IMG/VR virus record: IMGVR_UViG_3300027659_000024 | Direction: 5' to 3' (one strand) | From: a virus | Taxonomy: Duplodnaviria; Heunggongvirae; Uroviricota; Caudoviricetes | Length of the DNA: 64,000 nt | In this document: positions 1 to 64,000 of the stretch, in pieces | Layout of the letters: each line of letters begins with the position of its first letter | Position numbering within the stretch: position 1 is the first letter of the stretch | The notes under the pieces: generated by a model | What the model saw: only the letters and a program-made list of their open reading frames with translations | What the model was told of the DNA's origin: nothing | The model's database searches: none | Made by a program: the position numbers and the translations under genes

Positions 1-1124
1 TCATCAGCGTAAAGACTTACGGATTTGCTGTACATGAAAAAGTGTACAAAAGAAGACTAAAAAGTAAAGGTTCTAAATACAACGATGGTCTGATTGGTTG
101 GAAAAAACTGGCACCTCGTTCTCAAGATACTATTGATAAATTTTTATTTGACGACAATGGGCGAGAATTAATTGGTGTTCAACAAAATCTAGGTAGAGTA
201 CAAGACTACTACAATAGATTTTCTAAACTAACCGATCAGGAAATTAATATCCCAAGATCAAAGTTTCTTTTATTTAGAACAGGAAAAAACCGTGGAAATC
301 CGTTTGGTAGATCTGCTTTGCGCGATTGTTATTTTTCTTGGAAGTTTCTTACACAAATTGAAGAGATTGAAGCTGCTGGTGTAGCTCGTGACCTTCAGGG
401 TATGCCGATTTTACACATACCCGCTGCGTATATGACACCAGATGCCACTGCTTCTCAAAAAGCAATCTATGAAGAATACAAAAAGATTATTAGAAACATT
501 CAACAGAATCAACAGTCTGGTTTGGTGTTACCTTCAGAGGTAGACCCAGATACAAAGACACCGCTCTTTAAACTGGAGTTGTTAGGTACTGAAGGAAAAA
601 AGAATTTTAATACAGAAAACATTAAGAATTACCACAAAAATAACATTTTGACTGCTTTGTTTGCAGACATAATGATCATGGGTCAAAGTACTACTGGATC
701 ATATGCGCTTGGTACTCTTAAGAACAATCTGATGGGTATTGCTGTTGAATCTGTACTAAAAGAGATTCAGGCCGTTCTAAATGAAGATTTAATCAAACAG
801 ACTTACGAATTAAATGGGTGGGATACTTCGCGTTTACCTAAAGTAATTTACGATGATTTCCAAGAAGAAAACTTAGAAGAGTTCTCAAAGTTTATTCAAA
901 GAGTTGCATCTGTTGGTCTGGTTGAGATTGACAGACCAGTCCTCAACAAAATTCGGTCAGCAATGGGTGTAGAACTTTATCCTGCTGACATGGAACCACA
1001 AGAAGACATTATGAGTGGTAATAATTCTAAGTCAGGTAACGAGCTTGGAAACCCTAATGAAGGCTCCAGACGGTCTGACAACGGTCAGAATGACAATGAT
1101 TCTAATTTGGAAAATTCTGCGTAA
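1..1124 (+). CDS. portal protein, 5'-truncated at window edge (ORF open to position 1; annotated GTG at 42)
   Basis: Open frame continues upstream of the window with no stop. Large protein at head of the capsid module, followed by scaffold and major capsid genes. Acidic C-terminus. Confidence 0.5.
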   Translation, partial: ISVKTYGFAVHEKVYKRRLKSKGSKYNDGLIGWKKLAPRSQDTIDKFLFDDNGRELIGVQQNLGRVQDYYNRFSKLTDQEINIPRSKFLLFRTGKNRGNPFGRSALRDCYFSWKFLTQIEEIEAAGVARDLQGMPILHIPAAYMTPDATASQKAIYEEYKKIIRNIQQNQQSGLVLPSEVDPDTKTPLFKLELLGTEGKKNFNTENIKNYHKNNILTALFADIMIMGQSTTGSYALGTLKNNLMGIAVESVLKEIQAVLNEDLIKQTYELNGWDTSRLPKVIYDDFQEENLEEFSKFIQRVASVGLVEIDRPVLNKIRSAMGVELYPADMEPQEDIMSGNNSKSGNELGNPNEGSRRSDNGQNDNDSNLENSA

Positions 1125-1139
1125 AGGTGAAATTATAAA

Positions 1140-1661
1140 ATGAGTAATCTGTATTCTCAAACAGAAATAGTATCTGATTCAGATCAATTGGCGATCCGAG
1201 ACGGCAGAATGTACCGGGCGTATTTTAAATTCACTGTAGCTCCTTTGACAACCAAGCAAATCTTAATAAAAACAGCTTCAGAAGTAATGACTGTATTTCA
1301 TGGTCGCTTTATAGATACAGTTGGTGCAAACGCACAACTTGTTATTTTCTCAGGACCGACTTTTAGCTCACAAGGCACTGAAAATCTAAAGAAATTTAAT
1401 ATGAATTCTTTAAGTCTAAATGTCACCACAGCTAGGTTCTGGGAGAACCCTGTTGTTAGTGTCAAAGGTTCTGAAGTTGACTCTCTTTTGTTAGCTGGTG
1501 GAAGTCAAGCTCACGTCACATCAGGATCTAGGGATGTAATGGAGTTTGAAAGAATATTTCCTCCGGATTTGTATTTTTTATCTGAATTTACTAATTTAGA
1601 TAATACCAACAGCCTAACTGTAGTTTATAAAGTTGTTTGGGAAGAAGTTTCTTTCGAATAA
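1140..1661 (+). CDS. hypothetical head-module protein
   Basis: ORF with SD AAGGTGA 7 nt upstream. Sits between portal and scaffold genes. Confidence 0.6.
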   Translation: MSNLYSQTEIVSDSDQLAIRDGRMYRAYFKFTVAPLTTKQILIKTASEVMTVFHGRFIDTVGANAQLVIFSGPTFSSQGTENLKKFNMNSLSLNVTTARFWENPVVSVKGSEVDSLLLAGGSQAHVTSGSRDVMEFERIFPPDLYFLSEFTNLDNTNSLTVVYKVVWEEVSFE

Positions 1662-1747
1662 AACAAAATAAAAATACTTAATGTAAGTATTGACTTTGTT
1701 AAATATTTATGATATAATTATATATAATAAGAAATTAAAGGTGGATT

Positions 1748-2140
1748 ATGAATAAAACCACTTATGTCACTTCTGTTAAAAAATCACTTAATGAAGAACT
1801 AAAGCAGGCTACTTTTATAGTACTAGAACCTGATGTAGTTGACGCACATGGTGATATATATGATGCAGAAGAAATAAGAAAAGCAAAAGAATCTTTCAAT
1901 AAGAGTTGTATGAGAGCAAATCTCTTGCATCTAGTCAATAATACAGATGCTTTTGAAATCATCGAAAGTTATATTTCCCCAGCAGACATGATAATCAATA
2001 ACCAAGCTGTACTTAAAGGCTCTTGGCTTTGCTCTTTACAGTTCAAAGATGAAGAGATTTGGGAAGGTGTTAAGGATGGAACATATAATGGTGTTTCAGT
2101 TGGTTGCAAAGCGTTTGTTGAGCGTTTGGAGGAAAACTAA
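1748..2140 (+). CDS. hypothetical head-module protein
   Basis: SD AAAGGTGGA. Preceded by promoter TTGACT-N17-TGaTATAAT. Confidence 0.6.
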   Translation: MNKTTYVTSVKKSLNEELKQATFIVLEPDVVDAHGDIYDAEEIRKAKESFNKSCMRANLLHLVNNTDAFEIIESYISPADMIINNQAVLKGSWLCSLQFKDEEIWEGVKDGTYNGVSVGCKAFVERLEEN

Positions 2141-3303
2141 TGAGTCAAGATACTCAAAACAAAACAAGAAAAGCTAAAAGAAAGTTAAGTGATTTTGATT
2201 TCAGTTCTCAAGACTCGCATATCGCTTTAGTTGGCCCTGTAGTCGGTGGCCCCGCAAATGAACGCACTACTCTAGTGTTCAAAGCTAATAAAAAATTCTC
2301 CGAAGAGACTATCCAAAAGATGCAGCAGATCCAAGTAACAATGGAACTTCCTGATTTTCTCAGAAAATTTTTTGATCTTTGGTACGAGGATGCAGAAATT
2401 CTTGCTCGGCTGATGGGTTATACACCATCAGAGCAAACTGAAGAATACGAAGAATTTGATTACGAAGATTATCTAGAAGAGAAATTACAGTCTTACACTA
2501 TTATTAAATCTCTAAAAGATAGTAAAAACTTGATCAACTCTCTTGCTGAATTAGATGAATCAGAATATCTCACTCTTTTACAAGACCAAGAGAAAATTGA
2601 AAAATACATGAAAGACTCAAAAGAGTCTAAAGAATCTACAAAGGGTAAACGCCCTGCTAGAAAAAGCTCAACTGAGGTTAACTCTGACGTTGGTGCTGAC
2701 ACTGAAGCCGAAGCAATTGCTAAAGCTGAAAATCCTGCTAATAAGTTTGTACTTTACAAACAAAAAAGCGATGGGGGTTGGGAACCAACCAAAACTAAAG
2801 CTGAACTCGTGTTGAGTAAAGCCGTTGAAAACAAAGTTAACTTAGAGGAAAACATGACTGATAAAGTTACCGATTCTCAAGCTGCTAAGCAAACTGTAGA
2901 AGTTGTAGAGAAGTCTGCACTTGAAGCAATTGAAAAAGCTGCCAAAGAAGAAAAAGAAACCTTGGAAAAAGCTCTCGCTAAACAGACTGAAGATTTGCAA
3001 AAAGCTTTGGCTATTGTAGCAGAATTTGAAAAAGAAAAGAAAGAGGCAATTACTAAATCTAGATTTGCTGCTGTAAAAGATGCCGTTAAAGATGAAGCAA
3101 AAGCAGAAGTTCTGTTTAAAGCTTTAAATCTGGTTGAAGATGCTGTCGAATTTGAGACTGTAGTTAAAGCCCTGAAAGATATGTCCGATCTTGCTGAAAC
3201 AGGCGAATTGTTCGTAGAAAAAGGTGTAAGCGTAGAAGGTGAAGGTACTAAAGAAAGTGCTGTAGCAAAACTTCTGAAAGCCCAAGCTACTAAAAATAAA
3301 TAA
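2140..3303 (+). CDS. scaffolding protein (putative)
   Basis: 387 aa, highly acidic, E/K/A-rich and predicted coiled-coil. Lies immediately upstream of the major capsid gene. Start overlaps the previous stop (TAATG). Confidence 0.55.
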   Translation: MSQDTQNKTRKAKRKLSDFDFSSQDSHIALVGPVVGGPANERTTLVFKANKKFSEETIQKMQQIQVTMELPDFLRKFFDLWYEDAEILARLMGYTPSEQTEEYEEFDYEDYLEEKLQSYTIIKSLKDSKNLINSLAELDESEYLTLLQDQEKIEKYMKDSKESKESTKGKRPARKSSTEVNSDVGADTEAEAIAKAENPANKFVLYKQKSDGGWEPTKTKAELVLSKAVENKVNLEENMTDKVTDSQAAKQTVEVVEKSALEAIEKAAKEEKETLEKALAKQTEDLQKALAIVAEFEKEKKEAITKSRFAAVKDAVKDEAKAEVLFKALNLVEDAVEFETVVKALKDMSDLAETGELFVEKGVSVEGEGTKESAVAKLLKAQATKNK

Positions 3304-3322
3304 TAATTATTGGAGAATATAA

Positions 3323-3721
3323 ATGACAGTTTTTGCGACAGAGGCACGCCGCTTCTCAAATCTGGTTAAACAAGAATTGTGGCCCGAAACCGCATATTGC
3401 CGAGCAGTCGTAACAGTAAATGAGTCTACTGCTAAAAGTTATGTAGTTGGTACGGCATTGGGTAAGGTTACTGTTGGTGGTAAGTATAAAATTTCTGTAG
3501 TTGGTGCAGGTGATGGTTCTGAAACCGTAGACGCTATTGTACTACAAGAAGTTTCTGTTCCAGCTACTACTGATACTAAAGTACTGGTTTTGATTAAAGG
3601 CCCAGCAGAAGTTTCTAAGTTCGGTATCGTACTTGATGCTTCATACGATCTAGATGCTGAAAAGAATGCTGCTTACGCTGCTCTAGAAGCCAAAGGCATT
3701 AACGTATTGGATGCTGTTTAA
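3323..3721 (+). CDS. small head protein (possible decoration or capsid accessory)
   Basis: 132 aa, Gly/Val-rich and beta-rich. Lies between scaffold and major capsid genes. Confidence 0.45.
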   Translation: MTVFATEARRFSNLVKQELWPETAYCRAVVTVNESTAKSYVVGTALGKVTVGGKYKISVVGAGDGSETVDAIVLQEVSVPATTDTKVLVLIKGPAEVSKFGIVLDASYDLDAEKNAAYAALEAKGINVLDAV

Positions 3722-3757
3722 TCAGCCTCTTAAAATAAATATAAGGATATATTAAAA

Positions 3758-4768
3758 ATGGCAACTATTCGTAGTTTTGAAAAACCTTTTGAGGTCGTAG
3801 ACTATACTGAGGAATTGATGTTGATTCCTAACCAATGGGGTCTAGTCAATGAACTCGGTATTTTCCGAAATGAATCTATCGCCCAACACTCTATTACTAT
3901 CGAAAAAATGGATGGTACTCTAGGTTTGATTACTGACCAAGTTCGCGGTGCGCGTAATCTGGTTAACAAAGACGACACACGTCAGTTGTTGTCTTTCTCT
4001 GTTCCGCACTTCCCACTGGATGACGGAATCAGCCCAAATGATATTCAAGGTAAGCGTGCGTATGGTCAACCTGATGCTGCCGAGACTGAAGCTGCTGTAA
4101 TTGCTCGTAAGCTTGCTCGTATTCGTCAGAACCATGCAGTAACTATGGAAGCTGCTCGTTGCTTCGCTATCACCAATGGTGCTATCTACGCCCCTAACGG
4201 TACTGTTGTAGGTAACTACTACACTTCGTTTGGTGTAACTCGCAAAGAAGTTGACTTTGTTTTGGACGTTGGTACTACTGACGTTATTGCAAAAGGCGAA
4301 GAAGTTATTGCCCACATTCAAGATAATATTTTGTCTGGTGAAGCAGTGAGTTCTGTTACCGCTATCTGTTCACCAGAATTCTTTGCTGCTTTGATTGCTC
4401 AAGCTGGTGTTAAAGAAGCTTACAAGTATTACAGTTCTACTCAAGAACCTCTGCGTACTCGTTTGGGTTCTGGTTTGTATCGTAGGTTTGACCACGGCGG
4501 TATTGAATACATTGAATATCGCGGTTCTTACAACGGTACTCGTTTGATTCCTGCTGGTGATGCGTACTTTATCCCTCGTGGTACTGCTGATATGTTTATC
4601 AGCTACTTCTCTCCTGCTAACAAGTTTAGTCATGTTGGTACATTAGGCGAAGAAGCTTATGCATTCACATATCGTGATCCTAAAGATGAACAAATCTTGG
4701 TTCAAACGGAACACAATGCTATTCATCTCGTGAGAAGGCCTAGCGCATGTGTGAGAGGGTTCGCTTAA
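3758..4768 (+). CDS. major capsid protein (putative)
   Basis: 336 aa. Strong SD, downstream of scaffold, followed by a hairpin terminator. Position and size are typical of an HK97-fold major capsid protein. Confidence 0.6.
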   Translation: MATIRSFEKPFEVVDYTEELMLIPNQWGLVNELGIFRNESIAQHSITIEKMDGTLGLITDQVRGARNLVNKDDTRQLLSFSVPHFPLDDGISPNDIQGKRAYGQPDAAETEAAVIARKLARIRQNHAVTMEAARCFAITNGAIYAPNGTVVGNYYTSFGVTRKEVDFVLDVGTTDVIAKGEEVIAHIQDNILSGEAVSSVTAICSPEFFAALIAQAGVKEAYKYYSSTQEPLRTRLGSGLYRRFDHGGIEYIEYRGSYNGTRLIPAGDAYFIPRGTADMFISYFSPANKFSHVGTLGEEAYAFTYRDPKDEQILVQTEHNAIHLVRRPSACVRGFA

Positions 4769-4799
4769 TAGCTGAATATAAAAATTTAGCTTAATACTT

Positions 4800-4817
4800 G
4801 AGAGCCGAAAGGCTCTC
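4800..4817 (+). terminator. hairpin after major capsid gene (weak U-tract)
   Basis: GAGAGCC-GAAA-GGCTCTC stem-loop. Confidence 0.4.
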
Positions 4818-4896
4818 TTGTAACATAAATATTTTGTTTACTTTTCAGATTATTTATGTTACAATTCTTTATTAAAGAGATTGATAAAGGAGAGTT

Positions 4897-5901
4897 ATGA
4901 ATAAAAACATTATTAAAAAGTCTAATGCTTTCGTCTTTACACAAGATCAATTAGACTTTATTTGTGAAAAATATTTTGAAAATGGCAACACAAAGTTTTG
5001 TGAGAAGTATTTTGAAGTAAGTAGGTACGTTATTCTCAATGCGATTAGGAAAAATAACAAAAAAATTATAAAAATATCTGATAGAAAATTCTATCGTGGT
5101 GTAAAAATTGACAGAACCTGTTTTTCTGATTTTTCAAAAGAACCTGATTCATATTTTTACGGATTACTTTTGGCAGACGGAAATCTCAGCAAGAGAGGTA
5201 ACATGGTTTCTATAAGTTTGGATCACAAAGACAAAGATATATTAATTAAATTTAAATCTTGGTTAAAATCAAACAACACTTTCAAACATAGATCCTATAC
5301 CACCAGAGAAGGTGGCAAGCAGAGCAACGAAGTCTCTTTTTGTTTTGGAGACAAAATAATATCTGACAATCTCAGAAAACAAGGTTTCGAACCAAACAAG
5401 ACAACAAGAGAAAAACTTCCAAAGTTTTTAAAAAACAGTAAAGAGTCAGAAAGACACTTTTGGAGGGGTTTTGTTGACGGCGATGGACATATTGCACAAA
5501 GACACAGTTCAATTTTAGAACTTTGTGGAAGTTTAGAAATCATGCAGGGATTTACTTCTTTTTGTTCAGAACTACTGAAAAAAGAAATAAAAACATTCAG
5601 AGAAGACTGTACAAGTAAAAACTTTTACAGGGTAGCTTACTCTGGTGAAGATGCCAGAAAGATTGTACAATATTTGTATTCAGATTGTGAGTATTTTTTA
5701 GAAAGAAAACAAACATTTGTACAGATATTTAAAGAGTTCGGTGATAAAGTTTTAGTTAAAAAGTGTGGATTACCTAAGTCGGAAAAGTACATAAGAAAAC
5801 AAAAGAACAATTATACTCTTCAGGTAAATGGAGTTTATTTAGGATCTTTTAAATCTTTAGATGAAGCTAGGTGTTCTAGAGATAATTATTTAAAAAGTTA
5901 A
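4897..5901 (+). CDS. LAGLIDADG-family homing endonuclease (free-standing)
   Basis: Two LAGLIDADG-like motifs, YFYGLLLADGNL and FWRGFVDGDGHI. Inserted between capsid and connector genes. Confidence 0.65.
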   Translation: MNKNIIKKSNAFVFTQDQLDFICEKYFENGNTKFCEKYFEVSRYVILNAIRKNNKKIIKISDRKFYRGVKIDRTCFSDFSKEPDSYFYGLLLADGNLSKRGNMVSISLDHKDKDILIKFKSWLKSNNTFKHRSYTTREGGKQSNEVSFCFGDKIISDNLRKQGFEPNKTTREKLPKFLKNSKESERHFWRGFVDGDGHIAQRHSSILELCGSLEIMQGFTSFCSELLKKEIKTFREDCTSKNFYRVAYSGEDARKIVQYLYSDCEYFLERKQTFVQIFKEFGDKVLVKKCGLPKSEKYIRKQKNNYTLQVNGVYLGSFKSLDEARCSRDNYLKS

Positions 5902-5914
5902 AAGGTTAATTAAA

Positions 5915-6367
5915 ATGGCATTTACAGATATTGAAAAAGTCAGAATTGAAATTGGAGATACTGATGCTGCCATGCCAATTCTTTCTGATGACGAAATTCA
6001 ATACTTCTTAGATAAAAACGAAGGAAGTATTAGAAAAGCGTCTTTGGATTGTGCTAAAAGTATTTTATTCAGATTAGCTGCTTTTACCTTTGAAAGAGTT
6101 GATATCCTTGAGTATCGTGGTTCAGACTACTTTGCTCAGTACAGAAAAGCTCTTGAAATGTTTATTAGTAATCCTGAGTATGGATCTGTAAGCAACGCAA
6201 TGGGTTATGCTGGTGGAATAAGTATTTCTGACATTCAAGCAAACATAAATGACTCAGACGTAAATTACGTCAAAGTTGAAAAATCAATTCCTACCGACAA
6301 TACCGCCTATAACTTAAATAACGACTCTGCTTTTTCTCAAAGAGAACAGACACCTTTTGGGTTTTAA
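5915..6367 (+). CDS. head-tail connector or head completion protein (putative)
   Basis: Position directly after the capsid module. 150 aa. Confidence 0.45.
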   Translation: MAFTDIEKVRIEIGDTDAAMPILSDDEIQYFLDKNEGSIRKASLDCAKSILFRLAAFTFERVDILEYRGSDYFAQYRKALEMFISNPEYGSVSNAMGYAGGISISDIQANINDSDVNYVKVEKSIPTDNTAYNLNNDSAFSQREQTPFGF

Positions 6368-6378
6368 GGGGGAACTAA

Positions 6379-6744
6379 ATGACTGGACTATTTAATTCAA
6401 CTGAGAGACTAATTTACAGGTACGGAAAAGACTGCACTTATATCAAAGTACAAGAAGGTGTTTATGATGTAAACACAAGCTCAATGAGTGATGAAACAGA
6501 ATTTGAAGAAACAGTGAGGGCGTATAGGACTAAAACATCTTACTCTGAATCTCAAAACCCAAACTTGATTGGTAAAGATTCTGCTGTTTACTTAATTGCT
6601 GGAAAAAGTATAACTTTTGTTCCTGATGTAGGTGATAGAATTGTAGATGATGTAGATTCTACTGATTATCAGGTTCTGATGGTATCTAAAATAAATCTTC
6701 AAAATGCTGTAGGTCTTTGGCGACTGATATGTGTCAGGAGTTAA
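6379..6744 (+). CDS. head-tail joining protein (putative)
   Basis: Position. SD AAGGGGGAA. Confidence 0.45.
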   Translation: MTGLFNSTERLIYRYGKDCTYIKVQEGVYDVNTSSMSDETEFEETVRAYRTKTSYSESQNPNLIGKDSAVYLIAGKSITFVPDVGDRIVDDVDSTDYQVLMVSKINLQNAVGLWRLICVRS

Positions 6745-6745
6745 T

Positions 6746-7264
6746 ATGGCTAGAGTGTCTATGAACATCAGAGAATTACTTCGTGACTTAGGTGTTTTTG
6801 AAAAAAAGATTAACTACGGTATAGAGCAAGTTCTTGTAGAATACGTAACTGATGCAGTAAGAAGTCTTTCTGAAGCTACTCCTTTAGGTAACCCAGAAGA
6901 AAGAGATCCTTTCAGCAGATACTACAGACTTTACGCACTAAGACAACAAATAGAAGGTCACAGAATTGAAGGTGGTTTGGCTAGAGGTAACTGGAGAGTT
7001 ACTTTTAGAGATGGAGTCACAGGGGTTGTACAACAATACGATAAAGATCCTCAGATGACAGGTATCAGGGCATTCGAAAGAATGGATGGTGAGTACAAAT
7101 TGGGTTCTCCTATTTACATCATTAACAATGTTAAGTACATAGGTAAACTCCGTGAAGGATACTCTCCACAGGCTCCAGCAGGAAGTATAGATGCTGTAAT
7201 GGAGAATTACAGATCTTTAGGTAAATACAGAAGCATCTTTAATGCTGCACTTTCTGGGAGATGA
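6746..7264 (+). CDS. tail completion or neck protein (putative)
   Basis: Position. Start moved to ATG 6746 with SD CAGGAG. The track start at 6731 overlaps the previous gene. Confidence 0.45.
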   Translation: MARVSMNIRELLRDLGVFEKKINYGIEQVLVEYVTDAVRSLSEATPLGNPEERDPFSRYYRLYALRQQIEGHRIEGGLARGNWRVTFRDGVTGVVQQYDKDPQMTGIRAFERMDGEYKLGSPIYIINNVKYIGKLREGYSPQAPAGSIDAVMENYRSLGKYRSIFNAALSGR

Positions 7265-7680
7265 ACTTGGAATTACAAAACATAAGAAGGGCTTTTGAGA
7301 AAGCAGTTACTGCACTTAGTCCAGAAATAGATACCTTTTACGAAAATGCTCCCTCAGTTAAACCTACTCAGAAAAAAGCCTATCAAAAACTTCAATTAAT
7401 ACCTTTTAGAACCGAAAATCCTACTATTGGTGATAATTATTACAGGGAAGTTGGTGAATTTCAAGTTTTTCTATCTTATCCATCAAGAGAAGGAACAGAT
7501 AAGGCTTTAGAAAAAGCACAAGAAATAAAAGACTATTTTTTCAGAGGTAATACGCTGCTGGAAAATGAAACAGAGATAATCATTGAACGAACACCTTTTG
7601 TTGACAGAGGTGTAGTCATTGATGACAGGTATGTTGTTCCTGTAATAATTCAATACTTTGCAAGCGTTTTAAAACCTTAA
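7261..7680 (+). CDS. neck or tail terminator protein (putative)
   Basis: Position. Start overlaps the previous stop. Confidence 0.45.
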   Translation: MNLELQNIRRAFEKAVTALSPEIDTFYENAPSVKPTQKKAYQKLQLIPFRTENPTIGDNYYREVGEFQVFLSYPSREGTDKALEKAQEIKDYFFRGNTLLENETEIIIERTPFVDRGVVIDDRYVVPVIIQYFASVLKP

Positions 7681-7732
7681 AACGTTGGTTAGGTGAAATT
7701 TAAATTTGCAAATTTAATTAAGGAAATAAAAA

Positions 7733-8947
7733 ATGGCAAACATTGCTGAAGGTATTCGCAAGAGTATATTTTATAAAAAAGAAACAACTTTCGGTGAATT
7801 ACCCGGAGCTTCAGGCTCTAAATCTCTACGCAGGGTTACTGGTAACTTTAACCTAAACAAGGAAACATATCAGTCAGAAGAGATTCGTACTGACTACCAG
7901 ATGGTAGACTTTAGGCACGGCGTACGTTCAGTGGAAGGTACTTTAAATGGTGAATTGTCTCCTAAATCTTATTCTGATTTCTTTGCATCTGCTCTGGCTC
8001 GTAACTGGACTGCTGGTGTAGTAAGTGCCTCAGTAAGTCTAGATATTACAAGCGTACTTGGTGGATATGTAGTTAGTCGTGATTCTGGTTCTTTCGTAAC
8101 AGAAGGCTTCAAGGTTGGTGACGTTGTTCGTTTGTCAGGTGCAAACCTTGACCCAGCTAACGTATCTAAAAACCTTTTGGTAACTGCTGTAGCTGCATTG
8201 GATCTGGATGTTATTGTTTTGAATAACACTGCTCTTGTTGAAGAAACTGCTGCTCTTGTTAGTACAGTAACAGTAGTTGGTGCAAAAACTTATGCTCCAT
8301 TGACTGGTCACACATCTGACTCTTACACTTTTGAAGAATGGTATAACGATATCACCCAGTCAGAAGTCTTTACTGGTAACAAAGTCAATACAATCGGAGT
8401 GTCCCTTCCAGCTTCTGGTTTGACCACTGTAGACTTCGGTTTCATGGGTCAAGATTTGAAACAAACTGGTACAGTGCAGTATTTTACTTCTCCTGCACCT
8501 CAAGGTACAGACGGTATTTTTGCTGCTGTAAATGGTGCGTTGCTCGTTGGTGGTGAAAAAGTAGCGTTGGTTACTGGTGTAACTCTAAACGTTAACCGAA
8601 ATCTCTCTATGGAGGCTGTAGTAGGCTCTAATTTCCATCCTGAGATTTTCGATGGTCGTATTCTGGTAGATGGTGAATTTACAGCTTTCTTTGTGGGCGG
8701 ATCATTTAGAGATATTTTCAATAACGAAACTGAAGTGTCTTTGGTAATTAGTTTGACAACTTCTAATTTGAAAGACGCAGAATTTTTGACTTTTGTTTTA
8801 CCAAGAATCAAAGTTAATTCTGACACAAAAAATGACGGAGAAACTGGTATTGTTTCCACCCATAGCTTCCAAGCTTTGTTGAATTTTGCTGATAATAGCT
8901 TCGATTTAACCACTTTAGCAATGCAAGACAGCGCTGTTGTAGTTTAG
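7733..8947 (+). CDS. major tail protein (putative)
   Basis: 404 aa, beta-rich. Lies upstream of the chaperone and tape-measure genes and is followed by a strong terminator. Confidence 0.55.
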   Translation: MANIAEGIRKSIFYKKETTFGELPGASGSKSLRRVTGNFNLNKETYQSEEIRTDYQMVDFRHGVRSVEGTLNGELSPKSYSDFFASALARNWTAGVVSASVSLDITSVLGGYVVSRDSGSFVTEGFKVGDVVRLSGANLDPANVSKNLLVTAVAALDLDVIVLNNTALVEETAALVSTVTVVGAKTYAPLTGHTSDSYTFEEWYNDITQSEVFTGNKVNTIGVSLPASGLTTVDFGFMGQDLKQTGTVQYFTSPAPQGTDGIFAAVNGALLVGGEKVALVTGVTLNVNRNLSMEAVVGSNFHPEIFDGRILVDGEFTAFFVGGSFRDIFNNETEVSLVISLTTSNLKDAEFLTFVLPRIKVNSDTKNDGETGIVSTHSFQALLNFADNSFDLTTLAMQDSAVVV

Positions 8948-8953
8948 ACATAT

Positions 8954-8973
8954 ACCGCCTTCGGGCGGTTTTT
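8954..8973 (+). terminator. rho-independent terminator
   Basis: ACCGCC-TTCG-GGCGGT stem followed by TTTT. Confidence 0.7.
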
Positions 8974-8978
8974 ACAAA

Positions 8979-9665
8979 ATGAATAGAATACAACTTAGAA
9001 GATTTATAAAATCTAAATCAGAATATTCAAACTATGTTTATGGTTTGTATGATCAATTTGGGAATATTTTTTATGTTGGCGTGGGAACTAAATTTAGAGT
9101 TTGTCAACATTTTTCATTTTCACAAAAATCTAAAAAACCAAACATGAGACTGAATATAATTAGAAGTATTCACTCTCAAGGTTTTCAAATTTCTGCTGAA
9201 ATACTTGGTTTTTTCTATTATAGAAAAGAAGCTTTGCTACTAGAAAGAAAATTAATATCTGAGTTAGGTAGAAAAGACATCTCTACTGGGGTACTTTCAA
9301 ATTTGACAGACGGTGGGGAAGGTACACTAAGTGTGATAAAAACACTTTCAGAAGAAACAAAAAGAAAATTATCAGAAATTAATAAAGGTAAAGTTCTTAG
9401 TCCCGAAGTTAGAAAAAATATTTCTGAAGGTCATAAGAATCTTTTTAGAAGTAAAAAGCACGCAGAAAACCTCAGTAAAGCAAACTCCAAAATTAAGATA
9501 GTGTGTTTGGAAAACGATATTGTGTTTAATAATTTAAGAGAAGCAGAAGAATGGCTCAAATCACTTGGTCATTCAAAAGCTGACAGAAGAAATGTGCACA
9601 GATCAATAAAAACTAAAATGCGACATTGTGGTCATACTTTTGACTATTACAACCCCATTGGTTAA
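8979..9665 (+). CDS. GIY-YIG homing endonuclease with NUMOD3-like repeats
   Basis: N-terminal YVYGLYDQFGNIFYVGVG (GIY...YIG). C-terminal repeats ETKRKLSEINKGK and EVRKNISEGHK. Inserted between the major tail and chaperone genes. Confidence 0.75.
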   Translation: MNRIQLRRFIKSKSEYSNYVYGLYDQFGNIFYVGVGTKFRVCQHFSFSQKSKKPNMRLNIIRSIHSQGFQISAEILGFFYYRKEALLLERKLISELGRKDISTGVLSNLTDGGEGTLSVIKTLSEETKRKLSEINKGKVLSPEVRKNISEGHKNLFRSKKHAENLSKANSKIKIVCLENDIVFNNLREAEEWLKSLGHSKADRRNVHRSIKTKMRHCGHTFDYYNPIG

Positions 9666-9682
9666 CTCCAGTGGGGTTTTTT
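9653..9682 (+). terminator. rho-independent terminator
   Basis: CCCCATTGG...CCAGTGGGG stem followed by TTTTTT. Confidence 0.65.
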
Positions 9683-9706
9683 ATTATCTTTATTTTATAT
9701 AAAGTA

Positions 9707-9735
9707 TTGACTTTGATAATCAAAAGTGATATAAT
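9707..9735 (+). promoter_or_regulatory. sigma70-like promoter TTGACT-N17-TGaTATAAT
   Basis: Direct read. Same extended consensus as the promoters at 1690 and 20782. Confidence 0.55.
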
Positions 9736-9833
9736 ATCTTATATGCTGTGATATTACACAGCGAATATTAACTAGCTTCTTAACCAGATTGGTTCGGAGG
9801 CTTTTTTCGTTTAAAATTAAAAGGAGAATACAG

Positions 9834-10241
9834 ATGGGTTTTGACCTCACTAAAAATAACTTCGCTGAAAAAGCTGAATTGGGATATGAGTTTGAAGTAA
9901 TTATTCCAGAAGTGCAAGAGAAAACTGGAGCGTTTATTACTGTACGTGGTGCAGAATCACCTAAAGTAAAAAATTACGGTCGTCGTAAATTCAATGAGAT
10001 GCAATTTAAAGAGCATACTGCTAAAAAGAAAGGTAAAGACCTTGATCCAATTACTCTAGATGAAGCTGAAGACATGGCAATTGAAGCTGCTTTGGTTCGT
10101 ATCATCTCTTGGAAAGGTTTTGAAGAAGGCGGTAAAAAACTTGAGTTTACAGAAGAGAATGCTCGTAGAGTTCTGAGAGAACACGCATGGATTCGTGAAC
10201 AAGTATTGAGTGAAAGCAATCAACTTTCAAATTTTATTTAA
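9834..10241 (+). CDS. tail assembly chaperone (G-like)
   Basis: SD AAGGAGAA before ATG 9834. Lies directly upstream of the tape measure. Slippery site near its 3' end. Confidence 0.6.
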   Translation: MGFDLTKNNFAEKAELGYEFEVIIPEVQEKTGAFITVRGAESPKVKNYGRRKFNEMQFKEHTAKKKGKDLDPITLDEAEDMAIEAALVRIISWKGFEEGGKKLEFTEENARRVLREHAWIREQVLSESNQLSNFI

Positions 10242-10624
10242 GCGAGATTGAAGAAGCTTTAGAGTACTGCCGAAAAGAGTTTGAGTTAAGTAAAAAACAA
10301 AAAGATGGAAGTACTCTTAGAGAAACCCTAGAATCTGTTCAAAGAATGTCAAACAAATACATTCCTGAACTAGATACGGGTTCAATACCAGAGCCACTAA
10401 GTCATGTGTGGTATTGGTTTCTTCAGTTAAACTCGCAAAGAACATCAAACGGGTTTGGTATAAACCCCATAACTAATCAAGACATGTGGTTCTTTTTTCA
10501 ATTGGAAAACATAGAGCCTGAACCTTGGGAAGTAAATCTAATTAGAAGATTTGACAGAGTTGCTTTAGAAGTTAATTCTAAACAACAGACACAAGAAAAT
10601 AATCAAAACAAAAGTAAAAAATAA
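9834..10624 (+). CDS. tail assembly chaperone -1 frameshift fusion product (G-T-like)
   Basis: Heptamer A_AAU_UUU at 10229-10235 in the zero frame. The -1 frame is open from 10214 through ORF 10346..10624, ending just before the tape measure. Confidence 0.45.
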
Positions 10625-10636
10625 AGAGGTCGTCTT

Positions 10637-13600
10637 ATGTCGCTAGACACAGGTGTTAATATTCGAATTGATGTAACTGGAGAGAAGCTTTTAAAACAAG
10701 CTTTCGATTCTGTACGCCTTGCTGCTAAAGGACTTGAGGCGCAAGGATTAAATCTTTCCCAAACTTTGAAAAAACTCGAAGGTGAAGAAAGAGAAACAAT
10801 TAATACTTTTAGAAAATCTAGTGAGACTTTAAAATCTGTTCAAAAAGAAACAGTTCTATTATCGAGGCAGCAAGAATTACTTGCCAAGTTTACGGGATTG
10901 TCTAAAAATGAAGCAAGAATGCTTGCTGCTGCTCAAGATGAACTATCCAGAAAAGCAAAAGAACTAAATGCAAGTGGTGCAGCTAGAATTTCTTTTATCG
11001 ATTCTCAAAATAAAAAGATCGTAGAACAGATTCGCCTAAATAATCAATTGAGAGCCTCGATTGATTCTCTTGGTCCGGCAAACCAGAAAGCTGCTTTGGA
11101 GATAAACAAAGTTCAAAAAGAACTTTCAAACCTACAAAGACAGACAGACTTGATGAACAAAGGTCTGTCTAGTACCACTGCTCGTGGTGTTGTTCGTCTA
11201 CAAAGCAACGGAGCAACACAGGAACAAATTAATCAGTTTATTCAACTTAGAAAACAAATTGACGCACTGAGTCCTTCTGTAAACAGAGCAGGAGCCTCTT
11301 TTTCTTCATTTTCCGGAATACTAAGGCAGATCATCCCTGTAGTCGGTGCTGTAGGTTTAGGTTCTGTTCTGACTCAAGCCGCTATTGCTACAATTCGCGT
11401 AGCAGACTCAATGAGTTTGTTGAAAAGTAGAATGAAGCTAACGATGGATGAAACACAAGATTTTGATAAAGTATACAAAACCCTTATTGACACTTCCATT
11501 GAAAACAGAGCTTCGTTGTCAGATACAGTAACTTTGTTTAACAGATTAACTCCTGCCCTTCGTGCAGCAGGATTGAATACTTCTCAAACTACTACTGTAA
11601 TTGATTCATTTCAAAAAACGCTTTTAATTTCAGGAGCTACAGTTCGAGAAACTTCTTCAGCTATTTTGCAGTTTTCACAAGCAATGGCTGCCGGTCGATT
11701 GAATGGTGACGAATTCCGATCAATCTCTGAAGCCGCTCCAGAATTCTTGAGAGCATTCTCTAGAGCAACAAATGTTGCTGCTGGTTCTCTAAAAGAGCTT
11801 GCTGCTGATGGTAAATTGACCACTGAGATCATTACCGCAGCAATGATTATAATGAACTCTCAACTTGAAAAAACAGCTAAAGGTATTGATCTTACTTTTG
11901 GTCAGTCTATCCAAATTCTTGGAACTAGATTATCTGAGTTGGTAGATAGAACTAATGAAGCAACTGGGTTTACTAAATCTTTAGCGGATGCTACTTTTCA
12001 AGTTTCTGAAATCGTAAAATCTTTTACTGATGTTATTTCCAATAATAAAGAGATTGTATCATCCCTTCTTGGTGCTATGGGCACATTGGTTAGTGTTCTG
12101 GGAGCCAGTGCTGTAGCTTATGCTGTGCTTAAAACGGCTGTTGTTACAGGGACAACCTTAATGGCAACATACCGAGGCATTGTTCTCTTGAGTGCAATTG
12201 CTTTGAATGGTCACGCTGCTGCTGCTAACACCGCTGCCGCTGCCACCGCTAGATTTGGATTGGCAATAAAAGGTGTTCTTGCTTCAACAGGTATCGGTGC
12301 TATTGCTGTTATTTTAGGAACGGCTGCTGTTGCGTTGTCTGACTATATTTTTGCAAAAGACGAAGCTACAGAAAAGACAGACCAGTTGACTGAAGCAACT
12401 AAACAAGAATCAGAAGAAATTCAAAAAGCTGAGTTACTTCTCAAGAATTTCGGCATCACCTATGGGTCTGCTGCGGGTGCTGCTGGGGTTTACACAAAGA
12501 AAACAAAAGAATTAACTGACGCTTATGTAAAACAAAAAGTTGGAGCAGAAGGTCTTTATTTAATAGAAAAAAATCTGTTAGAACTAGAGAGAGGTAAGCT
12601 TATAATTAAAGCTGCTCAACTGGTTCAGACAGAAAAAGATATTAAAAAAAGAAATGAAGCAATTGAAGGGGTAGGTATAGAGATTAAAGCTATAAATGAC
12701 CTACTCGGGATAATGGAGCTAACCGAAGAACAAAGAAAAGCTGTTGAATCAGCTAAGAAAAATTCTAAAGCAGACAAAGAAGAGGAAAAAGTTCTAAGTA
12801 GATTGTCTAAACAAATTGGTCAACTTCTTTCAAAATATCAAGATTATACTTCACAATTATCTGATGTTGAAAAAGCTGAAGCAGACTTAACCTCTGCTTT
12901 TCAAAAAAATCTTATAACAGCTAAAGAATACAGTTCCGAACTTCAAAGATTAAATACGGCAAAAAATTATAAAGAAACTATTGATCTGGTTGAAGCGTAT
13001 AATGAACTTGCTAAGTCTCAAAATAAAGTTTTTGAAGAAAGTAAAAATCAAACAAAAGCTTATGAAGATCAGGTTTTTGAGATTGAAAAACAAATCCTCG
13101 CAGTAGGAAAAAATAAAGAAGAACTTTTGTTATTAGAGCAAGCAAAGATTAACGACAGTATTGCTACAATTAGAAGTAATTTAGCAAATCTCGAAGGTCT
13201 TGCTGGTATGGAGCAACAAAGAGAAGAATACAGAAAACAAATTTCTGAGTTAGAAAAGCTAAAAGATGCAAAAAATCGTTTAGCACAAGCCGAAGAAAAT
13301 GCCGAATTAAAAAAAGAATTTCAAAAGATATTCGATGATGTAGGTAAAATCTTTGGTGAAGCAATCTTCAAAGGTGGAAACGACGCGGTTAAAAATCTAG
13401 GCAAGAGCATTAAAGATTATTTTAGAACTTTAACTGTAAGGCTGATTCTTGAACCTGCGTTGCAGACTTTAGGTAAACAAGCTCAAGGATTTTTTAATGG
13501 TTCTTCACTTAATACTTCAGCAATCGGTTCTTCTTTGCAAACACTTTCTGCTGGTGCTGTTGGTGGAAGCACAGGTGCCGCACTTAGTTCTATTCTCAAG

Positions 13601-15739
13601 AATGCAAATACCATTACTTCAAACTTGATTAGTATCACTGGTGCGTCTGGTCAAACAGCGGCGAGTATGCTACAATTAGGTAATAGTCTTAGTAGCATTG
13701 CTCCGTATGCTGGATCAATTGCAAACCTAATTCAAGGAGATGTTAAGAGCGCAGCAGGTTCTGCTTTAGGTACTTATATTGGTGGAGCTATTGCTGGACC
13801 AATCGGTGCAGCCATCGGAAGTTTCTTAGGTAGTAAGTTAGGTGGAGGCGGTAAAATCTCCGCAAGCAATCTTTCACCTTCTCAAGTCGAACCAATAAAA
13901 GAAACTCTTCTTCAGACTTATGAAAGTTTAATCAGTAGTCTTGGTGGTACTTCACTCAATCCTTTGATTGGAATAGGTGGAAATACGGGGCGTCAAGGTC
14001 AAAATCCAAACTTCAGTTTTGGTGCAACAGTCAACGGTAGATTAGCTTACAGTACATCTCAACAGTTCGGTGGTGACGGATTGTTCCTTCGCGGGGAAAT
14101 TCAAATGACCGAAGCAAAGATTACAGAGCAGATTACTCGTGCTTCTGTAGCTTTGTTGAAGTTATCAGATTTTGCAGATAACATAGATGCTGTTTTTGTC
14201 GGTGTAAATCCTTTAACTGATTCGATAGAGAAATTAAACGCTGCTGTAGCTGACGCTCAATTGCTGAACTCTGTTAATGTAGAGTTTAAAAAACTTGGTG
14301 GTGTATTGAGCACTCTAGTTGGTGCTAGTTTAGAGACAGTAAAAAGTTTCATTGCGCTAGGTGGTGGAATTGAAAATCTATCAAGATTACAATCTGACTA
14401 CATATCTGTTATTTACTCTCAAGAAGAACAGTTAGATTTGCAACGAGAAAATCTGAATGAAAGCTTTAAATCTTTGGGTGTAACCATACCTAAAACCACA
14501 GATGAATTCAGAAGTTTAGTAGAAGCTCAGAATCTGAGTACAGCAGAAGGTCAGGTTGCGTATATTGGTCTTTTGCAATTAGCCGGGGCTTTTAGAGAAA
14601 TAACTGAAGCTGAAAAAGACCTGATTGCAGAACAAGAAAAAGCAGTGCTGGAACAAAAACAACTTGCCGAAGAATCTGCAAAAGCAGTCAAGGATCAGTT
14701 AGAGTCTTTAAGAGATAATCTTTCAGATGTGTTTTCTGGTATATTAGCTGAATCTGAAGCTGTAAATGCAGCAAGAGATCAGGTGTTGGGTATTAATTCT
14801 TCTACTGGTTCTTTTGCAAGTATCTCTCAAAGAATTCAAGGTTTGTTCAGTACTTTTAATCCAAGTACTGATTTGTCTTCTGAGATATTAAGATTTAGTG
14901 AAGCAAGCACAAATGCTGTAGGTTCTTTGTCTGATTTAAGAGAAGAAACTGTAAGATATTTTGAGCAACAAAAAGCTCTGTCTGAACTGATGAAGAGTTC
15001 TGCAAGTAACATCAGAAGTACAATCTCTGGTATAGTACTTACTGAACAATCTCCTTTGCAGCAATTACAAACATTACAAAGTCAATTTACTTCATTGACT
15101 GAAAGTGCAAGATTGGCAACTGGTTCTGATTTAGCATCTATAGGTTCGGAAGTAAACAACCTTATTGGGCCTCTTCTTGAAAAAGCTGCTCAAATATATG
15201 CCTCCGGCCCTGAGTTTCAGAGAATTAAAGAGTTGGTGCTGGGACAAGCTAACGCTGTAGCAGATCAACTAGACGCTTTAGCTCCAGAGAACTACCAACA
15301 AGAGTCTTTGACTTTGTTAGATCAAATTGATCAGTCTTTGATTGCTTTAAAACTACAATCCGAAAATGCAGATGCTTTAATTGTACAAGCACTGGGTGTT
15401 AGTTCAAGCACTGCTGTTTCAGCACTAAACCAGTTGGGTATTTTGTTGACAGGATCACCTGTTGCTTCTGTAACACAAAATGCTGGAGCATCTTTACCTA
15501 CAGTAGGTATTGTAAATACCGCTGATGTTAATGCTACTCAAACTGGTTCAGTTAATTCAGGTAGTTTTGCTGAAGTTGTAAATGAACTTAGAGCAATTAA
15601 AACAGCGATTGATGAATCTGATATTAATATTAAAGTTGTTACTTCAGATGGAAAAACAATCATAGATGAAACTTTAACTCAGATTAAAGCTAGAAGTAAA
15701 AAAGGTGAATTAGTAATATATGCAGACGGAGTAAAATAA
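10637..15739 (+). CDS. tail tape measure protein
   Basis: 1700 aa with long coiled-coil stretches, Gly/Ala-rich hydrophobic segments and a canonical position. Confidence 0.85.
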   Translation: MSLDTGVNIRIDVTGEKLLKQAFDSVRLAAKGLEAQGLNLSQTLKKLEGEERETINTFRKSSETLKSVQKETVLLSRQQELLAKFTGLSKNEARMLAAAQDELSRKAKELNASGAARISFIDSQNKKIVEQIRLNNQLRASIDSLGPANQKAALEINKVQKELSNLQRQTDLMNKGLSSTTARGVVRLQSNGATQEQINQFIQLRKQIDALSPSVNRAGASFSSFSGILRQIIPVVGAVGLGSVLTQAAIATIRVADSMSLLKSRMKLTMDETQDFDKVYKTLIDTSIENRASLSDTVTLFNRLTPALRAAGLNTSQTTTVIDSFQKTLLISGATVRETSSAILQFSQAMAAGRLNGDEFRSISEAAPEFLRAFSRATNVAAGSLKELAADGKLTTEIITAAMIIMNSQLEKTAKGIDLTFGQSIQILGTRLSELVDRTNEATGFTKSLADATFQVSEIVKSFTDVISNNKEIVSSLLGAMGTLVSVLGASAVAYAVLKTAVVTGTTLMATYRGIVLLSAIALNGHAAAANTAAAATARFGLAIKGVLASTGIGAIAVILGTAAVALSDYIFAKDEATEKTDQLTEATKQESEEIQKAELLLKNFGITYGSAAGAAGVYTKKTKELTDAYVKQKVGAEGLYLIEKNLLELERGKLIIKAAQLVQTEKDIKKRNEAIEGVGIEIKAINDLLGIMELTEEQRKAVESAKKNSKADKEEEKVLSRLSKQIGQLLSKYQDYTSQLSDVEKAEADLTSAFQKNLITAKEYSSELQRLNTAKNYKETIDLVEAYNELAKSQNKVFEESKNQTKAYEDQVFEIEKQILAVGKNKEELLLLEQAKINDSIATIRSNLANLEGLAGMEQQREEYRKQISELEKLKDAKNRLAQAEENAELKKEFQKIFDDVGKIFGEAIFKGGNDAVKNLGKSIKDYFRTLTVRLILEPALQTLGKQAQGFFNGSSLNTSAIGSSLQTLSAGAVGGSTGAALSSILKNANTITSNLISITGASGQTAASMLQLGNSLSSIAPYAGSIANLIQGDVKSAAGSALGTYIGGAIAGPIGAAIGSFLGSKLGGGGKISASNLSPSQVEPIKETLLQTYESLISSLGGTSLNPLIGIGGNTGRQGQNPNFSFGATVNGRLAYSTSQQFGGDGLFLRGEIQMTEAKITEQITRASVALLKLSDFADNIDAVFVGVNPLTDSIEKLNAAVADAQLLNSVNVEFKKLGGVLSTLVGASLETVKSFIALGGGIENLSRLQSDYISVIYSQEEQLDLQRENLNESFKSLGVTIPKTTDEFRSLVEAQNLSTAEGQVAYIGLLQLAGAFREITEAEKDLIAEQEKAVLEQKQLAEESAKAVKDQLESLRDNLSDVFSGILAESEAVNAARDQVLGINSSTGSFASISQRIQGLFSTFNPSTDLSSEILRFSEASTNAVGSLSDLREETVRYFEQQKALSELMKSSASNIRSTISGIVLTEQSPLQQLQTLQSQFTSLTESARLATGSDLASIGSEVNNLIGPLLEKAAQIYASGPEFQRIKELVLGQANAVADQLDALAPENYQQESLTLLDQIDQSLIALKLQSENADALIVQALGVSSSTAVSALNQLGILLTGSPVASVTQNAGASLPTVGIVNTADVNATQTGSVNSGSFAEVVNELRAIKTAIDESDINIKVVTSDGKTIIDETLTQIKARSKKGELVIYADGVK

Positions 15740-15741
15740 AC

Positions 15742-17160
15742 ATGAGTATTGCAGAGTATTTTCAAGAACCAAATGCTGAAAGAGTTCTTTTGGTAGAAAT
15801 CGAGAGAAATGTATCTCCTGCAAAGACGTACTATCTTTCAGATGGTTTTTATGTAACAGAGCCATCTGATACTCCTTCTAACGTAGGTTACTCACCTGTC
15901 ATTGGTGGAAGTGGTTTACCAGAGTTTAGAAGAACTCTTAATGACCCTTTCACTGGTAATGCAAGTACTTCGTTTGGTAACCTTGAGTTGTCTGATACAG
16001 ATGTAGCTTTCACTCAAGGAGCTACCAAAAGTTATGAAGAAATTTTTACTCCAAAAGGTGCCAAGGTTAGAATGTTTCTGGCTGCACCCAGAGAAGTGTT
16101 CCCAAGAGAGGATGCTGTATCTTTAGCTGTAGGGACCGTCCAGTCGTTTTCTGGTAGTACCGATGGTAGATACACTATAGAGATCTCGGACAACCGTGAG
16201 ATTGTAGCAGGGTCTGTATTAAGCGTAACTGACTATCCTTTAACTTACGGTCTAGTTCGAAACATGACTGCTGTATTGGCTGATCCGGCGATTAGAAAGT
16301 ACTTTGTGAATCAGGGTGCTATCGAAAGCATTGATGCTGTATATGATGACGGTGTACTACTCTCCCCTTTGCAATATACAGTAGACCTATCAAACGGTTC
16401 TTTTATTTTGTCTAATAATCCAAACGGTAGTATTACAGCAGACGTAAAAGGGATGAAGGTTGGTGGTGTATGGTTGAGTACAACTCAGCAGATAATTACA
16501 GATATCTTAAGTAAAGCTGGTGTCACTGGTTTTACTACAGAATTTTCTTTAGCGTCAGGTACTATAGGGTATTTGGTAAAAGAATCAGTTCAGTTGCAGA
16601 CGGTGCTTAACGACCTTTGTCAAGGTTGTGGTGCTTATTGGTTAATTGACAGAACTGGTATTTTAAATTTTAAAACATATCCTGTTGTTTCAGGGTTAGG
16701 TCAGGTCTTTACAGAGGTAGATTTACTTTCTGAAGCGGAGTACGTTACAGAAGAAAATCTTTTTAGTACAGTGAACTTTACTTATAAAAACAACTGGACA
16801 ATTCAACAACCGAGAGTCGGTGCTAGTACAGTTCATTCAGTTTTTGTTCAGAAACCTTCTGAGGAATCTGAAGTTTCTTTACTTAGTGTAGATTCAGAAC
16901 TACAATATACGAGTAGTCCTGTTGTCAGAACGTATTTTGATTCACTAAGTGATGCTGAATCGGTAGGTACTGCAATTTTAAATTTATTTTCAACACCAAG
17001 AAAATATTACTCTTTTACTGTACCTTACATTAATACATTAGATCTCGGGTCTACTTGTACAATCATGGTAGATGCTCTAGAAGCTACAGGGGTTGTGACT
17101 GAAGTTTCTGACGTTTTTGATGGTTCATACCCAACACAAAGGATTAAAATGATAGTATGA
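15742..17160 (+). CDS. distal tail protein (Dit-like, putative)
   Basis: Position immediately after the tape measure. 472 aa. Confidence 0.5.
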   Translation: MSIAEYFQEPNAERVLLVEIERNVSPAKTYYLSDGFYVTEPSDTPSNVGYSPVIGGSGLPEFRRTLNDPFTGNASTSFGNLELSDTDVAFTQGATKSYEEIFTPKGAKVRMFLAAPREVFPREDAVSLAVGTVQSFSGSTDGRYTIEISDNREIVAGSVLSVTDYPLTYGLVRNMTAVLADPAIRKYFVNQGAIESIDAVYDDGVLLSPLQYTVDLSNGSFILSNNPNGSITADVKGMKVGGVWLSTTQQIITDILSKAGVTGFTTEFSLASGTIGYLVKESVQLQTVLNDLCQGCGAYWLIDRTGILNFKTYPVVSGLGQVFTEVDLLSEAEYVTEENLFSTVNFTYKNNWTIQQPRVGASTVHSVFVQKPSEESEVSLLSVDSELQYTSSPVVRTYFDSLSDAESVGTAILNLFSTPRKYYSFTVPYINTLDLGSTCTIMVDALEATGVVTEVSDVFDGSYPTQRIKMIV

Positions 17161-18002
17161 GTAAAAGTACATTTTTATTTACAAATCAAATTGCGACAGC
17201 AGAGAACCTAACCGCAAGTTCAGAAGCTCTACCTGTCACGAATTTAGTTAACCCACAACGAACAAGAGTTTGGAGAAGTACAGCCAACACAGCTAGTATT
17301 TCTTTCAGCCTAACAGACATAGCTGGTGCAGACTACTTAGCTTTAGTTGACTTAAATTTGACGAGTACAGGTGTAATTAGAGTCCGAGCATGGGACGATG
17401 CTGTAGATGGTTCTATGTTAACTTTCGATCAGTACTACGACCCTGTTATTTTTGTATCAGGATCAGAAGCAGATATCAACTATAGCGGTGGTGACTACGG
17501 GTTGGGTGCTTTTGGTTTAGCTAATTCAATTGCCTCTAGTTCTAGAAAAAACGTAAACCTTTTTCCTTTTGGTCAAGTTGTATTGTCTCCTTTTTATAAG
17601 GTCGATTTAATCGATGAAAACTTAACTTACATTCAAGCAGGTATAATGTTTTTGTCTAAAGCTAGAACATATGATATTAACCTAGCTTATAATTGGAATA
17701 TTTCTCAAATAGATAGAAGTGTAAGTAAAGAGTCTATTGCAGGTCAAAAATACATACAACCTAGAGATACAAGATTACAGATTTCCGGCAGGTTTCCCGC
17801 TTTGAGTGAAACTGAAAGAACTGATACAATTGTAGATATAACAGAAATGGGTACAACTAAACCTTTCATTTATTCTGTCTTTCCAGAAAACAATAACATA
17901 GGTTTGACAACCACCGTGTATGGTAGTTTTTCAGATTCAAACTTAACAAATAATTTTACAAATAGAAATGAATTTAACTTTACAGTGGTAGAGGACTTAT
18001 AA
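17157..18002 (+). CDS. tail tip or baseplate protein (putative)
   Basis: Position. Overlapping start and stop. Confidence 0.45.
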   Translation: MSKSTFLFTNQIATAENLTASSEALPVTNLVNPQRTRVWRSTANTASISFSLTDIAGADYLALVDLNLTSTGVIRVRAWDDAVDGSMLTFDQYYDPVIFVSGSEADINYSGGDYGLGAFGLANSIASSSRKNVNLFPFGQVVLSPFYKVDLIDENLTYIQAGIMFLSKARTYDINLAYNWNISQIDRSVSKESIAGQKYIQPRDTRLQISGRFPALSETERTDTIVDITEMGTTKPFIYSVFPENNNIGLTTTVYGSFSDSNLTNNFTNRNEFNFTVVEDL

Positions 18003-20026
18003 TGGCAGATACAAATACTACTAATCTTAACTTGGTAAAACCCGAAGTCGGTGCAAGTAGAGGTACATGGGGTGGTAAACTTAACGCAAACTTAGATATA
18101 CTCGATGATGAAGTGTTTAAGAGAATTCTTCGAACAGGTGACTCTTTCACTGGACCAGTTGGTTTTCAAGACATATCTTATTCTGGATCTTTAACAGGCG
18201 GGACAGGTGTAATCAATTTTGGTTCTGGTCAGTTTGTTAAGACAGCAGGAGGTAATATATTAGTAGGAACCAGTGTTGACTCAGGTTATAAGTTTGATAT
18301 TTATGACGATAATGTATCACAAATATCTGCGAGTCGAAGTGGAGGACAACGAGTAGTACTCGGAACTGATAGCAGCTCACAATCGTATGTTGGTACTATT
18401 TCAAACGATTCTTTTAATTTTATAACTAACAGTGCAGTAAAAGCCACATTGACTGCTTCTGGCAATTTAGGATTGGGTTCATCTTCTCCTAATGAAAAAT
18501 TACAAGTATCTGGGGCAATAAGAGTAACCTCCAATGCTACTTCAGTCACTGCTTCGCCGGGAGCAGTCTTGGATTACTTCGGTAATAGTATGCGGTTTTT
18601 TGCAACAGATGGAGTTCTAGTTGGAGAGTTAAGTTTAACTACATCGGGTAATTTAGGTCTTGGTGTTACTCCCAGTGCTTGGCGTGCAGCAGACAAAGCT
18701 TTTCAACTTCGCACTACAGTTTTGGAAAACGTAAACAATGTTGCTGCATCGTATGGTTTTAATTATTACAGAGACAGCGCAGGAGTAGAAAGATATATCA
18801 GCAATGAGTTTGCCTCCCAAATTGTTCAAAATAACGGTAGTGTTGGTGAGATTGTCTTTAATTTAGCTTCGTCTGGAATAGCTAATGCACCAATAACCTT
18901 TACGAGAGCGTTAACTGTCACTCAAAATGGAAACTTGTTGCTGAGAACAACTACAACTTACGGTAGTGGTGCAGGAGGAATCAGACTCGGTGACGTTACA
19001 GATTTTACACAAGACACAAACTCCACCTATTTAAACTCAGGTGCGATGGGACCAAGTTCACCTTTTTATCTCAAAACAGGTAATGCTGCAACACAGTTGC
19101 ACATGGACAGTGCAGAGGGTACATTCAAATTTAAAACTGCACCATCTGGTACAGCAGGAACCACCGCAACTCTCACAGAGAGAGCTAGATTAACTCTCTC
19201 CGGAAGTTGGTTAGTTGGCACTTCTTCTGAGATTGCTAAACTTACAGTAGTAACTAATACAGTGAGTGGTAGAGCAGCATATTTAGCTAGTTCTACAGGA
19301 GAAGGTGTTCTACAAATTAATTCTAGCACCACTGCTGCTACGATAAGAACTTTAGCTGGAGCAGGGGGTCTATCTATTGGTTTTGATGGAAGTTTTGGAG
19401 ACAGTGAAAAATTTCGTTTGTCTGGAAGTGGATATATTAAAGCCAGCAATAATGGTAGTTATGTAGATGGAAACGGCACTAATAGAACAAACACCGATAA
19501 TCATTTGTTTATAAGTAATCTTGGTGATGCTGCTGTCTTGATTAGTAATAATAATACAGCTTCTGGTTCAGCAAGTAACTTAGGTTCTGTTTTACCATCA
19601 GGTGCATTAGGTGATCATATCGTAGCTATTACTCAAGGTTCAGGTACAGTATATAGAGTTAGTGCTTCAGGTAATTTATTTTTTAACTCTGGATTTGGTT
19701 CTGCGGGTATAGCTTATGGTTGTAGGGCTTGGGTAAATTTTAACGGTACTGGTACCATAGCTATCAGGGGAAGCGGAAATGTTTCCAGTATAACTGATAA
19801 TGGAGTAGGTAATTACACCGTAAACTTTATTACCGCAATGCCGGATATTAATTACGTAACTAATGTCACTGTTCAAGATCAAGCCTCTGCTGCGCATGGT
19901 TTTTTGGCGGGAGCAACAAATTCTGTAACTACCCCACAAACTGTTAGTAGCGTCAGAGTTGTGTCTATTAGGCAAACTGCTGGTAACTATGATGAACCTC
20001 ACATGAACGTATCAGTTTTTAGATAA
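18002..20026 (+). CDS. tail fibre or receptor-binding protein
   Basis: N-terminal TNLNLVKPEVG...W...LNANLDILD motif typical of phage fibre N-termini. Gly/Ser/Thr-rich repetitive body. Confidence 0.6.
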   Translation: MADTNTTNLNLVKPEVGASRGTWGGKLNANLDILDDEVFKRILRTGDSFTGPVGFQDISYSGSLTGGTGVINFGSGQFVKTAGGNILVGTSVDSGYKFDIYDDNVSQISASRSGGQRVVLGTDSSSQSYVGTISNDSFNFITNSAVKATLTASGNLGLGSSSPNEKLQVSGAIRVTSNATSVTASPGAVLDYFGNSMRFFATDGVLVGELSLTTSGNLGLGVTPSAWRAADKAFQLRTTVLENVNNVAASYGFNYYRDSAGVERYISNEFASQIVQNNGSVGEIVFNLASSGIANAPITFTRALTVTQNGNLLLRTTTTYGSGAGGIRLGDVTDFTQDTNSTYLNSGAMGPSSPFYLKTGNAATQLHMDSAEGTFKFKTAPSGTAGTTATLTERARLTLSGSWLVGTSSEIAKLTVVTNTVSGRAAYLASSTGEGVLQINSSTTAATIRTLAGAGGLSIGFDGSFGDSEKFRLSGSGYIKASNNGSYVDGNGTNRTNTDNHLFISNLGDAAVLISNNNTASGSASNLGSVLPSGALGDHIVAITQGSGTVYRVSASGNLFFNSGFGSAGIAYGCRAWVNFNGTGTIAIRGSGNVSSITDNGVGNYTVNFITAMPDINYVTNVTVQDQASAAHGFLAGATNSVTTPQTVSSVRVVSIRQTAGNYDEPHMNVSVFR

Positions 20027-20035
20027 AGGAATACT

Positions 20036-20536
20036 ATGTTAATAATTTACCCATCAGGGGACACAATCAGCGTAATCAGACCTACAGGTGAGATATCTGT
20101 ACAGGAAGTGGCTAAAAAAGATGTACCAAAAGATGTTCCTTATTTGATTATACAAGAAAGTGATTTGCCAGAAGATAAGACTTTTAGATCAGCTTGGGAG
20201 GCTGATTTCACTGTATCAGATGGGTACGGTATTGGTCATACTGCATGGCAAATTGAAAAGTACGAAGAAGTTGTATTCTCAAATACACAAGAAATTACAA
20301 CTAAGAACACTTCTTTGCAGTATTTATTATCGGAGATTGAAGAGGTTGAGACTTACTTGGGATCTTTTGATTTAGAAAACCTTAATGATCTAGACAAAGA
20401 AACTGTAGAAATACAGAAAACTAGATTGGCTGCTTTGTCAATTGAAAAGTCAAGAGTTCAGTCTGAAATCGAAAATCTTACAAAGGAAGTACAACAAAGA
20501 CTTGACTTAACTAATCAACTTCAGGAGCAACAATGA
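20036..20536 (+). CDS. hypothetical protein (possible fibre assembly or chaperone)
   Basis: Follows the fibre gene. C-terminal coiled coil. Confidence 0.4.
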   Translation: MLIIYPSGDTISVIRPTGEISVQEVAKKDVPKDVPYLIIQESDLPEDKTFRSAWEADFTVSDGYGIGHTAWQIEKYEEVVFSNTQEITTKNTSLQYLLSEIEEVETYLGSFDLENLNDLDKETVEIQKTRLAALSIEKSRVQSEIENLTKEVQQRLDLTNQLQEQQ

Positions 20537-20775
20537 TCAGTATAAATATCCAAAAAGCAAAAGAAATTGCTCATGATATTAGAAGAAAAGTTAGAGAAGA
20601 AAAGTTCAAGGTTTATGATGAAATTATCATGAAACAAATACCCGGAAATGATCTTCAAGAAACAGAACTTGCCCGACAACAAGTAAGAGATTCTTTTGCT
20701 GAATATCAAACAGCTATTGATTTGTCAGAGACAGCACAAGATATTAAATTAGTACTGTCTGAAATAAATGAGTAA
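20533..20775 (+). CDS. hypothetical protein
   Basis: ORF with overlapping start. Confidence 0.45.
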   Translation: MISINIQKAKEIAHDIRRKVREEKFKVYDEIIMKQIPGNDLQETELARQQVRDSFAEYQTAIDLSETAQDIKLVLSEINE

Positions 20776-20781
20776 TAACTC

Positions 20782-20809
20782 TTGACTTTTTAAATAAAAG
20801 TGATATAAT
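20782..20809 (+). promoter_or_regulatory. sigma70-like promoter TTGACT-N16-TGaTATAAT
   Basis: Direct read. Confidence 0.55.
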
Positions 20810-20840
20810 TAGTTTTCAATGTAATAACAAAGGAGAAATC

Positions 20841-21104
20841 ATGCCACAAGCAAAAACTGAAACAAAAGCAAAATCTGTTGTTGAAAAACAACAACGCGAC
20901 CAAGAGCCAAGCATTATAATCGAAGGTAAAGAATATAAAGAATCTCAGTTGACTTCTGATCAAATTTATTGTATAAATCAAGTACAAGATCTTCAGAGTC
21001 AACTGATCCAGTTAGATTTCAAAGTTAAGCAACTTCAGGCAGCGGAAAGTGTATTCAGAGCTAGACTTGAAGTTTCACTTAAGTCTACTGAAAAAGACTC
21101 CTAA
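20841..21104 (+). CDS. hypothetical protein
   Basis: SD AAAGGAGAAA. Confidence 0.5.
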   Translation: MPQAKTETKAKSVVEKQQRDQEPSIIIEGKEYKESQLTSDQIYCINQVQDLQSQLIQLDFKVKQLQAAESVFRARLEVSLKSTEKDS

Positions 21105-21147
21105 TAAGTTTGATCTTTAATTTTTAAAACCGAAGGAGGGTTTGATT

Positions 21148-21501
21148 ATGAAAAAGAGTTTATTTTTGACTTCAATTATTTTACTTGGGACACTACAGGG
21201 ATGTAGTACTATTGTAAACGGCACTTCTCAGAGTGTAAAAATACAAAATTTACCACAAGAAGGTTGTTTGGTTCATGAGTTGTACATGACCCCTCTTTGG
21301 AATACTGGAGTAGCCCAGAAAGGTTCTAAATCGCTTGAGGTAAAATGTAATAAAGAAACTCGACTAATCAAACCTTCTGTGTCTAAAGAGGGAGTATTTT
21401 CTGCTGTAGTACTGGATGGTGGTATTGTAGACAGTATTTCTGGTGCAATGTGGCAATACCCTTCTACTGTCGATTATGACAAACTTGAGATTAAAAAATG
21501 A
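21148..21501 (+). CDS. lipoprotein (signal peptide plus lipobox LQGC)
   Basis: MKKSLFLTSIILLGTLQGCS. SD AAGGAGGG. Confidence 0.65.
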   Translation: MKKSLFLTSIILLGTLQGCSTIVNGTSQSVKIQNLPQEGCLVHELYMTPLWNTGVAQKGSKSLEVKCNKETRLIKPSVSKEGVFSAVVLDGGIVDSISGAMWQYPSTVDYDKLEIKK

Positions 21502-21818
21502 AAAAGATCATACCTTTATTGTTAATCTGTGCTTTACTTCCCTCTTGTGCTAATTTAGCTCCAAGAGATTTTGAGTATACTTGGGTAAAATCGGAAAGAC
21601 CACCTTTACCGATGACAGTAAAGGTGGTTTCTCAAGAAGAAGTTAAAAAACACTGTAATACAGGAATGCATGTGTGGGCTTGTGCTGTGTACTACTGGAT
21701 TGTTGAAACAAAAGAATATACAGAGTGCATTGTTTATACAAGTTATAAAAACCTCCCTGACTTTCTTATTGGGCATGAAAAAAAGCACTGCGATGGATGG
21801 GATCACGTAGAGAAATAA
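21498..21818 (+). CDS. lipoprotein (lipobox LPSC), Cys/His-rich with HEKKH motif
   Basis: MKKIIPLLLICALLPSCAN. HExxH-like HEKKHCDGWDH near the C-terminus. Confidence 0.55.
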   Translation: MKKIIPLLLICALLPSCANLAPRDFEYTWVKSERPPLPMTVKVVSQEEVKKHCNTGMHVWACAVYYWIVETKEYTECIVYTSYKNLPDFLIGHEKKHCDGWDHVEK

Positions 21819-21843
21819 AACATAAAACCTACAAGGAAATATT

Positions 21844-22458
21844 ATGGGTTTAATTAATATCGCAGTAGCTTTCACTGCTGTTGCTAGAAAAAACGAAGGT
21901 CTTTTGAGAGTTCTATCAGAAGAGATGATTAAACATGAAATCAACACCCCTTTGCGAGTGTGCCACTTTCTTTCTCAGCTTTCACATGAGTCTGCTGGTT
22001 TTACAGTGCTCAGTGAAAACCTGAACTACTCTTCTACAGGTCTTTTGAAAAATTTTTCTAAGTATTTCAAAGACGGATCAGAATTAAAGTACGCAAGAAA
22101 TCCAAAAGCAATTGCTTCTAGGGTTTATGCAAACCGGATGGGAAATGGTTCAGAAGATACTGAAGAAGGTTGGAGATACAGAGGTCGAGGGTACATTCAA
22201 ATTACAGGTAAATTCAATTATGAAAAATACAGTAAGAGCATTTTTGGAGATTCGAGACTTCTTGAAAATCCAGATCTCGCTCTTGATTATATTATTGCAG
22301 CGAAAATAGCCTGTGCTTTCTGGAAAGAAAATAATTTAAATTCTTTAGCGGATAAAGACGATTTGATTGGTATCACCAAAAAAATTAACGGTGGTACAAA
22401 CGGTATTGATCATAGAAGAGAACTTTTAAAAAAAGCTAAAGATGCTGTAGGAATTTAA
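21844..22458 (+). CDS. endolysin, glycoside hydrolase family 19 (chitinase class I-like lysozyme)
   Basis: Motifs FLSQLSHESAGF and YRGRGYIQITGKFNY, typical of GH19 phage endolysins. Confidence 0.8.
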   Translation: MGLINIAVAFTAVARKNEGLLRVLSEEMIKHEINTPLRVCHFLSQLSHESAGFTVLSENLNYSSTGLLKNFSKYFKDGSELKYARNPKAIASRVYANRMGNGSEDTEEGWRYRGRGYIQITGKFNYEKYSKSIFGDSRLLENPDLALDYIIAAKIACAFWKENNLNSLADKDDLIGITKKINGGTNGIDHRRELLKKAKDAVGI

Positions 22459-22459
22459 A

Positions 22460-22684
22460 ATGAATAAAACAGACAGATGGCGCAATCGAAGAAGGATGGC
22501 ATGGGCGTCTCTCATTGCTGGACTACTTTTCCCTTTGCTTTTGCTCTGGAGTCAGTCAGATCAACTAGGTGCCGTTGCTGGTGCCTTTTATGTTTTTGTA
22601 GGTGCTGTAGTGAGTAGCTACATAGGTTGGGCAAGCTGGGACGATAAAAATTTCAAGGATAACAAAGATGATTCTGGGACTTAA
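22460..22684 (+). CDS. holin (putative, two TM helices)
   Basis: 74 aa with two hydrophobic helices and a charged C-terminus, between the endolysin and spanins. Confidence 0.5.
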   Translation: MNKTDRWRNRRRMAWASLIAGLLFPLLLLWSQSDQLGAVAGAFYVFVGAVVSSYIGWASWDDKNFKDNKDDSGT

Positions 22685-22997
22685 AAATACATTAATAGCT
22701 GTAATCGTTACAACCTCTTTAGGTTGGGTATATTCTCAATATCAATTTAAACAAGGTATAGAACTCGGCAAACAGTCTCAGATCGCTTTGCAAGCTGAAA
22801 TCGATACCAGAGTAAAAGAAGCTGAAGATAAGCTAACTCTCGCCGTTGTCGAAGGTCTAAAACAAATCGAGGTGAAAAATGTCACTATTAACAACAAAGC
22901 AATTAAAGAAGTCATTAAAGAACCTGTTTATTCTGAGTGTAAGCTTACCCCTGATGGCGTGTCAAACGCCGTTGAAGCGAACAGACCAAGAAAGTAA
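22668..22997 (+). CDS. i-spanin (Rz-like)
   Basis: N-terminal TM plus coiled coil. Overlaps the o-spanin gene. Confidence 0.55.
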   Translation: MILGLKNTLIAVIVTTSLGWVYSQYQFKQGIELGKQSQIALQAEIDTRVKEAEDKLTLAVVEGLKQIEVKNVTINNKAIKEVIKEPVYSECKLTPDGVSNAVEANRPRK

Positions 22998-23166
22998 ACC
23001 AGATCCATTGATTCTTTTAAACTGTCCAGATTTACAACCATTTGAAAATGAAAAAGAAATAACAATGGGAGATTTGTTGTTAAAATACATTCAAGATACC
23101 AATCAGTATTACTTGTGCCAAGCTTCAGCTTTAAAATCTAAACCTAAACTACCAGAAGAAAAGTGA
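22879..23166 (+). CDS. o-spanin (Rz1-like lipoprotein), overlapping the i-spanin in another frame
   Basis: Lipobox LPLMAC, SD GAGGTGAAAA, Pro-rich mature region. Confidence 0.6.
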   Translation: MSLLTTKQLKKSLKNLFILSVSLPLMACQTPLKRTDQESKPDPLILLNCPDLQPFENEKEITMGDLLLKYIQDTNQYYLCQASALKSKPKLPEEK

Positions 23167-23175
23167 AATGTAATA

Positions 23176-23649
23176 ATGCAAGAAGATCAAAAAATCCAAA
23201 CATTAGAAAAAGAGATGATACATCTTAAAGTTTCAGTAGATAATCAATCAAAGATACTGGTAGAAGTAAAAGACATTCTACATCAACAGAACAACATACT
23301 TCAAAATGTAACTGCGATACGTGAGTCTTTAAATGATCTTAGAGATGATGTAGACGAACTTGAGACTGTTTTTGAAACTAGAAAAGAAGTCACAGATAAC
23401 AATAACAAATTGTTTTCTGAATTTGTTGCTAAAATAAAAGGGGGACTTGCTGTTTCTTTATTTTTTTTCGGTATCATTCAGGGTGCTGTAGCTTTTGTTC
23501 TTGCAGATAATTATGAAACTCATAAGAATTTTCAAAAAGAACTGCAAGAACTACGAGTAGAGGGTGCCATTTTAAAAGAAAAAATTAAAGTTCAAAATTT
23601 AAATAAAACAGTGCAAAAAGCAATAGAGTCATCTCTTAATGTAAATTGA
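23176..23649 (+). CDS. coiled-coil protein with C-terminal TM segment
   Basis: 157 aa. Confidence 0.45.
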   Translation: MQEDQKIQTLEKEMIHLKVSVDNQSKILVEVKDILHQQNNILQNVTAIRESLNDLRDDVDELETVFETRKEVTDNNNKLFSEFVAKIKGGLAVSLFFFGIIQGAVAFVLADNYETHKNFQKELQELRVEGAILKEKIKVQNLNKTVQKAIESSLNVN

Positions 23650-23682
23650 ATTTATCATACGAAATACAGTATTGAACTTATC

Positions 23683-23719
23683 AAACCCCGGTTTCCTTAA
23701 ATGGATTCTGGGGTTTTTC
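23683..23719 (+). terminator. hairpin terminator between convergent units
   Basis: AAACCCCGG...CTGGGGTTT stem followed by TTTTC. Confidence 0.5.
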
Positions 23720-23720
23720 T

Positions 23721-24146
23721 TTATGTGTTAATATACTGTCTTTGGAGCGCGAGGTTTCCAAAAACGTCTTCTGCAAAAGAATCTAAGTCGTGGTCGCAAG
23801 TCTGCTCACACACAAAATTACAACCATTCATTAGACTTGTTTTTACTGTTTCATTTTCTTTAAATTTTAAAATTGTTTTTATAGATCGAACTCTATTTTC
23901 AGCATGAGATAGTTCATATTCTTTTCTTATAAAAAAAGAAGCAATAGCTGATTCTTTATCAGGCCAAGCAAACTTATTATTGCTTCTATTAAATATCAGA
24001 TGTTTCTTGTCCTGTAAGCCACCATCTTTAAGTAATAGAGAAACTCTTGCTCCCATAGGTGTTACTTTAACTACGGAGTACTCTTCTAAACACAAGTACT
24101 CTCCGTAATTATTAACTCTGTAGTAGATATCTCCAAGTTGTGGCAT
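23721..24146 (-). CDS. hypothetical protein
   Basis: SD GAGGAGAGATT before the ATG. Confidence 0.55.
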   Translation of the reverse strand: MPQLGDIYYRVNNYGEYLCLEEYSVVKVTPMGARVSLLLKDGGLQDKKHLIFNRSNNKFAWPDKESAIASFFIRKEYELSHAENRVRSIKTILKFKENETVKTSLMNGCNFVCEQTCDHDLDSFAEDVFGNLALQRQYINT

Positions 24147-24221
24147 AATCTCTCCTCGATTTAGTTGTAAAGCTTTTTACCTGTAAGAATATTATTAATA
24201 ATGTCTATAAGAAAGACTACT

Positions 24222-24473
24222 TCAGTCTCTTGTCCAATAACCTGTTGCGTAAAGCATATAAACGGATGCATCGTACCGTGTTGCGAACCCACTAACAAAT
24301 CGAAGTGTGCCTTCTCCAAGTACGTCATGCCAAATTGTAGTATCATATCTGTTGTTTATCTTCCAAATTAGACCAATGAAAATATCTCCTATGTAAAACT
24401 TTACACAGTCTTCTTGGTGTTTGGTATATTTAAAATCCAAAACCTGACCTTTATGATTTACCGAAAGTGGCAT
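24222..24473 (-). CDS. hypothetical protein
   Basis: ORF with weak SD. The overlapping alternative ORF 24161..24346 was rejected. Confidence 0.3.
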   Translation of the reverse strand: MPLSVNHKGQVLDFKYTKHQEDCVKFYIGDIFIGLIWKINNRYDTTIWHDVLGEGTLRFVSGFATRYDASVYMLYATGYWTRD

Positions 24474-24484
24474 GTTTTTCTTCT

Positions 24485-24676
24485 TTACTTTTTATCTGTT
24501 TTGTAACAATACACGGCATTGTCTGGTGTGTCAATACAGGCGATTTCACCTTTGTGCATTTGTTTATAACTATATTGCGCAGTTTGTAAAGTAAGGATTT
24601 CAGCCACAACAATCACGATCATTGTCATAATTACAAGACCTGTACCAATGCCTGCTACAAATGAATCTTTATCCAC
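24485..24676 (-). CDS. small membrane protein
   Basis: 63 aa with one TM helix. Confidence 0.4.
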   Translation of the reverse strand: MDKDSFVAGIGTGLVIMTMIVIVVAEILTLQTAQYSYKQMHKGEIACIDTPDNAVYCYKTDKK

Positions 24677-24759
24677 AATACCTCCTTTGTGTTTACTATA
24701 GACAAAATAATACCCCTACCAAGTACTTTTGTCAAGTACCCAGAAGGGGTTTATTTAAT

Positions 24760-25725
24760 TTAATAACCTGTACTGTAAGAACCTATCATGGAACCTTTGG
24801 AATAGTTAGTAGTGTTGACCTCGAAGAAGTTTTCCATACCTGAACTGGATGTAACCCATTCTAACCAATCAAAAGGATTCTCTACATTGTATTCCTTTTT
24901 TAGACCCAGTTGTTCACCTCTGTAGTCAGCTACAGCACGAATATATTGTTTCGTCTCTTCACGGGTGATTTTCAATTTTTCCTGTGACGCTTTAGATAGG
25001 TGGCTAAAAGCTGCATCAATGAAAGCATCTTCAATTTCAATGCATTTTCTACGAGTTTCATACAGTTCTTTTTTAAATTCATCGTTTACGATTCTCGGGT
25101 GCTCGTTTAAAAAGATTCTAAACACCGTAGCGTTACCTTCAACGTGCATTGATTCGTCACGAATAGACCACAAGTTAACATCACACATTCCGGGCAACCA
25201 ACCGATACGACTGTAGTTCAGAAGCATTGCAAACAAAGCAAACAGACCTACACCTTCAATAAACACTTGTTTACCTAAACTTAACGCAGTATCACGGTAT
25301 GAACCATGAGCAAGAGTTCCCATGAACTCAAGTTTTTCTCTGGCTTCTTTGTGCTGTCTAAATTCTTCGTAAAAGTCTTTACCAAAACCTAATGTATCGT
25401 TAAGCATTGCATATGCTCTCTGATGAACACCTTCTCGGTTAGCATAACTTCCAAACAAGTTTCTGGCTTCGTTGTTCTTAAAAACAGGAATTAAATGCTC
25501 GTAGTAATCTTTCGCTACTTCTTTATCCCCTTCTGTAAACACTCGAAGAATTGTTTTGATGAAGGCTTTGTTTTCATCGTCAATGATACCTGATTGCCAC
25601 TGCACTAAATCATCTTTCAGAGATACTTCCCAAGTACCCCAATGAACTTTCTCGTGCTTTTCTACCAACTCAACCAATTGCGGGTAAGTTGGGTAATACG
25701 TTTTTGATGTTTCAATAATTGACAT
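24760..25725 (-). CDS. nrdB: ribonucleotide reductase class I small subunit
   Basis: Diiron-site style motifs. Start set at MSIIET (ATG at 25725) with SD AGGAG overlapping the nrdA stop. Confidence 0.85.
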   Translation of the reverse strand: MSIIETSKTYYPTYPQLVELVEKHEKVHWGTWEVSLKDDLVQWQSGIIDDENKAFIKTILRVFTEGDKEVAKDYYEHLIPVFKNNEARNLFGSYANREGVHQRAYAMLNDTLGFGKDFYEEFRQHKEAREKLEFMGTLAHGSYRDTALSLGKQVFIEGVGLFALFAMLLNYSRIGWLPGMCDVNLWSIRDESMHVEGNATVFRIFLNEHPRIVNDEFKKELYETRRKCIEIEDAFIDAAFSHLSKASQEKLKITREETKQYIRAVADYRGEQLGLKKEYNVENPFDWLEWVTSSSGMENFFEVNTTNYSKGSMIGSYSTGY

Positions 25726-25736
25726 TTTTACTCCTA

Positions 25737-27596
25737 TTATGCTTGGCAGCTTACGCACTCGCCTTCGTCTTCTTGTTTCTTCCAATCCTGCATTGCTTGA
25801 CGATGAATAGTCTTTACTGTATCAGTATTACCAGCAGAACCAGTTCGCATGTAGTATAGGCTCTTCAAAACTTTACTTCTCAATGCCTTTAGATGCACAG
25901 AGTTTATATAACCACGATCTGTTCCCGGTAAGAAGAAAAGATTCAAAGATTGCGCTTGACAAATGTAAACTTGTCTATCTTCAGCGTGTTGAATAACCCA
26001 ATGTTGATCTATTTCAAAAGCTGTCTTAAATACATTCCTTTCGTGATCTGACAATTGTTCAATCCACTGCACAGAACCATCGTAATCTTTAATGATCTTT
26101 AGCCAAATTTCAGGTGTATTCAAACCATATTTTTCAAGCACAGGCTCCAAATACTTGTTCTTAACCAACATAATACCCGCACGAGTTTTCTGTGAATAAG
26201 CATTTTTCATTAGCGGTTCAAGTGCAGGTGAAGTATTGCACAAGATACTGCTGTTAGCGTTAGGAGCAGGGGCTAGAAGGTGGCTGTTGCGCATACCTGA
26301 ACCCTTCATATCATCTGGTTCACCACGAATGATTGCAAGCTCTTTTGAAGCCTCTACCGCTTGTGATTTGATGTGACTCCAAATCTTATGGTTCCATTGT
26401 ACAGCAGAATTAAAACCACCACCTTCAAATGGGATATTTTTCTTCATCAAGAAATTTGCCCAACCCATTCCACCAATACCAATCGCTCTTTCCTTGGTTG
26501 CACTAAATACCGCACGATTTAATTCGGTTGGAGCATAATCAATGAACCATTGTAATATATTATCCAAGAACTTAGTTAAATCTTTTACTAAATTAGAGTC
26601 TTTCCATTCTTCAAAGTTCTCTAAATTGAGAGAGGCTAGACAACAAACTGCTGTTCTTTCGTCATTATTAGGTAATGATATTTCTGTACACAGATTGCTC
26701 CCGTTACTTTTTAAACCTAGACGTTTTTGAAATTCATTCATTTGTTCGTTTACATTATCAATGAACCAAGCAAAGGGTTCACCAGTTTCTTCTCTTACAC
26801 TTAAGAATAACTCCCAAATTTCTCTAGCTTTAATTCTTTCTTTTACTTCCATTGTGTGTGGACAAAATAGATCGTAGTAGTCGTCTTTGTCTACAGCTTC
26901 AGCAAAGACACGAGTGAAGCAAACCCCGTGATGAACGCCTGCGCGATTAATAATCTTTCGGTTGTGATCCCCACCACTAGGTGTACGCATCTGGATAAAC
27001 TCTTTAATATCGGGGTGATGTACACTGACATATACGGCGCAAGCACCTCTTCGAGTTCTGCCTTGTTTGTAATAACCCATATCCCCGTCTACAGTCTTTA
27101 TAAAAGGAACAGGGCCGGGTGCTTTATCCGTGGCTGCACGAATTAAAGACTGAAGACTTGTGCCACCACCAGCCAAAGATAGAACTTTAATCTCAGCAGA
27201 TGCCTTTAGTTGTGATTCAATCGTATCTCCTAGAAAAGTCAAGAAGCAACTAATTGGCATACCTTTTGGTTGTTCACCTTGCCAACAAGACTTTCTGAAC
27301 TCCCCATTACCTTCTTTCCAAAACTCAGGATCACCATAGTTTACACCAGCAATCCAATTACCCTCCACTGCATTAGCCAAAGGGGGTGATGATGGAAACC
27401 AATCACCTTTTGAAGCATGATCGTAAAGTCGTTGAGCCATTTCTACATCACCGTAGCTGAAGTTATTTACAACTTTTGCAAGAGCATGTTGAGCACTCTG
27501 GTCTTTTGAGTAATACCTCTCAAGCATCGAAAGACCTTCTTCGCTGAATCTTTTATCACGAGATTCATTAATATTAATACCATAAATATTTGTCAT
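25737..27596 (-). CDS. nrdA: ribonucleotide reductase class I large subunit (no obvious ATP-cone)
   Basis: 619 aa, active-site region NLCTEI...CCLASLNL. Confidence 0.85.
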   Translation of the reverse strand: MTNIYGININESRDKRFSEEGLSMLERYYSKDQSAQHALAKVVNNFSYGDVEMAQRLYDHASKGDWFPSSPPLANAVEGNWIAGVNYGDPEFWKEGNGEFRKSCWQGEQPKGMPISCFLTFLGDTIESQLKASAEIKVLSLAGGGTSLQSLIRAATDKAPGPVPFIKTVDGDMGYYKQGRTRRGACAVYVSVHHPDIKEFIQMRTPSGGDHNRKIINRAGVHHGVCFTRVFAEAVDKDDYYDLFCPHTMEVKERIKAREIWELFLSVREETGEPFAWFIDNVNEQMNEFQKRLGLKSNGSNLCTEISLPNNDERTAVCCLASLNLENFEEWKDSNLVKDLTKFLDNILQWFIDYAPTELNRAVFSATKERAIGIGGMGWANFLMKKNIPFEGGGFNSAVQWNHKIWSHIKSQAVEASKELAIIRGEPDDMKGSGMRNSHLLAPAPNANSSILCNTSPALEPLMKNAYSQKTRAGIMLVKNKYLEPVLEKYGLNTPEIWLKIIKDYDGSVQWIEQLSDHERNVFKTAFEIDQHWVIQHAEDRQVYICQAQSLNLFFLPGTDRGYINSVHLKALRSKVLKSLYYMRTGSAGNTDTVKTIHRQAMQDWKKQEDEGECVSCQA

Positions 27597-27638
27597 TGTT
27601 ATTATTATCCTTATTTAACTTCTTTTATTTTTTTTATC

Positions 27639-27965
27639 TTACAACTTGTGGTATTTGTAAGGATCTAGGTCTTTTACCATTTGACTACCACTTGATTCGT
27701 TTTTAGCTTCTCGACTACAGTACCCCGAATCAATCCATTCTTTATCTAGTCTTTCTGTTAAAACCCATCTGTCACATTGTACAACTTCATTTAATCGGTT
27801 TCTGTGTAGTAGATTTTCTTGACACTCGAAAGGTTTTTGAATATCACCACCTAGTTCCCACAAATATTGGAGTAGTTTAGATTTGTTTTCTTTTAGGTAC
27901 TCTGAAGTAATCTCTGGGTGCACCTTCTTCAATTCTGATAAACTTACAACTGCAATTGCTACCAT
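27639..27965 (-). CDS. hypothetical protein
   Basis: Strong SD AAGGAGGA. Confidence 0.55.
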   Translation of the reverse strand: MVAIAVVSLSELKKVHPEITSEYLKENKSKLLQYLWELGGDIQKPFECQENLLHRNRLNEVVQCDRWVLTERLDKEWIDSGYCSREAKNESSGSQMVKDLDPYKYHKL

Positions 27966-27992
27966 ATAAATCCTCCTTGTTTTTTTTTGTGT

Positions 27993-28664
27993 TTATTTTG
28001 AATTGTTGAAAATACTCGGGAAGTGTTCTGCTGTAGTTTTCCAAATTTTCTCAGCCAAATCCCTGTGTTCTTTTTGTGTACTTTCGTGCATTCTGACTTC
28101 ACAATAATGAATCAAAGATCTTATATTTGCGTTCAAGTACAATTTACTCATTGTGTTACCTTCTGGTAAAACAGACCTAGCTTGCTCTTTAGCAATACCA
28201 TGCTCCACAGCCCATCTATAAGCTTCTGCTGCTGTTTCAATAACTTTCTTTTGATATTGTTCCCAAAATGCAGCAATTTGAGGGTCTGTACACTCTGTAC
28301 TGTTTTGTCGGTTTTTATTGTCTTGCATTCGAGATTCACGACAAACAAAATACAAATCTTTAGTAGGATCAGCATATCTTTGACTAAACTCTTGTGGTAC
28401 AATTGAAGAGTGTCTTAAAAGTTGCCTACCAATGTCTCGTGTTGTTTCAACCTCAAGTTGAATATTTACCATTCCGAAAATACTCCAATGAGCATTTCTC
28501 TTACAGTAGTCCAGTAATCCTTTCGCTGTTTTCATGTTCATCTGATTAGAGGGATTGCTTACTCTAGCCATATATACAATCAATTCTTCTGGTGAATCAA
28601 CTCCTTCGACAAGTGATTTTGTTACTCCCACTGCTTTTACTTTTTGATGTTCGTATTTACTCAA
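27993..28664 (-). CDS. thyX: flavin-dependent thymidylate synthase
   Basis: ThyX signature region RHSSIVPQEFSQRY (RHR-x7-S-like). 223 aa. Confidence 0.75.
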   Translation of the reverse strand: MSKYEHQKVKAVGVTKSLVEGVDSPEELIVYMARVSNPSNQMNMKTAKGLLDYCKRNAHWSIFGMVNIQLEVETTRDIGRQLLRHSSIVPQEFSQRYADPTKDLYFVCRESRMQDNKNRQNSTECTDPQIAAFWEQYQKKVIETAAEAYRWAVEHGIAKEQARSVLPEGNTMSKLYLNANIRSLIHYCEVRMHESTQKEHRDLAEKIWKTTAEHFPSIFNNSK

Positions 28665-28834
28665 TTATCTCCCCTTTAAAATAATACCACCTCGAATTTT
28701 TAAAAACACTTAATTCAATTGGATAAACTGCATTGCCGAAATCATCTTGAAAGTTCCCTAAGAGAATTGTGTTCATTTACCCCTCCTTCACACTATGTCT
28801 TTCTGTATAACCTGCACCAAGAGAATTCATTTCT

Positions 28835-29416
28835 TTAGTTATCTTTAGCACGCTGTCTCTCCACCAAGAACAATAAACCACAAATAGCATGCGACAAATG
28901 AGGCTCCCCGGAGTCGTTGTCAATTAAATCTCCAGACAAGTGAGACATGATGTGTCGCAATACGCTTGCTTCATATCTTTCAGTTTCAACTTTACTGTAG
29001 TTTGTTCTACCGTATCGTTTGCTTCCTAATTCTAACACTTTAACAACAGATTCTACTGAGTTAGGTAGATCTTTTAAAAGTAAAGTATAATCTAATTTAC
29101 CTTGGTCGAATTTAATTCCTCCTGCACTGTTTACTATGACTTCTGTATCTTTTACAAAAACTTCATCTGATTTGGTAATGTTTTCTTCAGTTTGTTTAAT
29201 AACTTCTCTTACAGTCTGAGGTAAGGCATCTTCTTTTACTAGTTCAAGGTCGTCTTCTTTAAAAAAATAACAATCAAAAGCTAAAGAATAAGAAGATAAA
29301 TCTATACAATATTCACCATAAAATGTATCAAAATCTTTAATAAAACCAACACAGTTACGCAAAAAACCTTTACTACCTAGAATTTTTACTTTATCTCCTA
29401 CTTTGAATTTGCTCAT
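28835..29416 (-). CDS. dATP/dGTP pyrophosphohydrolase-like domain with N-terminal KVGD (KOW/SH3-like) domain
   Basis: GKLDYTLL...VLELGSKRYGRTNY resembles the phage dNTP diphosphohydrolase N-domain family. N-terminal FKVGDKVKI motif is shared with several small ORFs. Confidence 0.45.
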   Translation of the reverse strand: MSKFKVGDKVKILGSKGFLRNCVGFIKDFDTFYGEYCIDLSSYSLAFDCYFFKEDDLELVKEDALPQTVREVIKQTEENITKSDEVFVKDTEVIVNSAGGIKFDQGKLDYTLLLKDLPNSVESVVKVLELGSKRYGRTNYSKVETERYEASVLRHIMSHLSGDLIDNDSGEPHLSHAICGLLFLVERQRAKDN

Positions 29417-29426
29417 TTCCCCTCCA

Positions 29427-29945
29427 TCAAGTCGGTAGACCGTTCACATAAGAACTCAGGTCTACGTTTTTGTAATTACACGGCTTACGAATCTTTCCAT
29501 TTTTATCTTTAAATACGTAAACACCAAACGTCTTGTTATAATGAACGTCAATTTCTACGCCTTCAGACTTGTATTTTTCAACTGTAACTTCAATGATGTT
29601 CCTTGCATTTGGATTAGTAACTTGAACGTACTTTGTAAGATTGTTTGCACATACATCCAAAAGTGCCTCTCTTGCTCGAAGAGATTCATCTACCATCTGC
29701 ATAGCACCAAAAGCTGTTACTACAAGATCGTCTACCCCATCGAGAGTCTCTTTGACATCATCTTCTTCGATACCTTTTTTGAATTCATCCAACTCTGATT
29801 GGATGATCTTTACTTGGTTCAGTAGTCGTTCTTTTAAAGTTTGTGTAGTGTTATTTCCGATGTTGTCTGCAATCAGATTAAATGTTTTGACTGAATTGTA
29901 TGCTTCTCCGATCAGTCCATCAATGTGTGTTGTACCCTGTGTCAT
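29427..29945 (-). CDS. MazG-like nucleotide pyrophosphohydrolase
   Basis: All-alpha EExxE/D-rich region LDGVDDLVVTAFGAMQM. 172 aa. Confidence 0.55.
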   Translation of the reverse strand: MTQGTTHIDGLIGEAYNSVKTFNLIADNIGNNTTQTLKERLLNQVKIIQSELDEFKKGIEEDDVKETLDGVDDLVVTAFGAMQMVDESLRAREALLDVCANNLTKYVQVTNPNARNIIEVTVEKYKSEGVEIDVHYNKTFGVYVFKDKNGKIRKPCNYKNVDLSSYVNGLPT

Positions 29946-29979
29946 GTTTCTCCTTTGTTAAATGTATAAGTTATAACGT

Positions 29980-30183
29980 TTACAGAGTGTAGCAAATTTC
30001 CCACACTTTGTCAAGTTGATTCGTAGAGTATCCTTGTTTGATTAGCTTTTTGATTTGGTATTCTGGGATGCTGTATAGTTTAGATAAATAAGAGATTTCT
30101 TCATAGTTTTCAAGATTCTTTTGAATTTCTTCTGGTGTTGTAATATCTACAGTCAATACTTGAGTATTAATAAGGTTTTTCAA
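29980..30183 (-). CDS. hypothetical protein
   Basis: 67 aa. Apparent TTG start with SD AAGGAGAGAT. Confidence 0.4.
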   Translation of the reverse strand: MKNLINTQVLTVDITTPEEIQKNLENYEEISYLSKLYSIPEYQIKKLIKQGYSTNQLDKVWEICYTL

Positions 30184-30386
30184 TATATCTCTCCTTTTTT
30201 TGTTGTTAAATTTAAACAGAACAGTACAGTGTACAGGTTGAATTGTAAAGAGGAATTTGTAGTATTTATAAAATATTTAAAACAATGAAGACAGATATTA
30301 AATACTCCTGAGAAAATAGGTAAGTCACCCCCTACCCCAACCCTGAGATTATTTTGAAGTATTCTAAGGAAGTTAAGGTAAGATGG

Positions 30387-30415
30387 TTGACTTTTCCTAA
30401 AAAGTAGAGTAATAT
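30387..30415 (+). promoter_or_regulatory. sigma70-like promoter TTGACT-N17-TAATAT firing into a ~290-nt non-coding stretch
   Basis: Direct read. No ORF follows until 30702. Confidence 0.45.
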
Positions 30416-30629
30416 ACTCCCTCGGTCATAGGTCAGATAAGTCTGAATGTACTTTGTGTTGATTCTCAAACAACACACCCCCGACAGTACAAAGAGTTCC
30501 CTCTCAGTCATCGCTGGATTATAGGATTTGCACCTGTCAGAGATTTAATTCTGACTACCAGATATTCTATTGTACCAGAAAAAACAGAGAAGTCAATACC
30601 TTTTCTGTAAAAAATTCTGAAAAATATTT

Positions 30630-30656
30630 TAAAAAACTCTTGACAAAGATGAAAAG
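30630..30656 (+). promoter_or_regulatory. sigma70-like promoter TTGACA-N16-TGaTATGAT
   Basis: Direct read, upstream of the first replication-module gene. Confidence 0.5.
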
Positions 30657-30701
30657 TATGATATGATGTGTTGCGTAAAAACAACAAAACAAGGAGGAAG
30701 T

Positions 30702-30989
30702 ATGGGTAAGTTACAAACTTTTGAATTCGATGATCTAGAAGAGGCACAAGAAAAGTTTCCTGATTTTAACTTTGATGATTTAAAAGATCAAGAAGAATCT
30801 GCGGGTAAACATGATTGCACTAATTACTACGGGTATGCCTTCAATGAAGAAGGGACTTTGGCGTACTCCGTAAGCTACTCTTGTTCCTATAATTGGGGTA
30901 TTGATTGTGTGATTGTACTCGGCCCATATAAAGTCGAAGAAGAAGAAGTCACCATTACTCGATATAAGTATACACCTGTGGAGAAATAA
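30702..30989 (+). CDS. hypothetical acidic protein
   Basis: SD AAGGAGGAAG before ATG 30702. Confidence 0.5.
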   Translation: MGKLQTFEFDDLEEAQEKFPDFNFDDLKDQEESAGKHDCTNYYGYAFNEEGTLAYSVSYSCSYNWGIDCVIVLGPYKVEEEEVTITRYKYTPVEK

Positions 30990-31472
30990 ATGAAATACAT
31001 TGAAGGTGATTTGATTGAACTGTTTGAGCAAGGTGAGTTCGATGTACTTGTCCACGGTTGTAATTGCAGAAAAAAAATGAAAAGCGGTATTGCTGCTCAG
31101 ATTGTCGAAAAGTATCCTCCGGTGAATGACGCAGATCTACTCTCTAATGACAACGCAGAAGAGAAACTGGGGTCTTTTGAGTGTGTTCTAATATCTGAAA
31201 AAGATTGTAAATCTATAATCAACGCTTACACTCAATTGAATTACGGCAGAGATAAAAACATTGTTTACGTTAGTTATCCCGCTGTCAGATCAGTCTTTAG
31301 AGCGATAACTAGTTATGCTTTGAATTTTCAAAAAGCTTACGGTTACAAGTACCGATTTGGTATTCCTAAAATTGGTTGTGGTCTAGCAAACGGAGATTGG
31401 GATATTGTAAGTAGAATCATTGCAGAAGAAACCATAGGTTTAGATATAACTGTTGTTGAGTATAAAAAATAA
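30990..31472 (+). CDS. macro-domain protein (ADP-ribose binding or processing, putative)
   Basis: IEGDLIEL...DVLVHGCNC...KSGIAAQI...FGIPKIGCGLANGDW loosely follows the macro-domain pattern GDIT..DAIVNAAN..GGGVxGAI..AFPAISTG. Confidence 0.45.
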   Translation: MKYIEGDLIELFEQGEFDVLVHGCNCRKKMKSGIAAQIVEKYPPVNDADLLSNDNAEEKLGSFECVLISEKDCKSIINAYTQLNYGRDKNIVYVSYPAVRSVFRAITSYALNFQKAYGYKYRFGIPKIGCGLANGDWDIVSRIIAEETIGLDITVVEYKK

Positions 31473-31489
31473 TTTTAACAAGGAGAGTT

Positions 31490-33220
31490 ATGGGTGAATT
31501 TTTAAGACACGAATCGTGCCCCGCTTGCGGATCGTCTGACAATCTTGCAAGATACGATGATGGGTCTGCATTTTGTTTTGGGTGTGAATACGTAGAAAAA
31601 GAAAACAAATCAATGAGAAAAGGGGAAAAAATGCAGGAAAAAAACAATAAAAGTGAATCAAAAGAACTAAAGCCGATCATCACTACAGAAACAGCGCAAG
31701 ATATTAAATCAAAAACAAAAAGTAAAGGTTTAGGGTACAGAGGTATTAAAGATGAAGTATTGTTGTATTTCGGTGTAAGAACAGAGTATTCAGACGATGG
31801 TGAAATCTCAGCAGTGTACTACCCTATCACTTATGAGTCAGAACTTTCTGGTTATAAAATAAGAAAGCACCCGAAGATTTTTTCATCTATAGGCAGGACA
31901 GGTGCCGAATGTGATTTGTTTGGTCAATTCAGATATAAAACAGGCGGTAGAATTTGTTTACTAGTCGGTGGCGAACACGATCAATTAGCGGCATACCAAA
32001 TACTAAGAGAATATCAGTTGTCCAGAGGTAAAGATCAATACGACCCCCCTGTTGTAGTATCTCCTACGGTTGGAGAAACTTCAGCAAAAAAACAAATAGC
32101 GAATCATTATTCCTTTTTTGATCAATTTGAAAAAATTATTATCGCTTTTGATAATGACAAAGCTGGTAAAGAGGCGACTGAAAAAATCATACCTGTGTTA
32201 CCTAAAAACAAAGTATACATTATGGAAATGCGACACAAAGATCCGAATGAGTACTTGTTAAAAAGTGATTCAGCAAAGTTCATCAATGAATACTATTCGG
32301 CTAAAAAATACGTACCATTAGGTGTGGTGGGAAGTAATGAGATATCAAACGATATGAGACAAGAACTTAGTGTTGAAAAAATACCACTTCCTCCTTTTAT
32401 GTGGAAACTACAGGAAATGATGGCCGGAGGGATTCCTTTGGGTAGGATTGTAAATCTAGGCAGTGCTTCGGGTACAGGTAAGAGTACTATTGTAGATGAA
32501 ATTATTTACTACGAGATTTTCAATTGTCCTCACAGATTTGGTATTGTAACTTTAGAAAGTACTTGTGGTCAATATGGTATAAAACTATTGTCACGACACA
32601 TTGGGAAAAAGATAGAGCTTTTGCCAAATGATCAAGCTTTAGAATTACTAGAATCTGAAGAAGTAAAAAAGAAAGAATATGAATTATTCAATACTGAAAG
32701 TGGTGATCCTAGGTTTTACTTAGTTGATAATAGAGATGGTGATGTAGAAGACATAAAGGGTGCCATTGAAAATCTGATAATTTCTTGTGAATGCAAAGTT
32801 GTTGTGCTTGATCCGATCCATGACATCGTAGCAAGTCTAAGTCTAGAAGAGCAAGAGGATTTTGATAAATGGTTAAAAGGTATGATCAAGTCTCATGGTG
32901 TTACTTTCTTAAACGTTTGTCACACTCGTAAAACAGGTGGTGGTCAAAAAGCTGGAAGCACTGGTGCTGACTTACATGAAGAAGATATCATGGGGTCAAG
33001 TAGTCTTTACAAATCAGCAGCGTGTAATTTGATGTTTGGTCGTGATAAAGAAAACGAAGACTACATTGTCAGAAACACAACTACAATGAAAGCGACTAAA
33101 ATCAGATGGACAGGTAAGACAGGGATAGCTGGAAAGTATTTCTACGATATAGAAACCCACACAATGCATGACTTAGATGATTTCTTACAAAATAATCCGC
33201 AAGTTAATTCAGATTTTTAA
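31490..33220 (+). CDS. primase-helicase, T7 gp4-like (zinc ribbon, TOPRIM, DnaB-family helicase)
   Basis: CPACGSSDN...CFGCEY zinc finger. TOPRIM IIAFDNDKAGKEA. Walker A GSASGTGKST, Walker B VVVLDPIHD. Confidence 0.9.
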   Translation: MGEFLRHESCPACGSSDNLARYDDGSAFCFGCEYVEKENKSMRKGEKMQEKNNKSESKELKPIITTETAQDIKSKTKSKGLGYRGIKDEVLLYFGVRTEYSDDGEISAVYYPITYESELSGYKIRKHPKIFSSIGRTGAECDLFGQFRYKTGGRICLLVGGEHDQLAAYQILREYQLSRGKDQYDPPVVVSPTVGETSAKKQIANHYSFFDQFEKIIIAFDNDKAGKEATEKIIPVLPKNKVYIMEMRHKDPNEYLLKSDSAKFINEYYSAKKYVPLGVVGSNEISNDMRQELSVEKIPLPPFMWKLQEMMAGGIPLGRIVNLGSASGTGKSTIVDEIIYYEIFNCPHRFGIVTLESTCGQYGIKLLSRHIGKKIELLPNDQALELLESEEVKKKEYELFNTESGDPRFYLVDNRDGDVEDIKGAIENLIISCECKVVVLDPIHDIVASLSLEEQEDFDKWLKGMIKSHGVTFLNVCHTRKTGGGQKAGSTGADLHEEDIMGSSSLYKSAACNLMFGRDKENEDYIVRNTTTMKATKIRWTGKTGIAGKYFYDIETHTMHDLDDFLQNNPQVNSDF

Positions 33221-33238
33221 GATAAGAAGGAGGGATTA

Positions 33239-35395
33239 GTGAAAGATATAGAAAAAAAATGGTTCGAAGGAGATTTCATTTTTGACCTTGAGACTTATAA
33301 AAATATTTTTACATTTTGTATTATAAGAGCAGACGGTAAACATTTAAAAGTTTTTGAAGTATCTGATAGAAAAAATGAAACTGAAAAAATACTAAACGCA
33401 TTAAGATACCTCAGGGATAACAAATGTCGAATGGTTGGTTTTAACAATTTAAATTTTGATTATCCGATTCTTCATTTCATCATGAGTGACGCAATTAGAG
33501 CAAAAAAGGCAAATATACCTTTTAGTTTATCAGCAGCAAAATGTTATTCTCTAGCACAAGAACAAATTGCTTCGTTTGATGGTGACGGATTTGGTAGAAC
33601 AATCATGGACAACGATGTGTATGTCAAACAACTTGATTTGTATAAAATTAACCATTTTGATAATAAAGCAAAAGCTACTTCATTAAAAATGTTAGAATTC
33701 AACATGAGAAGTGAAACGATTGAAGACTTACCTTACCATCACAGCACTGAACTTACTTCAGACCAAATGGATGTTTTGATTCAATACAACAAACATGATG
33801 TACTGCGAACTTTAGATTTTTACTATCATAATTATAACGCTATTTTGTTTCGAAAGACTCTTGGTGAAAAGTTAGGAATTGATTTTACGAATCATAATGA
33901 CACAAAGATTGGTAAAGATTATTTTATCCAAAAACTTGAAAAAGCAAAACCGGGATCTTGTTATAAAACAGTTGGAAACAGGAAAGTTCTAAATAGAACG
34001 GTTCGTGAAAGTATAAATCTATCGGATTGTTTATTTTCATATTACAACTTTAAAAGGCCAGAGTTTTCTGCTGTAAAAAACTGGTTTTCCAATCAAGTGA
34101 TTACAGAAACTAAAGGTGTATTTACAGATTTACCAGAACACGTTCTTGGTGATGTTGCTAAATATGCAGAGATGAAAGAGAAGAAAAAGAAATTCAAAAG
34201 CGAACCAACTGAAGAGGAAGTTCAAGAGTTTCTTAAAGTTTATCCTTGTGGTTGGGTTGATAAAGTCGAACTAAAAGCAAAAAAGAAAGGTGAAGTACAG
34301 TACTCTTATTGGAAAAAATGGAGAATTGCTACAAACCTTAATGTAGTAATTAATGGCTTCAGGTTTGACTTTGGTGTAGGTGGAATACACGGATCTCTTT
34401 CCTCTTCAATTGTAAAAATAAGTAAAGGTAAAAAACTTAAAGACGCAGATGTTTCGTCAATGTATCCCAATCTTGCTATTGCTAACAGAGTTTATCCTGA
34501 ACATTTAGGTGAAGATTTTTGTGATATTTATGAAGATGTTTATGTTCAGCGTCAATCTTACCCCAAAGGTACACCTGAGAATGCAGTAATGAAGCTTGCT
34601 TTAAATGGTGTCTACGGTGATTCAAATAATCAATTCAGTCCGTTCTTTGATTCCAAGTACACCATGACAATTACTGTAAATGGACAACTTTCTATTGCGT
34701 TGTTGACAGAAAGACTCATGGAGATCGAAGGACTCACGGTGATTCAGGTAAATACTGATGGTGTAACTTGTGAGTTGCCGGAAGATAAAACTGAACAATA
34801 CGACAGCATCTGTAAACAATGGGAAAAGGATACTGGTCTTGCTTTGGAGTTTGCTGAGTATCAAGCGATGTATGTTCGTGATGTAAACAACTACATTGCT
34901 GTTTACACAAACGGGAAAGTAAAAAGAAAAGGGGCATATCAATATGAAGAACTGGGTTGGCATCAGAATCATTCTTCTTTGGTTATACCAAAAGCTGTTG
35001 AAGCCTGTCTGGTAAATGGTCAAGATATTGCAGAGTTTATTATTAATCACAAAGACAAATGGGATTTTATGTTAAGAACAAAAGTTCCCAGATCTTCTAG
35101 ATTGGTCATGTCTTTGGAAGACGGATACGAAATACCCTTGCAGAATACTTGCAGGTATTACGCATCGAAAGAAGGGGGTAAATTAGTTAAAATCATGCCA
35201 CCAACAGAAAAACAGGTGTCAGAAGGTAAGACAGACGAAAGGAGGATTGGTTTAGAAACCTCTTGGAATGTAAGACCTTGTAACAACATGAAAGACTTCG
35301 ATGGGAAAATTAACTTTGATTACTACATAGAAGAGGCTGAAAAACTCGCTTCTTTACAAGCAAGTTCTGAAGAAGAAACAGAAAACGTTGAATAA
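33239..35395 (+). CDS. DNA polymerase with N-terminal 3'-5' exonuclease, family-B-like motifs
   Basis: Exo I IFDLETY, Exo II NNLNFDYPIL, Exo III YNKHDVLRTLDFY. Pol motif A DADVSSMYPNLA, motif B KLALNGVYG, motif C VNTDGV. GTG start with SD AAGGAGGG. Confidence 0.75.
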   Translation: MKDIEKKWFEGDFIFDLETYKNIFTFCIIRADGKHLKVFEVSDRKNETEKILNALRYLRDNKCRMVGFNNLNFDYPILHFIMSDAIRAKKANIPFSLSAAKCYSLAQEQIASFDGDGFGRTIMDNDVYVKQLDLYKINHFDNKAKATSLKMLEFNMRSETIEDLPYHHSTELTSDQMDVLIQYNKHDVLRTLDFYYHNYNAILFRKTLGEKLGIDFTNHNDTKIGKDYFIQKLEKAKPGSCYKTVGNRKVLNRTVRESINLSDCLFSYYNFKRPEFSAVKNWFSNQVITETKGVFTDLPEHVLGDVAKYAEMKEKKKKFKSEPTEEEVQEFLKVYPCGWVDKVELKAKKKGEVQYSYWKKWRIATNLNVVINGFRFDFGVGGIHGSLSSSIVKISKGKKLKDADVSSMYPNLAIANRVYPEHLGEDFCDIYEDVYVQRQSYPKGTPENAVMKLALNGVYGDSNNQFSPFFDSKYTMTITVNGQLSIALLTERLMEIEGLTVIQVNTDGVTCELPEDKTEQYDSICKQWEKDTGLALEFAEYQAMYVRDVNNYIAVYTNGKVKRKGAYQYEELGWHQNHSSLVIPKAVEACLVNGQDIAEFIINHKDKWDFMLRTKVPRSSRLVMSLEDGYEIPLQNTCRYYASKEGGKLVKIMPPTEKQVSEGKTDERRIGLETSWNVRPCNNMKDFDGKINFDYYIEEAEKLASLQASSEEETENVE

Positions 35396-35418
35396 TTTCA
35401 ATATTTTTTAAAAAAGAC

Positions 35419-35446
35419 TTGACATTTGTGGTTTTTATGCTACAAT
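35419..35446 (+). promoter_or_regulatory. sigma70-like promoter TTGACA-N16-TGcTACAAT
   Basis: Direct read. Confidence 0.55.
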
Positions 35447-35505
35447 ATGTCGAATAAGTGTTGTTTTTTAACAACATTATTTTAATCAAGAACAAGGAGG
35501 ATTAA

Positions 35506-35700
35506 ATGAGTACCAAACACGAAATCAATTTCAACTTTTCAATTAATAAAGGTTACTACGGATCAGAAGTAGTAAAGCTTTCCTTTACTGAATCTGTACC
35601 AGAAGGTAAACACCCCGTGGAATATCTAAGGGAAAGGCTTGGTGCAGAGATCAAGCGAGTCACAAAAGATGTAGAGTTCGATACAGAACTTTTAGTTTAA
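35506..35700 (+). CDS. hypothetical protein
   Basis: SD CAAGGAGGA. Confidence 0.55.
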   Translation: MSTKHEINFNFSINKGYYGSEVVKLSFTESVPEGKHPVEYLRERLGAEIKRVTKDVEFDTELLV

Positions 35701-35722
35701 TTAAATAAGGAGGACATAGCAC

Positions 35723-36385
35723 ATGCCTACAATTAGTGGTGTTTTAGTTTATACATGTATTCAACAACCTACTTTGAAATATCAAGACAAAGTAAATAAA
35801 GAGTTTAAAGTTTCAATCGTGATCGATGAAGATCAAGCTGACGACTGGAATGAAAAATTCAGCAAACAACCAGCAAAAGCAATTCGTACTTCTGAGTTCA
35901 AAGATGAATTTAAAATTGAGCCTCCATTTCCCGGTGAAAAGAAGCAATACGTTATCACACTGAAAAAGGATGCACAATACAAAGACGGAAATCCTCTACC
36001 TGAGAACCTGAAGCCTAAAGTGTACCTGTCAACCGGAACTGACGAATCAGGTAAAGTTCAAATGAAAGATATTACCAAAGACAAACTCGTTGGCAATGGT
36101 TCCGTTGGCGTTGTATCTTTTGAAACCTTGTCAAACGAGTATGGTGATTTTGCACGATTGAAAAACGTTCGAGTAGATACGCTTGTTGAATACCAACAGC
36201 GTGGTTCAGGGGACGATGATCTTGGTGCAGTAACTGACAATACTGATTCAGATTTTGATGATGTACCAAGTAAAGAACAAGATAAACCCAAATCGAAAAC
36301 AGCAACAAGTCCGAGACCTGATCGTAAAAGCAAATCCGTAAAAGATATTCCTGATGACAACCCAGACGATGACAGCCCTTTCTAA
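35723..36385 (+). CDS. single-stranded DNA-binding protein, T7 gp2.5-like (putative)
   Basis: About 220 aa with an acidic C-terminal tail ending ...DDDSPF (C-terminal Phe as in gp2.5). Located in the replication module. Confidence 0.5.
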   Translation: MPTISGVLVYTCIQQPTLKYQDKVNKEFKVSIVIDEDQADDWNEKFSKQPAKAIRTSEFKDEFKIEPPFPGEKKQYVITLKKDAQYKDGNPLPENLKPKVYLSTGTDESGKVQMKDITKDKLVGNGSVGVVSFETLSNEYGDFARLKNVRVDTLVEYQQRGSGDDDLGAVTDNTDSDFDDVPSKEQDKPKSKTATSPRPDRKSKSVKDIPDDNPDDDSPF

Positions 36386-36399
36386 TTAAAAATATCAAC

Positions 36400-36413
36400 G
36401 CCCCGAAAGGGGC
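36400..36413 (+). terminator. GC hairpin GCCCC-GAAA-GGGGC (weak U-tract)
   Basis: Direct read. Confidence 0.35.
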
Positions 36414-36429
36414 AATTAAAGGAGATTTA

Positions 36430-36636
36430 ATGAAAAATCTAATAAGTTTTGTTGTGTTGGTTGTAATATTGAGTGTGATTGCTCTGATTCCTTTGGCTAT
36501 CGTTTGGTCTTTAAACACACTGTTTTCTTTAGGTATACCTTACTCTTTCTGGTCTTGGTTAGCAGTTGTTATCTTGAATCTTACATGGTTAAGTAAACCA
36601 AACTTTACAAATCTAAAACCAACAAACAATAAATAA
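36430..36636 (+). CDS. small membrane protein (2 TM)
   Basis: SD AAAGGAGA. Confidence 0.5.
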   Translation: MKNLISFVVLVVILSVIALIPLAIVWSLNTLFSLGIPYSFWSWLAVVILNLTWLSKPNFTNLKPTNNK

Positions 36637-36650
36637 TAAAGGAGAAGACA

Positions 36651-36872
36651 ATGGCAACTGAAAACGAATATATCTCTCGAATGGAGGCAGTTTTTGCAGA
36701 GATTAATACTTTATCTGAAGACATCAAGCAGATTAAATCTGAAGCAAAGGATGAAGGTTTCAAACCTGCAAAACTACAAAAGATTGCAAAACTACGTGCA
36801 GATGCGAAAGTTCAGGCTTTTGTACAAGACGCAAAAGAGCTTGTTAGTTATATCGAACAACACAACATGTGA
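36651..36872 (+). CDS. hypothetical protein
   Basis: SD AAAGGAGAAG. Confidence 0.5.
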   Translation: MATENEYISRMEAVFAEINTLSEDIKQIKSEAKDEGFKPAKLQKIAKLRADAKVQAFVQDAKELVSYIEQHNM

Positions 36873-36875
36873 CAC

Positions 36876-36898
36876 AAAGGGGAGAAATCCCCTTTTTT
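36876..36898 (+). terminator. rho-independent terminator
   Basis: AAGGGG-AGAAAT-CCCCTT stem followed by TTTTTT. Confidence 0.6.
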
Positions 36899-36910
36899 AT
36901 TGGAGTAATT

Positions 36911-37948
36911 ATGAAAAAAAATTCAAAACCTACATTGTGTTTTGATTACGACTTTCTTTTGTTTCAATCTGCCTGTGTTACTGAAAAATCTCAAATAAGA
37001 GTTATCAACAAAATTACCTCCGAAGAAAAAGTATTTGATTCTAGAACCTCTTTCTACGGGCACTGGAAAAATAAAAACGGAGGATATTTAGCTGAGATAA
37101 ATAAATCTAGAAGTACTCCTTATTTAGTTGAAGACTTTATTATAGAAGATTTCAAAGAAACAGAACCTTTAGATAATGCAATCTATATTTTGAATAACTC
37201 CATAAAAAGTATTTGTTCTCAACTTGATACAAACAAGTACTACGGTTATACAGGTAGAGGTGATACTTTTAGACATTCTTTAGCTACGCTTTTAGAATAC
37301 AAAGGTAATAGAAAAGACTTAGTTAAACCTACACACTTAGAAGACCTTAAAGAGTATATTGAACATAAACACAATGCTGTCATTGTTACAGAATACGAGG
37401 CAGACGATTACTGTAGCATGGATGCTTGGTACTGCTTTAATAATTACAATAAAACAGGAAATGAAAAAGATAAGCTGATAAATGTAGCAGTTGATAAAGA
37501 TGCCAAAGGTGTTACTTCCTTTTTGTTTAATCCAAATAAAATGTTTGAGCCAATGAAAATTCAAGGATTAGGAACGATCTACCGAGAAGAAAAAGAGGTA
37601 CAAGGGGAAAGTCGAGCTTGGTTTTATTTTCAAGTTTGTGCAGGAGACACTTCTGATAACTACAATCCCGCTTGTCTTTCTGATTTGAAATCTGGCCCTA
37701 TAACTGCTTACGAAGCATTAGCGGGGTGTTCTACAGATAATCAATACTGGCAAGCAATGGTAAATCATTTTAAGAAACTGTATCCCAAGGAGGTCAAATT
37801 TACAAACTTCAGAGGTGATGAATTAACTGTAGACTGGAAATACGTTCTTCAAGAAATGGTTGATTTAGCACATATGAAAAGATGGGAAGAAGATAGGTTA
37901 ATTGTCAAAGATATTTTAGATAGATTAGAGGTTAAATATGACGATTGA
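36911..37948 (+). CDS. 5'-3' exonuclease or flap endonuclease (FEN family)
   Basis: N-terminal LCFDYDFLLFQSA (like LIDGnSLafR) and TEYEADDYC (EADD motif). Start moved to ATG 36911 after the terminator. Confidence 0.6.
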   Translation: MKKNSKPTLCFDYDFLLFQSACVTEKSQIRVINKITSEEKVFDSRTSFYGHWKNKNGGYLAEINKSRSTPYLVEDFIIEDFKETEPLDNAIYILNNSIKSICSQLDTNKYYGYTGRGDTFRHSLATLLEYKGNRKDLVKPTHLEDLKEYIEHKHNAVIVTEYEADDYCSMDAWYCFNNYNKTGNEKDKLINVAVDKDAKGVTSFLFNPNKMFEPMKIQGLGTIYREEKEVQGESRAWFYFQVCAGDTSDNYNPACLSDLKSGPITAYEALAGCSTDNQYWQAMVNHFKKLYPKEVKFTNFRGDELTVDWKYVLQEMVDLAHMKRWEEDRLIVKDILDRLEVKYDD

Positions 37949-38432
37949 CTTATTTACAGCTACCGATATTCAAAAAACAAGGGAAGTTTTACTTAAAGAG
38001 CAAAAAGGGCTTTGTAAAATAACAAACGAGGAAGTTGTAAAACCTTGCTTAGATCATGCTCACGATGAAACTCAATTGGTCAGAGGTGTTCTTTCCCACG
38101 GTATAAATATTTTCTTAGGTCAAATAGAAAATGCATACAAAAGAAGAGTTTCTTGGTGGTGTAAAATACCTCTACCTAAACTTCTCAGACTGATTGCTGA
38201 TTACTTAGACAGCACCGTTTCAGAAAATAGATACAGACACACCCACTGGATAAAGAAAATGCAAACGGAGTACAACAAGTTATCAGAAGGTCAGAAACGC
38301 TCTGTATTAGCTTCTTTTGACTTACCTGATGGTAGGAATACAGCAGAGAGAAAAAAGCTCTTCTACAGCGTTCTAAAGAGTAAACAGTATTCTTTCGAGC
38401 AGATTACAAAAATACTAAAGGAGATTAAATGA
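37938..38432 (+). CDS. endonuclease VII-like (His-Me finger) junction resolvase
   Basis: GLCKIT...PCLDHAHDETQLVRGVLSHGIN resembles the CxxC...DHDHxTGxxRG..C..CN pattern. Confidence 0.6.
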   Translation: MTIDLFTATDIQKTREVLLKEQKGLCKITNEEVVKPCLDHAHDETQLVRGVLSHGINIFLGQIENAYKRRVSWWCKIPLPKLLRLIADYLDSTVSENRYRHTHWIKKMQTEYNKLSEGQKRSVLASFDLPDGRNTAERKKLFYSVLKSKQYSFEQITKILKEIK

Positions 38433-39376
38433 AATACACAAGCGAAATAACAGATGGTATTTTAGAATTACATAATCAAGGATATTCTTCAAGGCAGATT
38501 GCTGTTGAACTCAATATAAGTAAATCAGGTGTAAATGATTTTCTAAAGAGAGTAAGAAATGGTGAACATATTGATTGGGGAATTCCTGAAACAAGACCTA
38601 AAATTCTTATATTTGATTTGGAAACAAGTGCAGCAGAAGTTTTAGCTTTTGGAAGGAATAAACAATTTATTTCTGACGATTCTGTATTGAAAGAGGGCGG
38701 TAAGATTCTGACTGCCGCTTGGAAGTGGCTAGGGGAAGAGCAGACTGAGTTTTTCGGTGATCTTAATGAAGTTGTTCAAGGATCTGATGAAACAGTTACT
38801 GCTGTTCTTTGGGATCTCTTTAATGAAGCTGATGCTGTAGTTGCTCACAATGCTCTGAACTTCGATGTAAAGGTTCTTAGAACACGTTGCCTAACAAATG
38901 GTCTACCTCCTTTGCCTACCGTAAAAATTCTTGATACACTAGTGATGGCAAAACGCAACTTTAGGTTCCCGACAAATAGACTCAATACTCTAGCACAGTA
39001 TCTTGGGTTTGGTGAAAAAGTCGATACAGGTGGAATCTCATTGTGGCGTGATGTACAATCTGGCGATCCAGAAGCTTTTCTTAAAATGATTGAATACAAC
39101 ATTCAAGATGTTGTTTTGCTTGAGAAAGTGTATCTTGCGTTGCGCTCTTACGGTCACGCTGGAAGTACTTTTAACCAAGGGCATTATCACACAGGTAAAG
39201 CAGTTTGTCCTGTTTGCGGTTCAGAAGATTTAGAGAAGACAGGTAGAGTAGTGTCAACAGCAGTCAGTCTTTTTGAAGAGATTCGTTGTGGTGGTTGTGG
39301 TGCTGTACATCGAACAAGACAGGCTGTTAACACGAGAGAAGAAAGAAGTAAACTTACAGTACCGATTTTAAATTAA
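38429..39376 (+). CDS. HTH domain plus DnaQ/PolB-type 3'-5' exonuclease plus C-terminal zinc ribbon
   Basis: HTH LHNQGYSSRQIAVELNISKSGV. Exo motifs ILIFDLETS, HNALNFDVKVL, YNIQDVVLLEKVY. Zinc ribbon CPVCGSED...CGGCGAV. Confidence 0.6.
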   Translation: MKYTSEITDGILELHNQGYSSRQIAVELNISKSGVNDFLKRVRNGEHIDWGIPETRPKILIFDLETSAAEVLAFGRNKQFISDDSVLKEGGKILTAAWKWLGEEQTEFFGDLNEVVQGSDETVTAVLWDLFNEADAVVAHNALNFDVKVLRTRCLTNGLPPLPTVKILDTLVMAKRNFRFPTNRLNTLAQYLGFGEKVDTGGISLWRDVQSGDPEAFLKMIEYNIQDVVLLEKVYLALRSYGHAGSTFNQGHYHTGKAVCPVCGSEDLEKTGRVVSTAVSLFEEIRCGGCGAVHRTRQAVNTREERSKLTVPILN

Positions 39377-39392
39377 AATTAATATTTGACAA

Positions 39393-39432
39393 AGCTCTAG
39401 TTCTGGCGTAAAGTCAGTCTAGGGCTTTTTTT
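39393..39432 (+). terminator. rho-independent terminator
   Basis: AGCTCTAG...CTAGGGCT stem followed by TTTTTTT. Confidence 0.55.
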
Positions 39433-39449
39433 ATTTATAAGGAGAAAAG

Positions 39450-39701
39450 ATGCTTCCGTTTGATGAAGACATGTCTATACAAGAAAAATTACAGTGGAGC
39501 ACATACCAATTAAAAGTCTGGGAAAAACTTATGGTGCAATTGACAAGAGCAGTAAATTCTGGCAACATGGCAAAAGTGGGGGTGATATATAATTTATTTT
39601 ACGCTTACGGTGATAGTATTTCTTCACAAGAGTTCGAGTTTGAATTAGAGAAGTTACTGCAACAGAAAGAGATATTTGACACAGCAAGAGATTTATTATA
39701 G
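39450..39701 (+). CDS. hypothetical protein
   Basis: SD TAAGGAGAAAAG. Confidence 0.5.
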   Translation: MLPFDEDMSIQEKLQWSTYQLKVWEKLMVQLTRAVNSGNMAKVGVIYNLFYAYGDSISSQEFEFELEKLLQQKEIFDTARDLL

Positions 39702-39710
39702 GAGAAAATA

Positions 39711-40523
39711 ATGATTTATGTAGAAGGTGCAGATGTAGAGTATTTGAAGTTCAACGCAGGAGAACCACACGTTAAGGTTACAAATATCTCTAGTTACACA
39801 AACGTAGAGTGGGTGTTTGAAAATTTTGAAGAATTTATGAATCTTGCCATGATCGTTGATGTTCTAAACAGAAACAAGTCAAGTGTAGCATTGACTATGA
39901 GGTATGTTCCTTTTGCTAGACAAGACAGGGCTACAACTTCTAGTCAACCTTTCTCGTTAGAAGTTTTTTGTAATATGCTTAAAACACTGAAAATTGACGA
40001 ACTTTATTTCCATGATGTTCACAGTGAGGTGTTTGAAAAATTAATGAAAGGTTCTAAATTTGACATTCTTCCGTTTAAACAAGTTGAATGTTTTCAGGAA
40101 ACCCTCGATGACTTTTCTCAAGCGGCTGAAACATATGACTGTATTATTTCACCGGACAAAGGTGCTGTCAACAAGGCAATAGAAATTGCTATTCTTGAAG
40201 ATGTTCCGTTGGTTGAAGCAACAAAAACTCGTGATCCAGCTACAGGTGCTTTATCGAATCCTCAGATTGATTTTGGTGATCTAGAAGTTGGACGTGCAAT
40301 TATTGTAGATGATATATTAGATTTTGGGGGCACGTTTGTTCAGTTAGCTAGGGCAATTAAAGAACAAAAACCAGATGTCAAACTAGACCTTTATGTCACA
40401 CATGGTTTATTTGGTGGGGGTATTGAAAAATACAAAGGTTTGTTTGAAAACATTTATTGTTATAACATCATGAATAAGGAAATTAAAAGTGGAGATTTAC
40501 TTAACTTGTCAGGATTGTCCTGA
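39711..40523 (+). CDS. ribose-phosphate pyrophosphokinase family protein (Prs-like; possible ADPR-PP synthetase of an NAD+ reconstitution pathway)
   Basis: RYVPFARQDRA (like PYyGYARQDR), FHDVHS (like DLHA), IISPDKGAV, AIIVDDILDFGGT (PRPP-binding-loop style). 270 aa, shorter than cellular Prs. Confidence 0.75.
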   Translation: MIYVEGADVEYLKFNAGEPHVKVTNISSYTNVEWVFENFEEFMNLAMIVDVLNRNKSSVALTMRYVPFARQDRATTSSQPFSLEVFCNMLKTLKIDELYFHDVHSEVFEKLMKGSKFDILPFKQVECFQETLDDFSQAAETYDCIISPDKGAVNKAIEIAILEDVPLVEATKTRDPATGALSNPQIDFGDLEVGRAIIVDDILDFGGTFVQLARAIKEQKPDVKLDLYVTHGLFGGGIEKYKGLFENIYCYNIMNKEIKSGDLLNLSGLS

Positions 40524-41058
40524 TTATGAGGTATCAAATTTCGGTGAAGTCAGATCAAAAGATAGGGTTGTAATTAGATCTGACAATGGTGCCCCAATTC
40601 GTTATTATTCTAAATCAGTTAAACAATTTTTAGATAGGAGAGGTTATCCAAGGATTAGAGTAGTTGTAAATAAAGAAAAGAAAAGCTTTAGAGTTCATCG
40701 TCTTGTTGCTAAAGCTTTTTTGGATAATCCAGATAACAAACCGCAAGTCAATCATTTGGATGGAGTTAAGACAAACAACTATGTTGGAAACTTAGAGTGG
40801 GTAACTAACTCAGAGAATCAAATACACGCAAATGAATTAGGTTTAAGAACTTACAAAGAAGCCGAAGAGTCGATAGCCTTCACTGGTAGAGTAAAAGTTC
40901 TTGACATGCAAGGTAACTTTTTGTACTATTTGTCAGGTAACAAACAAATGAAAGACGCAGGTTTTGATTTTAGATTAGTAAGTGCAGTTTGTCTTGGTAA
41001 AAGACATTCCCACAAAGGTCACAAATTTATAAAGGAGAAAAATGATGAAAAGCTTTAA
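40489..41058 (+). CDS. HNH homing endonuclease (NUMOD4 plus HNH_3 type)
   Basis: NFGEVRS and VNHLDGVKTNNYVGNLEWVTNSEN. GTG start overlapping the 3' end of the Prs-like gene. Confidence 0.65.
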   Translation: MEIYLTCQDCPDYEVSNFGEVRSKDRVVIRSDNGAPIRYYSKSVKQFLDRRGYPRIRVVVNKEKKSFRVHRLVAKAFLDNPDNKPQVNHLDGVKTNNYVGNLEWVTNSENQIHANELGLRTYKEAEESIAFTGRVKVLDMQGNFLYYLSGNKQMKDAGFDFRLVSAVCLGKRHSHKGHKFIKEKNDEKL

Positions 41059-42553
41059 AATTAACCCAATGATCGCGGTGGATTCATATAAGATTTCACA
41101 CCGCAAAATGTATCCAGAAGGTACTACTGTAGTTTACAGCAACATGACACCTCGTTCTGGTAAACTTCTAAAACGAATTGTTCCTTCTTCAATCTACGAT
41201 GACAAAATGGTTCATTACGGTCTTCAAGGTCTTTTGATGCATTATATTGGTTTGTGGAATGAAAATTTTTTCGGTGTATCTCAGACGGATGCTGTAAGTT
41301 GGTATTCCCGGACTGTACCTCCGTTCGTAGGTGCAACAGAAGTACAGGTAGATCAGGTTGTAGCTTTGCACAAACTAGGGTTTCTACCTTTATTGATTCG
41401 TGGTCTACCTGAAGGTTCGGTAGTACCTTTTAAAGTACCTGTGTTTACTGTAGAAAACACTCTTGACGAATTTTATTGGTTGACAAACTATACAGAAACC
41501 TACTTCAGTAACGAATACTGGAAAGGTGCAACTGTAGCCACAATCGCTCGTTACTACCGAATTCTACTTGAGAAATACGCAGTAGAAACTGGTTGTCCTT
41601 TAGATTTTGTAGACTTCCAAGCTCATGATTTTAGCTGCCGTGGTATGAGTGGTATGCACGATTCTGCTACTTCTGGTTCAGGTCATTTGGTTTACTTCAA
41701 AGGTACTGATACGTTGTTGGCTGTAGATTATGCAAAGTATGCCTATGATGCAGACAAGGAACCTCTGATCGCTTGTAGTGTACCTGCAACAGAACACAGC
41801 GTAATGACTGCTGGTGGTCGTGAAGGTGAGTTTGATTTGTTTAATCGGATTATTACAGAAGTAGTACCCAATGGTATCGTATCGGTAGTCTCTGATTCAT
41901 TTGACTTTTGGAAAGTTATGACAGAGTTTACTGTAAAACTTAAAGATGATATTCTGGCTCGTGGTAAAGATCCGATTACAGGTTTGAGTAAGGTCGTATT
42001 CCGTCCTGACTCAGGGGATCCTGTTAAGATTGTTTGTGGTGATAAGGATGGTAAAACCGAAGCAGAAGTCAAAGGCGCAATCGAATGTCTATGGGATGTA
42101 TTTGGTGGTACAATCAACGAAAAAGGATTCAAGGTGCTCTCAGATCGTGTAGGGTTGATCTACGGTGACAGTATTACTTTAGAACGCGCTGAAGCGATTC
42201 TAGAAGGTCTGAAATCCAAAGGTTTCTGTACAAGTTGTATCGTGTTCGGTGTTGGTAGTTTTACCTATCAGTACATGACTCGTGATACACTGGGTTTAGC
42301 TATCAAAGCTACTTACTGTGAAGTACAAGGAGAAGGTCGAGAAATCTTCAAAGATCCTGCTACAGATGACGGTACAAAGAAGTCATCTAAAGGTTTGCTG
42401 AAAGTAATAAAAGATGGTTCAGGCACACTGCTTTTACAAGATCAGGTTACTTACAACGATACTTTCCAAGGTGAATTGCAAACGGTTTTTTCAGATGGTA
42501 AGTTTGTGAATACGACAGACTTGACAAGTATTCGTGAAATAGCCAAGATTTAA
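41042..42553 (+). CDS. nicotinamide phosphoribosyltransferase family (NAMPT/NadV-like; alternatively a Namat-type enzyme)
   Basis: DSYKISH, FTVENT...YWLTNY, HDFSCRGMS, FKGTDT, VPATEHS, VVSDSFD, RPDSGDP, IYGDS, VFGVGS, FKDPATDDGTKKSSKG. Near full-length collinearity with NAMPT. Confidence 0.85.
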   Translation: MMKSFKINPMIAVDSYKISHRKMYPEGTTVVYSNMTPRSGKLLKRIVPSSIYDDKMVHYGLQGLLMHYIGLWNENFFGVSQTDAVSWYSRTVPPFVGATEVQVDQVVALHKLGFLPLLIRGLPEGSVVPFKVPVFTVENTLDEFYWLTNYTETYFSNEYWKGATVATIARYYRILLEKYAVETGCPLDFVDFQAHDFSCRGMSGMHDSATSGSGHLVYFKGTDTLLAVDYAKYAYDADKEPLIACSVPATEHSVMTAGGREGEFDLFNRIITEVVPNGIVSVVSDSFDFWKVMTEFTVKLKDDILARGKDPITGLSKVVFRPDSGDPVKIVCGDKDGKTEAEVKGAIECLWDVFGGTINEKGFKVLSDRVGLIYGDSITLERAEAILEGLKSKGFCTSCIVFGVGSFTYQYMTRDTLGLAIKATYCEVQGEGREIFKDPATDDGTKKSSKGLLKVIKDGSGTLLLQDQVTYNDTFQGELQTVFSDGKFVNTTDLTSIREIAKI

Positions 42554-42580
42554 TTATTGAAATTAAAAGGAGAATACCGA

Positions 42581-43039
42581 ATGAATTTTTTTAATGAAAC
42601 TGGAGCCTACAGAGATGAAGAAGACGGAGTTCTTCTTAGGAACACTTTCATTTTCCTTCGTGGAGGTGAAATGGGGCTGACTGCACATCTGTACGGAAAC
42701 ACTTCTGTAGGTACACCTCAAGTGTGTTCTCCTTTGCGATCTTACGAAAATCTCGAAGATAAGTTTGTTTTTACAACAAGGAGTTACAACAAATACGTTG
42801 TTTACAAAGATCAAATCAGACCTGCAAACGAAGATTCAATTAATTTTTTAAAAATCTTCTTGACAGATTGGTTAGGTGTAGATAAAGTAATGAAAGTACT
42901 TGATGATTCAGAAGTACCTGAGATTCCTTTTTGGGATAAAGCACCTCACCCTTCAGAAGTACAGATTTACGGAATCAAACAGTATAATTTTGAAGATAAA
43001 TTTAAAGGTTCTAAAAACCCTAAAGGAGACAAATCATGA
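42581..43039 (+). CDS. hypothetical protein
   Basis: SD AAAGGAGAA before ATG 42581. Confidence 0.5.
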   Translation: MNFFNETGAYRDEEDGVLLRNTFIFLRGGEMGLTAHLYGNTSVGTPQVCSPLRSYENLEDKFVFTTRSYNKYVVYKDQIRPANEDSINFLKIFLTDWLGVDKVMKVLDDSEVPEIPFWDKAPHPSEVQIYGIKQYNFEDKFKGSKNPKGDKS

Positions 43040-43147
43040 TGTGGATTTTGCATATTGCAGCAGTGCTTTTCTTTTTACCCGCTTTATTCATAACGATTCC
43101 TGCCCATTTAATTATAAATACGCAGAAGAACAAAGGAGGTTGATTGC

Positions 43148-43459
43148 ATGTTTACACGAGAAAAAATAAAAGAGTTGTTACCTGTTTTACAAGCTTATGC
43201 TGAAGGTAAAGTTATTCAAATTAAAAACCTTGATGGGACTTGGCGAGACGTTTTATATGACCCTTCTTTTACAGATTTTCCTTCAAATTACAGAGTAAAA
43301 CCAGATACTAAACAAATGGTTACCCTAGTGTATGACGTTAAAGAAGGTGATGTCACGAGTATTTCTTGTACATTAGGAGAGTTATCTGATGTTGTAAACG
43401 GGTGGTATAAACCTTTTAAACTTATTAAAGAATTCCACTGGGAAATGGAGGTACAATGA
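43148..43459 (+). CDS. hypothetical protein (paralog family with 43801 and 55736)
   Basis: Shares LPxxQAxAxGxxIxxKN..G.W with 55736 and the C-terminal ...EFHWEMEV with 43801. Confidence 0.5.
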   Translation: MFTREKIKELLPVLQAYAEGKVIQIKNLDGTWRDVLYDPSFTDFPSNYRVKPDTKQMVTLVYDVKEGDVTSISCTLGELSDVVNGWYKPFKLIKEFHWEMEVQ

Positions 43460-43638
43460 TTCAACTCACTGATCAAGAAAAGATGACAATCGTTAGTCAC
43501 TCTGATTTATTACAAATGTTTGAACACATTGGATGGTATTCATCACCAAAAGCTAGTTTTGTAAAAAACTCCAAATTACTTATTGATGAAGTTCAAAAAG
43601 CTCTTGCCGAGAAGAACAAAAAAGGAGAATTCAAATGA
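43456..43638 (+). CDS. hypothetical protein
   Basis: SD GGAGGTACA. Confidence 0.45.
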   Translation: MIQLTDQEKMTIVSHSDLLQMFEHIGWYSSPKASFVKNSKLLIDEVQKALAEKNKKGEFK

Positions 43639-43797
43639 GTAAGTATTTTACAGTATCACACACTTATGTTCGTAAACTTAAATGGGAATTCTGTACAGAT
43701 GCTTGTACTTTTGTTTCACAAATCTTTTTGAATGAATACTTGACAAAAGCACAAGAACGTGTAAAATCTAGAATGTCTGAATTGAAAAGGATGTAAA
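43636..43797 (+). CDS. small hypothetical protein (53 aa, Cys-containing)
   Basis: ORF not in the supplied track. SD AAAGGAGAATTCAA. Confidence 0.3.
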
Positions 43798-43800
43798 GAA

Positions 43801-44022
43801 ATGAACAACACTAAAAAATCTTTTATAGTAGGACATGTTTCTCAGTTGTATGAACTTGAAAGAAAGAAAATGGTTACACTGGTTTTTCAGGGCGACTATG
43901 TTGTTTACCAGATAGTTACAAGAACTGTTAATATAGAGTATAGACAGGAAGTAATAGAGGAACTCTCTTCACAATATAAACTTCTCAGAGAATTTTATTG
44001 GGATCTTGAGGTTAGTAAATGA
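43801..44022 (+). CDS. hypothetical protein (paralog of 43148 C-terminal region)
   Basis: KKMVTLVFQGD...REFYWDLEV versus KQMVTLVYDV...KEFHWEMEV. Confidence 0.45.
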   Translation: MNNTKKSFIVGHVSQLYELERKKMVTLVFQGDYVVYQIVTRTVNIEYRQEVIEELSSQYKLLREFYWDLEVSK

Positions 44023-44239
44023 GCCAATGTAAAAACTGTAATAGGCAGATTGGGTGGTTAGGCAAAGTTATATTTCCTTGGTTACATTGTTGGGTAAATA
44101 ATTGTCGAAGACAAAAGGAGGCAACTAAATGAATCACTTACTTGAAATTGAAAGAAACGCAGAAGGTAGTCACTTGGCTTATTTATCGCCGAAAAATCCA
44201 AGCTTTAACTAAAAAAGCTTTATCATAGAGGATTAAAAA

Positions 44240-44755
44240 TTGAAACCAATCAAGTACTTTCTTTTTACTTTATTTTTGAGTTTAGTAGGAATACCTAAGA
44301 TTGCTACACCGGAAGAATTTAAATTTCCTGACATCTTTATTTCAGATAAAGAAATGTACTGTCTCACGGAATCCTTATATTTTGAAGCAAGAAACCAAGT
44401 CGATGGGGGCGTGTTAGCTGTAGCAAAGGTTATTCTCAATAGAAGAGATTCTAAACGATTTCCTAATAGCATTTGTGGGGTAATTAATCAACAGTTAAAG
44501 AAAGGTATTTGGCAATTCAGCTACAAAGGTTTTGGCAAACCTAAAAAACTTATAGTTAATGATAAAAAGTCTTGGCGAAGAATGCAAAAGATTGCTAGAA
44601 TGTCTTTACTGATTCACGCTTCAGGTTGGAATTTTTTAGATAATGCACAGTACTACTACAATCCTAAGTTGGCTAACCCATCTTGGTCTAAAAGTAAAAA
44701 GTTAAAGTACGTTGGTACTTATGGGGATCATAGGTTTTTGACTAGAGTTAAATAA
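44240..44755 (+). CDS. secreted cell-wall hydrolase, SleB/Hydrolase_2-like
   Basis: Signal peptide followed by LYFEARNQVDGGVLAVAKVILNRRDSKRFPNSICGVINQ...QFS. TTG start with SD GAGGA. Confidence 0.55.
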   Translation: MKPIKYFLFTLFLSLVGIPKIATPEEFKFPDIFISDKEMYCLTESLYFEARNQVDGGVLAVAKVILNRRDSKRFPNSICGVINQQLKKGIWQFSYKGFGKPKKLIVNDKKSWRRMQKIARMSLLIHASGWNFLDNAQYYYNPKLANPSWSKSKKLKYVGTYGDHRFLTRVK

Positions 44756-44763
44756 GGGGGCTA

Positions 44764-44982
44764 ATGATGAACTCAGTTTGGGTTTTAACACAAGAATACA
44801 ATCTATACGATCAAATGGGAGAGTATTTTTTAGCTGTTTTTCCTAAAAAACCAACTCACGATGACATTAAGGAGTTTACAGAAAAAATTTCAGAATACAA
44901 TGATTGGTTAATACAGACTGGTGGAGGGAGAATTCATTACGAGGACTATTGGTTTAATCTCAGAGAAATTGTTTTTAACTAG
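44764..44982 (+). CDS. hypothetical protein
   Basis: SD AAGGGGG. Confidence 0.45.
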   Translation: MMNSVWVLTQEYNLYDQMGEYFLAVFPKKPTHDDIKEFTEKISEYNDWLIQTGGGRIHYEDYWFNLREIVFN

Positions 44983-45013
44983 AGTTAAATAAAATAAAAG
45001 GAGGTAAGAGTTC

Positions 45014-45304
45014 GTGTCAAATTTTATTTTACCCGTAAACTACACAATAATAGATCAAAACACAAGGCGCATGGTGAGGCTCCAGTATATTGAAGAACAA
45101 AAAGGTCTTTGTTGGTACTGTAAAAAAGAACTTGAGAAAAATCCTTCAAGTAAAATAATGTCATCTTGGATAAACAAAAGACTATTTCCTGTTAACTTTT
45201 TCAAATACCCTGTTCATTTACATCACGATCATGAGACGGGAATGACAATAGGTGCAGTTCATTCAAAATGTAATGCTTATTTGTGGCAATATTTAGGAGA
45301 GTAA
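45014..45304 (+). CDS. endonuclease VII/HNH-like small nuclease
   Basis: GLCWYCKKEL...HLHHDHETGMTIGAVHSKCN. Confidence 0.55.
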   Translation: MSNFILPVNYTIIDQNTRRMVRLQYIEEQKGLCWYCKKELEKNPSSKIMSSWINKRLFPVNFFKYPVHLHHDHETGMTIGAVHSKCNAYLWQYLGE

Positions 45305-45576
45305 TATGTGTCAAATGAAGAAAAAACAGGCGGTAAATCGTGGGTAAAATAAAAAATTTCATCATTCAAGCACTTGACAACAATGAAGACCCTGTGTATT
45401 CTTTGTCTCAATTGAAGAAATTCAAACAGGAGCAAATAATTTACAATGAAAAAGAAAAAAGCAAAAAGGAGGAACCCAGTAGCAAAGGATCTTTTGACAA
45501 ACCCTTTGTATAAACCCAGAAGAGAAGTACCGTGTAAAAAACCCAAACGTAAACACAAACACAAGGAGATTGCACC

Positions 45577-45954
45577 ATGAGCAAAAACCCACACAACAAC
45601 CCTTATCTTGAGAAGTTTGCTAAGGTGTTTACCACTGGTTTGTATATTTCAGTGTTTATAGGTTTGATTTTTCTTACTGTATTTTACACGGTAAAGGCAA
45701 AAGCTGATATGGAAGTACGACCTGTGCCTGCTTTGTGTGGTCCCTATCAGAATTTAATTGTTGACATTCAGGAGGGGCGTTTATCGCCTGTAGTTACAGA
45801 AGAGGTTATTATATTTACACCACGAGGTTCTGGTACTGTTAGTTATGTAAAAACAGTTGACAAATATAACAACACGTATCATACTATAGTTGATTCAGAA
45901 GGTTTAGCTTGTCTTTTGTTTGTACAAAAAGGTAAAGAATCTGAGTCAAATTAA
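45577..45954 (+). CDS. membrane-anchored protein (N-terminal TM plus beta-rich domain; NfeD-like?)
   Basis: TM helix LYISVFIGLIFLTVFYTV. SD ACAAGGAGA. Confidence 0.45.
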   Translation: MSKNPHNNPYLEKFAKVFTTGLYISVFIGLIFLTVFYTVKAKADMEVRPVPALCGPYQNLIVDIQEGRLSPVVTEEVIIFTPRGSGTVSYVKTVDKYNNTYHTIVDSEGLACLLFVQKGKESESN

Positions 45955-45986
45955 AAACTTTAATTTTTAAATAAAAAGGAGGTTGT

Positions 45987-46199
45987 GTGAAAAATTCAAC
46001 AATACTCAGGACATTACTCGCTTTTCTGTACTATGTAGTAATTGTAGGCTTTATTGTTCCCAGTTTGATTTCGGATAAATCTACAATATCGTTTATTTTA
46101 GGTGCAGGTATCTTGATTTTATCTTTAGTTGTACCAGTATTGTATTTTAACCGAAAGACTGATGACGTAAAAATTAACAACCAAAAGGAGAATAACTAA
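45987..46199 (+). CDS. small membrane protein (2 TM)
   Basis: GTG start with SD AAAAGGAGG. Stop overlaps the SPFH gene start. Confidence 0.45.
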   Translation: MKNSTILRTLLAFLYYVVIVGFIVPSLISDKSTISFILGAGILILSLVVPVLYFNRKTDDVKINNQKENN

Positions 46200-47032
46200 T
46201 GAATTTTAAAAAGATCTTTGTAATCCTGTCTGTGCTTGCTCTAGCAGCGTGTTCTAAAGTACCAGCAGGCAATGTAGGTGTAATGTTTGATTTGTACGGT
46301 GGTGACAAGGGTGTTACTGGTCAAGTAGTTGGGCCGGGAAAATATTGGCTTGGTTGGAACGAAGAAATCTATCTGTTTCCTACTTTCACTCAAAGCTACA
46401 CTTGGGCACAAACAAAAAATGAAAATGAGTCGATTACCTTCCAAGACAAAGAAGGTATTGCTTTAAATGCTGATTTTGGTATTTCCTACGCAATTCAGGC
46501 AGAAAGTGCAGACGATGTGTTTCAAAAGTACCGCAAAGGTGTAGATGAACTTACCGATGTTGTTCTCCGAAACATGGTACGTGATGCGCTAAATAAAAAT
46601 GCTTCAACAATGGATGCTGAATCTATTTTTGGGTCAGGTAAGACAGAGTTGGTAAACAAGGTTCAAGCTGATGTTCAGGAACAAGTGAAGCCTTTGGGTA
46701 TTATAATTGAGAAGATTTACTTGATTGGATCTGTTCGATTACCTGAGAGCCTAATGAAAGCAATTAATGCCAAAATCGAAGCTACTCAACGTGCCCAACA
46801 ACGCGAAAATGAATTGCAAACAGCAGCAGCGCAGGCCCAGATTGAGCGTGAAAAGGCTCGTGGTGAAGCAGATGCTCGACTGATTCAAGCAGAAGGTCAA
46901 GCAAAGGCCAACAAGTTGTTGTCGGAGTCTTTGACGGATCGTTTGGTTGAATATCGAGCACTAGAAGTATGGGATGGTAAGTTGCCTCAAGTATCCGGTG
47001 GTTCTACACCTTTCGTAGATCTTCGAAAATAA
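46199..47032 (+). CDS. SPFH/band-7 (HflC/QmcA-like) lipoprotein
   Basis: Lipobox LAACS, SPFH core, and a C-terminal AQ-rich coiled coil (QRAQQRENELQTAAAQAQIEREKARGEADARLIQAEGQA). Confidence 0.75.
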   Translation: MNFKKIFVILSVLALAACSKVPAGNVGVMFDLYGGDKGVTGQVVGPGKYWLGWNEEIYLFPTFTQSYTWAQTKNENESITFQDKEGIALNADFGISYAIQAESADDVFQKYRKGVDELTDVVLRNMVRDALNKNASTMDAESIFGSGKTELVNKVQADVQEQVKPLGIIIEKIYLIGSVRLPESLMKAINAKIEATQRAQQRENELQTAAAQAQIEREKARGEADARLIQAEGQAKANKLLSESLTDRLVEYRALEVWDGKLPQVSGGSTPFVDLRK

Positions 47033-47051
47033 TTTGAAATAAAACAAATAG

Positions 47052-47080
47052 ACCTCTTGCTTTTATCGGCAAGAGGTTTT
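47052..47080 (+). terminator. rho-independent terminator
   Basis: ACCTCTTGC-loop-GCAAGAGGT followed by TTTTAT. Confidence 0.65.
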
Positions 47081-47117
47081 ATAATTTGGTCATGTTCAAA
47101 ACTTAAGGAGATATCAA

Positions 47118-47378
47118 ATGGAGCTTTTTGTGTATAAGTTTCACCATAAGAACAGTAAACTGCACGTTCTTGCAGCACTGAAAGGTTTTGCATATATTTT
47201 AGATGGAATAATTATTTTAATTACATTGGGGTTTTATTTTGGTAGTTTTACCAACTTTGTTTCACACTTGCAGATGAAAGAGTACATTGCCGTACAGAAA
47301 CAAAAAAGCTTAGTACAAAAAAAAAGTAAACATAAAGGAGAAACTTATGCGCAAAATGGCAAGAGTAGTAAAAATTGA
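47118..47378 (+). CDS. small membrane protein
   Basis: SD TAAGGAGATAT. One TM helix. Confidence 0.4.
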   Translation: MELFVYKFHHKNSKLHVLAALKGFAYILDGIIILITLGFYFGSFTNFVSHLQMKEYIAVQKQKSLVQKKSKHKGETYAQNGKSSKN

Positions 47379-48432
47379 TAATGTAATTAAGCACCCGAAC
47401 GCTGATGCTTTGGATTTGTTTTTCATTGGCGGTTGGCAAGTTGTTGCTAAAACTGGAGATTACAAAACTGGAGATTTAGCAATATTTTGCGAAGTCGATT
47501 CATTTGTACCAACAGAAGTTGCACCTTTCTTGACTCGTGAAGGATCAGAACCCAAAGAATACAATGGTATCAAAGGTGAACGTCTGAAAACAATTCGTTT
47601 GCGTGGTGAATTGTCTCAGGGTTTGTTGCTGAGCATCGCTTCGCAACCAAAAGTAGATGTTCGTTTGGGTGAAATTGTTGTGAAGTCTAACAAACAAAAT
47701 TTTAACATGGAGACTCTGATTGATGAAGACGTTTCAGAACTCCTTGGAGTCATCAAATGGGAACGCCCAGAGTTGGGTACTGGTGCTAAACTGGGCGGTA
47801 ATCCTAAAGGTAATTTCCCTAGTGAATTCCCAAAGACAGATCAGGAACGCATCCAGAACCTTTCTCGTAAGCTTGAACAATGGATTGAATCTGGAGAAGA
47901 GTTTGAGGTTACCGAAAAGCTTGAAGGATCGAGCATGACTTGTTATTTGATGCGGGATGGTACTTTTGGTGTATGCTCTCGTAATCTAGATTTGAAACGT
48001 GATAAAAATAATACTTTTTGGTCTACCGCTATTGAGTTTGATGTTGAATCAAAGATGAAAGACCACTTTGGGGAAGTTCCGGAGGTATCTGTAGCTTTGC
48101 AGGGTGAATTGATTGGTCCCGGAATCCAAGGTAATATTTACAAACTAGAAGATTACGAGTTTAGAGTTTTCGACATTGTAGAGGGAGGAGGTAAATACTT
48201 ACTTCCTGAACAACGCAGAAAAATTATTCGGCTGATGGATCTCCCTCATGTCCCAGTGGTTTCAAAAAGCTACCCTGCTCTATCTATGGGAGAAATGTTA
48301 GAGTTTGCTGAGGGCACTACTCAACTTACAACTAAGAAAGCTTCTCGTGAAGGTTTGGTATTTAAAAGCTTGACAAATCCAAATAACTCATTTAAGGTGA
48401 TCAGCAACGAGTATCTTTTGAAACAAAAATAA
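47347..48432 (+). CDS. ATP-dependent RNA ligase-like nucleotidyltransferase fused to N-terminal tRNA-binding (Myf/EMAP-type OB) domain
   Basis: N-terminal VIKHPNADALDLFFIGGWQVVAKTGDYKTGDLAIFCEV...LRGELSQGLLLS (PheT/MetRS tRNA_bind-like). Ligase motif I KLEGSS, motif III-like LQGELIG, motif IV EGLVFK, motif V LLKQK. Confidence 0.6.
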   Translation: MRKMARVVKIDNVIKHPNADALDLFFIGGWQVVAKTGDYKTGDLAIFCEVDSFVPTEVAPFLTREGSEPKEYNGIKGERLKTIRLRGELSQGLLLSIASQPKVDVRLGEIVVKSNKQNFNMETLIDEDVSELLGVIKWERPELGTGAKLGGNPKGNFPSEFPKTDQERIQNLSRKLEQWIESGEEFEVTEKLEGSSMTCYLMRDGTFGVCSRNLDLKRDKNNTFWSTAIEFDVESKMKDHFGEVPEVSVALQGELIGPGIQGNIYKLEDYEFRVFDIVEGGGKYLLPEQRRKIIRLMDLPHVPVVSKSYPALSMGEMLEFAEGTTQLTTKKASREGLVFKSLTNPNNSFKVISNEYLLKQK

Positions 48433-48443
48433 AGGAGAAACTA

Positions 48444-48593
48444 ATGGAACAAGATAAATTTGAAGAGATGATTCGGAAATACTTAGAAGACAATCTTAAA
48501 ATAAGTATTCGAGAAAAATACGGTTGGGAAGGCAAATATCTTGAGGTTAAAATTTTTCTAGGCAACGATGTAATTGCTCAGTCAGAAACTTAA
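48444..48593 (+). CDS. small hypothetical protein (49 aa)
   Basis: ORF not in the supplied track. SD AAAGGAGAAA. Confidence 0.3.
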   Translation: MEQDKFEEMIRKYLEDNLKISIREKYGWEGKYLEVKIFLGNDVIAQSET

Positions 48594-48607
48594 AGGAGAA
48601 TAAAATT

Positions 48608-48829
48608 TTGGAAATATATATTGTTTGTTTTGTAATTACAATGATGATTAATTGTGTTTGTTTGAGGAAAGGATACTACAGGTCAAACTGTGACGATACT
48701 CAGGAACCAACAATATTTATCGTATTGACCATTTTTTCCTTTATTCCTTTTATAAATTTTATGCTAGCTTTCGTTGGTGTTTTTGGTGGTGGGGCATGGT
48801 TTCTTTATAATTTAATCAAGAAGGAATGA
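48608..48829 (+). CDS. small membrane protein
   Basis: TTG start with SD AAAGGAGAA. Two hydrophobic helices. Confidence 0.4.
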   Translation: MEIYIVCFVITMMINCVCLRKGYYRSNCDDTQEPTIFIVLTIFSFIPFINFMLAFVGVFGGGAWFLYNLIKKE

Positions 48830-49062
48830 TCATGCTTCTAATTAAAAACGAAAAAGATTATTTTGTTTATGTATTTTACTCTTGTAATTCTGGTTGGTGT
48901 ATTATAAACTCTGTTGAAGTGATAGCCAAGGACAACGAAATGGTTGATTGTCAGAAAACAGCAGAGAAGATTCTCAAGGGGTACAAAAAAGACATGAATA
49001 CATTTTATAAAGATATTGAAGAGTACGGTGATATTCTTCAAAAAGCACAAGTGAGGAATTAG
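48826..49062 (+). CDS. hypothetical protein
   Basis: Overlapping start. Confidence 0.4.
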   Translation: MIMLLIKNEKDYFVYVFYSCNSGWCIINSVEVIAKDNEMVDCQKTAEKILKGYKKDMNTFYKDIEEYGDILQKAQVRN

Positions 49063-49063
49063 A

Positions 49064-49513
49064 GTGATAAACTGTACAAGTTGTGGTACTCTCTTTGAAA
49101 AACCGATGGTCGGTAGAAAGTGTAAACCCTGTATGAATAAAAAACAAAGAGAACTCAGAAAATTAAAAAACAACGAAATAACAAAAAGATATGAGAAAAC
49201 TAAAAAAGGTTACTTAGTTAGGACTTATCGTAACATGTTGAATAGGATTTTGGGAATATTAAAAAGTAAACAGCACATATATAAAGGTTTAGAAATCTTA
49301 TCAAAAGAACAATTCTATAATTTTAGTTTAAATGATGAAAGCTATAACTTGCTTTTTGAAAATTATCAAAAAAATAACTATTGTTTAAAATTTGCACCGT
49401 CAATTGACAGGATAGATTCTGATAAAGGTTACTTACTTGACAACATCAGATGGATCAGTTTTTCAGAAAATAGTTCACTTGGGGCATCATCACATAAAAG
49501 GAGAAACAATTGA
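49064..49513 (+). CDS. zinc-finger protein with degenerate HNH-like C-terminus
   Basis: CTSCG...CKPC. C-terminal IDRIDSDKGYLLDNIRWISFSEN resembles the HNH_3 tail but lacks the catalytic His. Confidence 0.35.
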   Translation: MINCTSCGTLFEKPMVGRKCKPCMNKKQRELRKLKNNEITKRYEKTKKGYLVRTYRNMLNRILGILKSKQHIYKGLEILSKEQFYNFSLNDESYNLLFENYQKNNYCLKFAPSIDRIDSDKGYLLDNIRWISFSENSSLGASSHKRRNN

Positions 49514-50085
49514 AAATAACCGACTTTGAAAAAATCTGGTTCACATCTGATATTCATTTTGGTCACAAAGCTATTTTAGATTTTTGCCCAAATAGGATTA
49601 AAAAATACGGAGTGACGGTTAATGAAATGAATAAGAATATAATTGCAGATTGGAACGAATCTGTTTCACAAAACGATATTGTTTTTGTATTAGGAGACGT
49701 CAGTTTTGCCTCTGTTAATCAGACAGCAGAATATCTATCCCAGTTAAATGGCAACATCCATTTGGTTTATGGCAACCACTGTAGAAAATTTTTAGATAAA
49801 AAGCTTTTTACTGTTTGGTTTAAGTCTATTCAACCATATTTAGATTTACAAATTGGGCAACAGAAGATTGTACTCTGTCATTACCCTATTTATGAATGGG
49901 ATTCTTGTCATTGGGGAGCGTGGCATCTTCACGGGCACCCAACAAAACAAAAAGCTGAAGAGATTCGTGATGAATTTTTTATTCAACGTAAAAAGAAATT
50001 AAAAATACAAAGAGTTGACGGATTTTGGTTTATGTGTAAAAATATAATTTCTAATTTAAAATTCAGGAGAAAAAAAGATGTCTAA
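49510..50085 (+). CDS. calcineurin-like metallophosphoesterase (small, YfcE/lambda-PPase-sized)
   Basis: Motifs SDIHFGH, LGDVSF, YGNHC, LCHYP, HLHGH. Confidence 0.7.
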   Translation: MKITDFEKIWFTSDIHFGHKAILDFCPNRIKKYGVTVNEMNKNIIADWNESVSQNDIVFVLGDVSFASVNQTAEYLSQLNGNIHLVYGNHCRKFLDKKLFTVWFKSIQPYLDLQIGQQKIVLCHYPIYEWDSCHWGAWHLHGHPTKQKAEEIRDEFFIQRKKKLKIQRVDGFWFMCKNIISNLKFRRKKDV

Positions 50086-50333
50086 AGTCTTTGTTCAGTT
50101 TATTCTTTTTATTGTATCTTTTGTTTGTGTATTTATACAAATGAGGTTTCTCATTCTATGCCTTATATATTGTTTAGCTTTCTTTGTTGTAGTATAATGT
50201 AATTTGTTTAATTAACTCTGTAGCAGAAGAACAAATTTATCTTTCTGATGTCAGAACAAATGAACGAGTTGTTGAAATTTATTCTCTAAGATGTGAACCT
50301 TTTACATCTTTCAATTTATCTTCAGAGGATGAA

Positions 50334-50564
50334 TTGGAAAGATGTAAAAAAGCAAAAGAACACATCGAAAATATCTTACTTGGAATATACTGGACAAAAG
50401 AGATGGTTCAAAAGAACTCAAAATTACAAATGACAAGTAAAGATTCAAAAATACTTAACTGTTACTATTTGTTTGACAAAGACGGGAATCTACTTTATCC
50501 TAACTTAAATGAATTTGAAATACAGTTAGTACCACTTAAAGCAAAACAGGAGAAAGTACAATGA
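50334..50564 (+). CDS. hypothetical protein
   Basis: SD CAGAGGATGAA. Confidence 0.4.
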   Translation: MERCKKAKEHIENILLGIYWTKEMVQKNSKLQMTSKDSKILNCYYLFDKDGNLLYPNLNEFEIQLVPLKAKQEKVQ

Positions 50565-50693
50565 ATACAAACATGAACCATGTCAAGATGTTTTCATCTA
50601 AAAAAGAACAACCAAAAGAAGATTCTAAATCTAAGAATAAAAATTCTTGGAAAAATGAACGATCCCGCAACCGTGAACAAAAGAGAGGTTGGA

Positions 50694-51047
50694 ATGAGTA
50701 AATATACTTACAAGGTAGGTGACAAAGTTCGGGTAAAAGCGGTAGAATTCCCAGAGTTTATGAGTCACCTGATTGGTGAAGTTCTTGAAATTACAACTAT
50801 AAACGATGGTTATAAACAAAGGCCGTATCGCACATTTGAAAAAAAAGCTGGCGGGACTGTTAATTGTTGGGCTTTTAATTCAGAAGAGATAGAGATTGCT
50901 GAAAAAGATGAACAGTATTTTAAACACAGAAAGAAAATACTCTCAGAGAAGGCAGAAGAACTCAAGAAAGAGATGCAAGAATACGAAAATGACATTAAAC
51001 TGTTCATGTTAAAGAATCAAAAAAAGGTTGACATTTTTCCATTTTAA
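50694..51047 (+). CDS. small protein with KVGD (KOW/SH3-like) motif family
   Basis: YKVGDKVRVKA. SD GAGAGGTTGGA. Track start shortened from 50580. Confidence 0.45.
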   Translation: MSKYTYKVGDKVRVKAVEFPEFMSHLIGEVLEITTINDGYKQRPYRTFEKKAGGTVNCWAFNSEEIEIAEKDEQYFKHRKKILSEKAEELKKEMQEYENDIKLFMLKNQKKVDIFPF

Positions 51048-51090
51048 TATTAACCTTCAAGTATTGAAAACAAAATTCAAGGAGAAATAC

Positions 51091-52524
51091 ATGACATATG
51101 CATCTAATACTAAAGTTGCTCCCACTACAGGAACTGTTGTTGAAAAAAAAGAAGAACCAAAGATCGAATACATCGTAAAGCGGCGGTGGTCTTGTGGGGA
51201 CGCGACTCTGAACAATCTAGATCCTTATCTTTTTGAACTTTTTGACATGCTTTCAATCAGGCGTAGACACAACACCCAGACAGAGAAATTATTTTGTGAA
51301 GCTTATATGAAAGGTATTAAAAAAGCAGACGGTAAATTTGTTAAGTTTAATACACTAAAGGACCCCAAGACAGGTGAGGTGCTGGCGTATTACTACACAG
51401 CAACAAAAGAGCCTGTGCTTTGGTCGTCTCATGTTGACTCTGTTCATAATGGTGCAGGATATGTCAAGGTTGCTTTTGATACATTCCTGATGAATACTTT
51501 TGTTGACGGTAAGGGTTGTCCCTTGGGTGCAGACGATGCAGCAGGTATGTGGTTGCTTTTTCAAATGATCCGCGCAGGTATTGGTGGCACGTATATCTTT
51601 CACAAAGCAGAAGAGGTTGGTGGAGTAGGTTCTCGCGGAGTAGCAAAACATCATCCCGGTTTTTTGAGTAATTTTGATTATGCCATTGCGTTTGACCGAA
51701 AAGCAACACACAGCATTATTACGTATCAAGGGGGTAGTCGGTGTTGTTCAGATGTGTTTGCTAATTCACTGAGTGCCGTTCTTAATGATCACGAGGGTGT
51801 TGATTACAGGATTGATGAAGGCGGTGTTTTTACAGATACGAAGAACTACATTAACCACATTGCGGAATGTACAAATCTCTCATGTGGGTATCAAAATGAA
51901 CACACCCCCGAAGAGATGTTAAACGTCAGGTTCTTAATTGATTTGAAAAATGCTTTAGTAAAGTCTTTCATAGGTGGGTTTTCAAGACTTAAAAAATCCC
52001 GCAAAGCTGGAGATAAAGAACCTACAAAGTGGAGCACGAGAGGGGTGTATACTCACAACAATGCTGTTGCAAAACCTCCTGAGTCTTCTAAAGATTGGGG
52101 TAAACGGTACGCTGAAGAGTTGAATAAAAACAGAAAGAAAAGATCACCATCGGGCAAACACGACATTCCGTTCTATGAAGATCAGGATCTCATGTATCCA
52201 GAACGTGAACAGTACTACTCGAAAGAGACTAAAGGAAAAGGTCAGCAACCTGTATTGCCTAATTTTTTAGATCAGTTGCTCGATAAGCAAGAGTTAGAAA
52301 AGTTGTTTTTCGACATGCACGATTTAACAGCCCTTGAATTAGATATGCAAGAATTTGACATATTAGAAAATCCAAAATATTTAGAATACGAAGAAGGTGT
52401 TTTACAAGACATATCTAAAATAAGTAGAATGTCTCAAACGGAACTGAAATCATTTATAGCCAAAACAGATCTTGCGACAATGAGTAATATAATTAAAAAG
52501 CTCATATCAGAGTCGGGATATTAA
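51091..52524 (+). CDS. M28-family-like zinc peptidase domain protein
   Basis: HVDSVHNG...GADDAAGM, the M28/M20-type metal-ligand motif pair. SD CAAGGAGAAA. Confidence 0.5.
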   Translation: MTYASNTKVAPTTGTVVEKKEEPKIEYIVKRRWSCGDATLNNLDPYLFELFDMLSIRRRHNTQTEKLFCEAYMKGIKKADGKFVKFNTLKDPKTGEVLAYYYTATKEPVLWSSHVDSVHNGAGYVKVAFDTFLMNTFVDGKGCPLGADDAAGMWLLFQMIRAGIGGTYIFHKAEEVGGVGSRGVAKHHPGFLSNFDYAIAFDRKATHSIITYQGGSRCCSDVFANSLSAVLNDHEGVDYRIDEGGVFTDTKNYINHIAECTNLSCGYQNEHTPEEMLNVRFLIDLKNALVKSFIGGFSRLKKSRKAGDKEPTKWSTRGVYTHNNAVAKPPESSKDWGKRYAEELNKNRKKRSPSGKHDIPFYEDQDLMYPEREQYYSKETKGKGQQPVLPNFLDQLLDKQELEKLFFDMHDLTALELDMQEFDILENPKYLEYEEGVLQDISKISRMSQTELKSFIAKTDLATMSNIIKKLISESGY

Positions 52525-52548
52525 TTTTGAAAACAGACTTTTGAAAGA

Positions 52549-52577
52549 TTGTTGACTAACAAAAGATTTAATTGTAT
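52549..52577 (+). promoter_or_regulatory. sigma70-like promoter TTGACT-N17-TGTATAAT
   Basis: Direct read. Confidence 0.55.
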
Positions 52578-52610
52578 AATTTGACCGTTTAAATAAATAA
52601 GGAGAAATAA

Positions 52611-54611
52611 ATGTCAAAGAATTTGAAAGTTTTTACTACTGAAGATATTAATTCTATGCTTTCAGAAGCTTTTGAAAGCACACACAATGCATTGTGTACC
52701 AGCAGTAATTACAGGTTGTTGATGCGAACTTTAGATGATGCTTTAGTTACGAAAAGCACCCTGCCATTGGAGAAATCGCGTGACGAGGGAAGAGTAGAAG
52801 CGATTGTGTACTTCTGTAGCACTTTCTGTAGTCATTTGATAATGATAACAGAGAAAGCTTTGAATTACCAGTTCTCTATGTATAATCTAACTAAAAATTT
52901 TGAAGATTATTGTGCTAATAAAGAATTCAGCGAGTCGTTGCGATCACTTGAACCACTTCTGAATGCTTATAACTTAGCCAATCAGATTTGCAATTCCGAA
53001 TTGTCGGTTCCTTTTATTGTTCAAAAGCAATGTATTGAAAAGTTATCTGTATTTTTGCAATTTCCTCACAGGAAAGGATCTTCTCCAGAAAAGCTTTTCT
53101 ATATTCAGCCAAATGATTTAGCTCGGGGCAGACTTACAATGACAAAACCCGGAAAATGGTTTATGAGTAATGGTTTAGGTATTGAAAAAGATGCTTTAGA
53201 CTTTTCTACCGTTTGGGCAGCTACAGCAGAGAAAATACCTTCTGTTTTTTTCCTGTCTGAACTCACTGACAAAGGGGGACTATCTGAGGATAATTGGGAA
53301 TGGGTGTACGAAAACACAGATGCTAAGACTGGTTCTTGTATGATCAAATGTCCAGAAGTTGCTCGTGTCTACGCTGATAATCCAATTTTGGATATAGCTT
53401 ACATGACAAGCACGAATGAACCTTTTAGCGGTAAAGTTATTGCTCGAACAATTGTTCGACATGATAAGAAGCACTTTATTCGATCATATCATATTGACCA
53501 TAAGGTTCAGTGTCAATTTATAGGTTTTCTGAAAGACAAGGGTTTCGTAGAAGAGCGAGATCTTGCTGGTGTTATTTTAAAACGAATTGTAGATAAACAC
53601 AATTCAGCAAATCTGGTCTTTCCTTATTTGGATGGTAGTTCTCAATATGTTGTAGGTACAGGTGACTCGAATGCTGGTCTTGAAGTTGTGAGGAATATAA
53701 GTTCAAAAAGCAAAGAAATCGGACTCAGGTATATGGAACATTACTCTGGTTGTTCTTCTGGTAGAGTTTCTGCTTTGAATAAATGTACGCACTGTAGTAG
53801 TTTTGGTCGTGTTTCTGAAAAAGGATATATTCTCGCTGAAGGTAAACAGAAACTTATCAAAACTTGTACGTATTGTATTAGGAGTTTTATATACGATCAA
53901 AGTAAAAGACGATATTACTCGGCTTCTGATTTTAAGTTTTTCTTGAGTATCGACCATTCAGAAAAACAATATAATGTTTGTCAAGAAAATGAAAAAATAC
54001 CAGATCAATATACAGAAATCACATGTAAATACACTTTAAAGGAGTACACTGGTGGTGGTGAAAGATTTACTTTGGAAAACTTGAAAGGAGAGAAGGTATC
54101 TTGTGATTCTGTACTTGTTTCTAAAAAAATGTACACAAAGTATCCTGTGTCTTTGTATACGGGTGAAGTTACAGACGTTTCTCAGTGCTCATATTTTGAT
54201 TTTGCTGGTTTTTCTTCTATGAAAGATCTAATCGTCAGATTGTCTCGATACAATAAATACGAGCCAGAGGCAGATGCACTCAGGAAAAAATTAAAGCACT
54301 TAGACAAAAAGAAAGCCAAAAATACCTTTTTGGAATTCATGCTTAATAAGGGGGTAATTACACAGGAAGAGTACAACGAAAATACTAATGTCATAGTTGT
54401 ACCAGACCTGACAGTGAAGCTTTCGGATGGGGAATCTACTGTAGTTAGAAAACACAATCTAGAAAGTGGCGAATTGGTGTATGATTTTTCATTGTCAAAC
54501 GAAATAAAAGAGAAGCTTTGGAAACCTATTCTTTCTGAAACAGAAAAATTGAAAAAAGAACTTGATGATCTATTTAAAGAATGGGATGCTATTGAAACTG
54601 TAGTTTTTTAG
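52611..54611 (+). CDS. large hypothetical protein (666 aa) with Cys clusters
   Basis: CTHCSS...CTYC zinc-binding-like motifs. Has its own promoter and a long terminator hairpin. Confidence 0.55.
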   Translation: MSKNLKVFTTEDINSMLSEAFESTHNALCTSSNYRLLMRTLDDALVTKSTLPLEKSRDEGRVEAIVYFCSTFCSHLIMITEKALNYQFSMYNLTKNFEDYCANKEFSESLRSLEPLLNAYNLANQICNSELSVPFIVQKQCIEKLSVFLQFPHRKGSSPEKLFYIQPNDLARGRLTMTKPGKWFMSNGLGIEKDALDFSTVWAATAEKIPSVFFLSELTDKGGLSEDNWEWVYENTDAKTGSCMIKCPEVARVYADNPILDIAYMTSTNEPFSGKVIARTIVRHDKKHFIRSYHIDHKVQCQFIGFLKDKGFVEERDLAGVILKRIVDKHNSANLVFPYLDGSSQYVVGTGDSNAGLEVVRNISSKSKEIGLRYMEHYSGCSSGRVSALNKCTHCSSFGRVSEKGYILAEGKQKLIKTCTYCIRSFIYDQSKRRYYSASDFKFFLSIDHSEKQYNVCQENEKIPDQYTEITCKYTLKEYTGGGERFTLENLKGEKVSCDSVLVSKKMYTKYPVSLYTGEVTDVSQCSYFDFAGFSSMKDLIVRLSRYNKYEPEADALRKKLKHLDKKKAKNTFLEFMLNKGVITQEEYNENTNVIVVPDLTVKLSDGESTVVRKHNLESGELVYDFSLSNEIKEKLWKPILSETEKLKKELDDLFKEWDAIETVVF

Positions 54612-54616
54612 TGTTA

Positions 54617-54667
54617 AAAATCAAGTAGAAAATTACAATAATTACTGGAAATTTCTACTTGATTTTG
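54617..54667 (+). terminator. 15-bp perfect inverted repeat hairpin with 21-nt loop (terminator or binding site)
   Basis: AAAATCAAGTAGAAA...TTTCTACTTGATTTT. Confidence 0.45.
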
Positions 54668-54716
54668 TTTCTTAGTTACGATATGATTGCATTTATAAAA
54701 ATTCTGGAGGTAAACA

Positions 54717-54928
54717 TGAAGTCAGCAAAAATTTACAAGTACTGCAAAAATAAAAAATTTGAAATTGATGATCAAGTGAATATGGAAAGACCATTTGTGA
54801 TTGAGTTTGACAATGAAATTTTGAAAACAGCAGGTGGAAGTATCAGACGTTTCAAAACTTACGAGGATGCAGAAAATCGTCTAATCACTTATGCAAACGA
54901 AAAACTAAAAGAACTTCAGGCAATGTAA
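54717..54928 (+). CDS. hypothetical protein
   Basis: SD GGAGGTAAAC. Confidence 0.5.
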
Positions 54929-54992
54929 AAAAAACTTGACATAGAAATTAAATTGAATTATTATTACTGAACTGACACCAAGGGAGACTGTT

Positions 54993-55280
54993 ATGAAAGT
55001 TTATAAAAATGTTGACGTTACTGTAAAATCCGACAAGGCAGCAAAAGCTGCTCAGATGATTGCTGAAGCTGCAAAATCCGGTAAATTCTTTTCTGTTGTG
55101 TTTATCAAAAAAGATGGTTCAATTCGAGAAATGAATTGTAGAATGGGTGTAGAAAAACATCTGAAAGGGGGTGTAAAAACCTTGACAGACAACTACATTT
55201 GTGTATATGATGTTAAGTCTGAAGGTTACAGAAGTGTAGATCCTGAGAAAGTTGTTTCTGTAAACGGAGTGTCATTATGA
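54993..55280 (+). CDS. hypothetical protein
   Basis: SD AAGGGAGA. Promoter TTGACA at about 54937. Confidence 0.5.
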   Translation: MKVYKNVDVTVKSDKAAKAAQMIAEAAKSGKFFSVVFIKKDGSIREMNCRMGVEKHLKGGVKTLTDNYICVYDVKSEGYRSVDPEKVVSVNGVSL

Positions 55281-55642
55281 GTAATAATCCTAAAGTAATT
55301 TTTGAAAGCAAAGCAGATGTCAACATGAGTCAAGAAGAACAAATTGACAGACAAATTAAAATCCTTCAATACATGAAAGAAGGTTATCCTGTTGAATTTC
55401 GATCTGGGGGATCTTGGCTTCCAAAAACAAGTACACTAATTCTAAGTAAACCCGTCACCTATCGAGTTCTTGAAAAGAAAAAAGAAGTGAAAATTTATAC
55501 GATAATTTATCAAAATAATAATCAAATTCTTTCTTGGAGCACTACAAATGAAGAAGAATACAAATCAGAAATTTGTAATTTTAATTCACTTTATTCTTTC
55601 ATTCTTTTGAAAACTCATATTGACACAGTAGAAATTCAGTAG
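55277..55642 (+). CDS. hypothetical protein
   Basis: Overlapping start. Confidence 0.45.
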   Translation: MSNNPKVIFESKADVNMSQEEQIDRQIKILQYMKEGYPVEFRSGGSWLPKTSTLILSKPVTYRVLEKKKEVKIYTIIYQNNNQILSWSTTNEEEYKSEICNFNSLYSFILLKTHIDTVEIQ

Positions 55643-55735
55643 TATAATCTTTTAAATAGTTATCTTGATCTATATTAAAATCAAGAAAAAAGACAAATAT
55701 TTAATCACTCAAATCCTTAAGGAGGACTTTAAATT

Positions 55736-56047
55736 ATGGCAATTAACAAAACAAACGCAGCAACTTTCCTACCATTCGTTCAAGCACTGGCAGCAGGTCA
55801 AAAGGTTTATCACAAAAACCCAACTACAGGTAAGTGGTATGTACCTAAAGGTGGTTTTACCTTTGATCAAGACGCATCTCTGTATTGTATCGGTACACCA
55901 CCAACAGATCAACAATGGAAAGCTGCACTACGCAGTCGTGAAAACGGATCTTTGAAGGTTTCCCAGCGTACTTTCAAAACTCAAGCTGATGCTCAGAGTT
56001 TCCGATTCAACCAATACGATGTTGTTTCAGTTTTCCGTGTAGCGTAA
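55736..56047 (+). CDS. hypothetical protein (paralog of 43148 N-terminal region)
   Basis: SD AAGGAGGA. LPFVQALAAGQKVYHKNPTTGKW. Confidence 0.5.
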   Translation: MAINKTNAATFLPFVQALAAGQKVYHKNPTTGKWYVPKGGFTFDQDASLYCIGTPPTDQQWKAALRSRENGSLKVSQRTFKTQADAQSFRFNQYDVVSVFRVA

Positions 56048-56065
56048 TATTTAGTACCAAATAAG

Positions 56066-56109
56066 CCCCAAGGTTTGATTAAGAAATTACTCAAGCTTTG
56101 GGGTTTTTT
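56066..56109 (+). terminator. rho-independent terminator
   Basis: CCCCAAGGTTTGA...TCAAGCTTTGGGG stem followed by TTTTTT. Confidence 0.65.
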
Positions 56110-56195
56110 GTTTTAAAATTCTAAAAATTTTTCTTGCTAAGAGGAAAAACCTGTAGTACTATAATTATATACAAAATTTCAAAAGGAAAGTAAAA

Positions 56196-56699
56196 ATGCC
56201 AAATACAACACGAGTGCAGAGTTTTCAACCTAAACTAACTTACCTAGGGAATGTATTTGATTTTTTAAATGAAGACTTCTTAAAAGACAACATGTGGTAC
56301 ATTCCTGTAGAAAATGAAAAACAATATACAGTTGTTTCTGAGTTAATCCGCAAGTTGACAAGCAAAAGAGCACCGATTTACTCTGAAGGAGTAATCAGAT
56401 TGACTAATTCTTTTTTAACTGGCAGAAATAAATATGCTATAAGTTCGAATCTTTTGACAGGAGGTACACCAATAAGGCGTAGTACAGAGACTAGAGTAAG
56501 ATTAGAAATACCTTTTGATGAAAATGATGAAATAATATTTAATGGTCGAAAAGAAATTAATGATAAACAAAAAGAAGTTTTATACGAAATACACAAACTA
56601 GAAAAATTAATAAACGACTCAGAAGAAATTATTCAAAAGATGTTAAAGAAAAGAGAAGATTTGATTGATTTCTTTAAAAAAATTAATTCAAAGACTTAA
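56196..56699 (+). CDS. hypothetical protein
   Basis: SD AAAAGGAAAG. Confidence 0.5.
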   Translation: MPNTTRVQSFQPKLTYLGNVFDFLNEDFLKDNMWYIPVENEKQYTVVSELIRKLTSKRAPIYSEGVIRLTNSFLTGRNKYAISSNLLTGGTPIRRSTETRVRLEIPFDENDEIIFNGRKEINDKQKEVLYEIHKLEKLINDSEEIIQKMLKKREDLIDFFKKINSKT

Positions 56700-56712
56700 A
56701 AAGGGAAACTAC

Positions 56713-57033
56713 ATGAGAAAGTACGAAGCTAAAAAGACTATCAATCATCCTATTTACACCCCTGAGTGGGTTAACAAGAACACTTGGTATATTACAAACG
56801 ATACACCAGAAGAATTTCTTGCATTTTGTGATTTTATTAAAAATTACTCAGGTTATGTTTTTTCTCGTGATCCATCGACGATATCGCAGTATGCCCGTTT
56901 TGTTTGTAATTCTCATTGCTCAAGTCACAGAGCTAATGCTTATCTTTTACAGTCTAATAACAAATATCTTGATCCTAGAGATAGAAAACCCCTTCCAATC
57001 TCTTTTGAAAGGGTTGATGGTGTACTGATTTAG
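56713..57033 (+). CDS. hypothetical protein
   Basis: SD AAAGGGAAA before ATG 56713. Confidence 0.45.
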   Translation: MRKYEAKKTINHPIYTPEWVNKNTWYITNDTPEEFLAFCDFIKNYSGYVFSRDPSTISQYARFVCNSHCSSHRANAYLLQSNNKYLDPRDRKPLPISFERVDGVLI

Positions 57034-57206
57034 GGTATCCTTCAATAGAACAAAGTAAAACAGACAAAGAAATACTTGACAAAATTGAAGAATTACGACA
57101 AACTTACCTTAAATTTACAAAAGCAATTAATGATATTGAAAAACAAAGGGACTTATTAATAAAAGAGTTTGAACAATCAAAGATTAAATAGTAAAGGAGA
57201 GTAAAA

Positions 57207-57548
57207 ATGCCTAATTGTAAAGTTGGTGATATGGCTTTTGTTGTAAAAGTCAAAGGTGAAGACTATGGAAGGATTGTAACTATAATTAAAGAAGCAGATG
57301 TTGATGAATTAAAAAAGAATTTTTTACGTTTACCAGACATACACGGAAAAATATGGAAGATAAATAATCCCGTCACATGGCATCAGTTTATGTCTGACGG
57401 ATCAAAGTTATTGTTTAAAGTTCCTTTTTGTCCTGATTTTAATCTTTATCCGATTAGAGGAAATCTTCTAGAAGACCAAACAGAGATTAAAAAAGAACTT
57501 GAAAATCCTGTAACAACACAAGGAGAGTATCTTGAGTGTACAATTTAA
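57207..57548 (+). CDS. small protein, KVGD motif family
   Basis: CKVGDMAFVVKV. SD AAAGGAGAG. Confidence 0.5.
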   Translation: MPNCKVGDMAFVVKVKGEDYGRIVTIIKEADVDELKKNFLRLPDIHGKIWKINNPVTWHQFMSDGSKLLFKVPFCPDFNLYPIRGNLLEDQTEIKKELENPVTTQGEYLECTI

Positions 57549-57858
57549 ACCCGGTGATAAAGTTATTTGTATAAGAAAATCCAGATATGCTGATTGTATA
57601 GGTGAAGTTGGTGAGATATATACAATCGATAGCGCATTTGGTTTAGGTGGTATTACATTGGTCGAACAAAACGGAGTTGGTGTTGGTTTAGACGACAAAA
57701 GGTTTAAACTTTATACAGAAGAACTCTACAATAAACTAAACAGTAAAATTAAATTTGAAAAACAAATGAGTGAACAAAAGAAAAAAATGAAAGAACAACT
57801 CGATACGCTAAAAGAAAAAATATACAGATTACAGAAAATTTACGACAACATGGTATAA
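57532..57858 (+). CDS. small protein, KPGD motif family
   Basis: FKPGDKVICI. GTG start. Confidence 0.45.
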   Translation: MSVQFKPGDKVICIRKSRYADCIGEVGEIYTIDSAFGLGGITLVEQNGVGVGLDDKRFKLYTEELYNKLNSKIKFEKQMSEQKKKMKEQLDTLKEKIYRLQKIYDNMV

Positions 57859-57859
57859 T

Positions 57860-58045
57860 ATGATTTCTACAAATTTTAAAATCTTTTTAGTAAAGATTCG
57901 ATCTGACTCTTTAAAACCTGTAATTTTGAAAATAATTTCAGAATCAAAGTCAAAAGCTATTGACACAGTTTGTAATTTATATTATCCTTTTCCAAAATGC
58001 AGAGATAATGTAATTTTTGAGATATTAAAACAACAGGAGAAATAA
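57860..58045 (+). CDS. hypothetical protein
   Basis: ORF only, no clear SD. Confidence 0.3.
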   Translation: MISTNFKIFLVKIRSDSLKPVILKIISESKSKAIDTVCNLYYPFPKCRDNVIFEILKQQEK

Positions 58046-58501
58046 ATGAATAAAGGTATTTTGGTAGTGCTATCTACAAATAGAGAAAAGATTTTGCAAG
58101 AATTACATAATTTTAAATGGTTCACCTTAATCAAAAGCAAAAAAGACAATGAAGAAATGAAAGAAATTTTTTGTCAACTGGACTTTCATTTACCTTACCA
58201 AAGTGCTGCAAAAGGTTACACAAATACTGATTCACGTGGGCAAAAATGGGAAAGTGTAATGTGGTCCTGTGGTTGTGAGTCGCCCAATTGTGAACTGTTT
58301 ACAGTTGAAACTTTCGTAGCGAAACTCTTGAGTTTTTGTGGAATTTCTGATTTAGATGAAGAACTTTTATCTAAAATTCAAAAAGTTACAGAGGATCACG
58401 AAAAATTAATTAAAATGATTGATGAAAAGAAGAAACTGATTAAAAAAAATTATGAAAAAACTATTGAATTACTGCTTGACGAGTTGATTGAAAAGGTGTA
58501 G
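58046..58501 (+). CDS. hypothetical protein
   Basis: SD ACAGGAGAAA. Confidence 0.5.
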   Translation: MNKGILVVLSTNREKILQELHNFKWFTLIKSKKDNEEMKEIFCQLDFHLPYQSAAKGYTNTDSRGQKWESVMWSCGCESPNCELFTVETFVAKLLSFCGISDLDEELLSKIQKVTEDHEKLIKMIDEKKKLIKKNYEKTIELLLDELIEKV

Positions 58502-58532
58502 AATTACTTTAAATCAAAACAAGGAAGAAATA

Positions 58533-58688
58533 ATGAAAGCAATTGACTCAAAACTCAATGGAATTCTACCAAATAAAAAACTAAATCGTTGGGAAGTGTG
58601 GTATAATGGTAGACTTCTCATGAGTCACAAAGAGAGAGTCAATTGTATTTGGTACGTGAAATACTGTAAACTTTCAAAATTACATTAA
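58533..58688 (+). CDS. hypothetical protein
   Basis: SD CAAGGAAGAAA. Confidence 0.4.
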   Translation: MKAIDSKLNGILPNKKLNRWEVWYNGRLLMSHKERVNCIWYVKYCKLSKLH

Positions 58689-58698
58689 GGAGAAAATA

Positions 58699-58808
58699 AT
58701 GAGTCAGACTCAAGATTTTAAAATCGGGGATGAAGTAATTTGTATAGATTGGAATAAGTTTGTTCAAATTACAGAACAAAAGATTCAAGAACAAGAGAAT
58801 AAAGGGTG
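58699..58808 (+). CDS. tiny ORF with KIGD motif (36 aa)
   Basis: FKIGDEVICI. SD TAAGGAGAAAA. Confidence 0.3.
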
Positions 58809-58813
58809 ATACA

Positions 58814-59122
58814 ATGTCATTAGATTTTGCCTATACTTGTCCAATAATTGATAGAAATATCAGAGAAGCAAAACAAACGATTGAAGATTATCTAGCAAGT
58901 TTGATTGAAGATATCTGTCCATATCTTGATGGTGAAAAACTTAAAGAACTTGCAAAAGATAACACTGAACCATTGTATAAAGATTTGGAATGCATTTTTG
59001 AAAAAGTAAGAGAGACAAACGAAGACATGAGAAAACAAGCAGAAAGGCAAATTAAAGATTTAGAGTCTGAAATTCAAGAAAAAGACTCTAGGATACAGTA
59101 TTTAGAAGATAAATACATGTAA
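58814..59122 (+). CDS. hypothetical protein
   Basis: SD AAAGGGTGA. Confidence 0.45.
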   Translation: MSLDFAYTCPIIDRNIREAKQTIEDYLASLIEDICPYLDGEKLKELAKDNTEPLYKDLECIFEKVRETNEDMRKQAERQIKDLESEIQEKDSRIQYLEDKYM

Positions 59123-59236
59123 GAAATTACTCATAACCGCTTTTTGCGGTTAGAATAAATACTCTAAAAATTCTATTGACTTTTGACTTGAGTTTTGAGA
59201 TACTACAAATACTGAAAAACATAACAGGTAAACAAA

Positions 59237-59473
59237 ATGAAATTTCAAAAGACAATTACAATTGCAGACTTGGATAAGTTCGATTACAGCACCATCCAGC
59301 GTGGGCAATGGATTCGACACGGGCAAGATGTTTACGGTCAATTTTTAGGCTTGACAAAAAGCAAAACTGTAGTCATACTACACAAAAGAGAGTACTCAAA
59401 AAATTACATGTCAAAATGGAATGAAAATTTGAAACGCCTGAAAGAGTTTGCTAACCAAAACAAAGGAAAATAA
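59237..59473 (+). CDS. hypothetical protein
   Basis: Promoter-like TTGACT upstream. Confidence 0.45.
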   Translation: MKFQKTITIADLDKFDYSTIQRGQWIRHGQDVYGQFLGLTKSKTVVILHKREYSKNYMSKWNENLKRLKEFANQNKGK

Positions 59474-59475
59474 TC

Positions 59476-59826
59476 ATGAGAGATACTGAAAAAACAACAA
59501 AGCAGGTTTTGATTGAAGCAAGACAGATTATTTCAAAACCTGAGAACTGGACTAAGTACAGAAGGTCAAGTGTTACGGTCGGAGGAATTGAAGTTGAGCC
59601 ATCTTCTCATTTGGCAAAGTGTTTTTGTGCTGTAGGGGCAATTCAGAAAGTTAAAAATTACGGCACAAGTGAAGCATATGAGTCAAAAGAAGTCAAAAAG
59701 CTAGATTTTGCATTAAAAAAATTATTAAATTATAATAATCGGGTTTTTATGTACAATGATCATTTTGAAACTACACATGAAGACATTTTGAAAGTTTTTG
59801 ATATGGCAATTGAGGCTGAAAAATAA
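59476..59826 (+). CDS. hypothetical protein
   Basis: Adjacent to the previous stop. Confidence 0.45.
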   Translation: MRDTEKTTKQVLIEARQIISKPENWTKYRRSSVTVGGIEVEPSSHLAKCFCAVGAIQKVKNYGTSEAYESKEVKKLDFALKKLLNYNNRVFMYNDHFETTHEDILKVFDMAIEAEK

Positions 59827-59928
59827 AATGAAAAATATTCAAAAAACACTTGACAAGCACGAAAGTTTAATTTATTCTGTAATCTCATTGGTAGTAATTA
59901 TTGTTTGGTTTAAATAAGGTAAATTCAA

Positions 59929-60183
59929 ATGGGTATCTTGTCAAATTTTTCTCTTGCTCTTGACTTGAAAAAAGAAAAAGGGTATAGTTTTAAAAATTCT
60001 TGGAAAATTGTAAATTGCGTAACTTCCGATCATTTATTTGCTGAACACGAAAATATTCAGAAAAAAATATTTGACAAACATCCAAATAAATGCGAAGATA
60101 CAAATTATGTAGTAACAATGTTTAGATGTAAAAATTGTGGTTGCGTTTCAACAAAATCAAAACTTGAATTTAAATTTTTCTAA
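59929..60183 (+). CDS. hypothetical Cys-containing protein
   Basis: CKNCGC motif. Confidence 0.4.
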   Translation: MGILSNFSLALDLKKEKGYSFKNSWKIVNCVTSDHLFAEHENIQKKIFDKHPNKCEDTNYVVTMFRCKNCGCVSTKSKLEFKFF

Positions 60184-60193
60184 GGAAATTATC

Positions 60194-60391
60194 ATGAGAG
60201 TTCAAAAATCTGTTTTAGGTTTTAACATTCACCAAGTATCACGCCGCTTGACTTGGAAAGATACCAACAAAGCAACCTTTGCACTGGATAACGGTGAAGG
60301 AAAATTGAAGCACTTTACATTCACTCGTGAAAATGGTCAAAACATTGTCAAGGGTCAATTCAAAGGCGCAAAGCAATTTATTTTGAATTAA
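60194..60391 (+). CDS. hypothetical protein
   Basis: SD CTAAGGAAA. Confidence 0.4.
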   Translation: MRVQKSVLGFNIHQVSRRLTWKDTNKATFALDNGEGKLKHFTFTRENGQNIVKGQFKGAKQFILN

Positions 60392-60395
60392 GGGG

Positions 60396-60428
60396 TTGAC
60401 AGGGTGAATTTTTATGTTTAAGATTCAC
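60396..60428 (+). promoter_or_regulatory. sigma70-like promoter TTGACA-N17-TAAGAT with GTGAAT...ATTCAC inverted repeat around the -10
   Basis: Direct read. Confidence 0.45.
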
Positions 60429-60463
60429 TCTACTGATTCAAATAAACCAAAGGGAAATACAAA

Positions 60464-60775
60464 ATGGAAAAACTACCAAAAACACACGTTGAATTTTGCA
60501 ACATGTTGTATTGTTGCATTGATTTTGAATACTTGGGAAAGTGTAGTCTTTTGGATTGTATAATTTCCGAAACAGGTAAAAATCAAATTTTAGAAAAAGA
60601 TGTTGAAAAATGGTTGCGGGGTTTACCTTCTGCTTGTACAATTCCGTTTCGTGATTTTGAAATATATGAAATTTTAAAGTCTTGTGGAAATAGTCAATGG
60701 TCAATTGATGATTATTGGAAATTTGCAGCTAGTAGGGTTTTACAATTTGCAAAAAAACCCAAGTTATATATTTAA
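60464..60775 (+). CDS. hypothetical protein
   Basis: SD AAGGGAAA. Confidence 0.45.
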   Translation: MEKLPKTHVEFCNMLYCCIDFEYLGKCSLLDCIISETGKNQILEKDVEKWLRGLPSACTIPFRDFEIYEILKSCGNSQWSIDDYWKFAASRVLQFAKKPKLYI

Positions 60776-61162
60776 AAACTATTAAACAAGGAATTGTGAA
60801 AAATGGATGATTTCAAAGAGTTCGACAAACCAAGCAAAAACAAACGACAAGCGCGATTTGCTCAAAAAGCAAAAGACAAGAAAAAGGATTATTGATCATG
60901 AGTAAGTGTGACAATATTGAAATGAATCAGTTTTTCATATCTAAAAAACCCACAATGGGTTTCTATTATAATCGTTCGGCTACGATTTGGAAACCTGCTT
61001 TGTATCATCGTTTTATAAATGATTGGGGTCAGCATGAACAGCAATTCATTAAATGGATGTGATCAAATAAATTAGAGTATTCATTCTAAAAATCTTATTG
61101 ACAATTTGTTTTGAAAATGTAATACTGTAATCACTGAAACAACCAAACCAAACAGGTGAAAA

Positions 61163-61561
61163 ATGAAAGTAAAAACAAATGAACTATCAGGTAATGCTTT
61201 AAATTGGGCTGTTGCTAAGTGTGAAAACATTAAATTGACTTTTGAATCTGGCAATCTATGGTTTAATGGTTCTCTTTCGGGTTATGAAGTATATAACCCT
61301 TCAAGCAATTGGGCGCAAGGTGGCCCAATTATTGAGATTGAGAACATAGAAATTCGGCCTACTTTAACGGAAGGCGGGTATAGAACTTCAAACAGTCAAG
61401 ATGCTGTTAGTGCTACGATTTTATTACCTAACGGGGCCACTGCGCTTGATATTGAAAAAGTAGTGTTTGATTATGGCCCCACCCCATTAATTGCAGCAAT
61501 GCGCTGTTATGTTGCATCAAAGTTCGGAGAAACTGTTGACATTCCAGAAGAACTACTTTAA
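61163..61561 (+). CDS. hypothetical protein
   Basis: SD AGGTGAAAA. Shares upstream leader with 63122. Confidence 0.5.
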   Translation: MKVKTNELSGNALNWAVAKCENIKLTFESGNLWFNGSLSGYEVYNPSSNWAQGGPIIEIENIEIRPTLTEGGYRTSNSQDAVSATILLPNGATALDIEKVVFDYGPTPLIAAMRCYVASKFGETVDIPEELL

Positions 61562-61733
61562 AATTCTTTCACTAAGTCAAAAAACAGGTAAAAAACATGA
61601 AACCACTTTACAAAGTTATTTTTAAAGAATCAGTGAAATTCTTTGAATCTTTTGACACCGCTAGAATTTTTGTGGTACAATCTGGATTGAGTGTTAACAA
61701 CATCAAAGCCCTTTAACTGAATAGGTGAACATC

Positions 61734-62054
61734 ATGCAAAACACAATCCAAAACAGTACCGAAGAACAAGTTGAAACGATTACACTGTACCGTGTCAAAA
61801 ATGACACTTGCGGAAACCCTAGATATGTTGTGCATTTTTTATCGTTATTGACTGAGGAAGAATCTAATTCTTTAGATGTATTTGAAAAATACAATCATGC
61901 ACTTTCAAAAGCCAGAAAGATAGGAGGAAAGAAATTCCACAATAAACAATTCGGCGGCGGTGTAGTGTTTCAGTGTTACAATACTGAGTCGCTTGTTAAT
62001 GAGATTGCAGTATTGACAAATCGTAAATTAAAAGGTTATATTCAAAGGGGGTAA
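61734..62054 (+). CDS. hypothetical protein
   Basis: SD AGGTGAA before ATG 61734. Confidence 0.45.
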   Translation: MQNTIQNSTEEQVETITLYRVKNDTCGNPRYVVHFLSLLTEEESNSLDVFEKYNHALSKARKIGGKKFHNKQFGGGVVFQCYNTESLVNEIAVLTNRKLKGYIQRG

Positions 62055-62357
62055 CATTTTGCTTTATTTTGTAATGTATATTGTATACGTGTTGTATCAA
62101 GGTGGAAAGAGTCAATAAATTAAAAAAATCTTGTTGACTTTTGAAAACACTTTCTTTAAACTTTAGTTATTGACTTTTTTAATCAGGTTGCAATGCTATG
62201 ATGAATCAATTTGTTGTTATGACTTACAATGGTGAGAAGTGTTTAGTTTTACAATCGCCTCACGTAGCTTATGATTTTTATTGGGGTTTTTATAGGATCA
62301 TAAAAAGATTACAGTAAAAATTCCTTTTTGCAAAAGCAAAAATAAGTGAATTTTTAT

Positions 62358-62413
62358 GTTGACTTTTCAAAATGAATGCTTTAATCTGTCTTTACTGACA
62401 AACAAACCAAAAG
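62358..62413 (+). repeat. 56-bp direct repeat copy 1 (promoter plus CA-rich leader)
   Basis: gttgacttttcaaaatgaatgctttaatctgtctttactgacaaacaaaccaaaag. Confidence 0.8.
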
Positions 62414-62421
62414 GTGAAAAA

Positions 62422-62646
62422 ATGGCATACGAAATTGAAGTTACTGATACATTTGCAGGTGAGGCAAATTACTCATGGGTTAGAAAATTCAAAGTACAAA
62501 AAGATTCTGTACGTGGGTGTATTTTGTGGCTTTCGAAGAATTATAAGAATGGTTGGAGAATTGACTATAAAACGGGTGAAGAATTTGCTAGATATAATTT
62601 AAACGGGTATACTATATGTTGTTTTATTCAATGGGTTGAAGAATAA
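62422..62646 (+). CDS. hypothetical small protein
   Basis: Start at MAYEIEV directly after repeat copy 1. Confidence 0.5.
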   Translation: MAYEIEVTDTFAGEANYSWVRKFKVQKDSVRGCILWLSKNYKNGWRIDYKTGEEFARYNLNGYTICCFIQWVEE

Positions 62647-62659
62647 AATTAAAAAACCT

Positions 62660-62715
62660 TGTTGACTTTTAAAAATGAATGCTTTAATCTGTCTTTACTG
62701 ACAAACAAACCAAAA
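62660..62715 (+). repeat. 56-bp direct repeat copy 2 (1 mismatch)
   Basis: gttgacttttaaaaatgaatgctttaatctgtctttactgacaaacaaaccaaaag. Confidence 0.8.
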
Positions 62716-62726
62716 GAAAATACAAA

Positions 62727-63005
62727 ATGAGAGTTATCGAAGAAAAAATGAATGCAGCAATTGCAAAGAAACAAAATTTCACATTGGATAACACGACAGT
62801 GTCCTACAATGAATCCGAAAACGTGTCAAGCATTTTGTTGCATGGAAACAACATTGCTGATTATTGGCATGGTTCGGGTTTGCGCGTCAATAGTCAAACC
62901 CTGAAACGGTGGCCTACTAATACCACAAAATCACGCCTTAGAGCACTAGGGGCAAACCTTTTTACAAAAAAGGGGACAATTTATCTAAACGGTCAAGCCA
63001 TATAA
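62727..63005 (+). CDS. hypothetical small protein
   Basis: Directly after repeat copy 2. Confidence 0.5.
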   Translation: MRVIEEKMNAAIAKKQNFTLDNTTVSYNESENVSSILLHGNNIADYWHGSGLRVNSQTLKRWPTNTTKSRLRALGANLFTKKGTIYLNGQAI

Positions 63006-63121
63006 AGTCTAAAAAGTCAAGGGTTTAATTAGAATCAATACTCTAAAAAAAGCCCTTGCATTTTCGGATTTACAATGTCACAATGTAATCACTGAAACAA
63101 AACAAAACAAGGCAAAATAAA

Positions 63122-63415
63122 ATGAAAGCAAAAGTTAAAAACAGAATGGTTCCTTCTTTTTTGTATTCCCTTGATGTTGCCTATCATTCAAGCGGTACAA
63201 TGTCGCTTGGAAATACAAAGATTTTTGATTTTTACAAAGTAGATAAATTGACGAGCGAACAAAAGCAGAAAATTCGAGAACAAATCCCGAATGTTTATTT
63301 AAAATCGGTGGGTTGTCAGTTTGCCCCTGAGATTGTCAAGGCTTGCATACTCGTACCAAAGGCAGCATATTACAGGCTGAAAAAACAAGGCGAAAAATTA
63401 GAAGAATTATTCTAA
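63122..63415 (+). CDS. hypothetical protein
   Basis: Leader shares TGTAATCACTGAAACAA with the 61163 gene. Confidence 0.5.
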   Translation: MKAKVKNRMVPSFLYSLDVAYHSSGTMSLGNTKIFDFYKVDKLTSEQKQKIREQIPNVYLKSVGCQFAPEIVKACILVPKAAYYRLKKQGEKLEELF

Positions 63416-63492
63416 AAAAGACTTGCAGGATTAAAAGAATTCACTCATAATATTGAAAGTACTACAAACAATTTAAAACAGAGGGGTTAAAA

Positions 63493-63654
63493 ATGCTTAA
63501 ATTTTATGTTCACGTTCCGGGCTGGGCTCACTCAATGACAGCATGTGGACACGATGAAAGAGATGCAAGGGATAGATTCAGAAAACAACACGGCATGTTG
63601 AGATTACCAAAAGGTACTAAATTTTGGATTGATGATACTCCTTTTGTGTGGTGA
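63493..63654 (+). CDS. small hypothetical protein (53 aa)
   Basis: SD GAGGGGTTAAAA. Not in the supplied track. Confidence 0.3.
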   Translation: MLKFYVHVPGWAHSMTACGHDERDARDRFRKQHGMLRLPKGTKFWIDDTPFVW

Positions 63655-63930
63655 GGTTTAAGAATGAATAGCAAAGATTTTATCAATACAATCAAAGACT
63701 TACACTGTAGACCTCGTTCTGTTGAGGCTGTAAAACGAGATTTTGTCTCCTTTATACAACATGTTTTATCGTATTGGTTAGCACAATGTATTCAACGAGT
63801 CAATAAAAGAATTAGAGTGTGTACTCTAAAATAACTCTTTACATATGTTTAAATGAGTGTATAATTAAACACATGGCAGGCAATAAAGCAGGTCACTAAG
63901 TGGAGTTATCAAAATGAGAGGTATTAAAAT

Positions 63931-64000
63931 ATGAGATTTGCATCAGTCACATGGGTGGATGGTGATTTTAATCGCACCGCTTCCGTGTTATCTTTTGACT
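63931..64000 (+). CDS. hypothetical protein, 3'-truncated at window end
   Basis: SD GAGAGG. ORF runs off the window. Confidence 0.3.
   Translation, partial: MRFASVTWVDGDFNRTASVLSFD

Follow-up and report, generated by a model that had tools for sequence, protein, structure and literature searches.

Tailed phages can counter the depletion of NAD+ by host defences with a pair of enzymes, Adps and Namat, that form the NAD+ reconstitution pathway 1 (NARP1). This pathway was described in 2024 and has been characterised for Bas63, SPbetaL1, FADO and ICP1 (NrsAB) (bioRxiv 10.1101/2024.02.11.579819; PMC12774641; PMC13586617), and Namat lies beside 97% of Adps-clade genes (Osterman et al., bioRxiv 10.1101/2024.02.11.579819). 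A variant, NARP1-AP (Adps-Adpp-Namat), is found in Vibrio phage Gary and in Thalassavirus, with Adpp encoded between Adps and Namat and its occurrence within two genes of NARP1 as the published detection criterion (bioRxiv 10.64898/2026.01.28.702374). NARP2, exemplified by Vibrio phage KVP40, couples a Nampt with a bifunctional Nmnat/Nudix protein. Finally, bacterial prs-nadV-nrtR operons, classically read as a salvage route from nicotinamide (Nam) to NMN by means of PRPP, are controlled by NrtR, which ADP-ribose releases from DNA (PMC2330246).

Here we analyse a locus (39711-42553) in a 64-kb stretch of DNA, hereafter the window, which has the portal, capsid, tail, DNA polymerase, primase-helicase and ribonucleotide reductase genes of a tailed phage. 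To judge from its sequence, the locus is probably a NARP1 operon. It represents a further example of a known pathway, not a new mechanism, and another copy is unsurprising since NARP1 is already known in ~4% of sequenced phages. An initial annotation had recognised in the Prs-like and NAMPT-like gene pair the layout of phage NAD+ reconstitution, a reading with which every sequence-level discriminator tested agrees.

Organisation and phage context of the locus

The locus consists of three intact ORFs in one shared orientation (Table 1), which correspond in coordinates and lengths to the ORF list, as initially described. The motifs reported for them were all recovered, RYVPFARQDRA and AIIVDDILDFGGT in the first translation and DSYK, FKGTD, RPDSG and GDS in the third. 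Each start has an AGGAG- or AAGGA-type ribosome-binding site: AGGAG 8 nt 5' of the ATG of adps, AAGGA before the GTG of the HNH gene, and AGGAG for namat. The HNH ORF overlaps the 3' end of adps by 35 nt, an overlap already recognised in the initial annotation, and the 5' end of namat by 17 nt, which had not been mentioned. It is the only gene in the 519 nt that separate the adps stop from the namat start. The two flanking ORFs (39450-39701 and 42557-43039) had no Pfam or PHROG match.

Table 1. Features of the candidate NARP1 locus and a possible accessory gene in the window.
Feature	Position	Strand	Remarks
adps candidate, Prs-like ADP-ribose pyrophosphokinase	39711-40523	+	270 aa, ATG start; first gene of the probable NARP1 operon
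free-standing HNH homing endonuclease, NUMOD4 + HNH_3	40489-41058	+	189 aa, GTG start; between adps and namat
namat candidate, NAMPT-like nicotinamide ADP-ribose transferase	41042-42553	+	503 aa, ATG start; second gene of the probable operon
adps 3' end associated with the presence of the HNH gene, a co-conversion tract or an HNH-linked allele	40388-40523	+	
macro-domain protein, candidate unlinked Adpp (ADPR-1''-phosphate phosphatase)	30990-31472	+	tentative accessory outside the operon

In the phage collection searched, nothing matched the window at the nucleotide level. Its close relatives are confined to metagenome and sequencing-run assemblies, including one labelled freshwater, and the replicon hosting the operon is an uncultivated freshwater-type phage of a divergent lineage, to which the locus extends the range of NARP1, a modest gain. 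The gene order is constant: adps is directly upstream of namat in all nine loci of this lineage (metagenomic relatives plus the window), and likewise in FADO, SPbetaL1, ICP1, Av-05 and allfine.

Family assignment of the two enzymes

The NAMPT-like protein matches PF04095 (1.5e-43) and PF18127 in Pfam, as well as phrog_448 (3.7e-187, 624 bits) and NF006629 (1.5e-160). The comparison of Namat with NAMPT that the initial annotation had called for came out in favour of Namat. The best solved structures were 9w5w/9w5x (481 bits), whose aligned sequence agrees with SPbetaL1 Namat, against 238 bits for human/mammalian NAMPT, and this roughly two-fold higher score places the protein nearer to Namat. 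It also contains the published Namat signature at the SCH motif, GSFTYQYMTRD (G405-S-F407-T-Y-Q-Y411-M-T-R-D415), which differs from that of SPbetaL1 and FADO only by M for N at phi3; the GGGLLQ[QE][LV][DT]RD sequence that occupies this site in NARP2-type Nampts (RB43, KVP40-like phage) does not occur in it. Identity was 48-52% to the Namats of SPbetaL1, FADO and ICP1 (43-52% over the characterised examples), 29-33% to the NARP2-type Nampts of RB43 and a KVP40-like phage and 26-33% to T4-like phage Nampts, and tblastn against phages gave a block of Namat-type (NARP1-linked) matches at 262-525 bits and T4-like Nampts at no more than 189 bits. A neighbour-joining tree agreed, with the window protein nearer to characterised Namat. 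The catalytic core is kept (D14, Y16, F197, S198, R200, D223, A249, R321, D323, G375 and D376, equivalent to SPbetaL1 D13, Y15, F189, S190, R192, D215, A242, R306, D308, G360 and D361), and the ATEHS histidine is invariant.

The SCL loop is atypical: it exceeds that of SPbetaL1 Namat by 8 residues and contains S39-G40-K41-L42. The adenine-stacking residue of Namats is either an Arg at SCL position 3 or a residue that follows Lys/Tyr; the Lys at position 3 fits this rule, but position 4 is Leu, where validated Lys-type enzymes have Tyr/Trp. Because of this Lys41-Leu42 pair, the auxiliary stacking residue is not evident, and other Arg/Tyr residues of the loop (KRIVPSSIY) might substitute for it. 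Among true Namats the SCL varies in length and sequence, and single mutations in it lower activity only 1.3-1.7-fold.

The Prs-like protein matches PF00156 (5.2e-8), PF13793 and PF14572 in Pfam and phrog_619 (1.8e-62, 212 bits) in PHROGs; its PDB matches are all PRPS. Raw identity does not discriminate between Adps and Prs, being 27-37% to reference Adps and 29% to E. coli Prs. The profile-HMM comparison that had been suggested for this purpose was informative: against the Prs model TIGR01251 (cut-off 113 bits) the protein scored 92.3 bits (2.5e-26), below the cut-off like the validated Adps of ICP1 (98.3) and FADO (96.5), with Av-05 at 146.6 and E. coli Prs at 422.7 bits. Two further criteria, absence of the C-terminal module and an Adps-type PP loop, came from PMC13586617. 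In the alignment, both the N-terminal strand-helix and the C-terminal alpha11-alpha12 of Prs are missing, and the protein ends in ...LNLSGLS, a point past which the E. coli Prs sequence runs on. Loss of alpha11-alpha12, a filament/regulatory module, is a defining signature of the Adps family (PMC13586617). The gene had been called truncated, which is right in comparison with cellular Prs (315 aa), whose N- and C-terminal elements it lacks, but wrong as a sign of damage, as 270 aa is the usual length in the Adps family (references 269-293 aa).

The acceptor and catalytic residues of ICP1 Adps (F18, R87, H121, D161, K185, D212, D213 and D216) have their equivalents in the window protein (F14, R70, H104, D149, K172, D200, D201 and D204). 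Since most of them are also common to Prs, they point to an active enzyme, not to its specificity. The PP loop, LDFGGTF in the window, SSFGGTF in SPbetaL1 and DTGGTL in E. coli Prs, shares an identical FGGTF with the validated SPbetaL1 enzyme. Its 221-equivalent is Phe in all seven Adps compared and Leu in E. coli Prs, and at position 217, where Adps have F, Y or G and Prs has Thr, the window protein lacks Thr. The equivalents of F223 and F92 are conserved neither here nor in other validated Adps. In a neighbour-joining tree with a small outgroup of three cellular Prs, a bootstrap of 100/100 separated the window protein, together with every validated Adps, from E. coli/Rickettsiales Prs; deep branches within the Adps clade were not resolved. 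A distant pair such as this can be classified by the sequence rules already published (the SCH motif of Namat, the truncation and PP loop of Adps), but not by raw identity.

The locus has in common with the NARP1 of Bas63, SPbetaL1, FADO and ICP1 the adps-namat order, both protein families and the phage context, together with the SCH motif and catalytic core of Namat and the C-terminal truncation, acceptor residues and PP loop of Adps. It differs from them by its low sequence identity in both proteins, by the HNH gene inside the operon and by the longer SCL with Lys-Leu in place of Arg or Lys-aromatic. By analogy with the validated homologues, the pair would act after host defences (Thoeris, DSR1/2, SIR2-HerA/Nezha, SEFIR, Kongming and others) had cleaved NAD+ into ADP-ribose and nicotinamide. 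At the 1'' hydroxyl of ADP-ribose, Adps would attach the beta,gamma-pyrophosphate taken from ATP, producing ADPR-PP and AMP, and Namat would then exchange the pyrophosphate of ADPR-PP for nicotinamide, which would yield NAD+ directly without an NMN adenylyltransferase. The pair would thereby have an anti-defence role, and the names 'ribose-phosphate pyrophosphokinase' and 'nicotinate phosphoribosyltransferase' should be avoided when annotating such genes.

Alternative functions of the pair

The alternative that survives best, although we consider it improbable, is plain salvage. The Prs-like protein would synthesise PRPP and the NAMPT-like protein NMN, with host NadR/NadD/NadM or an unseen phage NMNAT completing NAD+, either in a NARP2-like manner or as a general boost. 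Both proteins are indeed members of the Prs and NAMPT superfamilies, enzymes of the Namat type can still make NMN from PRPP and Nam in vitro (PMC12774641), and the SCL stacking residue is atypical. Metabolic genes near the operon, among them those for ribonucleotide reductase and ThyX, would fit a general metabolic boost as well. Moreover, among named relatives the closest to the window Namat, at 55% identity, is NadV from a chromosomal Acinetobacter prs-nadV-nrtR operon, which has historically been interpreted as a salvage route for Nam that has its own dedicated Prs. The gamma-proteobacterial prs-nadV(-nrtR) operons (Acinetobacter, Shewanella; PMC2330246) show the same order of a prs-like gene followed by nadV, and Acinetobacter NadV also has the Namat SCH motif (GSFTYNYLTRD). 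In contrast with the window operon, however, they are chromosomal and NrtR-regulated, not phage-borne, and their Prs paralogue is longer (294 aa).

Several observations argue against salvage. The Namat signature replaces the GGGLLQ of NARP2-type Nampts, which score far below the NARP1-linked proteins, and the Prs-like protein falls under the Prs cut-off, as validated Adps do, and lacks the regulatory/filament elements of Prs. We found no NMNAT (CTP_transf_like), Nudix, NadR or PnuC with Pfam or PHROGs in the scanned ORFs of the window, which is only part of the genome; the scan comprised the ORFs of 150 aa or more, three or four excepted (2140-3303 by PHROGs only, with a 1700-aa ORF left out), and for these the initial observation that no NMN adenylyltransferase is visible holds. 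Besides, Osterman et al. (bioRxiv 10.1101/2024.02.11.579819) found zero phages with both pathways, and Bas63 NARP1 functions without host pncC or nadR. The SCH motif, the Adps-type features and the adps-namat adjacency support NARP1 and, with it, the earlier statement that this is not a classic NadV plus NatV salvage pair.

Membership in KVP40-type NARP2 was considered separately and rejected. The window protein lies outside the Nampt clade by score, identity and motif, and the Nmnat of that pathway, often Nudix-fused, was not among the scanned ORFs. What the two systems have in common is a NAMPT-superfamily enzyme that restores NAD+ from nicotinamide, with a Prs-like partner here in place of Nmnat.

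A decaying operon, in which the HNH insertion has truncated or uncoupled adps and namat and left the module non-functional, is very unlikely. The HNH ORF does overlap both neighbours and the C-terminal tail of adps does differ between HNH-positive and HNH-negative alleles, but both enzyme ORFs reach the full length of validated homologues and are free of frameshifts and internal stops, with the mapped catalytic residues kept and strong ribosome-binding sites of their own. Four other loci likewise preserve the HNH-positive layout, although in three of these (L009, L013 and L021) the Adps protein is ~40% divergent, which implies purifying selection. The initial description of the pair as split by an HNH gene was correct as to the insertion, but this is a polymorphic mobile element between two intact genes and not a disruption. 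Slightly less likely still is that the pair makes a different pyridine nucleotide or a different product derived from ADP-ribose (with nicotinate or some other base as acceptor, or an NADP-like compound), as the long SCL without Arg or aromatic stacking residue and the 'nicotinate phosphoribosyltransferase' name of NF006629 might suggest, but the nicotinamide-binding F197, D223, R321, Y16' and D14' are identical in Namat and NAMPT and the SCL is described as variable among true Namats.

The HNH gene and a candidate accessory phosphatase

The HNH ORF matches HNH_3 (34.4 bits, 1.7e-8), NUMOD4 (33.6 bits, 4.7e-8) and phrog_59 (4.7e-42); for all three ORFs of the locus, the family matches go far past what chance would give. 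It occupies an identical site in five of the nine loci of the lineage (the window, L005, L009, L013 and L021) and is absent from the other four (L006, L010, L011 and L012), in which adps and namat abut or overlap. The adps C-terminus reads ...NIMNKEI[KT]SGDL[LV]NLS[GR]L[SP] in all five HNH-positive alleles and ...YN[DN]-M/I-x-K-x-K in all four HNH-negative ones. The Adps proteins of L009, L013 and L021 differ by ~40% from that of the window, to which the L005 protein is 99.7% identical. Nucleotide identity between the window and L009/L013 peaks at 80-89% in the 3' end of adps (Table 1), compared with ~55-65% over the adps body. The HNH-positive L021 and the HNH-negative L012 are mostly 90-100% identical over the 5' 550 nt of adps and only ~55-65% over its last 230 nt. 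The HNH-linked tail, the identity peak at the junction and the L021/L012 mosaic support co-conversion, and the presence of the gene in five of nine loci together with a distinct adps 3' end argues for a mobile homing endonuclease and not for a disrupted operon.

By these sequence patterns, the HNH gene is a mobile free-standing homing endonuclease that leaves both enzyme genes intact. It would have invaded the short adps-namat junction, bringing a replacement 3' end of adps with it, and would be co-transcribed with the two genes. It resembles other free-standing phage homing endonucleases (HNH/NUMOD; T4 Mob, I-HmuI-like) in its NUMOD4 and HNH_3 domains, its location in a short intergenic junction, its presence or absence at one site among related phages and the co-conversion signature in its flank. 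Unlike them, it is inserted at the adps-namat junction of a presumed anti-defence operon, where its repeated occurrence, with a linked adps 3' allele, is documented here.

No macro-domain Adpp gene was found within two genes of the NARP1 pair, the distance used in the published NARP1-AP criterion. The sole macro-domain gene that we found is part of the replication module, 8.2 kb upstream of the operon, and is not embedded in the operon as in NARP1-AP; what the genome shares with NARP1-AP is the encoding of a Poa1p/Tk.4-type macro-domain protein (phrog_335). It matches PF01661 (23.9 bits, cut-off 22) and phrog_335 'phosphatase' (2.4e-49), and its PDB matches include the ADP-ribose 1''-phosphate phosphatase 6lfu (ADPR-1''-P phosphatase match, 2.2e-5). 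Over its full length it is 40% identical to ORF127 of phiAbaA1, directly 3' of Namat, and 29% identical to gp172 of Vibrio phage Pontus, which is located between Adps and Namat, that is, in the Adpp position of NARP1-AP. These homologues may hint at a functional link to NARP1.

Tentatively, and less probably than not, the locus might be one part of a dispersed three-component pathway, in which the unlinked Adpp, Adps and Namat would form a NARP1-AP in trans that could beat RES-type defences that make ADPR-1''-phosphate. The candidate phosphatase could in that case widen the range of defences countered. The long SCL, for its part, might provide another adenine grip. In addition, the HNH endonuclease might home at the 3' end of adps and, when phages co-infect a host, drive the horizontal replacement of one NARP1 allele by another; the HNH gene would then be a selfish element that hitch-hikes on an anti-defence operon and spreads NARP1.

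The adps-HNH-namat cassette

The three-ORF layout of the region 39711-42553 described in the initial annotation was borne out by the coordinates, strands and lengths of the ORFs, and the families of all three were unambiguous. The HNH ORF overlaps the Prs-like gene by 35 nt and the NAMPT-like gene by 17 nt, and every start is preceded by a Shine-Dalgarno sequence (AGGAG at both enzyme genes, AAGGA at the HNH gene). These overlaps, together with the lack of terminator-like sites inside the three genes and with promoter-like matches at background level in the cassette, suggest that adps, HNH and namat form one transcription unit. Its gene content marks the window as the genome of a tailed phage: it has genes for the portal, major capsid and tail proteins, DNA polymerase, primase-helicase, ribonucleotide reductase and ThyX. 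A megablast search of the phage collection with 39400-43100 gave no nucleotide match; the best protein identities there were 54% for Namat and 35% for Adps. The ORFs directly flanking the cassette had no match in Pfam or PHROG; their position makes them candidates for additional NARP1-associated or anti-defence functions.

Features of the window and of related loci
Feature	Location	Strand	Families and details
Endonuclease	4897-5901		phrog_4645 'endonuclease'
Free-standing homing endonuclease	8979-9665	+	GIY-YIG + NUMOD3
dATP/dGTP diphosphohydrolase N-terminal domain	28835-29416	-	PF18909, phrog_801
Macro-domain protein	30990-31472	+	T4 Tk.4/Poa1p-like 'phosphatase' family; PF01661; phrog_335 at 2.4e-49
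Upstream flanking ORF	39450-39701	+	83 aa
Prs-like (adps candidate)	39711-40523	+	270 aa; Pribosyltran, Pribosyltran_N, phrog_619
HNH endonuclease	40489-41058	+	189 aa; GTG start; NUMOD4 + HNH_3, phrog_59
NAMPT-like (namat candidate)	41042-42553	+	503 aa; NAPRTase + NAMPT_N, phrog_448, NF006629
Downstream flanking ORF	42557-43039	+	160 aa
RNA ligase	47347-48432	+	PF09414 + PHA02142 OB-fold
Calcineurin-like metallophosphoesterase	49510-50085	+	
namat with Cys-rich insertion	L006 6789-8540		
namat with Cys-rich insertion	L011 4293-6020		
namat with Cys-rich insertion	L012		
namat with Cys-rich insertion	L013		
namat with Cys-rich insertion	L021		

Probable assignment of the two enzymes to NARP1

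In NARP1, the Prs-like Adps acts on ADPR with ATP to give ADPR-PP, which the Nampt-like Namat combines with nicotinamide to yield NAD+; this pathway occurs in 4.3% of phages, Namat adjoins 97% of the Adps-clade genes, and NARP2 (KVP40 Nampt and Nmnat), which belongs to a separate Nampt clade, coexists with NARP1 in no phage (Osterman et al., bioRxiv 10.1101/2024.02.11.579819). By the published rules, an Adps is without the C-terminal alpha11-alpha12 module, conserves the acceptor surface, has Lys185 as a catalytic residue and binds the ATP donor with a remodelled PP loop (PMC13586617), and the 'selectivity clamp' is a sequence rule specific to Namat (PMC12774641).

The Prs-like protein is 27-37% identical to reference Adps and 29% identical to E. 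coli Prs, and raw identity is no help here in telling one from the other. The family phrog_619 was also dropped as a discriminator because E. coli Prs reaches 193 bits on it. Four tests do discriminate: the Prs model with its controls, the truncation, the residues and the tree. On the Prs model TIGR01251, the protein scored 92.3 bits, under the cut-off of 113 and like the validated Adps of phages ICP1 (98.3) and FADO (96.5), with E. coli Prs at 422.7; this was the profile comparison proposed in the initial annotation. It is devoid of the Prs N-terminal element and ends just short of the alpha11-alpha12 helices. Counterparts of ICP1 F18, R87, H121, D161, K185, D212, D213 and D216 are all present, and its PP loop (LDFGGTF) contains an FGGTF identical to that of the validated SPbetaL1 protein; all compared Adps have Phe in place of the Prs Leu and lack the Prs Thr in this loop. 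Finally, in a neighbour-joining tree, the protein and its relatives grouped with all validated Adps, split from the E. coli and Rickettsiales Prs with a bootstrap of 100/100, on a small outgroup and with poor resolution of the internal branches. The protein thus behaves as an Adps. The structure-based test was uninformative, since PRPS chains were its sole matches in the PDB set searched, which does not contain the ICP1 Adps structures.

For the NAMPT-like protein, the comparison with solved structures favoured Namat. Its closest solved structures were 9w5w/9w5x (481 bits, versus 238 bits for mammalian NAMPT), whose aligned sequence matches the SPbetaL1 Namat. Alignment with reference proteins taken from their own genomes placed the clamp helix at GSFTYQYMTRD, to be compared with GSFTYQYNTRD in SPbetaL1 and FADO, GSYTYQYVTRD in ICP1 and GSYTYQYMTRD in allfine (a Bas63-like phage); the site is GGGLLQE/Q in NARP2-type Nampts. 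The latter were represented by RB43 and by a KVP40-like Schizotequatrovirus, both standing in for KVP40, whose Nampt and Nmnat genes were not found in its 195-245 kb stretch. All nicotinamide and ribose-phosphate contacts are kept, and tblastn against 50,697 phage records separated two blocks, NARP1-linked proteins at 262-525 bits and T4-like Nampts at 189 bits at most. In the re-rooted Namat tree, support for the basal split is unreliable, and our use of it was limited to the branching near the window sequence. The adenine-stacking loop (SCL) is the sole Namat feature that does not fit cleanly: validated Namats carry either Arg or a Lys with Tyr/Trp after it, whereas in the window protein the residues are Lys41-Leu42 and the loop exceeds that of SPbetaL1 by 8 residues. 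The SCL is variable among Namats and single mutations in it have small effects (PMC12774641). By the published rules, the protein would therefore be a Namat. PDB entry 9ke8 was rejected as a phage Nampt: its best tblastn match was 58%, with none reaching 60%, so it derives from no phage in the collection; the SPbetaL1 locus surfaced through this search.

Altogether, the clamp motif, the structure matches and the four Adps tests make the NARP1 interpretation advanced in the initial annotation probable. The cassette would be a divergent representative of this already known pathway. Its small peculiarities are the HNH insertion, which is polymorphic and comes with its own adps 3' allele, the unusual SCL, and an Adpp candidate encoded away from the operon.

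The chief alternative is simple salvage, in which the Prs-like protein would make PRPP and the NAMPT-like protein NMN. We consider it unlikely, though sequence alone leaves it some probability, as the closest named relative of Namat, which sits in a prs-nadV-nrtR operon, shows. This top 'phage' match (54-55%), on contig CAKLQF020000015.1 from Acinetobacter and recorded under the name 'Acinetobacter phage MD-2021a', was discarded as a phage relative, its gene content (AraC, TauE and prs-nadV-nrtR, the last a Nudix/NrtR-like gene) being that of a bacterial chromosome. Its NadV bears the Namat-specific motif GSFTYNYLTRD, so that the classic gamma-proteobacterial prs-nadV-nrtR operons, induced by ADP-ribose, may themselves be bacterial NARP1. 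Operons of this prs-nadV type employ a dedicated second paralogue of prs, and ADP-ribose releases the repressor NrtR from DNA (Rodionov et al. 2008, PMC2330246), features that fit the recent proposal of bacterial NARP1 (PMC12774641). NARP2 and NARP3 are disfavoured by our Pfam or PHROG scans, which covered the majority of the window ORFs with 150 aa or more, plus the ORFs flanking the operon, and yielded no NMN adenylyltransferase (as the initial annotation had noted), Nudix, NadR or PnuC in a 64-kb window that is itself incomplete (contigs of relatives reach 87 kb). The Acinetobacter 'bifunctional NMNAT/ADP-ribose pyrophosphatase' encoded beside nadV was rejected as an NMNAT probe; its sequence is that of an NrtR-type regulator combining Nudix with a winged helix, and its failure to match the window is thus uninformative.

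Related loci and the HNH insertion

A protein search with Adps recovered one 99%-identical protein, on a JGI contig with 99.7% DNA identity to the window, and about 22 relatives at 47-61% identity; every one is 256-276 aa long and comes from a metagenome or sequencing-run assembly. In all nine loci read, namat follows adps directly or after the HNH gene, within a conserved replication module (exonuclease, endonuclease VII, DNA polymerase exonuclease subunit). The Namats of L006, L011, L012, L013 and L021 (565-603 aa) bear a ~75-aa Cys-rich insertion after the KIVCG motif, at about the same position as insertions in Felixounavirus and Av-05 Namats; the window and L009 lack it.

The HNH gene occupies an identical place in five of the nine loci (window, L005, L009, L013 and L021) and is missing from L006, L010, L011 and L012; in these four, adps runs directly up to namat or overlaps it. 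The idea that it splits the gene pair holds as to its position; both enzyme genes are intact, so this is a polymorphic insertion into the operon and not a disruption. All HNH-positive adps alleles have in common a C-terminal tail, ...NIMNKEITSGDLVNLSGLS, not found in the HNH-negative alleles, which share another one (the HNH-linked 3' end corresponds to 40388-40523 in the window). Nucleotide identity between the window and L009/L013 peaks at 80-89% around the junction of the adps 3' end and the HNH 5' end, against 55-65% over the adps body. Between L021 (HNH-positive) and L012 (HNH-negative), identity is mostly 90-100% in the first 550 nt of adps and falls to about 60% in the last 230 nt before the insertion, a homing co-conversion or mosaic signature. 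The patchy occurrence of the gene, the linked tail, the identity peak and the mosaic are what one expects when a free-standing homing endonuclease spreads along with a co-conversion tract at its flank. Another free-standing homing endonuclease lies inside the structural gene module and a further ORF belongs to an 'endonuclease' family; the genome carries several selfish nucleases.

A candidate Adpp and other genes

The macro-domain protein of the window has an ADP-ribose 1''-phosphate phosphatase among its PDB matches, and is 40% identical to the product of the macro gene right after Namat in Acinetobacter phage phiAbaA1 and 29% identical to its counterpart in Vibrio phage Pontus, encoded between Adps and Namat. 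That position is the one assigned to Adpp, the enzyme that supplies NARP1 with ADPR made from ADPR-1''-phosphate, the aRES product (Osterman et al. 2026, bioRxiv 10.64898/2026.01.28.702374). However, at 8.2 kb from the cassette, its gene lies outside the operon arrangement by which NARP1-AP (Adps-Adpp-Namat) is defined. It is plausible that the protein acts in trans as an Adpp feeding NARP1; proteins of this macro family abound in phages (2,728 matching records).

The dATP/dGTP diphosphohydrolase-domain gene adjoins ThyX and class I ribonucleotide reductase genes in a minus-strand island (24760-29945), and this group may be a sign that nucleotide pools are edited or that the DNA is modified. 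The RNA ligase and metallophosphoesterase genes downstream of the NARP1 operon, both kept in relatives (L006), may together make up a module for RNA repair or another kind of counter-defence.
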